From Asterionella formosa (lineage: Eukaryota): a stretch of 58,680 nt of DNA. The position numbers and the translations under genes were made by a program. The notes under the pieces are model-generated. The model did no database searches. It worked only from the letters and a program-made list of their open reading frames with translations, and was not told the DNA's origin. This document shows, piece after piece, positions 1 to 58,680 of this stretch; the first letter of the stretch is position 1; every line of letters starts with the position of its first letter. The stretch lies in NCBI GenBank assembly GCA_002256025.1, contig NKIB01013386.1:1-58680 (forward strand), read 5' to 3'.

Positions 1-214
1 ACAGAATTAACGGCTGTTCAAGTACGTGCGTATGCATGCGAATCTGCTTTTTTATGTACGGTAGCCTGGTACCTGTTACCCGGTGGCATAACAAGATGCA
101 TCTTTCGAAGGCCAACGAATTGTTATATATATCGGTACACAGGCAATATAGCCATCATACATCACAATATGTGCTATGTATGGTGAGGCTGGGCTAAGCA
201 CGAGGTACCAGGTA

Positions 215-994
215 AAACCTCTGGTTGAAAATAATTGCGTCGAATCGCCGGCACCACTGGTGTCTTTACTGTTCGCATATGAAGGATTACGTAGCCAACA
301 TACAATCTTTCTTCGTGAGAATCGGGTACTCAAAAAATGCGTTCGTTCTTAGTTACATACACTTCTGTTTCTGTAATTAAACTAATAGCAACTAAAAAAA
401 CTATTCGAAACCAATTTAACATGCATATATTAATTATGTACATGTGCATATCGCCACATCGCATTTTATATCGGCCAAAACCAAATACTTGTAGAACGAG
501 CCACTATCATAATTATAACATGAATAACAGTAAGTGTTGTTTTATGTGCTTTCTACAGTTGTTACACTTACATCAACCACACTGCCAGCTATTTTAACAG
601 TGATTTCCTCAAAACGAGCTTACCGTTGTTTTCTTCCTTCCCACCATTTTTGCAACTTTCGGGGTTGCGCATTCCATAATTGAACACAAGTCACCGTTGT
701 TCTACTGTTATATCCTACTTTGTAAGTATGTTGAGAATAAATGGTTCGAAGAAAAATGGGTTCTCATCGATCTGCATTTTGCTCGAGATAGCCATAAGTG
801 AAATCAAAAAAGCCCAAAAACATTTTTTTAATGTAGTTGCCAATTTTAAATTTATTAGATATATAAAATACATGGATCTGTAGCTTATGCGATTGCGCAT
901 GGTAGGGCAATTGAGCCGGTGATCATCGTAGGAATCAAATTGCGCCGGAGAAATTTTAACAATCACCACAATTATTTTCAACCAGAGGGGGTGG
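215..994. mobile_element. Non-autonomous TIR element (MITE-like) flanked by TA, inserted in a GGTACC site
   Basis: Left cctctggttgaaaataattg (218-237) is the reverse complement of right caattattttcaaccagagg (969-988). Flanks are ggtaccaggTA (left) and TAccagg (right). No coding capacity. Confidence 0.65.
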
Positions 995-1684
995 TACCAG
1001 GGTTAGCAGTATAATAAGTATCCTGGTAGCTAGAGCTGGAACGTGGTACCAGGTATCATAAGTGTGAATGCAATATCAAAAGATAAAATGCAAAATTATA
1101 ACTACGTGATACATTATTCTACTGTAGGCAGTAGGTTGGACAAACGGTTCAGCTGTAAATCACATTGACACCCCCCTCGCGCAAAGGGCCGGATTGAGGG
1201 AAGAATGAAGTGTGACAGAAGGGACATAGTATGGTGGGGCTAGACACCAGTGATGTTGTCAAGATGCGGGGCAAAAAGAATTCCGCCAGTTTTTTGGGTG
1301 ATGGCATCTGCTGCATTACCAGACACAGCATCTTCACGACCAATCAGATCGCTTTCTGCCCAGTCAATGAGAGCATAATGTCATATATCAATATGACAAG
1401 ATTACTTTGTGAAATGACCAGCATGGGCCATAAGCAAGACACCACGATTGTCTTCATTAAAATCGAAAAAATTATAAGTTTTGTACTACTAAATTAATTC
1501 TGAAGAAATCGGATGCAAAAGACAATGTATCAGATGTACTTACATTTTCGACATCGAACACATCGTACATACAACAAACCACGTATATACTTTGTACATT
1601 CCGTAATTATATATTATATAGTATGTATGCTTGGCATACATACTAATGGGTGCCACCAGTACTTGCATGTGTGTTTGTACAGCT

Positions 1685-2300
1685 GGCTGCCTGTTGTATG
1701 GGGTCGATGAGACAGCAACTCCATCTTGACCATGACGAAGTGATTGGTCTGAATATCTTCACGAATATTGACAATGAATCATTCCTATTTCGCACCTGTA
1801 TGTAGACTAACATAGAAGAAATTATCTTTGAATAATAATATTTTTTGCACTAGTAGCATCATTGACCACAAAAAGTTGAAGGTCGTCGTTTGCTCAGTTT
1901 TGAATATACGAACAAAAACGAGACATCGTTGAGTCTGTGGTGATTATCTTGATAACTTTGACGAGATAAGCAAGGAAGGGTTTTCTATGTTTTGTAGAAA
2001 TAGATGAGAAAACATGAGCGACAGTATTCTCAGAGAGGGCACAACATCTCAAGATGCAAGAATTACCTCTACGTCAATTTTGTAGTGAGTTTCATGTAAG
2101 CACTAATTGTCATGGTCCATTTTTCTATGAAATTTTGATATTGTCATTTAATAGTTTACTATGACATACATATAGATATATGACTAGACACTGCAAGTTC
2201 TTTACGTGAATTAAAAATTCGCATTGTGGAAATAATCACGAACTCCCCTGACTGACATTTTATGCATTTTCGGACACTTTTAAGCAAAAATTGTATTCTT
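1685..2300 (+). repeat. Dispersed repeat family A, copy 1 (non-coding, probably TE-derived)
   Basis: Collinear blocks (catcttgaccatga, gtcgtttgctcagttttga, catcgttgagtctg, gatgagaaaa, cacaacatctcaagatgcaaga) recur at about 31745-32365 and 37525-37960, and more weakly at 12240-12470. Confidence 0.75.
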
Positions 2301-3002
2301 TCCTCTATTGATGTTAGCAAAGATGAAGACAAGATGTACAGCGAATACAAAAACAACACCGGATCGCTTAGTGGAGGCTAGGTTATCTAAAAACTCGGCC
2401 TTCTCTAGGTCCTGGGAAAATCAACCTAAATTCCTCCAAGACCAGATCCTACGCTTGATGGCACATCTAAGCCGCGAAATACGCCACTTTGCGAATTCAA
2501 GATAAAAATTTTAGAGGACATATCATTGCGAAAGACAACTTCAATTCTAATTGTTTGATTGCAATCTGCCCTGAATTGATTGAGAAAAACGGAGCGAAAT
2601 GGATCTCGAGAAATATCGCGACATGATTCGTGAGGATGCAAGCAACAACCAACCTTAATGAGGACAAAACAGGTACAGAACAAATCATTTAATTTTGAAT
2701 TTGAAATGCTAAACTAAATATCGATTCGAATTAGTTGTGTGCTATCGGGCATGAATTGATGGAGAAAATTGAAGCGATGTGGTTGCTGGCAACTGGGTGC
2801 ATGAAGCATATCAACAATCATCCTTACCATCTATATTGTCAGCATTCAATATGAATTCTCTTATTCTTTTACATACAACTATATTTCGTATGAACTCTAA
2901 AGACATGAAATATATGAATAACATACCTGTTTTGTGAATATGTCTGGAATGGCAGCAGTGTGATGCTGAGTGTGTTGACCTCAGCTAATGAATAGGTATA
3001 AT

Positions 3003-3200
3003 GGTACCTGGGACCAGGTACCTGGGACCAGGTACCTGGTACTGGTATACAAGGCCTACCCAGGGCTATGATACATAATACCAGGTACCTGGTACCTGGT
3101 ACCTTGGGTCTTTGACGCTGCACTCAGACATACTAACAAATAGTTATACTGTATGGTACCAGGTACCACCACCAGGTACTCCTGGCTGGTAGGAACCAGG
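3003..3200. repeat. Cluster of (GGTACCW)n heptamer arrays
   Basis: For example accaggtacctggtacctggtacc at about 3080-3103. The same motif family recurs at more than 15 loci in the window. Confidence 0.9.
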
Positions 3201-5067
3201 TCGTCGTTACAAGTGTGAGACTGTAGGTTTGCCATGCCAGTATTTCCGTTTTCCCCTCGTTACAAAAGGAATTATACCGTTCGTACTGTGAAACTGTACT
3301 CATTTCTACGTGCATACTGTGGAACTGTAGGTTGCTTTGCCCTACCAGCATTCCCGTATTCCCCTTGTTACAATAGAATATGGCGTTCATACTGTGAATA
3401 TATAAAGAGTAAACATTGGCTGTGTCCTCTCCTTCTTGTCACATTTGTTTTAGGTCACACTTGTAGAATCAGAATTTGTCCCGACGAAGTAAGACTACGC
3501 CAGGTTTTTTCGTGTAGATTGTAGGTTCTGTTGGTACAAAGATGAAGTCATGGCTGCGCCAGGATTTTTGACCCCCTCTGAATTCACAAAGACAACATTT
3601 AACCACCACTGTGCACAATATGTTTTCAACATGGGGACGACCCTTAAATTTAGCATCCCCCTTCTAGCTTTTCAGCGCCTCACAATTACCAAATCCTTCA
3701 TCAGCCAAGAACTCACATATTGTTTGTTGCAACAACAGAAGGTGGAATGATGCAACATTGAGATCGTAAGCAATCGATGCTTTTAAGGCAAGATTTATTT
3801 GCTTGCTATTTGCTATCATATCACCAAGCGAGGTATAACTCATACTGATATGCTGTTGTTTTCAACATGATTCATTTGACATTTGAACAGGCCTTTTCAG
3901 AAATGGAGTGTTCTTTGGAAAGCATGAGTGATAGAAGGTGAAATGATACAAAATGGAGACCCACAATGGAGGCCTTTAAGGTAAGCTCAATATTCAGTTT
4001 TTGTCATTGTATCTGCAAAGTGAGCGATAAATCACATGGTTCTTTGATTGTTGTCTACATTTATTTTACATTTTAGCCGTCCCTTTCACAACAGGAGCAT
4101 TCTTTTGAACGCATCAGTGAGTTGTGGTGCTGCCTGGTTCATGCCGGTTTCTTCTTTCAATTCGACTGCCCCAAGAAACAGTTGAATACTGCCACATCTG
4201 TGCGTTGCTTTCTGCTGTTGCTAGTTCTATCATATGAATTACTGACACACTGTTGTAATGTAAAGAATCTTTGCAGGTCAATGAAGAAGTCATTTCAAGG
4301 ACAAGAAGGAAGTCAGTGTGTGATGCATTCATGTTGCAACTTCATACAACAATGATGCCTGTTCAAGAGTGAATAATTTCCCTTCTGAACGAACGGCTTC
4401 TCTTCGTCTTGCAATGTCCTTACAGATGTCTCATTATGCCTGCCTTCTCAAGACCGAAGATGCCATTCTGAAAGAACTGCTTTGTTTGATTGCATATCGA
4501 GATAAGTTTCCCGTGTAATGTGAAATACCGGTAGTTGAATTAGGAATCAACATTATTTGATAGTACTTTTAAAATACGTAAAAAAAATTAATAAATTACG
4601 TGAACTATATTATAGAATAACGTGAACAAAATTATAAGGCAATGTGAACTAAATTACAGAATTAATAGAAGTATTTCAAATAAATACGTGAAGGTGATCA
4701 CGTAATATATTGATGATTAGGAATGCATGCATGATACTCTGATCAAATAATTAATGTGATGTATTGAGATAGTATATAGATATATTCAAGTAAGCATTTT
4801 TTGGATGTGTTCAACTAATTCATGTGATCCATTCAAAATCAACTAGGCTTATTTACGTGATGTTCACTTCATGTAATACGAGGCTTAGATGCAGCACACA
4901 ACGACGACCACGTCATCACAGAACCTATCCAATCCCTAGCAACATTCCTATCACTTAGTTCCAACACCTCCACAGCCCAACAATTTATGACCAAATACCT
5001 TCAGCCTTTACTGAACTGTCAGGATCTATGTCTGAACCCATTCACAACTCTTTGCATTAGTCACTTA

Positions 5068-7492
5068 GGCCGTTGCTAACGGTGGACCAAAACGACAACC
5101 AAACAGTGTTTTGGTTTTGGCAACCCTAAAAAACAATGCTATTGGGAGTGAAAAACCTAACGCAAACGCATTACATTTAGGGGATTCCGTGCCCATATCC
5201 CAATAAGTTACCCAAATTCATTACGTTTAGGTATTTTTTCCAAAGTTGCCTAAATGTAGGATTCCATTTTGACTACTTTGAATGTAGTCACAAGAAGCCC
5301 AAATTATTATCGTCGTAGAATCACTACATATAGGATGCATCATATATATCATATTTATATACAACAAAAGCTAAATGTGCTCTGGTACTAGGTACCAGGT
5401 ACCAGGGTGCCACATTGGCAAGAAGAAGAACAACAACAAATCATCGCTGATTTCACCACAATCAACAATCGAGGATCATGAGCAGTGATCGACAGATGTT
5501 GTTATGTTCTTGTTGCTGTTGAGTACCTGGTAATATGTACTCGGAGTATATATTTACGACACTATAGTATATATACATACCGGTGTGTAGTTAGTCGGAT
5601 GACAAGATAGCAGCATAGAAAAACTAACTAATTCCCAAATAGGAATCTTAATATTTCATTTAAAAAAGTAGTCTAATAGAAATATTTTAACTTTTCTTAG
5701 AGCATCGCCACCGCATCGACCAAATACCAAAGCCAATTGCAGTTGAAAATATCAATACACGTCACTTGGTTGAGACATTTTTTATCAATAGTCGATTTTT
5801 TCATATTTTTTCCCACCGCATCGACCAAATCCTAGAATAGTCAAATCTCGCGCCGAAACTTTTAGCGAATAGAAATAGCACTAGAATGTTATTAAATGTG
5901 TATCGTTATATTAATTAACCCGATTACTACCAATAAGAAAATGATGGGACGCACTGTGTGGTTTGTGGTAGCATACCAGGGTACTCATCCATATCTGCCT
6001 GATGAAATGAGCAACGATAGCGACTCATCAGATGACGACCGCTCCTACACTTCCGTACATACCAGTTAAACATATACAGGAAGAAAACGAGAAAAGGCAA
6101 CCGAAGGAGGAGGCGGAGGATCAAAGGAAGTCGCTTAGCTACCGGTAGTCTGTACCTGTAGTTTTTTGAATAATTGTAGCACCACGTTTCCTGTAAATTC
6201 CTTATTCTTACGCAGCTAGTACTACGCCTATCTAAACTGCCCATCAAAAACTAATATGACTATGCATTTGTATATTGGTATTCTAGAATAGAAAAACCTT
6301 CCGTTTTTCCAATTAGCTAGAGTGATAGCCTAGCTTTCTAATCAATCATACTAGCATTGACATGTTATCTATATTATTTTTCCTTCATTTGGAATCATCA
6401 GTGGTGGATGACAGGTGGGACAGTGGAGTACTGGAAGCACTTGAATTATTGAGATGCAATTGGATCACACCTAATCCCTCCTTCATTTTTTCATTAAATG
6501 ACATTGCCTTTATTGGCGTGAAACCCTTTGTTAAATGGCACAACTCTCTTGGATACATTTTTTAAATACTTCGGCTGATTAATCAACCATCGACACAGTA
6601 AACTGTTGCACAATATACCCATGGCATGCAAGGGAAGAAGATATCGATTCTAGCCAGGGGCATGCAGCAGTCTGCTAACAATGACACGTCACGGTACACG
6701 AGGAACAATGCTGCCTTGACGAAACTTGCACATCGCTATCGATTGTTGCTCTTGACAGCGCCAAAATAATCCAACTTTGGTTTTGTCTGAAACCGACAAT
6801 GAATCATCCTTGTTGGCTGCTGCTGCTGCTCCTGCTCCCTCTGCGGCTCCTGCTCCTGCTGCTCCTTCTCATGTAGCATCCTGCTTTGACAACAATGGAT
6901 GACGATATCTTATTGGGATCGTCAAAGACTCGAAGGACAACATTTTATAGATAGCTGCCGGTATTATTCAAAGGTTTTTGTACTTAAGTTTATTATTTGT
7001 CTACATCAAGAGAGTAAGGTAAATGTGTGTTGTAAGCGTTTGTGGATCAATTCAACAGTTGACGTTATGTTGCCGGTGTGAGCCACAATCTAAACCAATA
7101 GAAATGCTCCTTTTATTTGGCTACGGTCGGAGTCTAATCGACCAAATACCTGATATTTGGTTGATAAGGGGGTCATTGTTGATCAAGACCAAAGCATATT
7201 TGGACTTGGTCGATGCGGTGGCTAAAATATTTTTGCTTTTTCGACCAACACAATGCATCATGACGTGTGATGACCTGCAACTTCAATTGGCTTGGTATTT
7301 GGTCGATGTGGTGGCAATTCTCTTTTAATGTTTTTGTCATCCTACTACGTCACAGTAGATGGGCTGTTGACAACATTTAGGATTTCCCAAACGCCGATAG
7401 CATCGTTTTTGCGTCAATTTGACGAAAACCAAAACCAATCCAAAAATAATAAGTTTTTGGGTTTTGGTTTGGGTCGATGGTTAGCAACGGTC
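5068..7492. mobile_element. PIF/Harbinger-like non-autonomous element (about 2.4 kb)
   Basis: TIR ggccgttgctaac (5068) and gttagcaacggtc (ends 7492). Subterminal inverted motifs ccaccgcatcgaccaaat (about 5708, 5812) and ttggtcgatg(c/t)ggtgg (about 7206, 7299). Left flank is TTA; the right flank (AAT) does not match. Confidence 0.55.
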
Positions 7493-7720
7493 AATTATGG
7501 TCTAACCAAGGGTCCTCGCGCATACAAACCACGCGACACGAAACGAAGGAGTTGAGACCGGGTACCAGGTACCAGTACAAAAACACAATGCTTATGCTAC
7601 CGGAAATCTTATTGTGTGCTGTACATGTGGAAAAATTGGTTGCACACACTAGTCTTTCCTTGGCGCAGAGGAAGTAGTCTGTAGCATAGCGCACTGACAA
7701 GGACGTTATATAGACAGCAA

Positions 7721-9364
7721 ATGTCTTCCTTCAAAGCTGCTATCCCGCGTCTCACCGTGTCGCGAGCACAACGCCTACTAGCTGCAGGTGCCCTTTCGAG
7801 TGAAGATCTCGTTCAATATTGTCATGCGCTTGTCGTGGGTGGTGAGGAACATTGGCGCCTGAATGCCTTTGTTCACGTTGTAGATCGTCTGGATTTGGTC
7901 TTCAAGGCACGAGAATTGGATGATAGAAGGAGGTTGGGGGAACGTACAGGTGCACTTCATGGAATTCCAGTCAGTGTCAAAGCCAACTTGGCAGTATCTG
8001 ACTTTAAATTGACGGCTGGGAGCAAGATCTTAGGGTCGGAGCATGCAGGAACGCCAACATGTGGCTACGATGCTCAGGTGGTCAATAAACTAAGAGCAAG
8101 TGGAGCAATAATCATAGGAAGTACAAATATGGATGAATTTGGAATGGGAAGTTTGGGTAATAACGCCGTGGTATCGAAATTTGATGGCTCGGGCGCTACT
8201 CGAAATCCAATGCCAATGATGCAACAATCTGCTTCCTACACCGATGCTGAGCTCGTCGACCTGATAAAACGACCATATGATTCCATTGTGGACGATCATG
8301 TCAAAGTTTCCGAATTTGATTTGATCTATTCATCCGGCGGCTCATCATGCGGATCTGCAGCATCTGTGGCTCATGGATCATCTTTGATTTCACTAGGTTC
8401 AGATACTGGGGGATCCGTGAGACTACCGGCAAGCTGGTGTGGTGTCGTAGGTTTCAAACCTTCGTACGGCGTGCTTTCTCGGCATGGTCTCGTTAGCTAT
8501 GCTTCATCCCTGGATACGGTAGGGATATTGGGACCCAGTGTGGATTGCGTTTCAATTGCATTTGATCAGATCAGAAACACAGAGGAGGATAACTGTCGAG
8601 ACTCGACTGGTAGTATTGTTGACGTTGGAATTCAACCAAGCACATTGAACGCCCAATTTTCATTGAAAGATATCAATATTGGAATTCCCGTTGCATTTTC
8701 AGTGGAAGAAACACCAGCATTTGTGGCTGATGCATGGTCGGCGGCTGCTGAATTGCTGGAAGCGAGAGGAGCAACGATTGTGGAAGTTTCCTCCTCCCAG
8801 ATATCACCTGAACTGATTCAAAAATCATTGGCTGCCTACTATGTTCTGGCAAGTGCGGAAGCTAGTTCCAACTTGGGTCGATACGATGGTTTGCGCTATG
8901 GCATCACTGCAAATGAAATCTCTGAGAATCCAGACATGACGATGCTGGAACGACAGTATGCAGCTACCCGATCCTTGGGTTTTGGCAAAGAAGTAGTGAG
9001 ACGAGTGTTATGTGGAACATCAGTATTGTCGACGGATCGTTTCCACACCTTTTACGAAGCAGCAGCCACACTTAGGGCCGCGGTGACGCAAGAGTTTAAT
9101 TGTTGCTTTGGTGATGTAGACGTTTTATTAACCCCGACCTCGTTGACTTTGCCACCTTTGCTTGGTCAGCCAATCAATCCCACAGAAACGTTTGCAAACG
9201 ATGCTATGACCACTCCAGTCAGTTTAGCAGGATTACCATCGATCTCGGTACCGACACGATTTTCTGATAATGGAACATTCAGGATTGGAATGCAACTCAT
9301 TGGTGGCCGTCTCTCTGAATTCAAATTGCTTCAGGTGGCAAATGCTCTCAACATTAACTTGTGA
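7721..9364 (+). CDS. gatA: Glutamyl-tRNA(Gln) amidotransferase subunit A (amidase signature family, probably organellar)
   Basis: 547-aa intronless ORF with GIPVSVKAN, GSTNMDEFGMGS, GGSSCGSAASVA and GSDTGGSVRLPASWCGVVGFKPSYG, plus the GatA-typical EASSNLGRYDGLRYG and GFGKEVVRRV. Confidence 0.93.
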   Translation: MSSFKAAIPRLTVSRAQRLLAAGALSSEDLVQYCHALVVGGEEHWRLNAFVHVVDRLDLVFKARELDDRRRLGERTGALHGIPVSVKANLAVSDFKLTAGSKILGSEHAGTPTCGYDAQVVNKLRASGAIIIGSTNMDEFGMGSLGNNAVVSKFDGSGATRNPMPMMQQSASYTDAELVDLIKRPYDSIVDDHVKVSEFDLIYSSGGSSCGSAASVAHGSSLISLGSDTGGSVRLPASWCGVVGFKPSYGVLSRHGLVSYASSLDTVGILGPSVDCVSIAFDQIRNTEEDNCRDSTGSIVDVGIQPSTLNAQFSLKDINIGIPVAFSVEETPAFVADAWSAAAELLEARGATIVEVSSSQISPELIQKSLAAYYVLASAEASSNLGRYDGLRYGITANEISENPDMTMLERQYAATRSLGFGKEVVRRVLCGTSVLSTDRFHTFYEAAATLRAAVTQEFNCCFGDVDVLLTPTSLTLPPLLGQPINPTETFANDAMTTPVSLAGLPSISVPTRFSDNGTFRIGMQLIGGRLSEFKLLQVANALNINL

Positions 9365-9544
9365 ACAAACTGGGGTGAGGTACTCGTATGCTGTCGACAA
9401 TCACCCTCGATCGCTACTATCTGGAACCTATTTCAAAAATTGCGTCACTACCTTATTAACTATTTCACACGAAATTAAGAGAATTTCACAGAGGCCATTG
9501 ACCTCGAACATTCAGCAAATTCGTTTCTTTTACTCGCAAACTGC

Positions 9545-10920
9545 TTACACCATTGTTTCTAAGGGAGGAAGGAGACTTCCACCAACTTCGTCCTTTCGCT
9601 TCCTAGCCCCTAAAACCGCAATGTCTTTAGTGCGAGAGGTATCAATCATTAAATCAACTTCCTCCGAATCAACTTCAGAATCAGTTGTCCAACCTTCAGA
9701 AATGAGGATGTGTGAATCCTGGTCATCATACGATTCGTTAAATTCCAAAAGTACATCCATTTGTGCTCCGGTTTGGTTCAGTCTATATGCGGTGGGAAGC
9801 ATGGAGTTGTATGGCGAGAGTGAGTCAGAGTCGGTATCTGCAAGAAAGTCTTTATGTTCACATGGGGTTTCGACACGGATTGGAGTCATATCGGGGCCAG
9901 AACCGGAACCACCCAATAGTGACAGATCCGGAGCCACTGTCGACTCAAATTCTTGATGGTCGTTGCGACTGCGTTGAATCTTTTTGAACCATAGGGCAGC
10001 ACCCATGGACGACAGAACAGCCACAGCCGCGAAAGAAAACAATACTATGGATCTTGTACTCAAGTTATTGCTGGATCCGGAGGCTGCGCCCAACGAGGCA
10101 CCGCCAGCACCAGTATTCACTTGTGAGGTGGTGTCAAGGTCGGGTGCGAGATAGATTGCCTTTACTAATCCTTCAACTTCTGCTACTGGGAAGAAGTCCC
10201 GAACGGAGGAACGAATGGTATAACTGATCAAGGCACTATCGGCTTTAGTTCCCACATAGACATCCATGATACCATTGACAATCGTGCATGTGTTTGCCGC
10301 GTTTACGGTGGAAGTACAAGTCACTGTTGGTAGAGCTTGGTGTGAGATGAAATTTCCCTCTTATTGTAGCGAAACAGTGTGGCATCGAACTTACTATCTT
10401 TGATGGGTGTGTCCACAGGCAGGGAGTCAACAGCCGTGATAACAATCGCGTCTGTAGCCAAGATAAGTCGCCGCAATCTTGCGCCGCAATTCAGAAACTT
10501 TGCGGCCAATGCATCATTTATGGCATACTCCAACGACGACTGCACAGCTGATGAAGAATAACTAGGGCTATTCTCTATGGAGTACGTAAAAGAAACTTCT
10601 TCCACCTGTTCATAATTGAAGTTTTTGGTGCAACTCTTGAGAGTTGCATCGGAATCATTCGCCGGAGCCATGCTGGGCGAGGTGATTGGCATGGTAAGAC
10701 CGTCTTCGTCCGCTAACGCTTGTGCCAAGGCAAAGATGTCCTGCAAGTTTCCATCATAACTTAACTTTTCATCGCCGCGTGCGATAGCATCTGCTCGTTC
10801 CTTCACTGTCTCGATAGCAGCCGCACTAATTTTTCTGGACAAGGAATAAAGTGCCCTATCCTGTGTTCCTGTCACCACCAGCGGAAGCACAAGAAGGAAT
10901 GATATCATAGCTTGCATCAT
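9545..10920 (-). CDS. Type I single-pass membrane protein with signal peptide, two exons (10920-10395, 10323-9545), about 434 aa, function unknown
   Basis: A 71-nt GTAAGT...CAACAG intron at 10394-10324 joins the two ORFs in frame (..PIKD-M-TCTS..). N-terminal hydrophobic signal, RRL motif, one TM helix (IVLFSFAAVAVLSSMGAALWF) followed by KKIQR, acidic tail. Confidence 0.8.
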
Positions 10921-11360
10921 CTTTGAGGTGCTCTGTGAATGGACGCTGAGCCAAATGAAAACGGTCCCGTTTTGACCCTACTTGTGAGACTTGCTGTGCT
11001 TGCACTCGGAGTGGAAGTAACAATAGGTGAGCTGACGGTATTTGCATGCCCTCGAGGAGAAAATTAAATATATATTAGGATATGGATGATTTTCTATGAT
11101 GGCTAATACCGGTATGCTTGTTTCTCAACAACGACAAGCAATTTCAAATAAGGAGCCAGGTATGGATTTATGATGGCATCAGTACCTGTAGTGCCCATCA
11201 TAGTAAGTATATATGGTGATGTCCAAGAAAGAGACAACGACAGTCCTGTGTAGTATGGGTACGAGGTACCAGGTACCAAGTCGATAAACAAATGTCGTAG
11301 GAGTAACATTCTATGCAGGAAAGCCGTTGCGACTTCAAATTTGAATTTTACCTCCGGGTT

Positions 11361-11603
11361 GGGCCTGTCTTTTCTTGGCCGAGGAAGTATGTACAGAAAA
11401 ATGTGGAACATATATAGTTTCTGTACGTAAATCTGTGGGAGATTTCGTCCACATTTTTTATAACTGCCAGTTCTGTCAGCAGCGGTTTTTCCTTGCTTCC
11501 GCCGTGATTCATTTTTGCGGCCCCTGCTTTCCGGAAAAATGTGGATAATTTTCAACACAGAAATGTTCAGAAACTGCGTTGAATTTTGTACCACTGCAGG
11601 CCT
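11361..11603. mobile_element. Short MITE-like element with internal inverted repeats (family C)
   Basis: aatctgtgggagatttcgtccacattttt (about 11430) is inverted relative to aaaaatgtggataattttcaacacagaaat (about 11535). A related segment lies at about 13990-14025. The ggcctg/caggcc ends are only weakly defined. Confidence 0.4.
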
Positions 11604-12573
11604 ACATAAATAAAAGATTCACTAGGAATGTCTAGTAGCGGGTACTCCTGCTAGGTACCACCAGTACCTGGTACAGGTACCTTTGTGGAGAGTTCCTGAG
11701 AGTTGAGGATATGTTACCTGGTACCTGGTGCTGGTGCTGGTGCTGTGTTGTCAAAGTGTGCTCGTCATCTACATACTGGTAGCTATGACTAACAGTCAAC
11801 TGAGCACATGATTTCATTCTGCTATAATGAGCTGGACAGTATAGCAGACTATTTGGAAGACCAATAGTTTGAATCGAACAATCAATGGTTATAAACTTAT
11901 GATCAATAAGTATGAGATAGACATAGATCTATGAATTTATGTTCTGACAAATGAAAACAGCATTTGGAAAAATAGTTTGTTTGATTACTCAAAAATCTAA
12001 CTACCCGTATACTTCATTGTCCTGGACCCCCCCCTATGGTTGCTGGACCTCACTGTACATTTTTCTCGAGGCGGAACCAAACACCCAATAATTTTCTTGT
12101 CGTAGACAAAGTAACGTACTATGATTCTTTTTGTCCTCGTAGGCACTAGTATATAATTATTTAGCTACCATTTTGCGATTCTTTTGTACATACAAAACAC
12201 AAGAGACGACAGGTAGTGGCTGTCAGCAGCTGGAGAATCCTTCATGATGTTGTCGCAACCTTGACCATGACGAAAATACGAATTATCTCCACGAAAATAG
12301 AGAACGACGCTTTGCTACTTGCTACCTGTATTAAGAACGACATGGAAAATACAATCGTAAAAGAAGTAAAGTAATAACACTAATAATGACAACGAAAATT
12401 GAGATCGCCGATAACAACATGAAGTCGCGTTTTCCTTGCGAGGTGAAGAACTCTCTCATTTTTCACAAGACGGAAATAATTGTCATGTTAATACATCTAA
12501 GAAAAATGTGCGCTATCCTGTAGAACTAAAGAAATTTACTTAGGTCCTTCTGAAAAAGGATAAAACATCATCG

Positions 12574-13420
12574 ATGTATTTAACAGGAGTGTATACATCA
12601 CATGAAATTGCAGCACTTTCAGATCAGGTTGTTGTTCGATATCCATTTGCAGAAGAGGATTTTTTCGCAATTGAATTGACTGGCATTCCTCCACATGTTG
12701 CACACCTTGCTGCCATAGAGCAAATGAGAGGTGACTTTCTCCGACTTGTTCCATCATTTCTTAGTGATTTTGAGAAAATGTTCAATGATCGAACTTATGC
12801 TGATGTCAATTCAGAAAATCGAATGGAGGCCATCATGGAAAAAATTATTGGGCAAAAGCTCCTTGGGTTGACTGAAGGACTAGACCAAGCAGCAACAAGG
12901 AGTTATGCTGCATCAAACAACGCAACAACTCCAAACAACCAGAAATCATCCTCATGATGGATTATTCTGGAGAGTTCCAGTTGGATGGCAGTTCCCGCTT
13001 TGTACTGTACTATCTGTTGCTTACTGTTTATGGCATATGGGAAATGACAGGAATAAAATTGGTTCATTAAAGTTTTTAGACAATCGTGATGTCACTTTTG
13101 AGACTGTCACAAAGGCGAATGCTGATGGTGCCAATGGTGAAGAGCAAGTTGTTGTCTGTAAAGGATGCAAAAGTGGGATCAAGTATTTAGATGAGTTCAG
13201 GAAGATAATGAAAAGATTGGATGGCAGAGCAACAATCGAGGCTTCCTGCAACCTCCAATTACAAGAGAAAATGTCCTTGTTGCTCTTGAGCAATGCAAGG
13301 ACTGTCTTGGCATTTCACCTGTGACTGCTCAAGGGAGGAAGAGACGTGTTGCAAGTCTGAAGTGGAGCACTGCTTTTAGACAATGCCTACAGAGAAAAAT
13401 GTTGAAAGAAGTTGTGGCAC
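12574..13420 (+). pseudogene. CryptonS-like (tyrosine-recombinase transposon) C-terminal remnant
   Basis: LTGIPPHV, then after a frame break FWRVPVGWQFP..AYCLWHMGND..IGSLKFL, YLDEFRKIMKRLD and RKRRVASLKWST. This order resembles the C-terminal region of stramenopile Cryptons as I recall it. The YR catalytic domain is not visible. Confidence 0.55.
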
Positions 13421-14094
13421 TAATACTGGAAATTGTGTTCCATACATTGGTGATCCAATGGTTATTGCCATTTTGAAAGATGGTGAAGCATCAGCAAACT
13501 TGCAAGAAGTCTAAATGTTCATTCGTCATTTTCTATCTATTTAATTAAATAATAACCATATACGAGTACATTTGCATAAACTTTATCACTAGATTGGTGC
13601 TCTACCCTGCTTTAAATCATTCAGCCAAATACTAGCTAGTAGGAGTAACACTCTGGCTATCTATGACCGTATCAGCCACCATTGCTCTGTACATTACCGT
13701 TAATACAGAATCAGTGTGGTTGTTTTGATACTGCAAGCTGTACTACTATAAGATTTGATTGACAATTTATCAGTATAAAGTACAACTGGTAGTATATTTG
13801 GTGCAATACCTCATCGACCACTGATGGTACCTGGTACCAGCTACCAGTAGCGCTGAATCCTGTTGTATAAAGACTTAAAATTTCGTGTACAGGTATGCCG
13901 TGTATGTTTGATGTACGTATGTAGAATGTCGTACAGTATTCGACATGATCAACCATAGAGGACTACTTAGACTAACATAAACCCGGCATTTCAAATCTGT
14001 GGGGAAAATAATCCACATTTTTCCGTCCAGTTGAGGCTGATACAGCATACTGGAATGATTAAACCTTAGTATTTAGTGGAGGTTGAAGAAAGTA

Positions 14095-14563
14095 CCGGTA
14101 AATATACCGGTATGTACTGCAAAGCAGTGCGACCACCATTGCACCTGTAATTTCATTTTTGAAATACCATACCGGTGCTGTTCTAGAATTTTACCAGTAC
14201 ATTGGGGGTCTAGCTTGTCAGTATTCTGCTATGTTGGCATACCAGCAGTATACTGTCTTTCGAAAAATATAGACTATGCCTCAGTACTATAGCTGCAGTA
14301 AAATATCATCGAGGAAATGGTAATTCTGATTTTTTCTATAGTAGTAATGCCGCTTTTTTCTGTTTTGGCTACTTGCTTATTAATAGCCCAAGCATGAAAA
14401 TGAATTTTGCTCTCAGATGCTATACAAGACTTGCCGGATTTTCATTAAGATTCCTAAATTGCAGTATACTGGCAAGCTAGTACTAGAACAGTATACTTAT
14501 AAAATTCTAGAACAGTATGGTATTTGGAAAATGAAATGACAGTATACTGGTATACTGATACTG
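14095..14563. mobile_element. MITE with long imperfect inverted repeats (CAGTATCAGTA-type ends, related to the hAT end at 27480-27627)
   Basis: 14147-14230 is the reverse complement of 14460-14545 (aaataccata..ctgttctagaatttt..ctagcttg(t/c)cagtat). The right arm is also similar to 27490-27627. Confidence 0.7.
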
Positions 14564-14564
14564 A

Positions 14565-14905
14565 GATGAAGGAATGGCTTATGGTAGTTGTTTGAGCACA
14601 TTGTCTTTGATCTGAGTTTGTGAGTTTCGATTCCCGCAATCTTTTTGAGAAGCAATTGTTGGGTTCGACTCCCACACACCTTACTTTCCCGCATGGTCTT
14701 GCCTGGTGTGCAAGAAATAGTGGGTTCCCCCTTACAAGCAACTTGTGCCGCCTTCCTAGGTGGTCAGAGTTTCCCCTAACACTGCGGTTAAGATGATCAT
14801 CTTTCGTGAAGTGTGGTTGGGGACTCACCTACCCTAGTAACAACACTACTAGGGAAGCACAGGTCTTGTCGGCAGGCAGCACAATGAATACTTGCCTAGA
14901 AAAAA
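14565..14905 (+). mobile_element. tRNA-derived SINE-like element, long copy with structured 3' domain
   Basis: Degenerate A box (tggcttatgg), B-box-like agtttcgattcc, second B box ggttcgactcc (14662-14672). The body tcttgcctggtgtgcaagaaatagtgggtt is shared with 37962-38135. Hairpins follow downstream, then an A-rich end. Confidence 0.6.
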
Positions 14906-16063
14906 GGGAATAGGAATGGGCTATAAAACAGATCATTCTATATGAGTCTGGAGCAAAGTTTCAGCAACATGGAAATCGGAAACATAGAAATTATAATAGG
15001 AAGAAACTTACTGCAAACCCTACAGTGGGCCTACCTACGTGGCGCCTCTGATGTGCGGTTCATCCTTCCCACCATGATGGGTAACTCAATTCTTAACATT
15101 ACTATGATGGACATTAAACACACCGAATTAAGCGATTCGAATAAGGATTTTGGCGATATATCCCCAATTCGAAAGGCGGAAGAAAATCGTGCCCCGAGGT
15201 TGAAACACATAGAGATTCCTGATTCCTGATTCCTGATCTGGTTATGAGAGTGTCAATGTATTTTCGTCTCTTTTTACCTGATTAGGAACATGTACCACAA
15301 TCCACTAGATGATTGAGTCAAGGACACATGGTTAAATATCGCGTGTAAAATGCCACAGTTGAGAGAGGAACTTTCAGGAGAAGTTCTCTCTAACCTATTA
15401 ATTGGACTCTAGAAGACGATCAGACCTACAGGCCAAATCAATAAATGATTGACAAGACAATTACAGATATAACCGCAAAATCAAGGAATATTAAAGAAGC
15501 AAACTAGATATGATCTATTTATGATTAACAGGATCATTCTGTAAGCAGTCTTCGATCAAACAGCATCTGGCCTAAGTTGAGACAGGCCAAGATTAAGACA
15601 AATGTGTATTTAGGAAGAGGATATAGTTTATTCTCAGTTTAAGTTGGGAACACAAATGAATCTCGCCTCCGAAGATCACCTCTATTTTGAAACATGCATG
15701 AGCTTGGAAGTTTCAAAATTATAAATTCAAATTTACATTTACATTAAGCTCACTCTTTTATAAAAACAACTAGTAGCAAACAAACAAAGTAAAACAAACA
15801 AATTGTGTAGAAACATTTTTCTAGGAACTTTTACTGCGTGAGAGCTACAGATACGTAGCATCTACCAACTAGTTATTGAGCCCAACACGCTCGTAGCTAA
15901 ATTGTTCTTACACAACAAGGTTCGTTACACGACAAGGTTGTGAGAGTCAGGCAAGAGATCGCGTTCTACTTGTAGCCACTTACATAGTAGTCACGCGAGA
16001 TAGCAAGCACTGCATCAGTGCCTCTGCTATTCAAGGTAACAACACAGACGTATTCTTCGTGAA

Positions 16064-17700
16064 GTGTGTCGTTCTAAGTTTCTTGAGGGTGCTGTTCGAA
16101 CACAACATCTTGAACTAAGAACTTCAACAAGATACAACTCACCACGATCATACTTAACGACGATGACGCAAGCAACAAAGTTTGGACGCGTCACGCCCGA
16201 GGGGTTACGATACTCTGGTGGTGCACTCACCAGACATTTCAAGACTGAAATGTCTCCAATTTTCTCGCCCTATCAGCTAGGTACAGGAGATACCAGAGAG
16301 GTTTCCGGACTATTTGAGTACTGCACCAATTACCGCAAGAAGCTCAACAAGGGTCCTTCTGGCAATTCAGTAGTGAACTTCACCCTCTATGAGCTGGAGC
16401 GTGCAATCCGCAAGGAAGCCGCTCTCGTAGGCATTGATACGTTTTTGTATGCACCTGATTCTGAAGGTGTCATGTGGAATGTGTCTACGAATCATTCTTG
16501 CATCAAATACAAACTGGTCAAGAGGTACGTGGATACCTGCCTAGGTCCTGTACCAGAGCCAGTGTACCAGTTCGACAACCCTACAGCCGAAACTGAGGCA
16601 TCTGTACTAGCCAGGGCCATGGTCTGGGATGACCAAGCTAGGGAAGACTCTACGCACCTATGGAGGTTGATTGAGTCTCATGTAGATCCTAAGCTACTTA
16701 GTGGCTTATACGAACGCCTTGATGACTATGGTGATAGGGGTCCTGGACTCCTTCTTTGGGTAGCTTTGATAAATGAGGTTACCTCAGGGTCACCTCAATG
16801 TCTGGACAGCGTAGTCGAACGCTTTCTAAACCTGCCCCTGTCAAACTATCCTGGTGAGAACTTACGTTTTTTATTCAATGATGTACTAACTACGTATAAC
16901 TTGCTTAAACATGTTAATGCAGTCCCTGCTAGCTACTGTGTCAAGCATGGTTATTGCTAAATTTCTATGCTGCAGTGTTGAGGAATTTCGCACTCCTTTC
17001 TATTCCAAGTCTGTTGAGATTGATGATGAGGAGAGGTACTTGCTTGGGAAAGACATCATAAAGAATTCTTCTTTATGTGTTAAATATTTTTGTGAGTTGG
17101 CTATGACCAGCTACAAGCGCCTAGTTGACTATGACAGCTGGCCACCTATCAAGACACTTCCCAAGAGAAAGCAGTCAGATGGTTTGCCTTATGCCTACTA
17201 CCAGGCATTTGCAGAGGAACTAACCCTGCTATGCAAGAATAGTACCAACGGAAATTTGGACAACAAGGATTTCTCTGATGTCACTTGCTATCAGTGTGGC
17301 AAAAAGGGGCATGTAAAGCCTAGTTGTCCTGAAAAATCTACTACTACTTATAGGCCTACTGATCCAAGAAAGCAAAAAAAAGTTGCTGAAAAGGTTGATA
17401 CCAAGCGTTTTTGGAAGGAGATACCGCCCAAGGTTGGGGATCCTAAAAATATGCACAAGGATGGTAAGACCTGGTACTGGTGCTCCAAGTGTCGTGGTGG
17501 TGAAGGTCGCTGGACTACTACACATAACACTGCCACACACACTGGCCAGACTACTAGTGCTCCTCAAGTTACTGCGGCTGTGGCTAATCAAGCCCATACT
17601 GCCACTACGAAGGAAGAAGCAACTGACAATACTCTTGTCTTTACTCCTTTTGGCTACATAGCTGCTTGTAGTGAAGAAAATTTGGAATGGACAAATTTCG
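16064..17700 (+). pseudogene. Ty1/copia (CoDi-like) gag, frameshifted, pol missing
   Basis: Zinc knuckle CYQCGKKGHVKPSC followed by WKEIPPKVGDP..KDGKTWYWCSKC..RWTTTH. The LPLSNYPGENL region resembles gag. Removing one GCTA of the GCTAGCTA at 16928-16935 fuses the two ORFs. Possible degenerate tRNA-iMet-type PBS agttattgagccc at 15871-15883. Confidence 0.8.
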
Positions 17701-18606
17701 TTGATGCCCTTAATCAAGAACAATGCATGGCAAGGCAATCCAGGACACCATGTGGTGTCTTACCTCAAACTGTCCAAAATCGTTACCAGCCACAATTCAA
17801 CATTAATGATGATTGCTTGAGTCCGTTCAGTTTGTCATGGTCAATACAGAGATGTTTAATCATCTATCTATTTACATACGGCAGTGAAAATCAAATTTAC
17901 TTAATGGTAAGTATGTAAAACATATATAATATGCCGCTACAAATATTTGTATAATGAATTGGAGGTCCTATATATGGATACGATATGAAAACGATATCAG
18001 GTACCTGCAAATTGCGCATTTTGCTGAACTAAGGATTTAGCTGTCTTTATCCTCCCGCGCCACTTGATTTATCAACATAACCGGCGCCATGAGAAGCGCT
18101 ATCAGTGAAGGCATCAAACGGCGTGGGAGCACACAATTTGGTTCATATCTGACCTAGTTCGTGATGAGCATGGCAAATATATGCCTACATGACCAACCAA
18201 TTCACGTGCAAAAGCTCTTGAGCTTGACATTGGGCTATCTGGAGTTAGAAATGTACAGGAATGCCTCACTTATGGCGGTCCTATAGGAGTTACAATTAAG
18301 CTACTACAACGCTTTCACAGCCATCGCTGTACAATGGATTTCGATTTCAAGTTCATCATGAATGAATGAACTCAACCACAACAACAATGTGATTGGGTGG
18401 TGAAATTATTAAAATGTATACTTAAAATGTATACATATATGAATGTTGTTTATGTACAAAATTTTACATATGGTAAAAACATTTGTTATACTTGTAGCTA
18501 CGGTAGCTACACAATGATTCAGGATGCACCCAGTCATATGTGCATAGCATTTTACACTGGTACCAGGTACCAGGTACCGGAGTACTCCATCACCGGGTAC
18601 CTGGTA

Positions 18607-19031
18607 CCAGTTAAAAAGTGTAAGCCACCGTTGTTTTACTCCATCTTCCGACTGAAAATATTTAAGTAATTTATCAATCGAAACCTGATGCAATTACAAA
18701 GAGTATGTTCGACGATGCACTCTACTCAACGAATAAGTAATCAGTTTCGATTCAGTGTATAAAGCCATGAAGATCTATTTTTTTCAAAGTCATTAAGATT
18801 GTTGCATAGCGGTGGCTTACAGTGCATATTTTTTTATCATACATGAGAATCTTTTCCCCCCAAACCGTGATTACTTTTACTCCGTACACAAAGAAACAAT
18901 ACAAGTATGGAAGTATTTATTCGCTATATAAATCTGAACAACTCCTTCATGACAATAATTAGCGTATCTTGCAAACTAAGTTCAAACCGTGCGTTTACTC
19001 CGTGTAGCGGTGGCATACAGTTTTTAACTGG
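18607..19031. mobile_element. 425-bp MITE nested in the previous element, TA duplication, inserted in tggTAcca
   Basis: TIR ccagttaaaaagtgtaagccaccg / cggtggcatacagtttttaactgg (22 of 24 positions match). TA at 18605-18606 and 19032-19033. Confidence 0.85.
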
Positions 19032-19319
19032 TACCATGATCACACAAAGTGTAGAAGAGTTTGCCGGTCAAATAAAGGACCAGCATTTTTTGAAACCCTG
19101 ATACAGTACAATTCTATTTTGAGATTCTCAACATCACGCTTACACCCAGCCGCCAGCTTTCCCTTGCTCGTGAGTTTCTTCGCATATATTTATAGAAAAT
19201 AGTTGTTATTTCAAATTATCCTAACTATTACCAGTAGGGAATCTTGTACGGTACTTTATATCCAAAACGAAGGATGTGCAGTTTTTCACTTTGGCCAGAA
19301 AAGACCAATTTTCGAGACT

Positions 19320-19460
19320 TGAGGAAATTCCATGTATTTCCTGAAATTTCCTTAAGTCTCCTGAAAGTCATAGGCATTTCTTGAAAGTCATAGTCATTTC
19401 CTGAAATTCATAGGAGCTTGCTGAAAGTCCTACTTATGCTTTACTGAAAGTCATAGTCAC
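19320..19460 (+). repeat. About 20-bp minisatellite (consensus near cctgaaagtcataggcattt), 6-7 copies
   Basis: ctgaaa(g/t)tc recurs at about 20-nt spacing. Confidence 0.75.
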
Positions 19461-21014
19461 ATGCTGTGTGTTCTCGCTTTTGCAATTAGAAGAATTCCGC
19501 TTTTTATTTCGCGGAATCGTGCTTTGAATAGAAGATGTTCTATTTATATGATAAAATATGTCACTGTCCGGTAACACATTAACTGTTTCAGGAAAATGAC
19601 CGCAACTTGCAGTTCCAACAACCAGATGCGGTCATTTTGCTTAAATAAACAATTTAATATGGGATAAAGACAGCCAAATCCTTAGTTCAGCAAAATTACT
19701 GCAACTTGTTGGTACCTGCCTTGGCTATCATGCAAAGGTTGACATAACACTACATACCAGTACAACACATGCTTTTACTTAAGCAAATACTGCCCAAATG
19801 TAGAGCTGTGCAGCCCATTTTCAGATAGTACTATTGTGAGTAGAACATGCATTCGTTGAGCATTGTCTAAGCATAGTATTGTACCGGGTAATAGCATTTA
19901 GGTATGACATTATTTTGCAGCGAGTACCAGTATTTCATGAAACCAACTTCACTGATTTACTGATGGTTTCGATGATTGTTTATATTTTTCGATTTTCATT
20001 TTCGTAAGCAAAAAGAGTCATCTGAAATCTAGTTAAGGAATTTTTTTATCATTGATAAAAATTACTATTGATTTGCTACATTTTTAGTCCAAAACATTTA
20101 TCACGAATTCCCCAGACAAACTTATTATGCATTTGGACACTTTTGTCCAAAAAGTGTAGGGGACTTTTTCGGTCGATTCAGCAGTCAATGACACTCACAA
20201 ACAGAGAAGAAACAACGAAGCGATCTACTAGTAACATACAAGCAACTCAACATCAAACATACATAACAACAGAACCCATGAGGAAAAGACTCAGACAAAC
20301 AATCACGAAGCTAGGAACACAAGTCACTTGGCAACAAATACTCACAAGGCTAGTAATTTTCTTTATTTTGCTTAGCTTTTAAAAGCCAGGAAACGTATTA
20401 AGATGCACAACAAAGTTTGCATCATTTCTGCCTTGATATTGCTTGAGTTACAATCCTTATTCTTCCATATGTGGGTATTAGCTAGTACATATAAGCACAC
20501 AGCCAGTTATTCCTGACTACACTATAGTGAGATTCCATCACTAGTCGGAAATGTTAAATTATTGGTTGGTGCATACAACCAATGCAGGTACTACTCATGT
20601 ATTCATTTCCACCAGCCAGCATGATCTGAAAATTGGTTGTTTCTTTCAAGGTTATCGCAGCTACTATCGTAACTGGTCGCTCATAAAGATAGGGAATGTG
20701 TAATTGAGCATTGCGCATGCAGGCAAGTCACACATGCTACCTAAGATAAGAAGGAGTTTCTAGCAATTTATTTTGCTGGGGAATCAAATCAATACTGGAT
20801 TGGAACAGGATTCATAGATTTGCACGAACTAAAATGGATAAACACATTTCATTCGCTGATTTTCGCTACATTCCTGGAAACTGGATGTCATGAATGCACA
20901 TGACACGAGGAACTGGCTTTGATATCTAGTTGTAATACATACATCTAGACATACAAGAAACAAAACAAAGCAAACAATGCCTCACAGTGGGAAAAAACAT
21001 TCTACATTCACCTA

Positions 21015-22172
21015 CTACTGTGAATTTGAACCTCGCCTACTTGTTGGCTTCAGCTCTTCCCTACATAGGGGACAATTGGTTCGACGTGCTCTCCGCCTTC
21101 GACGATCCTGAGGGTCCCACCGACCTCCTATCCACCCAGCTAGACATTTTTTATGAAAAATATGACCACATTTGGTTCGAACCATTGCTTCATCTTCAAC
21201 AACTTCTTGAGCCTCCACATCGTGCTCAGTAACTTCAAAATCATTCATACAAATACAGCACTCTTTCACTGTACTACTAAAACTATTTTCTCTTTCCTCT
21301 TCATTGTCGCCTGATTGACTTACTGTCAGTGGCACAAGTTTCAGCCCTCCATGCGAGATGAGTTGTACCGCTTCCAGTGAATCCATAAGCTCTTGGGCGG
21401 TCACACTAGTATTACGGCCCAAAAAGTCCTCTTCTTCCAGTCTTTCCTGTAATTGCTGCAGTGTCCCATTCTCATCACTGGCCCGTCGTAAAATGTAAAG
21501 GTAGATACAAGGAAGGAACAAAAGTGGCAAAATCAAGGAGAGTGTAAAGAATTCCAGGAGTGTGACATAGACTTGGAGTGCTTGGAAAACGGATGGACAT
21601 GTTTGCTCACACGTATTCTTGCCAAGATCAGTAGTAAAAGACTTGGTGGAATTCTCCATCTTATCGATTTCTTGCGACATGGAATGATCGCCAAAGTCCT
21701 CCTTGCAAGTTTGCACCAATGTTACTCCTCCATATACATACAACACGCAAAATGTATGAAACAGCTGATCATAAAGCCTCACCCTCGCCGGCCGAATAGG
21801 TCCATCGCGCTCTCGACTATATTGAAATAGGTAGGATCGCACATGGGCGTGATAAGGTGCATATAGCACAAAGAACAACGAAGTTATTGCGTACCCATGG
21901 AGTGGATGCGAGCAGCTGGCCCTCACATCGGCGATGAAGGAAGCATACAGAACCCAAAGCAAGCCCAAGGATACCAAGGTTCCCAGTGGCACAATTGGCC
22001 AAGTAATTGTCGAAAACAAGCATCGCAGCCGTCGTGTCATATTGATGATGGTGTCGTCGACTGTAAGCGTATCTTCGTCCGGTTCGTCCGGAACATCAGT
22101 TTGGGTTCCGCCATAGTCCACCTCGGAGCCTCCGCCAGTCAAGGAATCAGTCTCTGCTGCTGCGCCCAACAT
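21015..22172 (-). CDS. Multi-pass membrane RING-H2 E3 ubiquitin ligase (about 385 aa from the first in-frame ATG)
   Basis: C-terminal C3H2C3: CCICMNDF...KCGHIFHKKCLAGW...CPLC. About four hydrophobic segments upstream. First ATG at 22172; the ORF track starts at a GTG. Confidence 0.88.
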   Translation of the reverse strand: MLGAAAETDSLTGGGSEVDYGGTQTDVPDEPDEDTLTVDDTIINMTRRLRCLFSTITWPIVPLGTLVSLGLLWVLYASFIADVRASCSHPLHGYAITSLFFVLYAPYHAHVRSYLFQYSRERDGPIRPARVRLYDQLFHTFCVLYVYGGVTLVQTCKEDFGDHSMSQEIDKMENSTKSFTTDLGKNTCEQTCPSVFQALQVYVTLLEFFTLSLILPLLFLPCIYLYILRRASDENGTLQQLQERLEEEDFLGRNTSVTAQELMDSLEAVQLISHGGLKLVPLTVSQSGDNEEERENSFSSTVKECCICMNDFEVTEHDVEAQEVVEDEAMVRTKCGHIFHKKCLAGWIGGRWDPQDRRRRRARRTNCPLCREELKPTSRRGSNSQ

Positions 22173-22960
22173 GAGGGATGCGGCTGTAGCCCACAAAATC
22201 TCTGAATTCACAGTGTGGATTTGCAGTTGATAGAACTGTGTAAATGAGCCGAGTTCTCGAAAGGTGGAACCGAGATGCTGGAGATGAATACTGATGATGA
22301 GTGGATTGAACGACCACAGACCTTCTTGGTTTGTATCTTGTCGTCACTTTAGACTTTTCTGATCGAGTTTTCTCCCATACGAAGGTATCGATAGTAATGG
22401 TGTGATCGCAGGTCGTTGACTTCCGTTTATTATAATAAAAGGGTTGGAGCGAGAGAACCGGTAATAATAAATGAGAAAATGTTATGTGTGCATTAGCACA
22501 CTGTTAAAATTCGACTGTGCGTGTGGAGAAATGATGGGTCTAACTGGGGCGCGACGCGCCCCATTGGTTTCTAGTGAGAACAGATAGGTTCGGACGGGTG
22601 ACGGCATGGTTGGTTACCACGTACGACGAACAAGGTACCTGGTACCGGTAATGCTGGTTCATTATGGTACCAGGTACCAGGTACCCACCCTGCTGGCGCT
22701 GATCGCGTTTAATTTGACAGGTAACCAAGGTGGTGCTTGCCTCCCTTATGGATTGCTGGCCATGCTTCCATGTGAGATGGGGAGAGTTATAATATGTGGA
22801 GATGATGGATGTCCCCTCTCATCAAAGGGAGCAGGAAGGGTGTGCTGATATGCAGTTGTGATGGCAATTCCCCCTCCAGTTATCATCTTGCCACCCACCA
22901 TGGTGACAGGTTCGATTCCTGCTTTCTCCACCTGTTTTTTCATGTAGTCCCTAGGGTCCT

Positions 22961-23008
22961 GGGGGGGGCGGCTGACGAAAAGACAGGTCCTGTTGTACCG
23001 TGCGCCCC

Positions 23009-23039
<31 letters not shown>

Positions 23040-23053
23040 GACGAAAAGACAGG
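22961..23053 (+). repeat. G8 and C29 homopolymer tracts with a 16-bp direct repeat
   Basis: G run 22961-22968, C run 23010-23038, ctgacgaaaagacagg at 22972 and 23038. Confidence 0.9.
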
Positions 23054-23108
23054 CATGTCCCATTGTACCATACAGACGAATAAAACCGGTACTAGTAATT
23101 GTGTCCAT

Positions 23109-24711
23109 CTATGTATTCCCATTGTTCCTTTCTAGTTGCAATAGAGTTTCCAATACTTTCATAATTGTAAATGGTCCACATGACCATCCCCTCTCATCTT
23201 CTGGTTGAAATAACATGGAATCATGTACAGTGGCCATAATGATCTGCAAATCCTGCCGGTATGGAACAAAGAAGCAATTACCAAAATGAGTTTGCAAAGA
23301 AAAAGCGAATCGGCGATTATTATCCAAAGGAACCGATTGTAATTGCAATATATTTTTCAACACTTTCACAATTGTAAAAGGTCCACATGACCATCCACTG
23401 TCATCTTCTGGTTGAAATGACATGAAATCATGTTCAGTGGCCATACTGATCTGCAATGGTGCTTTGGTGCCAGTATAGAAAGATTCCGAGAACCCAATTT
23501 CTTCAGGTATATGGAATTCTTGTGGAAGATATCCTGTATCGGTGCATAACAATTCCAATTCTTTTCTGCATCCGGGTATGATGCAGTACTTACGGGCAAG
23601 GTGAAATACTTGATCATAATGTTCATCCAAACTTGCATCTTGTCCTGGATCATGGACTTGACATAATCCATCATTTATAGCAAAAAGATAATGCACAAAA
23701 TGGTTGTTTTCCTCCTCATCTGATCTTTTTCAATACACAATTAGCACATAGTTACTGTCATGATGAAGTAGATGACAATCACCTTGGTATGTATACGGTT
23801 TGTTATTACCCTTTTCTGGGTTCTCATCCAGATCAAATATATTATAACCTTACATCAGTTGGATGAAGTTCATGAATTGTATAATGGATAATAGAGGTAA
23901 TTGTTTCAAGGTCCCAAGCAATATGCAAGATCTTTAAAATCTGAACATGATTTTTGGATACCTTTGACTCCATAAAATACAGAGGCGCAATTGCATTTTT
24001 CTTGTGGGGTACGTGTGAACATATCTTTCCACAATTTTAGTTGTCCATGCGTTTTTGGCAAAATCAAGGAAAATGCCATTGCTTTGCTTTGGCATAATAA
24101 TTCTACACATTTCACATACTGAGCGACTCTTCACAAATGTAGGTGCCTTCGGGATTGTTGTCGATGATTTTACGGAGAAATTCATTTTCTTTCATGTATG
24201 ATTTGGAAAAAGATTCAATTTTGTGCTTCAAACTTTGTTCCTGACTTAGTGCATCAACCGCCTTAGCCAGCATCACATCCCTGTCTGCATTGATCTTCTT
24301 GAATTCGAGGTCTTGATCTAGCTCGGAATTTTTCTTGAATATCTTTTCTTTTACAAATGCAATCGTTTCTCTGCTTTCATGATGTTCATCTTGATGTTCT
24401 GGACAAATAGTGAGATATATTTCTTGGTCTTGCAACTTTTCAATCATTTCTACTTCAGAAGTGATGTCTCCCACATTTCTGCCGGGATCTTCATTCATCG
24501 CATGAATTTGTTCATCAAATGAATGAAAATCACTGAGTTCTTCATCATTATCAGCGATGTCAGGAGAACGAGCAAAATATGACACTGGATGGAATGGTGA
24601 CTCTGTAGGAATAGAGTCTTCATCCGCAAAGAACAACTGTTTGGGTTTCCTCTTCGAAAGCAACCTTTCCTTCTTTTTTATCTCTGCCACTATTGAATCG
24701 GCATACTTCAT
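23109..24711 (-). pseudogene. Degenerate TE-associated gene ending in a Ulp1/C48-like cysteine protease domain
   Basis: Reading upstream of the ORF call gives EENNHFVHYLFAINDGLCQVHDP (His, Asp), later FQPEDDSGWSCGPF (Gln, Cys). In-frame stop at about 23730. Fragmented acidic/coiled-coil ORFs lie upstream. Confidence 0.5.
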
Positions 24712-25074
24712 TATTTTTCTGGAGTATTATGAAGCTGTTCAAATGCATCTGATCTTCGAGTGAATTCAAAGGAATATTCGATTGATTTCATAAGTTTCTT
24801 CATCTTCTTTTCCGAAAACATAAAGTCGTGTAGTGTAAATGACGGACGTAAGTCACGTTTCTTGTTTGACTGATCCTTTCCATAAAATCCATGAAATGCC
24901 ATTTGGAAAGTTGTCAAAGGGCCACAAGACTATGATGTAAAACAGTGGAAGGGAAACACGGAGCTTTTTGCGGCGCTTGTGGTAAGTGCAACTGGTGTGA
25001 TGGTAACCGAGTGTAGTAATTGTTGAACAGAGCACAGTGTAATATGCATGTTGCGCCAGCATAGTGTTTACACA

Positions 25075-25106
<32 letters not shown>

Positions 25107-25685
25107 GACAAGGAGAAATGACACAACGATGAACATGATGGCTGGTTGTGGAGGATACCGGTATGTGGTATGCATCAATCCATATCACAAATCATATATA
25201 TTATGGTGATGGAGTATATATCAACACATCTGTATACTTAGATCCTATTCACAATATAATACTATCATATTAACTATTTACTTTTACTGTATACATTTAA
25301 AGTCGAACATATATCTTAACTAATATACTTTATGATTGATCGATCTTCCTTTTATGATGTATTGATAACACTTATGTACATATTTTATCGTATTTTATTA
25401 TCATTGTATTACTTTAACATGATCATATTTGATTAAAAATATATCATAAACATTTGAAGAAATCATCATAGTTTTATGATCGATGTATCATAGCTATGAG
25501 ATAAACATTATTCAATATTACATATCATATATTGGTGATGTATGTATCGAAGTAACCCTATCGTGATATCACATTATCATCTTATCAAACATTCAATTTT
25601 GATTGCGAACTGTATACTGTATTGTAATACGGAGTATGATATTATAACACGCACTTTAGTAAGTAAGTCACTGCTGTAATGTACA

Positions 25686-26085
25686 CAAGTCGACAGTGTA
25701 TGTACACACAGCACGCTAATCAGGTTTGAGGCAACAGACAGTGGTTCCAACGAGCTAATGACGACATGGGTACCAATTTTTCCAGCGGCAAACCACAATG
25801 ATGAAGGACAGTTGTCCCTCTATTGATGATGATATGGACACCGACTTTTCCAGGAGCAAACAACAGAGCCACTTGCCGCTCATACCAATGAAAACAAGTC
25901 GACAGTGTGTTTATGCACACTCTAAGCAGGTTTGAGGCAACAGACAGTTCCAACAAGCGAATGACAATACGGATACAAACTTTTCCAGCGTCAAACCACA
26001 ATGATAATGATGAAGGACATTCGTCCCTCTATTGTTGATGAAACGGATACCATGAGCAAACAACAATGATGAGAGCCACTTGCTT
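25686..26085 (+). repeat. Tandem duplication, unit about 209 bp
   Basis: caagtcgacagtgt..caggtttgaggcaacagacag..aaccacaatgat..gagccacttgc starts at 25686 and again at 25895. Confidence 0.85.
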
Positions 26086-26907
26086 GCTGTTGCTCGTCTA
26101 TTGATGGTAACAAAGATGCGGAAAGGTTCAACACCAGTGAATACTACAAGAACGGCATGCCAAATGCGGAAATGAAAGATATGAAAAAGAAATTGTAATT
26201 AGAATCATTCTATAACCTTAACTATGTGGATAGCAGTCTGTTACATTTTCGTATCTCCTTTTATGCTGAATCTCAATAGTAGATGTAGTATCATGTGAGA
26301 ATTGAAAATGTCAACGCAAACAAGTAGAATGTGTTTTTAAACAAGTTGATTGGCGAGATTGTAATGCTGGTGGTCGACGAAACGGATTTACTATGTGTGC
26401 TGTGTGCTGAACCATTCCGAGTTAGAATGATTTCTTCTCTGTAAACTCTTAATTGAATGATTATGAACATAGGTCCACTGCACATGACGATTACTCAAAG
26501 ATATAATCAACACTTGACCAACAATTGAAGATGTTATTGCAAACAATCATTCCACTTGTTATCGCCAGTATTTCGTCGTTGTCGCAAAAGACAGCGTGAG
26601 GACTGATGAAGTTGATGAGCCAAAGTATGTTACTTTAGCTGATACATTATCCTACCAAGAAATTCAAAAAAAGGAACCTATTAGAAATGATACATATAAT
26701 AATTAGATATACATAGTTAAAAGGGTCGCTATTTAAATTACGAGGGCATTTATCAAAATTATGTGTTACTGATAGTACTGCTTCCAAAGCAGTACTATTC
26801 TTATTGTCGCTCAGTCATGCGCGCTCATGCGCAACATTTTTTCGGTCAATAACAAAGGATGCAGCAGGCAATCATGGCAGCTACTTAAGTGCCTTGGTTC
26901 TATCATG

Positions 26908-27627
26908 TTAATCTACTTGATCATCATCCATCTCTAATATGATAGTCCTACCCATTGCTTTACTGCCCACAACCTCATTCCAGTAATGTCTATTCTTTTT
27001 TAGAAATAGGATCGCTTTAAACACAGCAGGTGATGTTGACTTCCTCACACAAGTAAGAATGTGCTTGGCAATGGAAAAGAGACTTTCACAACTAACAGAA
27101 GTACCAAGGAGGAGGTCAAGACAAATGTAATTTTCATTGATGGACCTGACAACATGCTTGCGCCATTTAATTCTCTTCTGAATCAAATCTGCATAGTTTT
27201 GTTGGTGTTCTGAAGAAACTGCACCATCTGAATTTTCAAGACATTCTTCAGAGGAATCATTACTCATGCCATCGGCAGGTATAGCATGTGTCTTCCTAAG
27301 TTTTGCAACTTTATTGCTCTCTTTGGCATTCAGCTCTTCACCTTTCATTACCTTCATGACAGCCAACTCAAACAGTTTGTCAGAAGTACCAAGGAGGAGG
27401 TCAAGACAAATATAATTTCTATTGTATGCCGATTTTTCTATTTTGGTGTTGCTTGATAGCCCAAGCATTGAACGGAATTTCGGTTTCCAATGCTACAAGA
27501 CATGCCGGATTTTCTGTAGATTCCTACTTAGCTGTATACTGGCAAGCTAGACCATTATACTGGCAAAATTTTGGAACAGTATGGTATTTGGAATATATAA
27601 TTACAGTATGCTGGAATACTGATACTG
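26908..27627 (-). mobile_element. Internally deleted hAT transposon: C-terminal dimerisation domain plus one terminus
   Basis: LLLGTSVSCESLFSIAKHILTCVRKSTSPAVFKAILFLKKN matches the hAT dimerisation pattern (TS..ER.FS....L...R..L.P....A.LFL..N). A CAGTATCAGTA terminus lies at 27627 on the minus strand. Confidence 0.75.
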
Positions 27628-28142
27628 CGTCTGGACCAGTATCAGTATCCAATACTGCATTATACTGCTTTGCAGTTTGCAGTGTTCTTTCACCGACCTC
27701 TGGTATATATCATATATCTTCCGGCGAGAAACTGGAGAAAGGAACTCCGGTTTTTTACTTTGTGCACCAAATAAACTGATTTCCCTCGAGTTTTGCAAGT
27801 CTATTTATATTTAGCATAGTATAAAACCTAAATCCTTTCTGCAGTTTCTCGCCAGATCCTACATCGTAACGATAAACCGGTGTTTAGAGTGGACAGCCCT
27901 ACCGGTATCTTACTCCCCCCTACTTTGTCCGAAGACTGTTTTGCAAATGGAAAGGTTGTCTAACGGTGAGAGCTCCGTTGGCCGTTATACACATATATTT
28001 CAGAGATGAAAACTATGTTTTTGAGTAGTCGGACTCAATATTACCTTTTTAACCCTACCTCGAGCTAGGGCTTCAATTGCAGCAACCTTAAAAGTCTGCC
28101 TACCCTGTATGCTCAATAACGCCGCCGACGCCTTACCCTTCA

Positions 28143-28553
28143 ATGACGATTGCGACAGCTACGAGCGCCCCAGTTTTATCAGCCTACCGGGCAATGATAA
28201 GGTTAGCTTGTCGGCTACCAGAAAAACAACAGTTAGGAGCCATTTCCCAAATCAAGACAGAATTTCGAGCGCCACTCAACGATGCATCGTTAAGCGACAA
28301 GATTAGAGAAGCCGGCGAAAAGATTGCATATCTTCGAATCATCACTCCCAAGCCTCGATCTTGCAGCGAATCTGGGAGATGGATCTATAAGGATGGCAAG
28401 TGTATCCATGCAGAGGGAACGAGTCGGGACGGACATCGGGTTCATACGAACTGGGACGGCAAAAACTTGGACCCTTGTTCCGTTAAGAGGCACAAGGTTA
28501 GTCTGAAACGAGCAGGTTTTGTGAACAATCAACACGCCAAGGGAATCTTTTAG
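28143..28553 (+). CDS. LYR-motif (Complex1_LYR-like) small protein, probably mitochondrial
   Basis: 136 aa. VLSAYRAMIRLACRLP...IKTEFR...IREAGEKIAYLR fits the LYR / F-R helix pattern. Confidence 0.7.
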   Translation: MTIATATSAPVLSAYRAMIRLACRLPEKQQLGAISQIKTEFRAPLNDASLSDKIREAGEKIAYLRIITPKPRSCSESGRWIYKDGKCIHAEGTSRDGHRVHTNWDGKNLDPCSVKRHKVSLKRAGFVNNQHAKGIF

Positions 28554-28881
28554 ATCAGCTATTTATTTTAATTAGAGAAATCTTCGAAGGAAATTAGATA
28601 ATATTTATCATATCGTCGTCCCACTTGCAATGTTGACATTAATTCAATATTTTCGCTGCAGTCATGGAAATGATTCTTGCGCATAGATCGAACCTTGATG
28701 CGAAACAGCGCGAAAAAAAATTCCTATTGGTCGAGATATGTTTGATTTTTCAAAATAACCAAGCTATATAGTGTTGCAACTTTCTTGACAGCGAACAAAG
28801 CAGCTGAAGCACAATGTGGTGTTTTAAACATTGCACTACCTGAGCAGTGCGCTATTAAGGAGGCCCATATATGTCCTTTAC

Positions 28882-30684
28882 TCACTTTCGGCGGAGTCCA
28901 AGCATTTTGGATAGTTCACTAACCTTCTCCAAGGTCATCTCTTTCGCATGTTTGACAAACCCATGAAATTGTCGTTGTGTCTCGCTTTTCAAGATAATTG
29001 GATTTGCCACTTGCCAAATTTGTACTCCCGGATCAAGCGCTAACGCCAGACCTTCTTGTACTTTAATTGCGAGTGCTGCGGAGACAAATGATTGATTCAT
29101 CAGGACATGATGCTTCGCTGCGGCTTCGAAAATGTAGCTCAAATAGGTTCCCAAGTGTTCCATAAAATAGTCCTTGTCGGAAGCTTTGATGGTCAATGCT
29201 TCAATCTTATCAATGTATAGCTCTTCGTCCTTGGCAGTATCTTGACCTGCCAGTCTCCTGTTGGAGTCGTCGATCATGAGACGACCAGCTCGTCGGCCAT
29301 CTTTGCGAATAAAGGCTGTGAGCACGTTTATAATCAGTTGATGTTCTACAACACTGTATTCCTTGACAATACCCACATCCAGGAGTACAAACTTCTTCGT
29401 TGTTGGATTCACAAAGACATTGCCTTGAAATGAAATCAATATGGAAGCACAGTGAGAATCGATTTTTAAATTATTAGTCCCTGAAAAAACCAAAGCATTG
29501 CACTCACCAGGATGCAAATCTCCGTGCAAAAAGTTGTCGAAAAAAATCATCTTACAAACGGCCCGAATCCCCACAACGCAAAGCTTAGTTAGTGTTTCTT
29601 GGTCATCGTGATTGAGTCGAGCATACTGCAAGACTGGAATACCAGCACAAAAGGATTCGACCAATACGTCCTTCGTCGTTCTGAAGCCCGGAATGAGTTT
29701 CGGAAAAACAACATCTTTATCGTCCTTAAAATTGACATTGAATCGATCCAAGTTTTCTGCTTCTGTTCTCAAGTCCAGTTGTAGCTTTAACATGCCTGCA
29801 AATTCTTCCACGGCCCCTTGAAGATTAAGAAACTTAACTTTTCCCAATTTAGACCCTAAGTAGGCTGCCAGTCTCATGAGGTCCAAGTCTGTGTCTATGT
29901 CCTGACGGACATTTGGATGCATAATCTTGACTGCTACCTCTTCTTTCGTATCCAATAAAATGCCTTTATAGACTTGTCCAATACAACCAGATCCTAGCAA
30001 TTCCTTAAGCTCGATCCGATTTCCCCAGTCTTTGCCAAAGGCTTCTTCCATCTTCGCTGATGTATGCTTCCACGCATGCGGCGACGTATTGTCCTGGAGT
30101 CGACTAAAAATGGAACAAAATTCGTGGCCAAATAAATCAGGTCGACTTCCTGCCCACTGCATGAGTTTTATGACTGCAGCACCGCTCCATTCGACAGACG
30201 CCAAGCACATGTTGAGGTACCACAGAAACAGTCCACTGGGTTCAGCTTCAGCTGCGGCCCGGAGCACAAACTCATGAGCATCCACATCCTTATCTTTGCG
30301 AAGCATGGATTGAATGGGATAGAGCAACGCGATAGGAGCAAGGGCGAAGGATAATTTGACCAAGCGAGCAAACATGCGAAGGGCAATCAGGACCTTTCGT
30401 TTGAGTAGTGTCCAACGTGATTGTCCCTTTGACAAACGAAGGAGAGGTTCCAATGAAACCGGAATAGCTTCTTCTGCTTTTGTTACAACGAGTCGGTTCG
30501 AATCGTTGTATATTACCGCAGAAGCGCCAGCGAGGAAACCATGCGCTTGCGGAGTACCAGAAACGAAATGACGAGTGGATTGTCGACCAATGACTTTTGA
30601 TTTCGAGACGAAGGAACGCCGCAACAGCTGCGTCTTCAATAGCCTTGGACTTTTGACAAGGGCACTACACAAAGTTTGTTGCAT
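28882..30684 (-). CDS. ABC1/UbiB (ADCK-like) atypical protein kinase, two exons (30684-29508, 29423-28882), about 572 aa
   Basis: IKLMQWAGSRPDLF, LGSGCIGQVYKG, VAVKIMHP, HGDLHPG|N, LLDVGI. An 84-nt GTGAGT...TTCAAG intron (29507-29424) splits the catalytic loop. Arg/Ser-rich transit-peptide-like N-terminus. Confidence 0.92.
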   Translation of the reverse strand: MQQTLCSALVKSPRLLKTQLLRRSFVSKSKVIGRQSTRHFVSGTPQAHGFLAGASAVIYNDSNRLVVTKAEEAIPVSLEPLLRLSKGQSRWTLLKRKVLIALRMFARLVKLSFALAPIALLYPIQSMLRKDKDVDAHEFVLRAAAEAEPSGLFLWYLNMCLASVEWSGAAVIKLMQWAGSRPDLFGHEFCSIFSRLQDNTSPHAWKHTSAKMEEAFGKDWGNRIELKELLGSGCIGQVYKGILLDTKEEVAVKIMHPNVRQDIDTDLDLMRLAAYLGSKLGKVKFLNLQGAVEEFAGMLKLQLDLRTEAENLDRFNVNFKDDKDVVFPKLIPGFRTTKDVLVESFCAGIPVLQYARLNHDDQETLTKLCVVGIRAVCKMIFFDNFLHGDLHPGECNALVFSGTNNLKIDSHCASILISFQGNVFVNPTTKKFVLLDVGIVKEYSVVEHQLIINVLTAFIRKDGRRAGRLMIDDSNRRLAGQDTAKDEELYIDKIEALTIKASDKDYFMEHLGTYLSYIFEAAAKHHVLMNQSFVSAALAIKVQEGLALALDPGVQIWQVANPIILKSETQRQFHGFVKHAKEMTLEKVSELSKMLGLRRK

Positions 30685-31744
30685 TGTCGCGTTCGCGCTG
30701 TGATGGAAGAATTGGTTAATAGGAACGCCCTATGCAACGAGCCTCCACAGCACAATGACATAGTGAATCCGCCATTTATACTTGCGTGCTTTCGTTGTTG
30801 GGAAGCGAATCTCGATTCAGAATCTTGCGAGGAACGCTCAATATCATGATGTAGGGGCTGGTTGCACCCGCTACCGGTAAGTACATCGGGTAGCCGCTCG
30901 TACCTTGTGGTATGTTTGAAATTTAGTGTCACCAAATATTTGATTTGCATACATCAAAGAAGACTCATCATTTTCTTAATTAAATGTTAACTATTATACC
31001 GGTAGATGAGGGAAACAGGGGGATGTGCACGACGCGCGCATTGAAACAAAGGGAAAAGGAGCAAGCGAAATTTGAGGTGGAGGCCACGTTAGCTATGATG
31101 GGAGCTAATTCTGTCTTGCCAAAAAATGAAGATGAGGTTCAATGGCTAGTGAATGACAGTAATCCATGCAAGAGAAGGTCATGGAAGAGTCGATCAGCCA
31201 ACAAACAACCATGTAAGGGTTTCAAAGCAGAAAGCTCACAATTCTTCGAATCAGCTTTCAGCAAAGCAACATCACTGAATCTAAGCTGTGCAAAAATTTA
31301 TAATCAATAGATAAAACTGACCCTCCCTATGTCCCACCCATGGCTGAAGTGCAAACTCGACTGTAGCTACAGGGACCTGGAGGGGTGAAATGAATCAAAC
31401 CACTTAGAACCAAAATCGAAAATCCCAACTGTTTGTTAAAAGATTAACTATTGAGGAAAAGCGAGAGAAATGTTTTCAAAAAAGGCAGTCAAACAAGTCG
31501 GTAATTGAATTGAAGTAGCTTCGTTATTTCCCTTCAGGTTCCTGCATTTCAACCCTAGATTAGAGGTATGGTTCAAAAATTAATATTAAGTCAGAGTGGT
31601 CAAACACACACTTTGTGCGAGTAAAATGTAAATGTATATTACTAAACAGAGCTTTCACCACTATACACATGACAAGATCTCCATGTGCACCAATATACCG
31701 GTTGGATACCAGGTACCCATGAGTATATTTGATTTTGAACAGCC

Positions 31745-32365
31745 ATAGTGAGGGGTTGATGATTCATCATCTCTGTCTTGACCATTGCTTGCAAACTGAT
31801 CGGATTCAATATCTCCACGAAAATCAACAATGAATCATTCCTATATTGTACATATATCTAGCCTATCATAGACAACGTAATCGTAAAAATTTTGGCTCTA
31901 ATTTTGACCAGGAACATTTGAGATTGCCACTACAATTTGTTTTCGTCGTTGTTTGCTCAATTTTGAAGCTTCGACCAAAGTAGAAACATCGTTGAGTCTG
32001 TATTAACTAGCTTTATAACTTATGATAGATAGATATCATTTCGATCTATTGTATAAACGGATGAGAAAAAATGAGAAAATCATATCTCGGAAAGGGCACA
32101 ACAGCTCAAAATGCAAGATATACCTCAACCACTTTTTAAATTAATTTCATCTATATACCAGGTGGTACTTCATGTCGAGTAGCATATTCCTATGGAATCT
32201 TGATTAGGTCATTTCAAAGTTACATCTATACATACATATAGACATGGAACAATATGCTGCTTGTTCTTGAAGTGACTAAATATTGCGATGTTGAAATTTA
32301 AAGATTAATTCCTCTGACAGTTTGTGCATTTTCAGACACTTTTATGCAAAAAATGTATTCTTTCG
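31745..32365 (+). repeat. Dispersed repeat family A, copy 2
   Basis: Collinear similarity with 1685-2300, through to gcattttcagacacttttatgcaaaaaatgtattctttc. Confidence 0.7.
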
Positions 32366-33909
32366 CAAGACACACCCGAGTTGGTCTCTAGCCTGGAAGT
32401 ATACAAAGGTCACCCTACGAGAGACATCCCAGCCAAGTACACATGTATACTAGAAAGCAAATATCTACTGCGAATGGAATTGTTGAGGCAATTTACAAAC
32501 TAGCTATCATCGTGCCATTCGCTTACCTACTGCTAATAAAGCAAAGCATACATGTCATTTTTAGCTTACTATAGCCCATCATATAAAAGATATATTTTAA
32601 ATGTCCTATCTTCACATAAAATCCCGCCAAAGGCTCGATATTGCCCATCATGAAAAAATATTTTGGATATTTGGTATATTCGCATTTTGGCAAGACGATT
32701 TGCGCCAATCGCCCCTCAGTGTTCCAGCCCTGGGATAGCCGAAATCTGTAGGGGCCTGCTTAAGGAAACATTTGTTATATATTCCACAGATTTGATTTAA
32801 AAAATGCATATCTAGTATTCACCTCGTTTTTGCTCCTTGCCTGAAAACTAACTCCTGCTATTCACCTTTCACCATGCCGATCATCGTCCATCATGCCCAG
32901 TCTGAAGCGAAATTAGTTGAGTGATGACGCCAGTAGCGATTCGCTGTCTAACATATGCGTTTGGATGTTGGATTGCTTGTATTCTCGTGCAATTCATGTA
33001 GTCGCAAGGTCCATAATTATTTGGACAAACAATGCTATCAGTGTATATCTGATGTTGGTGGAAAGTTTTTGCTCCTGTAATGTATGTGATCATGCTTAAC
33101 GGATTTTCCAGTCATATAGCCTACATATGTTCATAGTTTCAACATTGCAGTGTACTCAAATCCGGGTTCCCTGCATGATACTTCAACAAATTACCTCAGC
33201 ACTCAGCCCACGGGCGCTGCTACGCTCTGCTGCTGACTCCGCCGCCTCACTCGATGTCCATTCCAGACCATGCAGCCGCTATCTCTCCCCCCCCCCTCTT
33301 CACCCCCTCTTCCCTCTGTATTCCTTCCCCCCACCCCGGCGGTGAATCCCAAGCAACCCCAGTCGAAATCTTCGCTCACAAACTTTAAAAAGACCAAATC
33401 AAAGGTCCAATCCACTTGCAATACGTATTTCAAGCGCTCCCCGCTTCCGCCAGTACTGACTCCTCCCATCCAAAATACCCCTCTCCCTCCTTCTGATCCC
33501 AATGACACATGGCAACTCCAACAAGCAACCTCCGGCCTCTCAAAAAAGCGCAATTGTGACTTAAAAACTTTTGTTTTCTTTCTTTCACCAACAATCAGCC
33601 TCTGGGTCCTAACCTTTATACTTCGAAGTATGTTGAAGGGCTCCAAAGAATACCTTACTCAAGTCAAGGTTTCTCAGATTGTGAACTAATTGTAATTATA
33701 TCTAACCTATCAATCCTGCCAACTGGTCCTGCCAAACTTAATCCTGTCAAATTCAATCTTACCAAATACAATTCAAGACTTCTACTCCAACTAATTTTGA
33801 TCCCACTGTCAGTCCCATGAAACATTTCACGACTTGACTCATCAGACTCTCAACGTCACCCGGAGTCTTTATAGCCTCCAACACAGAACAGAAAAGACGC
33901 CAATTTACA

Positions 33910-35450
33910 ATTCAGTCATGGCACAAGGGAGGCCCTCCTAGGTTTAATGGAGTGTCCAGCGCAGCAACACAAATGCTGGAGGGCACTCTTTTCGAAAATG
34001 AGGATGTGGAATGCCATCCAGGCGTTGTAGAACTCGTAACGGCAATGGAGATGCCAGAGGTAGTGAGAGAAGCTCTTCCAATCAGCACATTCATTTCAGA
34101 ATAAGTCTATCACAAAGGAATGAGGGGATGGAAAGAAAGAACCTCAACATCTCCAAACGGTTGGCACCTTGGCCATTACAAAAAGGCGCTGCAGGAAAAC
34201 GAGCTCACAAGAGGGTATCAAATAATTCTCAACATTCCTATCAAACATGGATGGGGCAACAGACTTGTCTGGCAAGGAGAAGACGACGGTATTACTGGTG
34301 ACAATATGCAAGGTTCAAGGAAACAAAGGAGTACAATGGATCTTTTGTCAAAGAAGGTAGTAAGCCATGACATCTCATGGCAGTACCGGTCAAATATGGC
34401 TATTTTCGATGAAAACGCGGCCAGTTGCTATGATCGCACCTTAGTGAATTTGGCAATGGTATGCGCAAGGAGATTGGGCATGCCAGTAGAGGTAGTTCTA
34501 GCTCACTCTGAAACACTTTGCCAAATGAAGTACACAGTGAAAACAGTTTACGGAATATGAGAAAATCACTACTGTGGCACTGCTTCCCATCCTCTAGCTG
34601 AACCGGGTCAAGGTAGCAGAGACTCCCCAGCAGGTTGGTAAACTACTTGTGAAGTAATCATCAATGCTTATTGTTTGGCAGCTCCAAGGAAAATGAAGTT
34701 CATTGACCCGACAGGAACCATCAGCTCAGAGAGAAGCGTTGACGCTTTTGTGGATGATACTTCAGTAGGGCTTACAGATGTGTACAAACATGACAAAATC
34801 TACTATTTGCATCAGGAGGAGCGCTGGAACAAATCCAGGCAAGCACAACTTCGGCTCCGGAGAATACCAGGCCCTGAAAGTATCCTCAGTCACAGATCCA
34901 ATTCAAGTGGTCATAAGAAATATATCAGTTAGGAACAGCTCAAAGTACTGGGAGTGATGATTCCGGTGAATCATGACTGGACTGACGAGATAACAACTAG
35001 ACTGGCAATTGGGAAAATGGGAAGTAACAAACATTTTCCAAAGGCAGTAGTTTATGGCAGTCAAACAAGGAATTTGAGGCATTGCAAATGCTATTCACCA
35101 TTTATACGCACAGGACAGTATCTCCAAACTCATTCACATCTCCAAACAAGCATCAAAACTGGAGTCAGGAAGATTCGAAGACATAAAGTAAGATGTTCCC
35201 ACAAATCCACATACCTTATCTTACTCCCACATGAATAACCAACATAAGGGGCTTTATGGTGCAATACGATTTACGCTTAAAAATCACTGACAAGTGGACA
35301 TTAAAACCCTAATATCAACATGGTAGATCCCTCATGGATATAAGTGATTTTGAATTATTCCAAATAAACTGCTGCAGGATTTATCTGCAAGTCACATCAG
35401 TTGCGGACATATCCATGGCAGATGGCACTAATATTTGAGAAGAGATTGTC
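33910..35450 (+). pseudogene. Non-LTR retrotransposon reverse transcriptase remnant (Ambal-like diatom LINE)
   Basis: WKERTSTSPNGWHLGHYK, QGSRKQRST, DENAASCYDR, GQGS, AFVDDT, and downstream QINCCRIYLQVTSVADI..ADG. Many stops and deletions. Confidence 0.8.
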
Positions 35451-35454
35451 TGCA

Positions 35455-35680
35455 AAAAAAAGTATCATGTAAATAGTATCAAGGGTATCATACTCTAAGT
35501 GGCACAGAATTTTCATATATATGTTTTTTTGGCTTAAAACTAAGATAAAGGTATCCTGTACTTATGATGGTTTAATAATATTTTACCAAACCTGAAATAT
35601 GATGATAATAAGAACATTATTATCATCATAAAATATATGATGATAATAAGAATATCATTATCATCATAAAATGTATTTCA
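35455..35680 (+). repeat. Dispersed repeat family B, copy 1 (TE end with duplicated hairpin)
   Basis: aaaagtatcatg..agggtatc..ctaagtggcacag..aaggtatc is collinear with 54385-54565. Confidence 0.75.
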
Positions 35681-35984
35681 ATAATTTTTATAGCGCGTCA
35701 GTACTAGCCTAGCTACAGGATTGTATTCATTGCGATCCATGGCCCAGTCAGGTTGGGGCGGTGGATGGTGAGTTTTGGTGGTCACTCCTTTGTGTAGGTA
35801 AAAAATTTGGGTCTTCTATGGTCTGTTCCAGTTAAGAGATACTGCCGGGTGGATGCTGGGGTCTGTAACCTGGATATTTTCACTTGGTTGAGTTCTGGGC
35901 TCTTCTTCTGTGTGCTTCTGAAGCGTCCCATGAATGACAGTAACAGCACTAATAGATTCCATCTTACTCATATATTGAAGCTTT

Positions 35985-36200
35985 TTTAGAGATTGTGAGA
36001 GTTGTGATGTTTGACTGTACTGGGAGAATGCAACAGCATTCTGAGACTACATTGTTTGCATTGCAGACATTGTCAACAAACCCAGATTCCGTCATCTCCA
36101 TGTTATGAAGCGGCCTTTTTCGAGATTGTGAGAGCTATGATGCTTGACTGTACTGGTAGAATGCAACAGCATTGTCAGCCTGCTTTGTTTGCATTGCGGA
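35985..36200 (+). repeat. Tandem duplication, unit about 133 bp
   Basis: gagattgtgagag..ttgactgtactgg.agaatgcaacagcatt at 35989 and 36122. Confidence 0.75.
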
Positions 36201-37524
36201 AATTATGTTTAGGTAAACAAATGATTATGTGGCAATCAACAACAAACCCTCTGTTTGTATCCTAATTGCCTCTCACTTGAAATCAAATGTAACAGTGAGA
36301 ATTGCAGCATCTCCTTGTTCCTTGTCCGAACCGTAATCACTCTCTTCAGAAGAAATTTATACCGATCTATTGTCAGATGACCCCTCCTCCAAGGAGTCTT
36401 TATCTGAGGAACTCAAAGAACTAGACATTAACAAAAAGAATTCTTCTACCAGTACTTGCATGTGTGAATCTAGTTTCACAGCTACAAATTACGATCGCAA
36501 TGATGTGGAGTCGGCGATGATGAAACAATCGGAGAACTTCGCTGTCAAGCTTGCCAAGCAAGGCTAGGGAACAGGCACGCGAAAAAACGAAAAGAAAGCA
36601 CTTCCAATGACGTCCATCTTTGATGATCAAGCCTTTGCGCCGAGTCTCAAAGGGACCAGAAACCCACCAGGCACAGAGGCACTCACTAACAATTATAAGC
36701 CATCATCAATTCCAATGGTAAATCATCACACCATCATCAATCAGACAGCACCAAGAGCGAGAACAAGCCTCTAAAACAAGAAAAAGAGTTGACCTCCCTT
36801 ACTAAGAAGTCGGCAAACATCAAGAACTCGCTGAGACCCATGTCTCAGTTGCCACCAAGGACATCAACGGCTTTTCCATCAATGATACGCACAAAAGTGA
36901 ATGATGGCATGCCCCCACCATCTCAGATTCCTCAACCCTTTGAAGCAAAGGTGGGCAAAACAAGAATGATAGGAGATAAATGTAAAAGAAACACCCTCTG
37001 TTTGTTCACCAACCACTGGAGGATCTTCGCAGATCCAAATTAGGCTCCAAACAAAGGTTTCTGGAGAGGAAGGCCGAGTTTCTGTTTGAAGAATCGGCCA
37101 AAATGGCAAGAAAGGGACAGCAATACATGCACAAATTCTTTTCGAGAAAAAACAGCACACCATCAGCACTCTGACAACCCATGGGGCGGTCAACCAAACA
37201 ACCACAAGCACAAACCTATATTCACACTTTCTTCTCAGGTCACAGGACAAAGAGATAGAATGATCCAAACCATGCAGCTTTAGCACTTTTTCAGCACCAC
37301 TCTGCACTACTCCACACATCGATAGCAGGTCAATAGAGTCCCACCACACAAGACATCCCTGCTTGACAGCGCCTGAAGTCACTGCATATGTTATGATGAT
37401 ATCAGGAGGGTTAGTATTTAAGAACACCCAGGCTGTTCACGCCAGGAAGCGCCATGCCAGTTTCCCTACCACAAAGAGAGTACTTTAAAGGCGCTATAAA
37501 AGTGAAGTTAATGTATGTGAATTT

Positions 37525-37960
37525 AGTTGCTGCCTGTGGTATGGGGACGATGAGACAGCAAGTCCATCTTGACCATGAAGAAATTATCGGACTCAATATC
37601 TGCACTAATATTGACAAAGAACAATTCCTACCTCGTACGTAGATGTAGAATAACATAGACAAAATAATCGCTCAAGAATAGGATTTTTGGCGGTAGTATT
37701 GACAGCAAAAATCTAAAATCGCCGCTAGAAGTTGTTTCTGGTCGTCGTTTGTTCAGTTTTGAGGATACAAACAAAATCGAGGCATCGTTGAGGCAGCGGT
37801 GACTAGCTTGATAACCTCTATTAGATAATTATTTCTATCTGCAGTACTAATGGATGAGAAAACTTGAGCAATAGAAATCTCGGAGAGAGCTCAACATCTT
37901 GAAATGCAAGAAAATTGATTAAGGCAGAATTATGTAGCAGCTATCATGTACATGCTAATT
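37525..37960 (+). repeat. Dispersed repeat family A, copy 3, truncated at the SINE-like insertion
   Basis: gctgcctgtggtatggggacgatgagacagcaagtccatcttgaccatga closely matches 1687-1735. Confidence 0.75.
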
Positions 37961-37961
37961 G

Positions 37962-38135
37962 TCGTGAGGCAATGGCTTAGTGGGTTAGCACGTTGCATTT
38001 GATCTGAGGTTGTGAGGTTCGATTCCCGTAATTTTTTTGAAAGCAATTGTTAAGTTCGATTACCATAATCCTTACCTTTCCGCACAGTCTTGCCTGATGT
38101 GCAAGAAATAGTGGGTTGCCCCCCTATAAGCAATT
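37962..38135 (+). mobile_element. tRNA-derived SINE-like element, short copy
   Basis: Canonical A box TGGCTTAGTGG (37973-37983) and B box GGTTCGATTCC (38016-38026), 32 nt apart. T7 run, then the body shared with 14565-14742. No convincing acceptor stem. Confidence 0.65.
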
Positions 38136-38976
38136 TCCGCATGACACTTTGGTGTACACATGATGACTTCAAGACAACAAACTTAAAAGTTGGTCCCAGC
38201 CAATGTGCGCATCATTACAAATTAAGCATCTGGATCCAGAGGGCCAAGTAACTTGAATGATCATATCACTTAATTCTGTGATCAGCGCTGTGTTGCTGCA
38301 TTGGTCTAATGGTAACCTCGCCTTTATACTTGGCAATAAATGTAATAAAACTTATATTGACAATGAAAGCTAAAGTTGGCCAATGACGCATTTTTCATGC
38401 TATTTAGAGATGCACAATTTTTAAAATGCCTATGGCTTCGAGCACATTTGACACTTTCACAGTAGCCACACAATTGACAATCCTAAAGCTAATACAATTA
38501 TATGATTAATTGAAGCAAAGGATGTGAAATAATTGATTCATTAACTGAAATTTGATTTTTGTTTTGGCAATTTGTGCTGTCCTAGATGTAGGTATTGGTG
38601 CCAACATGTGAAGGATGTCAAAACTTTTGTTGTAATGTGTTACAGCCCCTGTAATGCAAAGTTTCTACTCATCAGGACAATAGCAAATTTTTTACCAGGC
38701 CTTGAAGGGGCTGAGCCCAATGACAGCCAGAGAAAAGCCATGACATGTTCGCACCATGGAGATCAGCATTTTTAAGCAACATGATACAGCAAGATTTATA
38801 TTATTTAGGTTTAGTACAGTTAAAATTCATATCGCAGGCCTACAGAAGGTTACCCGGGTTTTTCTGGAATTTCATCCAGCCATGCATGCATCAAACCAGC
38901 CATATGTGAGCAAAGAACCTAAAAATGGCTTACCGTTATGCTCATTATGTAGCAGTAGGGCGTTGTTGCACCGTTA

Positions 38977-40605
38977 GGGTCGTTCTTATCATTTTCGATC
39001 TGGTATCATTTTTTTGAAAAAGTATCATGTAACGGCTACTCCATTTAAACCGAAAAAATCCATTCTCCACAAAAATAAAAATGAAATTGTATCACCAAAA
39101 AGTATCACGAAAACTCAACGGTTACGGGCTGGCTACAATCATGTGCATATCCCTCCAGGCTTCCCTCCAGACTATTTCGATAATTTTCCATTACTAAAAC
39201 AATGTAGGAAAACTACGCGTATTATTTACCAGTATAGAATATATAGCTGACATACCTGCTAAATTCTTGATTTGCAATGAGTCAACACAGACATGCAAGA
39301 TCATCTATACACTTCTTCTTACACTTCCGCTTGCCATCGTCCCCTTTCAGCTTTCAGGTTTACAAGCAACCAGCACCATGTTATCATTGTCACTGCACAA
39401 CGACAAACAAGTGGATCAACATTGGACTGAAGGTGCCATGAATATCAACGATGGCAATGATGATGATGGTAGTAATGATGTCATCAGTAATCAATTTTTG
39501 ATAATGAAAACAACCATCAATTCTTTGATGACAATGACGATGACCATGACCATGATCAATTCTTTAATCCTTTGTCATCTGGCTCTGGAGGCTGAAACGA
39601 AAGTTAAAAAGAGTAAGGCGAAATGGGAGCATGAGAGAATGTCAAGGCATTCTCATGTCAAGAAGCTGTGTCATGAGGATGCTTTCTTATCATTTTCGAT
39701 TTGGTATCATATTTTTTGAAAAAGTATCATGCAACAGCTACTCGATTTAAACCGAAAAAATCCATTCTCCACAAAAATAAAAATAAAGTTGTATCATCAA
39801 AAAGTATCACGAAAATTCAATGGTTACGGCTACAAACATGTGCTTTTCCTTCCAGACTACCGGTACATAATGGTACCAAACCAGTCCTCAAACCATGCAA
39901 GAAATCTACGCGAATTATGTATATGGACTACTATAGTCAATGGTATTTGCACAGGTATTTGTTGTAGTCACGTGATCATTTTCGTATTCTATTGCCTAGT
40001 ACGTACTGGACGAGTGATAGTAGAATGTGCCAGTAGTGACAGCCAAAGCCGAAAGTATTTGCACAGCTAGTACATGTCGTAGTCACGTGATCATTTTTCG
40101 TATTCTATTGCCTAGGACTCTGTCATGAATTCCCGAGTATCAGTACCAGGTACCAGGGTACCAGTGCCAGGTACCTGTAATCAGATACCGGGTATGACTC
40201 TATGTACATGACTCAATCTGTTCAATTCTCGACTCTGTGGTTGTCGTTCTTTGGTGTTGTTGCTGAACATTGCCACACACGGCCGTTATAATGATTGTAT
40301 GGTCCTTCTTTGATGCACACCGTAATAATTTTTGTGTATATTATGTAGATGTCAATAAAAGTACTGCCCTGCAGGCGTATTATCGGTTAATTTATTAGTC
40401 ACAACGGAAATGATACCCGCGTGAAAACGTCAGTATCACTGATACAGTTTTTGGAAGGGGCAAAAAAAGGTATCAATTTTGTATCATTGATACAAATTTG
40501 ATACCATCAAGTTACCGTTTCTGATACCGTGTTTTGACACCAACCGTCACTTTTTGCCCACACTCCGGAAATGATACAGCAAATTCGGAATGATAAGAAC
40601 GACCC
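38977..40605 (+). mobile_element. PIF/Harbinger non-autonomous element with TTA target duplication
   Basis: Perfect 17-bp TIR GGGTCGTTCTTATCATT / AATGATAAGAACGACCC. TTA at 38974-38976 and 40606-40608. The internal fragment KWEHERMSRHSHVKKLCHEDAF resembles a Harbinger transposase N-terminus. The left end is duplicated at about 39685-39930. Confidence 0.88.
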
Positions 40606-42016
40606 TTACAGCCAGCAATTTCGGCAACCGGTTCAGGTACCAACCAGTACCTGGTACTTGGTACCCTGGTACCGGTACCGGTAAATTAGGACTCTGGAAC
40701 TGGTGGTCCAGTCATGATTTCAACTTTGGTTGTTTGGAAGAAGGAAGCCTGCCCGTCGTTGGTAGCATGCTGGGACTCACCCATTCCACCTGATATCTTT
40801 TGAAACGAACGGCCCTGTGAGCATTGTCAAAGCCAGATCGGTATTCTACCTGTTGCCCTGGTACTGGAAATGCCTTCTCGACCACGAACCAAATATCGAT
40901 TCCCGCTACGCGGCTGCCTCTGCGATTTCGTGCTGGCTGGTTGTTGGTCGATTATTCAAACTGCCATTGTAGCAGGTAGTACGGCTAGTAGAATAAGTCG
41001 TTCAGAAACCGCCATTTTTTCTCTGTCGTGTCCGGCGGCACATGGATTCGTCGTGATTTGCGCTTCAATTGTTTACATTACGATTCCTTTTTCCTCTACT
41101 AATTAGGACTAGTATGGTACCAGGGTAGCGGTACCAGGGAACCTTGGTACCATACTCTCAAATGTATCTAAATGATCTACTGAGGATAACGTACGAACAA
41201 TGATGGTTATTCGTGACTGAAGTCCAGGTAGGCTGTGGGGTACTGCCGGGAGGCCTCTGTTTTCATGTGACAAGACTGCGGTAGGCAATAATCCTCGGTT
41301 TCGGCCTGATACAGGAAGTTATTTACATGTGTGTAGAAATACGCCAGTTCGTTGTTATCATATCCAAGACTTTTGTCAGTCATGCACTCGCTGGAAATAT
41401 GAGCAGTTGTGCATGAATAAACCATCGAAGCATGGACCAGACGACTAAAATTGTACGTACCACGACCTGGTATACCATTGTTTTCTTATAATTTTTCTTC
41501 ATTCTCACACACGTGATCATTGTACAGGTAATGAGGTGTGTACAAGAGGTACCTGGTACCTGGTACCAGATACCTGCCGCCTACTCCTGGTAATTACGTA
41601 CTGGTACATAACGTTTTATGCTGAATGCCTCAGCCGTGTACGGAGCGAGGAGGCGATCGCTTTTTGTTCGTGAACATAATTTCAGAGTATGGTACCTGGT
41701 ACAGGGAAGGAAGCTGGACCCCAGGTTCTTTGGCACTTGCCTGAGACAAGTACCGGAGTCGGAGTCGTACGTAGCGTACCAAATGTAGAACCAGCTACCA
41801 GTGCCCGTATGTATGTGGTGAATCCCACATTCTGGACTTTTGGCTGTGCCTTCGTTCGTTACGAGTTCACACCTACCAGGAAACAGGGCACCGGTAACAG
41901 GAACAACAACGACCTCCGTCGAAGTGTTTTTTAGATTGTGACTAAACAACCGCAATCATTTCTCACAAATTTTGTAACTTCTGGTATTTCGCAAAAATCC
42001 CTCAACTCAACGGAAA

Positions 42017-42568
42017 ATGAACGTTTTCATCGTCTATCTCCTTATCCAATCCCTTGCTTACTTTCCTTCTGCCGCAGCTCAGCTTCGCGGACCAGAAACG
42101 CACATTCGTAAAGCTAAGACAGGTCGGGACGGGCCTCGTGCCTTGACTGTCTTGACAAAAAAGCCGACTCGTAAACCCACAGCGCTCGCAACCACACGAA
42201 GACCAACACATCGTCCCACAATCAGACCAACCGGCCGTCCCACTCGTAGGCCAACTCGTCGACCCACAGAAACACCAACACGTCGACCCACAGGAACACC
42301 AACACGTCGACCACTTTATCTCCCTCCTGCTGTTGTTAATCCAACTCCAACCAGTGGTGCGAAAACATGCCCGTCCTCTGTTTCTGACTTCTACCAACAA
42401 CAAGCCGGTTCGAGTCCATACATTGTTGCTTGCAGGACGAACTACGACTGCCGCAACTTTAAGCAGGATATTAAGCCAGGCTCCAAGCCATGCTGTCTTT
42501 ATCCGTATTGTCTATGCGGATCCGACAATCCCGGAGCGACTTCATCAGTTTCGTGTTTAAATGCCTAG
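42017..42568 (+). CDS. Secreted protein: signal peptide, basic PTRR-type repeats, 8-Cys C-terminal domain
   Basis: 183 aa. MNVFIVYLLIQSLAYFPSAAA|QLRG, about 12 PTxx repeats, C-x20-C-x5-C-x13-CC-x4-C-x-C-x12-C. Confidence 0.8.
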   Translation: MNVFIVYLLIQSLAYFPSAAAQLRGPETHIRKAKTGRDGPRALTVLTKKPTRKPTALATTRRPTHRPTIRPTGRPTRRPTRRPTETPTRRPTGTPTRRPLYLPPAVVNPTPTSGAKTCPSSVSDFYQQQAGSSPYIVACRTNYDCRNFKQDIKPGSKPCCLYPYCLCGSDNPGATSSVSCLNA

Positions 42569-43099
42569 AACTATCGCAACTATCGCAACATTCAAATTAC
42601 GATGCAATTACCTGTTTCGATGCAAGTGCAGATAAGTAGATTGTTGCAGTCACTAGATTAATTAATCAACTGAGAGCTGAAACCGATAACCAATGACAAT
42701 TATTTTTTGATTCTACATTTAATACTCTGGACTATTCACAACTACGTAGATGACAACCAATGCTCTAGCTTTCTCGGAATCTGCCACCTGATCTACAGTT
42801 TAGTCCACTGGATGTGTGTGTGAAGACAATGTCCCTGAATTTAATTACAACTATCAGGTACACATAGTACATAGGGATGTACCTACTCCAGTAGCTTATA
42901 AAGGCAAGCGAATGAAAGTAGTTATCCCAGCTACTGTAATCAACTCACTGCCTGGTCAGGGGTGGGCTCAGCACAAAAAATCTCGCGAAGAGCAATCCCC
43001 CTTTGTGTGATAGGCAATGACTACCTTGAGGTTTAGGTCTATCTGGTATGATGTCTTTATGGAGGGACTGCATCAAAATGTATATTGTGATGTGGACTT

Positions 43100-43423
43100 A
43101 CTGATGTCACATTATTGAATTAAAAACAAAATTTATATAAAAGTAAACAAATATGTTTATGATCAAACATGCAAGATATTATTGATTGATAACTTTTAAT
43201 GTATGATCATAAAAAAGTGATACTGCGATAATTTTGGGGTGGTCAACAATTAAGAAGAAATGTTAGGCCTAATGCATTTTTCATTCTTAGATGTAGACAC
43301 AGGGGAATATGATAAATTTTAGGGGTGCTGATAATGTGTCCAGGATGATGTTCCTCCAAAAATTGCCATTATGAAACAATTCTCTTCAATGATGGATTGT
43401 ATCTGTGACTTCAACTGTTGTTT

Positions 43424-43488
<65 letters not shown>

Positions 43489-45030
43489 GATCCTATTCTT
43501 GCCTGCTGACTTGGGTTGCCTTGAATTATTCATTGTGTCATTAGTTGGTTCATATGGCGCTGTTGACTGCTGTGCGACCCATGCAACAATATTATTTGGA
43601 GAGTTTCTTGTATTCCATTCTTTTTACATGCTGTTGTTCTGACTATCATTATTGCTGATATTAATGTCTGCTGACAAGTCTTTTTTGTATTCCATTCATC
43701 TGTAGATGCTGTTATTCTAATTAACATTGTTGTTGATTTAATGTCCGCTGTCACGTCGGTTTTTGTTTTCCATTGTGTTGTTTTTCTGATTGTCATGATG
43801 GTTGCAAGTGCTCATGTTCGCCGCCTTAGATCTTCTTGATTTATTCATTGTGACATTATGCCGTTTATATGGCACTGGTGACTGCTACTTTGCCTCTTTG
43901 TAGGTTCTGTGATTCCGATCCACGTTGTTGTTGATGCTAATACCCACTGCCTCGAATTGCCTTGATTTGTGCATTGTGTCCTTAGTCGATTTAGATGGTG
44001 CTGTCGCGTTGTTTGTGAGAATTGTTACGACTGCATTATAGTTTGTTTCATATGGGGGTTCATTGGTGAGCAGCAAGTATTCTGCTTTGAAATCACTATT
44101 TGTATTATCATTTTTCGCATTACGCCTGTGTTCGATGTTTCGCTAAATGATAATTCAACTGCAATATTCAAAGTGTTTTAAAAGTTACACTCAGGGCAAT
44201 TAAGTCTAGTGAACTCTGCCTACGACGACCAAATTAAAGGATATCATGCAATCCAGAGGGAAATTAGCATCAGGGATGCTCATCTTTCCTCGGTTCCATT
44301 AGATGATATGCTCCAAGTAAAACTGAATTATAAAATACAATTTCTTGAAAAGGCACACGTCAAGATTTCCAGGCTTCATACCAACCACGGCTTGACATCA
44401 ATCGCGGAATTCTTTGCTGCATTTGGTTCAGTGCAAGGAGAAACAGGAATAAAAACAACGGAAACAACACAAGTGTGGCCAACAAAAATTGGTATTCCAT
44501 CAATCCACATGTAGGATTCAATTTCCCAGCGGACACGAGCTCTTCGGGCACAGAAATTGGGACAAGATCAAAGTTACCGCAAATTTGTTTTTAAACAGAC
44601 TTCCATGCAATGGTTGGAAGTTACCACCCATCAACACATCCATCGCCCTATTTTTTCTGGGACATGTAGTGCAATGCCGATAAATCTAGAAATTGACTAG
44701 TTTTAATGCGCTATATAGATGATTGCTATATGATAATCAGAAGGTTGTACAGCTTTTTTCTGATGGTTGTTCAACTTATTTAAAAATTCCGTCATGTAAT
44801 TGTCTATGAATGAAAAATGCGTTTAGGCCTAACATTTTTGCTTAATTGTCGACTGCCCCAAAATTATCGCAGTATGACGGTTTTTTTAAAGATCATCATA
44901 TGTAACAAGTTATTGATGAGACAAAAAAAATTACTGATCAATATTTTTTTGTGTGTTTGATCATAAACATATATATGCATGTTTATACACATACTGTTCT
45001 TTTATCAAACAGTTTTTGTTGTTGCATCAG
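43100..45030. mobile_element. Element bounded by long (about 200 bp) imperfect inverted repeats (MULE/foldback-like)
   Basis: atactgcgataattttgggg..caattaag..aaatgttaggccta..gcatttttcattc (43220-43286) is inverted at 44807-44875. atatgtttatgatcaaaca (43151) is inverted at about 44954-44972. No TSD identified. Confidence 0.6.
43417..43489 (+). repeat. (TTG)n microsatellite, about 24 units
   Basis: Directly visible. Confidence 0.97.
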
Positions 45031-45824
45031 GTTGGACTTGTCTTCCCTTAGTATTGTACATTCAATGTATTTATATATCAATGCACGCAAAAATTAATTG
45101 TTCCAACAATGACACCATCGTTAATACAGAACCGTTACTTTTTGATCAAGTAATGTTCGAACTTACGATCTAACGATAACAGCCGTTCGATGAAGTCAAT
45201 TGATCTGTTGATCTAACATTTGGAGTTTTTGATCAAATAATTCTAAGCTTTCGACCTTACGCAATCATTTCTACAGATCTAAAGCAATCTTACTTTTGGT
45301 CAAACATATAATGATGTTCGATCAACGATCTAGAAAAGTCGAATTACATGGATTGCTACTTAATTTCATATCCTTTATTCATGCAACATGCATCCGTTCC
45401 CATTTCACATCCCTTAACAGAATGAGCACATAGGTCATCGTTGATTCCTTCCATTTCAGTGACTTTTATCATTCACTTTGACATTCCTAAAGATGAAATG
45501 AAAGAGTCATCGAAGCTGCTGATGTAATATTCAAATTTTCACCATTACAAATGACAGGAAACTCATATTCTCTATCCTTTTTATCTGATTTTCCTGAAGG
45601 AGATAAGAACAATGTTAGCGAAAGTGTTGGAATGAGTAAACCATCTCAACATAGATGCAACGAAACAATCCACAATATATGATCACAAGCGCTCTTTTTT
45701 ACACACCAGTGCACCGAGAAGATGTCGTAACAACAACGTGAAGCGATAGAATCAATAACAAGCAAGCAAGGGTTTCTATATAAACATAATTGAAGAGAAA
45801 ATACAACTTCGCGCTCCAATAGAC

Positions 45825-46395
45825 AAATGAACAGATAAAGAGAATATAGCTTGCATCGCCCGTCATGCATGATTGAGAAGTGATTGGGTATCAATCCTCA
45901 TTCTTGCATCTGCAGGTAGGGACGGGAGATATTATTAATGTCGAATTCCTTGTAGTAGACATCTATCATTAATGAAAGATGAACAGGTCAAGAGAATATA
46001 ACTTACATCACCCATCATGCTTGATTGATAAGTGATCGGGTATCAATCCTCAGTCTTGCATCTGCAGGTAGGGACGATAGAAATTATGAATGTCGAATTC
46101 CTTGTAGTAGACATCTATCATTAATGATAGATGAACAGGTCAAGAGCATATAACTTACATCGCCAATCATGCTTGATTGATAAGTGATCTAGTATCAATC
46201 CTCATTCTTGCATCTACAGGAAGGGACAAGAGATATTATTAATGTCGAATTCATTTGTAGTACACATCTATCATTAATGATAGATGAACAGGTAAAGAGC
46301 ATATAACTTACATCTCCTTTCATGATTGATTGATAAGTGACAGGTGACAGGTGACAGGTGATGGGTAATGCAACAGGGTATCAATCCTCATTCTC
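45825..46395 (+). repeat. Tandem repeat, unit 152-153 bp, about 3.5 copies
   Basis: atgaacag anchors at 45827, 45979, 46131 and 46284. Confidence 0.92.
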
Positions 46396-47394
46396 GCCTA
46401 ACCTTTCAGGTTTATTCGATAGGAGGCTGTCGATCTTTACTTCATCATCAGGTTGTGTGAAATAAGAGGTATTTCAATTTCGTAATCATTTATCAAAATT
46501 TCCAATTCTTCAAAATATATGTATTATCTTTACCTATGAATGTCTATTAACTATTTCAATGGAGCATTCAATACCCTTCAAGTATGTATGATAAGATAAA
46601 CTTTTCAAGACTTAGAATATCCTCAACCGTATACATGTTCGTAATCATATCTATGGTAAGGAATAGTCGATAGTTGTCACTGGTACCAGGTACATAACAC
46701 ATAACTATGATGCATATTGGTTCTTACCGGTACATGACTTGGAGAGTACAGTACATCACCAGTATTCAAGATACCCGGCAAATTAGAATGAATGACCGAT
46801 ATCGACACAATGCATATTAGTTTGATCATGATCGACAGATGATGTATCTATTCTCGAAAAAAAGGCTTCCCAGTCATTTCAAAAGAAAAAAACGGTTGTA
46901 TGTTAATCTCTTCATATATATATATATATATTTGCAGATGGACAGGCAGAAATTCTGACGCATCACCTAAATTTTGATTCTATTGTGCCTCGATTTTATT
47001 TTGTTTTACTACTTGATTGATTTTTACATCTTTCCTTATCCCTTCCATAATCGTCTTCACCTCTTCACGCCAGTAGTAATAATTTTAATTGTCTACCACA
47101 TTGGCGAGATCTTACCTGTTTATCAGACCCACTAGAGTCAGGAAAGAGAAGTGAAAGAAATCGATTAGAAATCGATCGCGACGCCGTTTCTTGACTGGGC
47201 GCCGGCACTAAGCGAGATTTACGCTTTTTACGTCTGTCACAACATCAGTTGGAGACAATTGAGCCTCCTGCTGGCTGGCAATACTACAAAACATCCATTT
47301 ACAGAATATTACTGTCAAGCAGAAGATCACCCATTTAGGAGTGACAGGTCACTGGACCAAGCATACGAGGTGTATTGCAAAAGATAGAAAATAA

Positions 47395-48760
47395 ATGGAT
47401 GAAGATCAAGTTAACAGAAATCTTGGCAAGGATTTTCATTTTCGAGATACCCTCCTTCAGGTTGTGCAACCAAAGGAAACACAAGTCGATCAATTGATCA
47501 TGCAGGACATTTCCATGTCCTCCAAGCTCTCATATGCAGACGATGAGATGCTGGTATCATGTTTTCAGATGAACAACCACCCTACAGCAGGAAAGAAGAT
47601 GCGCCTTTTGGCTTTCAAAATGTGGATCAAAGATCAACAAGCCAATGAAGGCTTCGGAAATGGATCCTCAGATAACTTGACACATGAAGAACTAACCAAA
47701 ATGTTGGAACAAGTCGGAAATTGACAAAAACGGGCTGTCCATGGATGGCCCAGAACGGAATGTCCATAGAGATGTAAAGGAACCAGAGCCATGGCTTGGA
47801 AAGCCACAGGACTGTCGGAAACAGAAATGAGAGCTAATGGCCTACTTAGTAAAGAGAAGGAATAGAAACAATGTACTCTTTTTATACTTGATCTGAGATG
47901 AACAAGAAATGATAATGGAACTCGAGGATAACAAATTGACCTCCTTGCTCAGGGATACCCCCCACCATGGAATAGCTTATCAAGCGGATGATTACGAACT
48001 TTTTCAGGTGCTGACTAGCTGGAAAATTGGAGGTACAATGGAAGCCCTTGTTGACCGTTATCAATCAACTCCGGATGGTTGATCTGCCTGGCAGATGATC
48101 ATCAACATGATGGATGGGCAAGACTCCCGAAATGCTCAAGATAAAGAGGCAGATGGGTTTCTATAAGATGACTGTTCTCAATTCATATTTGAACAATACT
48201 GTTCTATTCACATTATATCCAACATTGAGATGGAAGAATTAAATGTGGGATGTAACAGCTTCACTAGGGTTATAAAATTCCTTGATGGCATCAAATATCC
48301 AACCATGCAGGGCCTAAAGTTTCTTATCATGGACAATGATAAGACAAAAGCAGATCTACAAGCTGCAGTTATTAAAACGAAGGATCTGTGGAATCAATCA
48401 AAACCTGCAGCGTCTAACACCAATAGAAGCCGAGATGAGCGAACTATTGGTAACATAAACATAGGCAGCCACCGTGGTGGAGGGCAGGGACAGGACAGCA
48501 GAGGCGGTCACAACAACAGAGGAGGGAGAAACGAACACAATGCCGGCAGGGGCCATGGTCACTATGCTGGAACAACAGGCCGAGGCTGCGTTCGAGAACA
48601 AAATTCCGACTATATCCCACAAGAGGTTCTGAATTCCCTGACTCCCCAACAACATTGTTGGTACATGTTACAGGGCTGAGATGCATCACATCAAGCTGAT
48701 ACCGCCACTTCACCAGCACACCAAAATGAACAAACAGTAGGGGCGGGCACTAACAATAAA
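47395..48760 (+). pseudogene. Second Ty1/copia (CoDi-like) gag remnant
   Basis: Across frames: HHGIAYQADDYELFQVLTSW, DG*SAWQMII, VIKFLDGIK, KADLQAAV, an RGG-rich tract, then YIPQEVLNSLTPQQ. Upstream ...ccaca-t-TGGCGAG at about 47096-47108 looks like an LTR end plus PBS. Confidence 0.65.
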
Positions 48761-49289
48761 GAAATGGCATCCATGCATCTCAGACGCCGTTTATGGCACT
48801 TTTTCGACTTTGTCTAAAGTGACGTCTTTATGCTACTTTTTTTAAATATTATGTTACTTTTTCCCTAATTTATTCGGGTTAAACAGAAATTTACTTCACT
48901 TATCGAATAATTATTTGATCACACCAATTATTATGTGTGTTGGTGACAATATATGTTGACCAACTAGCAATTGCAACAGTATAAGCAAAAGCAAAATTAT
49001 GCTGCTCCGCCGCAATATTATGCTGCTTTCACCATATACTGAACGAAAGAGTCGCCAATTCCGATTCACTTATTATTTTTTCTGCTCCAACATATTTCTT
49101 TGATCTGAACTGGCAAAGAATAACATATGCAAGAGGAAGATTCACACTGTAGAATTCAGCACACGCAGTAGTATTTGATGTTGTAGACACATTATTTATT
49201 CATTGTTGATTGTAGAGATTACAATAGCCTGCCAGATTAGAAATAAAGCACCGTTGGTACTCGTTAAGCATCGTTTAGCATCATTTAGC

Positions 49290-50400
49290 ATTGCATGTCG
49301 CCGTAGTGAATCGAAATTCAGATGTGCCACAGTGGCCTTCTCCATTTTGGAGCAGCTACAAATAGTCTAAAGCGATAACTCTAGCAAGTACAATAAAGAA
49401 AAAGAAGGAAAGGATGAGTAGCTGACAATAAGGATTTGAATCCGTGAATTCGTTAAGATCCAGCTGTTGCATATTTCAACCTTGCATGTCGCCGTAGTGA
49501 GTCAAAATTGAGATGTGCCGCAATGGCCGCCTCCTTTTCGGAGCGGCTACAAATATTCTACAGCAATATCTCGAGAAAGTAAATTATTGAAAAAGAAGGA
49601 AAGGATGAGTAGCTGACAACAATTGAATCCGTTAATTCGTTAAGATCCAGCTGTTGCATATTTCAACCTTGCATGTCGCCGTAGTGAGTCAACATTGAAA
49701 TATGCCGCAATGGCCGCCTCCTTTTCGGAGCAGCTACAAATAATTTACAGCAATATCTCGAGCAAGAAAATTATTGAAAAAGAAGGAAAGGATGAGTAGC
49801 TGACAATAAGGAATTCAATCCGTTAATTTGTTAAGAAACAGCTGTTGTATTTTTTAACCTTGCATGTCGCCATAGTGAATCGAAATTGAGATGTGCCACA
49901 GTGGCCTTCTCCGTTTCGGAGCAGCTTCAAATAGTCTACAGCGATAACTCTAGCAACTACAATATAGAAAAAGAAGGAAAGGATGAGTAGCTGACAATAA
50001 GGAATTGAATCCGTTAATTCGTTAAGATACAGCTGTTGCATGCCTTTAACATTCAATGCATGTCACCATAGTGAGTCAAAATTAAGATCTGCCGCAATGG
50101 CCATTTCCTTTTTGGAGCAGCTAAAAATAGTGTACAGCGATAACTCTAAGAAGTACAATATAGACAAAGAAGCAGAGGTGGAGCAGCTGTCAACGATTGC
50201 ATTCGTAAATTCGTTTTGAAACAGCTGCTGCATATTTTAACATTCAATGCATGTTGCCATAGTGCTTCGATATTGAGATTCGCCGCAATGGCATTCTTTT
50301 TTTCGGAGCTGCTACAAATAGTCTACAGAAATATCTTGAGCTAGTAAATTATTGAAAAAGAAGGAAAGAATGAGTAGCTGTCAACAATTGAATTAGTAAA
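49290..50400 (+). repeat. Tandem repeat, unit 187-196 bp, about 6 copies
   Basis: tgcatgt(c/t)(g/a)cc(g/a)tagtg anchors near 49291, 49482, 49669, 49860, 50056 and 50247. Confidence 0.93.
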
Positions 50401-50437
50401 TCTTTAATATTAGTAATAATTTTGGTTCCTAGTTCAT

Positions 50438-53400
50438 GTGAGCAAAAGACTCGAGGCTTTAGGAAGATTGTACATTGGTCACATCAATGTACGTGACCCT
50501 AATGCTGATGATAGGCAGTACAAGTGGAAAGTTAGGATCACCCAAATTCCCCATGACACCTTCGCCACCTCTAAAATCCCTTTGGAGATCAATGAGATTA
50601 TGAATTTCTTGTCCAAATCTTTTGGTAACAATTGGAATTCCGTTGTTACCAACCAAGCTCTATACGCAAATCAGCTCCAGAAGAAGCTTCATGGCAACTT
50701 CGTCATTGCCATTGAAGAAAGGGAGAACTTGGAGAAGAAGTTCAAGCCTGTAGCTATGGTTGTTGTGGAGCAAAAAGAGTTTCCGACTCCTATTGCTTTT
50801 ATTCACTATCTGGTGACAATTAATCATAACTCAACCCATGATTTGCACAAGTACAAAGAGCGTGGAATGGGTCAATTGCTGATCCAAGCTGCTACTCGTC
50901 TTCGTATCGATGAGGAGGCCTGGAACTTTCCATAACCAGGATGTCCTTCCCAACCTCAACCAGTTTTTGCGCAGGTGCTGGGCAATGCGGTTGAGTGCTA
51001 TATATCCTTGGGATCTGTACATTGCAATCCTATTCCTTGGATGGACAGGATCAATCGTCCTCTTGAAACCCTTCTTCATGATGAGAGGAACAAGAACAAT
51101 GGCGATGTTGATTCACACAATTATGGACCTGATATGCCAGAACCAGCAAATTTCGAGCCCTTTCCTATCGTGCGTTTGCGAACAAATATAGCTGGGAGTC
51201 ATCTTTCAGCCACTCAATATGATCTTCTTGATCATCAATTGGAAGAGCAAACCTATGTGTACTCGATGTTTCTTTCCATTGGGGGTTTCATCTACAAGCA
51301 ACCAAAAGGTATGTTTGTTTACTATATATGCTGTATTCATATTCATTTATTCATTCACACATTTCTTTTTTTGCATTCATCGCCTGACAGAAGTGATGAA
51401 TGCAAAGGCAGCAATCAGGTCAGAGTATGCCCGCTTGGAAGCTCCCACTTATGCGCTCGGAAAGCGTGCGAAGAGAGGCACTATACAGAAGGCTGCTTCT
51501 ATAGTTACAGCAGGATCAACACAGGCCCAATCCCGAGTGTTGCAGAAGAGTGTTCCAAAGAAAGCTGCAAAGACGAGGATGAAGGCTCCTCCAAGAACTG
51601 TTGCTGCGAAAGCTGTTGCACCCAAGCCTTCTGCCAAGGCTACTCCCAAGGATGATGCTACCAAAGCTGTCACATCCAAGGCAGGTGCTTACAACGCTGC
51701 GAAGTCAAAAGCCAGGAGCCGAGATGTTGCATCAATGCCTGTAACTTATCCTTACGAAGAATCTGAATCGGACTGCAAACCAGCCGCGATTCCCAGCAAA
51801 AAAGTATCGAAACCAGACTCTAAACCAGCTGCCATAAACAGGAAAAAAGTATCCAAACCGGATTCCAAATCAGCTGCCACCTCCAGCAAAATGTTTTCCA
51901 AACCAGAGTCCCAACAAGTTGCTGTGCCAATAATCAAGAAACGATCGAAGGCTACCTGGCCCCCTTCTAGTTCTATTTCCAAGAAATCACTAATTTCTTC
52001 CAAGGACAAGGATGTGATTAGTCTAACAGATGATGATAGTAGTGATTCGAAGGCAACTGTCTCAAAGAATGACCTTCTCCATTGTGTCAATCCTGAACTA
52101 CCTTCTGTTGTCAATTTCGACAAAAGTAACCAGAATATGATCAAGCTGGAAGTCATCCTGTCCCACCATGGGATAAGGTCGAGACAATTTGTCCTAGCAG
52201 GAACTCTTGCTTCACGCCGAGCAATCACCACTCAAAGGTTCAGCTCTCAAGGCAGTTTCAAGGGTGTCACTAACACAGCAAATATTTCCAGCCTGCTCTA
52301 TCAGGCTGATGCAGCCTACCACCTAGTTCGTCAGGAGTGCTTACAGTATGCGGAACGAGTGTTGTCCCCATAGTCAAACGAATATTTGACGAAAAATAAT
52401 AGCAAGTCGCCTCTCACTGGGAACAAGGGTGTGAAAGAGAGTGCAAAGTGGATGCACAGTTTTCAAGACCCTACTTTTGGCGTTTCCAACAGGTTTGACT
52501 CCAAGAGAATTGTTGATGTTCAGGTCCTACCTTCACCATCTTTGACCAACATTAACAATGAGGGGCGTAAAAACATCGAGCAAGAAACCTTGATTTCTTC
52601 CAAGAAAAAGAACATTGTAAAGGCCAAAGAACCTGTGGTCCCAACTCCGCCAGCTTTGCTTAACAATATTCTTAGTCCAGTCAAAATTCCTGTCCACTTG
52701 AGATTTTACCGGAGCACCAAGAATTAAGATTCAAATACTCATGATTCAGTTCCTGAATCAGCAGCTCGATCAGAGAAAAATGCGCGTAAGGAAAACAGTG
52801 GCAATGCCACTTTGGTTTTTGTTCATCGACCACCTCCAGTATTAGACCCTGCTCTCAAACCTGTGGCCTGAACAAAGCACACCACCAAGGCTAATCGACA
52901 AGGCAAAGACGAAGAAGATATTTCCATCGCCTCAGAGGATGCCTCAGATGCTGGTCCTTCTTTGGAATTTCTCAAGTCTGTTGAAAAACCGAATATGAAG
53001 TTGCTTGGGGTCAACAGCAAGGATCATAAGCAGGTCGAGAAGGGTCCACATCTTACCCTCCAGCGAAATAGGAACCCAGATGAAACTTTAGGTGAAACCT
53101 GGTCTATCATCAAGCTCCCACATTCTATCTCCCTCCAGCAGGATCATGTCCAACCTGGTCTGAAACCTGTGCCTCCAACCAAGCATATCACCAGAGTGAT
53201 TCAGCATACCACCAGAGTGATTCCGCAAGGCAAAGACGACGAAGATTGTTCCATTCTCTCAGAGGATGTTCCTTCTTTGGACTGTTCAGAAATCAAGTGT
53301 GAAGGAGCGAGGTGCCTGCGGTCGACAAGAAGGATAATGAGGTCACGACGGGTAGACTTCTTATTCTCCAGAAGGATCATGTCAAACTGGTACCCAAACC

Positions 53401-53837
53401 TGTGCCTCCATCAAAGCACACCAACAAGCTGAATTCACAAAGCCAAGACGAAGATAGTTCCAATGTCTCCGAGGATGGTCTTTCTTTGGAATTTCTCAAA
53501 TCTGTTGAAAAATCTGTCAAAAGAATCCAACCTACTGTCCCACCTTTCTTTGCAAAGAATGAAGTTAATGTTGCTCAAAAAGAAGAAGGTAATATGGTAC
53601 CCAAAAAGGCACTCTGAGAATGTTTCCATCCCAGGAAAAGTTCTCATCCATGTCCCTGCCGATGGCGAGAAGCGTTTACGTTCTCCATCTACAACTCCAT
53701 CCTCCTCTGAAACCTCGTCTTCTGCTGAGTCCTCAACTAGTTGTGAAACCTCTACTGGTGATCAAAAATCGGATTCCAAGTTAGATGAGGAGGACCATTC
53801 CAAAGTGATTGATTCTGACTATGCATCTGCATTGTGA
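50438..53837 (+). pseudogene. Large degenerate gene with an N-terminal GNAT-like acetyltransferase domain and a Lys/Ala/Ser-rich tail
   Basis: AFIHYLVT..KYKERGMGQLLIQAA (motif A-like). Past one in-frame TAA (50933) comes QVLGNAVECYISLG (motif B-like). An 82-nt intron 51309-51390 (GTATGT..GACAG) gives QPK-EVMN. ORFs 51219, 52386 and 52962 share a frame, separated by stops. Confidence 0.55.
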
Positions 53838-53994
53838 GTAAATGAGTTCTATAAAAATTGATAATTGTATGTTACCTTACTTCCCTTGTTTGTTGGTTTT
53901 GTAGTAATATTAATCGTTTCCACATCATCAACTAAAAATGTTTTCTTAACTTTTATTTCATAGATTGCTTTATGCAATCGCATCATCCAGCAAA

Positions 53995-54380
53995 TCAAAG
54001 ATGGAATAGGGGTGCCCAGGCAGACTGCGGCTTGATTTGAATCACCTTACCTGGAGTGTTTTCTAAATTAGGAATTACAACAGCAGGAGAATGAATGCAA
54101 TCCACGGGAACAAACAAAAGTCCTTTGTTTCCATGTCGATCCAATGTGAGATCAGCCCCTAACAGCAACCTTGAGTAGTTGTGCAAAGGTTCTGAGGCAT
54201 ATTTACAAGAGTGAACAATTGCAAAGACACCGGGGCTATGATTTCTCAAGGATGATGGTAATCCTGGATCAGTGAAATTGATCAAAGACGGACCCAATTC
54301 CAATTCAATATAACCGTAGATCTGGCCAAGCACAATTGACTCAACTCCTGATTCTCCATCTAACCAAGCAAACGTCTGTA
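53995..54380 (-). pseudogene. C-terminal fragment of a large transposase (Plavaka/CMC-like, tentative)
   Basis: W.D..LGQIYGYIEL..PGVFAIVHS..LLFVPVDCIHSPAVVIPNL resembles, from memory, the C-terminus of diatom Plavaka-type transposases. Cut off at repeat B. Confidence 0.4.
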
Positions 54381-54384
54381 AATA

Positions 54385-54565
54385 AAAAGTATCATGCGTA
54401 TAGGATCGAGGGTATCGTACGCTAAGTGGCACAGGATTTTCGTATATATGATAATTTTTGGATCAAAAATATGATCAAGGTATCTTGTATCTATGATGAT
54501 TTATTAATATGTTACCGACCTTGAAGTATAGTGATAATAAGAGCATTATCATCACACAATGTATA
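54385..54565 (+). repeat. Dispersed repeat family B, copy 2
   Basis: Collinear with 35455-35680. Confidence 0.75.
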
Positions 54566-56084
54566 TAAACTGATCAACAACTTTTCTCGTCAATATCATA
54601 AACCTTCTCATATTATTTTCACTTCTCGTGATCGCCCGATGTAAATCATTACTACAACGCATCCTAAAATCAGCTCAACTCTATGCTATCATGTGAATTG
54701 TTTCATCGTAAATCTATTGTGAACATGATCATAACTCTAATCACAAGCATTGTTCAAAATAGATTGAAATGGATCGTAATTTAACTATCAAATTAAGCAA
54801 TGCTATCTATTAATCTACATGCCAGCGACCCAACGTTTCCCTCTCTACTCGGCTCGATGTATATTGTTCCTGTCTCACCCTTTTCTTCCTCTTTTCTGAA
54901 TCTTGTGCCAAGCTTGTGCCAAGCAATGCCGTACTAAAGTTGTGTCTCTCTCCCTGCTGTTAGTGTCATTGTGAAGTTGCCGGATATTCCGTTTGATCGG
55001 TTTTATTTTCCTATGCTTGCAGTTACAGTAGCAATGAGAAGGAATGATTTGTTAGCTAGTCATGTTACATTGACACAATAACACGCAATTCCATCGTATC
55101 CTCTTGCTTCACTTACCACAAATCAATGCAACTGAGGATGCATAAGTCGGTAATAGTAACTTGTCAGTAAGCCAAATTCTTGAATAAGTAAGTTTCGGGT
55201 ATCCAATGTTGTCGAATAAAACTTACCGGTTCATTTTTGTCAGCTTAACTTTGAGAGAAGGTAAACATTTTGTCAGTTTTATTCCAACAGAAGTGAATAG
55301 GTCCAACGAGCGACAAGAGCACTTACGCAATTTGGTTTTGTTTTACATTGGTGCTCCCCAACAAGCGAAACAAGCTGTTTAATCAACTGAGAAAAAAGGA
55401 AATGTGGCTGCGTTTAGTTAACAATTTGTTGTTTTCCTGCCTCCCAAACGATTGTCATCCAAGTACCACATTGATGGCTTCATTACCCTAGTCATTATCC
55501 ATCCTTCGAATGCGCAATGTGTCGAAGCCACAATGTTTTTCGTTATGTATTGCGTAACCTTTCTTTTCTTGTCATGTGCTTTACTACGATGTATCTTTTC
55601 ATGAAGCAGCAGGCATTGTTTGTTAACATGAAAGAACGATTTCAAAAATATATATGCCATAAATATAGTAATAAAATTTGTAAATATATATATATATATA
55701 TTAAGTGTTATACATTCATAAAATTCAAAGGCGCTCTCGATATGGAACATCTGATATGGTTGGGATGATCATACTTGCATATACATAATTCGAAAATACT
55801 CAATGCACTATATGTCCATTGTTTTCCACGACTACCTGTACCGGTATTGTTTCTGAAATTTGTTTGCATCGATATTTTCTACGTCCGTTGAAACTAATTA
55901 TTTAGACCGTTCAATTGCCCCAAGGGTTTTGGTACCAAATTGTTTAAGCCCCTTTTTTGATTGGGAGCTCTTCATGTGTACCGGTACATCATATGACAAT
56001 AACAATATATCATATATATATACAGAGTACCAGTAGCAGGTAGTAAGTGATATACTGGGGGTAGTCGGAGTAGTAAACTAGCAA

Positions 56085-56530
56085 CAGAACACCATATGTT
56101 CAGGACTGTTGCTACTGCAGTGGGACAGCAAATCATCATAGTTTTAGGATCGTATGATCGTAAAACTAAAAACCAATAGAAATAACGTATGTTCAGGACT
56201 GTTGCTACTGCATTCGAACAGTAAATCATCATAATTTTAGGATGGTATGATCGTAAAAATAAAAACCAATAGAACATCATATGTTCAGGACTGTTGCTAC
56301 TGCAGTGGGACAGTAAATCATCATACTTTTAGGATCGTATAATCATAAAACTAAAAACCAATAGAACACCATATAATCAGGACTGTTGCTACTGGAGTGG
56401 GATAGTAAATTATCATATTTTTAGGATTGTATGATCGTGAAACTGAAAAGCTGTAGACGGAGTAATAAGCAATCAATAGGACACCATATGTCTATGACTA
56501 CTGCTACTGCAGCGTGACAGTAAATGAAGT
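56085..56530 (+). repeat. Tandem repeat, unit about 92 bp, 4.5-5 copies
   Basis: Anchors related to atgttcaggactgttgctactg at 56096, 56189, 56281, 56373 and 56488. Confidence 0.92.
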
Positions 56531-58493
56531 TAAGATCATCGAACTTTAGGGAAGAAAACGACAACAGTTGCTTATCAAGTCGTACAATGTCTTCAAGAAA
56601 CCATAAAGAGGTTCATGGAAACAAGCGACATGTGGCAAATACTGCCGGTATTGAACAAAGAGGCAAGTTCCAAAATGAGATTACAAAGAAAAAGCGAATA
56701 GGTGATTATCCAAAGCAACCCAATCGGCGATTGGGAGACGTTGGGGGTAATACCCCATCGTCGATGGGGACACCATCAGCTACTAGTACAAAGGATCCCG
56801 TAATTGACACTGACAGCAAAGATGACGTTTCTACTTCAGTTGTTGATACAAGAAAAATGGCTCCTGTCGATGATGACATTAATAACTCCCGAATGCAGAT
56901 GGACGACATGGTACCATACCATAAAATTTCTAATCCCATGGACCAACAAGTACATGACAACCTAAGGGAAAAACATTTTGTACTTGCCAAAGGATATTAT
57001 CAATTGGTCAATGAACTCAATCACTGCAAAGGTCGTAATTCGGTTCAAAACTCGTCCATACGAGGTTATCAAGACTCTTCAATTTCAGCAGCCTTATCAG
57101 AACGTCGTTCTCGCTTAATTTCAGAAGCCTTATCAGAACGTCGTTCTCGCTTAGCTAAAATTGAACCATCAATTGTCACAAAGGTTGTGAGTTTTATATT
57201 CAAGACCAAGAAGTTTTGCTGTGAACATTAAAGTTTGATGTTATAGTTTCTGAATTGCAGGTACTGTAAAACAGAATATCAATCAAATGTGCTTTTTTCT
57301 GGTCCCAAAAGAGAATCAAACATCCCGCCCTATCTGGTCCAAGTAGTATGAAAGGCATTTCCAATCACAAACAGGATTGGTTTGCCGAATGTTGCCTAGC
57401 TCGGCTATACACAGTGAAACCGGAGTTACGCAAAGAAGTGGAGAGTGACCCAGAGCTTGCCAAGCGATTTCATATGGAATGGTTCTGATGCACTACTTCC
57501 AATGAATCAGACCATTGAACGTACCAACAAGGCATGTTTAGATTATATTAAATCAACATTTGGTGGCATGTGGCCTGCATTAAAAAGTTGAGAGAATGTC
57601 AGAATGTATTGAATAATCAATTTAAAGGAATCTTAGGTAAGTTCTTGCAGGGAGATGCTCCGAAAGCATGATGTTTTGAGTCGGGGATTATATTCTTATC
57701 AAATATGTTTGCTAACATAATTCATGACACACCAGCTGGTTTAACAGAATATATCTTCCAGACTATGGATATTGATGACTTTATTAGGTAGGCGTTGACG
57801 CTTTATCGTTTTGCGCAGTCAAAGGACATTGACAGGGGCAGCCTTGGATACCAAGTCTGGCGTGATGTTCTTGCTCCGGTGTATTTTATAGGCAGGACAA
57901 GCCGTGGAAAACCATTTTTAACAGGAGACAAATCTGGTGTGACCAAATTTCAACTCAGTCTTCGGGCACAGTGTGAATTGCAAAAACGTTTTGTTGGTTT
58001 GCTGATCAATGCCAGTACAGAAGCATTTTGCTTCTTGGTGCTGAAAGGAAAATTCCGATTACAAAAAAATATTTGGGTTTCAATCCAGATACCCATGAAA
58101 TTTTAGAGAACGAAATCCGTCATTCTACCGATTTTGTCGACATTGGTGGGAAACCACTTATTAAAAAAAGTTTGAGCAATGGAAGAAAGTTCAGTTTCAA
58201 ATGGTCTTACTGATCAATGGACTGATGATTTACTCGTTTATAAGAAGGAAATCTACACTGGACTTTCACAAAAGAATCGATCTGAATATGGAATGAATCC
58301 TTGTGGAATTGCTACTCCCACCACAAATATCATCTTCCCACACTCATACTTCTCATTTCCCAACGTAAGTAAAGAGGATATGCATGAATTTGTTGAATCA
58401 CTTCAACCAAATGTTCCTGAAAAGAATATTGATTATAATGACCGCATTAATCAACGGGACATTGATGACGATGTTGATTTTGAATGGATCTAA
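56524..58493 (+). pseudogene. Fragmented gene of unknown function, probably a TE accessory ORF
   Basis: Several same-strand ORF pieces with protein-like composition, an INASTEAFCFLVL motif, an acidic C-terminus and an in-frame 36-bp duplication (IS[A/E]ALSERRSRL twice). Confidence 0.4.
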
Positions 58494-58680
58494 TGGAATC
58501 CAATGCATACTTAGTAGTTACATAATAATTATAGTTAGTGTGAGACTTCTACAAATGCAAGCCATATCATAGATGATAGGAAAACATTGATTCTGCTCTA
58601 TACTACTATTACTATTAGTGCCGCCTGTACTACATGTAGCGGTATACCTCCATTTTTACTACTATGGTGGAGTGATAATT

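Follow-up and report, generated by a model that had tools for sequence, protein, structure and literature searches.

Unrelated MITEs stacked in palindromic (GGTACCW)n arrays, with a probable CWG target duplication in one family

Several plant transposons target microsatellites, Micron among them. For SaTar MULEs, TAFTA, MuTAnT and Ac-mMITEs, insertion into microsatellites, clusters of adjacent insertions, end-to-end stacks and flanking repeats that vary among alleles have been described (PMC5907723, PMC8449440). These elements are Mutator-like and mostly associated with (TA)n or other short repeats, with target site duplications (TSDs) of 8–11 bp elsewhere. Within the PIF/Harbinger (PHIS) superfamily, the NuwaI group has CWG TSDs and has been reported in animals only, with terminal inverted repeats (TIRs) that usually begin with GGG (PMC4482050). 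The zebrafish element Harbinger3_DR has a palindromic target consensus centred on CCWGG (PMC3016246). Finally, Tc1/mariner transposons are known to leave excision scars composed of their terminal bases (PMC8151067). Our search of the open-access literature turned up no account of GGTACC-type arrays, of array growth by scars or of such MITEs in diatoms, nor of a Tc1/mariner element with an extended GGTACC target preference or scar-built arrays.

The stretch of 58,680 nt analysed here (the window) is rich in repeats and belongs to a eukaryotic genome with few introns. Run labels suggest a freshwater alga as the host, and long intron-free ORFs are in line with an alga. The locus described below represents microsatellite-targeting MITEs, a kind of element already known, with a different target repeat and probably a different element type. 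As in SaTar and its relatives, insertion into a microsatellite is preferred: 10 of the 19 scorable ends of one family (E1) adjoin GGTA, and array units border two further elements (E2 and E3). Unlike in SaTar and its relatives, the repeat unit is a 7-bp palindrome, the elements appear PIF/Harbinger-like and possibly Tc1/mariner-like, no 8–11 bp direct repeat was found at the copies outside arrays (L019, L043 and L006), and E2 is nested in a member of the E1 family, E1a, through an internal array. We give a little better than an even chance to the explanation that non-autonomous TIR transposons (MITEs) are stacked in short palindromic (GGTACCW)n arrays, that E1 duplicates CWG in a PIF/Harbinger-like manner, and that the arrays grew mainly by slippage. 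The arrays would then serve as landing pads common to unrelated elements.

GGTACC occurs 60 times in the window, compared with a mean of 6.06 and a maximum of 14 in 100 shuffles, and the majority of these copies lie inside short 7-bp (GGTACCW)n arrays, in agreement with the first-pass annotation of this DNA, which refers to such arrays. CCWGG had TA on both sides in 27 of 106 cases in the window; in the unrelated control DNA (72 kb), this was so for 2 of 102. A census of TA-spacer-TA sequences returned CCWGG 27 times (0.3 expected), CCGG 16 times (0.5 expected) and CCAG/CTGG 14 times (1.25 expected), with other TA-SSSS-TA spacers occurring at most three times each. The 16 occurrences of TACCGGTA (∼0.5 expected) include solitary octamers at 4526, 25156 and 27900, hundreds of bases from the nearest GGTACC. 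A higher-order repeat of 14 bp is present at 3003–3039.

Three TA-bounded TIR elements had been annotated at GGTACC sites. GGTACC sites indeed flank all of them, and the termini read CC...GG at five of the six ends as reported, the left tip of E3 being degenerate. However, the interval 18004–19712, previously taken as one element, is two end-to-end members of one high-copy MITE family, and TA is one of several readings of the duplication. The interval carries a 35-nt inverted repeat (97% match) at its outer ends (18004 and 19712), where GGTACC occupies 18000–18005 and 19711–19716. Searching for TIR matches revealed an extra right-hand TIR at 19590–19609 and an extra left-hand TIR at 19622–19641, so the interval consists of a 1.6-kb E1a followed by a ∼97-bp E1b, with a degenerate junction between them (Table 1). 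The left arm of E1a lies at 18018–18052, its right TIR has one mismatch to the family core, and a Pfam search of its ORFs of ≥90 aa gave no match. The left tip of E1b falls within the degenerate junction, and other family copies part from the window sequence just before 19627. By a rough estimate, summed contig depth was 1e5 to 3.7e5 at 18–20 kb vs ∼700–1000 in the single-copy part at 8–11.3 kb, which puts E1a at ∼100–400 times the single-copy depth. The sole contig bridging 17994 to 19719 was considered as a clean empty site and rejected, with 22 different letters between these positions and flanks that are themselves derived from repeats.

Table 1. Coordinates of the elements, junctions and arrays discussed in the text (window positions; TSD copies are candidates).
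Feature	Position	Strand	Description
E3	212..997	+	Third unrelated MITE; exact TIR core CCTCTGGTTGAAAATAATTG
CCGGTG block	14165..14176	.	In another TIR element (one arm); 6 bp, at a TA
Left junction	18000..18007	.	GGTAC (18000–18004) and CTG (18005–18007), candidate 3-bp TSD copy; TSD under the first-pass model, TA at 18002–18003
E1a	18008..19609	+	Non-autonomous element of the CAAGTTGCGGTMATTTTGC-TIR family, 1.6 kb
Heptamer array inside E1a	18559..18608	.	TA-delimited CCAGG, CCAGG, CCGGAG, then CCTGG; landing site of E2
E2	18607..19031	+	Unrelated 425-bp MITE inside E1a; TIR CCAGTTAAAAAGTGTAAGCCACCG/CCAGTTAAAAACTGTATGCCACCG, 22/24 matched
E1a/E1b degenerate junction	19610..19626	.	CAG, TT, CCAACAA, CCAGA
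E1b body and right TIR	19627..19708	+	∼97-bp short MITE of the E1a family; 9 metagenome copies aligned
Right junction	19709..19716	.	TTG (19709–19711), candidate TSD copy, and GTACC (19712–19716); TSD under the first-pass model, TA at 19713–19714

A scan of metagenome contigs yielded at least 118 loci, of which ∼20 were family members and the remainder was unrelated DNA that served as control. The preference of these elements for GGTACC, claimed from the window alone, is borne out: GGTA directly adjoins 10 of 19 scorable E1 ends, whereas the background is 0.063 per TA end (p = 5e-8), and elements lie end to end in such sites. GGTAC stands immediately before the triplet adjoining the TIR in 8 of 11 E1 copies, and the consensus just outside the TIR was GGTACC in three runs (200, 94 and 88 contig ends). 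Such base-exact junctions argue for sequence-specific cutting rather than a regional preference. GGTACC is not part of the E1 element itself, since the L019 copy shows none in 818 bp and the ends of a relative (L043) carry neither TA nor GGTACC.

Because GGTACC-W-GGTACC is palindromic, a single copy does not fix the length of its TSD. Duplications of 2, 4 or 6 bp are compatible with E1 and of 2, 4, 6 or 8 bp with E2, and an odd-length CWG duplication is compatible with E1 and E3. For the same reason, the C and G of CWG are uninformative, as is the TA/TA that E2 and E3 show on their own. With a palindromic target, assigning a TSD or a superfamily requires a non-palindromic position that is compared over many copies. 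We compared W, the middle base of the triplets preceding CAAGTTGC and following GCAACTTG, in 11 E1 end pairs from the window and the metagenome contigs, which represent more than one strain or species. On one strand, W agreed between the two ends of 9 of the 11 pairs (p = 0.033 vs 0.5); with the window pair split into E1a and E1b, the count was 8 of 12 (p = 0.19). CWG was perfectly duplicated in three of the 11 pairs (L015a, L052 and L091) and matched at two of three bases in six more; between the outer junctions in the window, the match is likewise two of three (CTG and TTG). The TA duplication proposed earlier fared poorly as the TSD of the family: it was intact on both sides in only three pairs (L059, L015b and the outer ends in the window), where ∼8 of 11 would be expected at an assumed divergence of 8% (P(3 or fewer) = 0.003). 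Furthermore, W flips between the arms of close copies (reading inward, T,T,A,T,A,A,T in arm 1 and A,A,T,A,T,T,T in arm 2), and the run consensus at this base is A in X1, A in X3 and T in X7.

Since W repeats directly in most pairs (9 of 11) and TA is intact in 3 of 11, the E1 family most likely duplicates CWG at GGTAC-CWG-GTACC, a reading to which the comparison of end pairs lends moderate support. The TIRs of the family start with CAAGTTGC or GCAAGTTGC, and the element proper would most likely begin at CAAGTTGC. Integration would proceed through a 3-bp staggered cut around CWG within CCWGG, at the centre of the heptamer unit, with TACCGGTA-like sites used in addition to the full target, in a mode that resembles the CWG-duplicating branch of the PIF/Harbinger superfamily. 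Under the CWG reading, CC and GG are target sequence and nothing is rebuilt. The GGTACC on either side of E1 would be the old target, which an insertion splits without creating a new one. The idea that each insertion turns one GGTACC into two would thus be reversed, the site being consumed rather than regenerated.

E1 resembles NuwaI and Harbinger3_DR in its best-fitting duplication, the 3-bp CWG, and in a longer palindromic target centred on CCWGG. ACCWGGT is common to GGTACCWGGTACC and the Harbinger3_DR target consensus given in PMC3016246. In contrast to NuwaI (PMC4482050), the E1 TIR starts with CAAG rather than GGG, and the host is apparently an alga and not an animal. E1 also differs from both in that its target is itself the unit of a tandem repeat and in that no two-ORF partner was found in the window. 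Should the CWG reading be true, E1 would represent a PIF/Harbinger-like CWG lineage outside animals, with a tandem 7-bp repeat as its target, and a natural case of highly site-specific integration into harmless DNA.

E2 is bordered by TA at 18605–18606 and 19032–19033, with GGTACC on both sides. The W bases beside its ends are complementary (CAG, CTG) and W therefore lies inside the E2 TIR. E2 is probably a member of a different superfamily from E1, one whose palindromic duplication has an even length (TA, or as many as 8 bp); this nested element may be TA-type. A second copy, on an X1 contig, is again preceded by GGTACCTGGTACC. In E3, the 20-nt TIR core is exact at 218–237 and 969–988, with GGTACC at 204–209 and 993–998. 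It can be read equally well as TA/TA (213–214 and 995–996, element 215–994) or as CAG/CAG (209–211 and 998–1000, element 212–997). The compatibility of both E2 and E3 with a TA duplication is a likeness to Tc1/mariner and Stowaway-type MITEs. Another E3 copy, in X1, reads GGTAC, TC and CCTCTGG; TA is here followed by CTCCCTC, a tip that we take to resemble those of Stowaway elements. A TA-anchored scan of the whole window returned 51 pairs with ≥17/24 matches and no further clean element of this kind, so the three make up the whole window sample. Among the contig joints listed, none skips E2 or E3, but 809 joints and 8731 loose ends lie beyond that listing and the observation carries no weight. 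Scans of viral contigs with the three TIRs gave 0, 6 and 0 matches, the six being taken for chance.

The original proposal treats each of the three families as Tc1/mariner-type with CC...GG tips, has them duplicate TA within GGTACC and ascribes the building of the arrays, and thereby the multiplication of landing pads, to their excision scars; it now appears unlikely to us. TA/TA is perfect not only for E2 and E3 but also for the three E1 cases mentioned above, and W in E2 is complementary, as for a base of the TIR. CCAACAA occurs at both ends of E1b in inverted orientation, and CCGGCAAG is the inward reading at two ends from a longer subfamily (L100; L091 at 777), a sequence that looks element-encoded rather than target-derived. 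Both observations count against the CWG reading of E1 and would suit Tc1/mariner-type tips. The TA-spacer-TA census fits this proposal as well, as do blocks at TA sites that start with CC, end with GG and TA and are present in some copies or alleles only (L095, L059 and 14165–14176). Excision in this superfamily leaves 3′ overhangs that undergo end-joining repair (PMC8151067). TA-delimited units of mixed length (6, 7 and 8 bp), a further point in its favour, were seen in 16 of 27 algal chains vs 4 of 126 bacterial ones, a contrast biased by the bacterial set having been selected for ≥3 perfect units. Nevertheless, both the rarity of intact TA duplications in E1 and the direct, flipping W speak against it; runs are as uniform at W as the bacterial ones, contrary to what independent scars would give, and the blocks adjoin arrays, where local templated repair could produce them. 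The window yielded no Tc1/mariner transposase, and among the loci compared, no pair combined an occupied site in one strain with a scar in another, the allele comparison envisaged in the first-pass annotation.

W was identical in 17 of 20 neighbouring algal units and in 171 of 195 in bacterial heptamer arrays. Since independent excision scars predict a random W, uniformity within perfect runs favours slippage and points to it as the main route by which these runs grew. CCWGCWGG, the would-be retained double CWG scar, was not enriched (6 in the window, 5 in the control). Runs of ≥3 (GGTACCW) units were present in at least 110 bacterial contigs, often with other heptamer arrays alongside, so these elements are not required for the motif to expand. 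A second alternative, to which we assign a similarly low probability, takes the arrays for common heptamer microsatellites that are prone to slippage and causally unconnected with the transposons: insertions gather there because palindromic or open DNA is a hot spot in general, or persist because they do no harm, and TA-anchored CCGG/CCWGG blocks stem from local template switching in break repair and not from scars. The bacterial runs, the uniform W and the 14-bp higher-order repeat are in line with it, as is the use of the same arrays by two or more unrelated TIR families, which probably fall into different superfamilies; de novo blocks are found ∼100 bp or less from arrays. However, it does not account well for the base-exact E1 junctions, for isolated TACCGGTA copies far from any GGTACC, or for TA-delimited units of 6, 7 and 8 bp that are rare in bacterial arrays. 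A third alternative places GGTACC or CAGGTACC at the outer limit of the TIR and the true duplication beyond it. It would fit the palindromic GGTACC that bounds each of the three window elements on either side and the CAGGTACC common to both outer ends of 18004–19712, yet is highly improbable given that none of the three has a direct repeat beyond GGTACC and that GGTACC is absent on one side in L001, L015, L052 and L059 and on both sides in L006, L019 and L043.

The notion that arrays are built from excision scars survives in part, at the level of a hint: TA-anchored CCGG and CCWGG insertions exist, while the uniform W favours slippage. The CCGGTG block is missing in two paralogous arms (14450–14542 and 27520–27606; gapped BLAST). 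All-against-all BLAST identified 19 indels of ≥4 bp between paralogs, the informative ones being between L059 and L095. L095 carries CCAGGTACCGG followed by TA where the allele L059 and eight other copies have a plain TA, and CCGGTA occurs at two different TAs, 4 bp apart, in L059 and L095. The blocks are situated near existing arrays (L059/L095, L015 and 14.1 kb in the window). Their presence in some copies or alleles only is a hint of scar formation. If they are excision scars, transposon activity would be linked to the birth of a microsatellite family, and a ten-fold excess of one hexamer would be accounted for. A more speculative scheme, which we consider rather improbable, couples two superfamilies: TA-duplicating elements with CC...GG tips, such as E2, would leave TA-CCGG-TA or TA-CCWGG-TA upon excision, these scars would form palindromic pads preferred by the CWG-cutting, Harbinger-like E1 and by TA elements, and slippage would multiply them into (GGTACCW)n arrays. 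The most over-represented hexamer of the genome would then be a landing system both made and targeted by transposons.

An autonomous partner of the IS630-Tc1-mariner type, which the first-pass annotation called for, was not among the 99 window ORFs of ≥90 aa: Pfam detected no Tc1/mariner domain in them at E ≤ 0.01. Nor did the Pfam search of window ORFs find a transposase of any DNA-transposon superfamily with matching TIRs, or an autonomous two-ORF partner with DDE and Myb/SANT proteins within the window. The candidate partner for E1 would be such a two-ORF PHIS element with CAAGTTGC ends; another candidate would be a Tc1/mariner or hAT element with CCAGTTAAAAAG ends. The sole transposase-related Pfam match was to a hAT dimerisation domain, at 26911–27492, and was weak (E = 0.006).

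The window was eukaryotic and repeat-rich, with long intron-free ORFs (see table), and the metagenome runs matching it were mainly labelled algal or freshwater. It held 60 copies of GGTACC, against a mean of 6.06 and a maximum of 14 in 100 dinucleotide-preserving shuffles; the observation made in the first-pass annotation is real and far beyond chance. Nearly all copies fell in short arrays that repeat every 7 bp, composed of GGTACCW (W, a variable A or T) and degenerate variants.

Features of the window, with positions
Feature	Position	Remarks
E2	18607-19031	24-nt TIRs, 22/24 matched; TA and GGTACC at each side
E3	218-237 / 969-988	exact 20-nt TIR core; GGTACC on both sides; left tip degenerate
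gag-like ORFs	16040-17918	two, long and overlapping; CCHC zinc knuckle
Amidase ORF	7685-9361	intron-free
RING protein ORF	21018-22343	intron-free
ABC1 kinase ORF	28885-30729	intron-free
Further TIR pair	5070-7490
Further TIR pair	11532-14025
Further TIR pair	14145-14542
Further TIR pair	43115-45008
Isolated palindromic TACCGGTA, unrelated contexts	4526, 6140, 11107, 14093, 14105, 25156, 27900, 30872, 30997, 39858, 46725, 55979
Tandem repeat	43603-43774	period 78 bp
Tandem repeat	45827-46340	period 152 bp
Tandem repeat	49291-50384	period 191 (or 378) bp
Tandem repeat	56082-56449	period 92 bp

The outer ends of the E1 stack, at 18004 and 19712, shared a 35-nt inverted repeat (97% matched) and had been taken for those of a single element. 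However, additional TIRs were present inside, right-hand at 19590-19609 and left-hand at 19622-19641, and the stack therefore consists of two members of one family, E1a (1.6 kb) followed by E1b (∼97 bp). The second element, E2, was nested in a heptamer array within E1a. Beyond these and the third element, E3, scanning the entire window from TA sites turned up no clean element of this kind. Summed contig depth, a rough measure from contigs of four runs aligned to positions 1-20000, reached 1e5 to 3.7e5 at 18-20 kb versus ∼700-1000 over the 8-11.3 kb single-copy stretch, and shows that the former contains high-copy families. The left flank of E1a, whose ORFs resemble retroelement gag, was repeated ∼100-fold by the same measure. 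One contig of metagenome run X1, with single-copy-like depth, joined the flanks 17994 and 19719, carrying 22 other letters where the window has the stack with its junctions; this contig may represent a different allele, or else a paralog of the host repeat. The four further TIR pairs (such as CGGAAAAATGTGGATAATTTTC and CTGTAATTTCATTTT) lacked terminal GGTACC and showed no evident duplication of TA, and are likely elements of other families.

Both CAGGTACCTG and GGTACC-W-GGTACC are palindromes, and with a palindromic target the duplication length cannot be derived from single copies. Indeed, duplications of 2, 4 or 6 bp gave one identical empty site for E1, and up to 8 bp was compatible with E2, which had TGGTACCA on either flank. 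E1 and E3 were fitted just as well by a duplication of odd length with W in its centre (CWG); E3 carried CAG at both 209-211 and 998-1000. The deciding evidence is only a non-palindromic position compared across many copies.

A metagenome scan with the inner TIR returned at least 118 loci, of which ∼20 among those listed held members of the E1 family; the remainder was unrelated DNA and served as control. Alignment revealed a short form of ∼110 bp. The element itself does not include GGTACC. Locus L019 had 818 bp without any GGTACC, the ends of a relative (L043) lacked both TA and GGTACC, and several copies had an array on one side only. The tie of the family to the arrays is strong: GGTA adjoined 10 of 19 scorable ends (p = 5e-8 against a window background of 0.063 per TA end), and in runs X1, X3 and X7 the consensus sequences built from 200, 94 and 88 loose contig ends, respectively, had GGTACC just outside the TIR.

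For 11 end pairs, a small sample of mixed strains, we tabulated on a single strand the triplet preceding CAAGTTGC and the one following GCAACTTG. The middle base was equal in nine (loci L001, L015a, L015b, L052, L059, L080, L091 and L043, and the window's outer ends) and unequal in L006 and L019, with a perfect CWG in three (L015a, L052, L091). The two arms gave W as T,T,A,T,A,A,T and A,A,T,A,T,T,T, respectively, opposite in 6/7 copies and flipping among close relatives; W thus acts as a target-derived direct repeat, not as a terminal TIR base. Perfect TA/TA pairs numbered 3/11 where ∼8 would be expected (P(3 or fewer) = 0.003, assuming 8% divergence, our own estimate). Because W behaves as a direct repeat and TA/TA is rarely intact, we read the family as CAAGTTGC...GCAACTTG, which probably duplicates CWG at a target that would be GGTAC-CWG-GTACC. 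Against this reading, E1b has CCAACAA, inverted, at each end, CCGGCAAG is shared by two ends belonging to a longer subfamily, and splitting the window pair into E1a and E1b leaves W equal in 8/12 (p = 0.19). A TA duplication that rebuilds the site, originally proposed for all three elements, is unlikely for the E1 family but may hold for E2 and E3. For E2, the W bases were complementary (CAG and CTG) and lay within the TIR, making it more likely that an even number of bases (from TA up to 8 bp) is duplicated, and E3 was compatible with both the TA and CWG models. Elements from more than one superfamily thus seem to enter the arrays.

The arrangement is best described as MITEs of at least two kinds targeting a palindromic heptamer microsatellite, with a main family resembling CWG-type Harbinger elements. 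It is a variation on known kinds of element, and no earlier description was found in the open-access literature searched. A Pfam search of 99 window ORFs found no DNA-transposon transposase fitting these TIRs; the sole transposase-related match, a weak hAT C-terminal dimerisation domain (E = 0.006) at 26911-27492 (−), may be a hAT remnant. Microsatellite targeting with end-to-end stacking is reportedly a property of MuTAnT, a Mutator-like plant element. The same is described for the Mutator-like plant elements SaTar and TAFTA (PMC5907723) and Ac-mMITEs (PMC8449440). Within the PIF/Harbinger-ISL2EU-Spy (PHIS) superfamily, the NuwaI group is defined by its CWG duplications; it has been reported in animals only, with TIRs usually beginning GGG (PMC4482050). 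The palindromic target consensus of Harbinger3_DR, with CCWGG at its centre, has ACCWGGT in common with the target here (PMC3016246).

Excision scars had also been proposed to grow the arrays. Independent scars should leave W random, whereas W was equal in 17 of 20 comparisons of adjacent perfect units (4/5 in the window, 13/15 at algal loci), the same ratio as in bacterial (GGTACCW)n arrays (171/195). Together with a 14-bp higher-order repeat at 3003-3039, this uniformity explains the perfect runs by slippage, leaving scars at best a seeding process. Runs of at least three units were present in 110 or more contigs from bacteria or MAGs (L125-L234), several of these contigs sharing one MAG. 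The runs often adjoined other heptamer arrays such as GATACCT, GGCACCT or GGGTTTC, and 108 of the 110 bacterial loci listed lacked TACCGGTA.

Part of the scar idea stood, in that TA-anchored blocks exist and are copy-specific. Relative to a first-order Markov model, TA-to-TA spacers in the window were enriched for CCWGG (27 vs 0.3 expected), CCGG (16 vs 0.5), CCAG/CTGG (14 vs 1.25) and CAGG/CCTG (8 vs 1.2), with at most three of any other TA-SSSS-TA. TACCGGTA itself occurred 16 times (∼0.5 expected), 12 of them outside arrays; 79.5 kb of control DNA held two, and two TACCWGGTA. L059 and L095, one locus in two metagenome assemblies, were 88.7% identical over 513 bp, and three of their six indels ≥4 bp were GGTACC-type units (7, 13 and 7 bp), marking the arrays as very unstable. 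L095 carried CCAGGTACCGG+TA at a TA where L059 and eight other copies had none. One TA in the MITE consensus was followed by CCGG+TA with further units in both alleles and by another series in L015, and CCGGTA sat at two TAs 4 bp apart in L059 and L095, its deletion giving identical sequence. Similarly, CCGGTG at 14165-14176 was absent from two paralogs. Such copy- or allele-specific blocks fit end-joined excision scars left by TA elements whose tips read CC...GG, a mechanism described in PMC8151067. No locus was found that was occupied in one strain and bore a scar in another. Local template switching also fits, as most cases lay within ∼100 bp of an array. Chains mixing 6-, 7- and 8-bp units made up 16/27 in the alga versus 4/126 in bacteria, a comparison biased by the choice of the bacterial set for perfect units.
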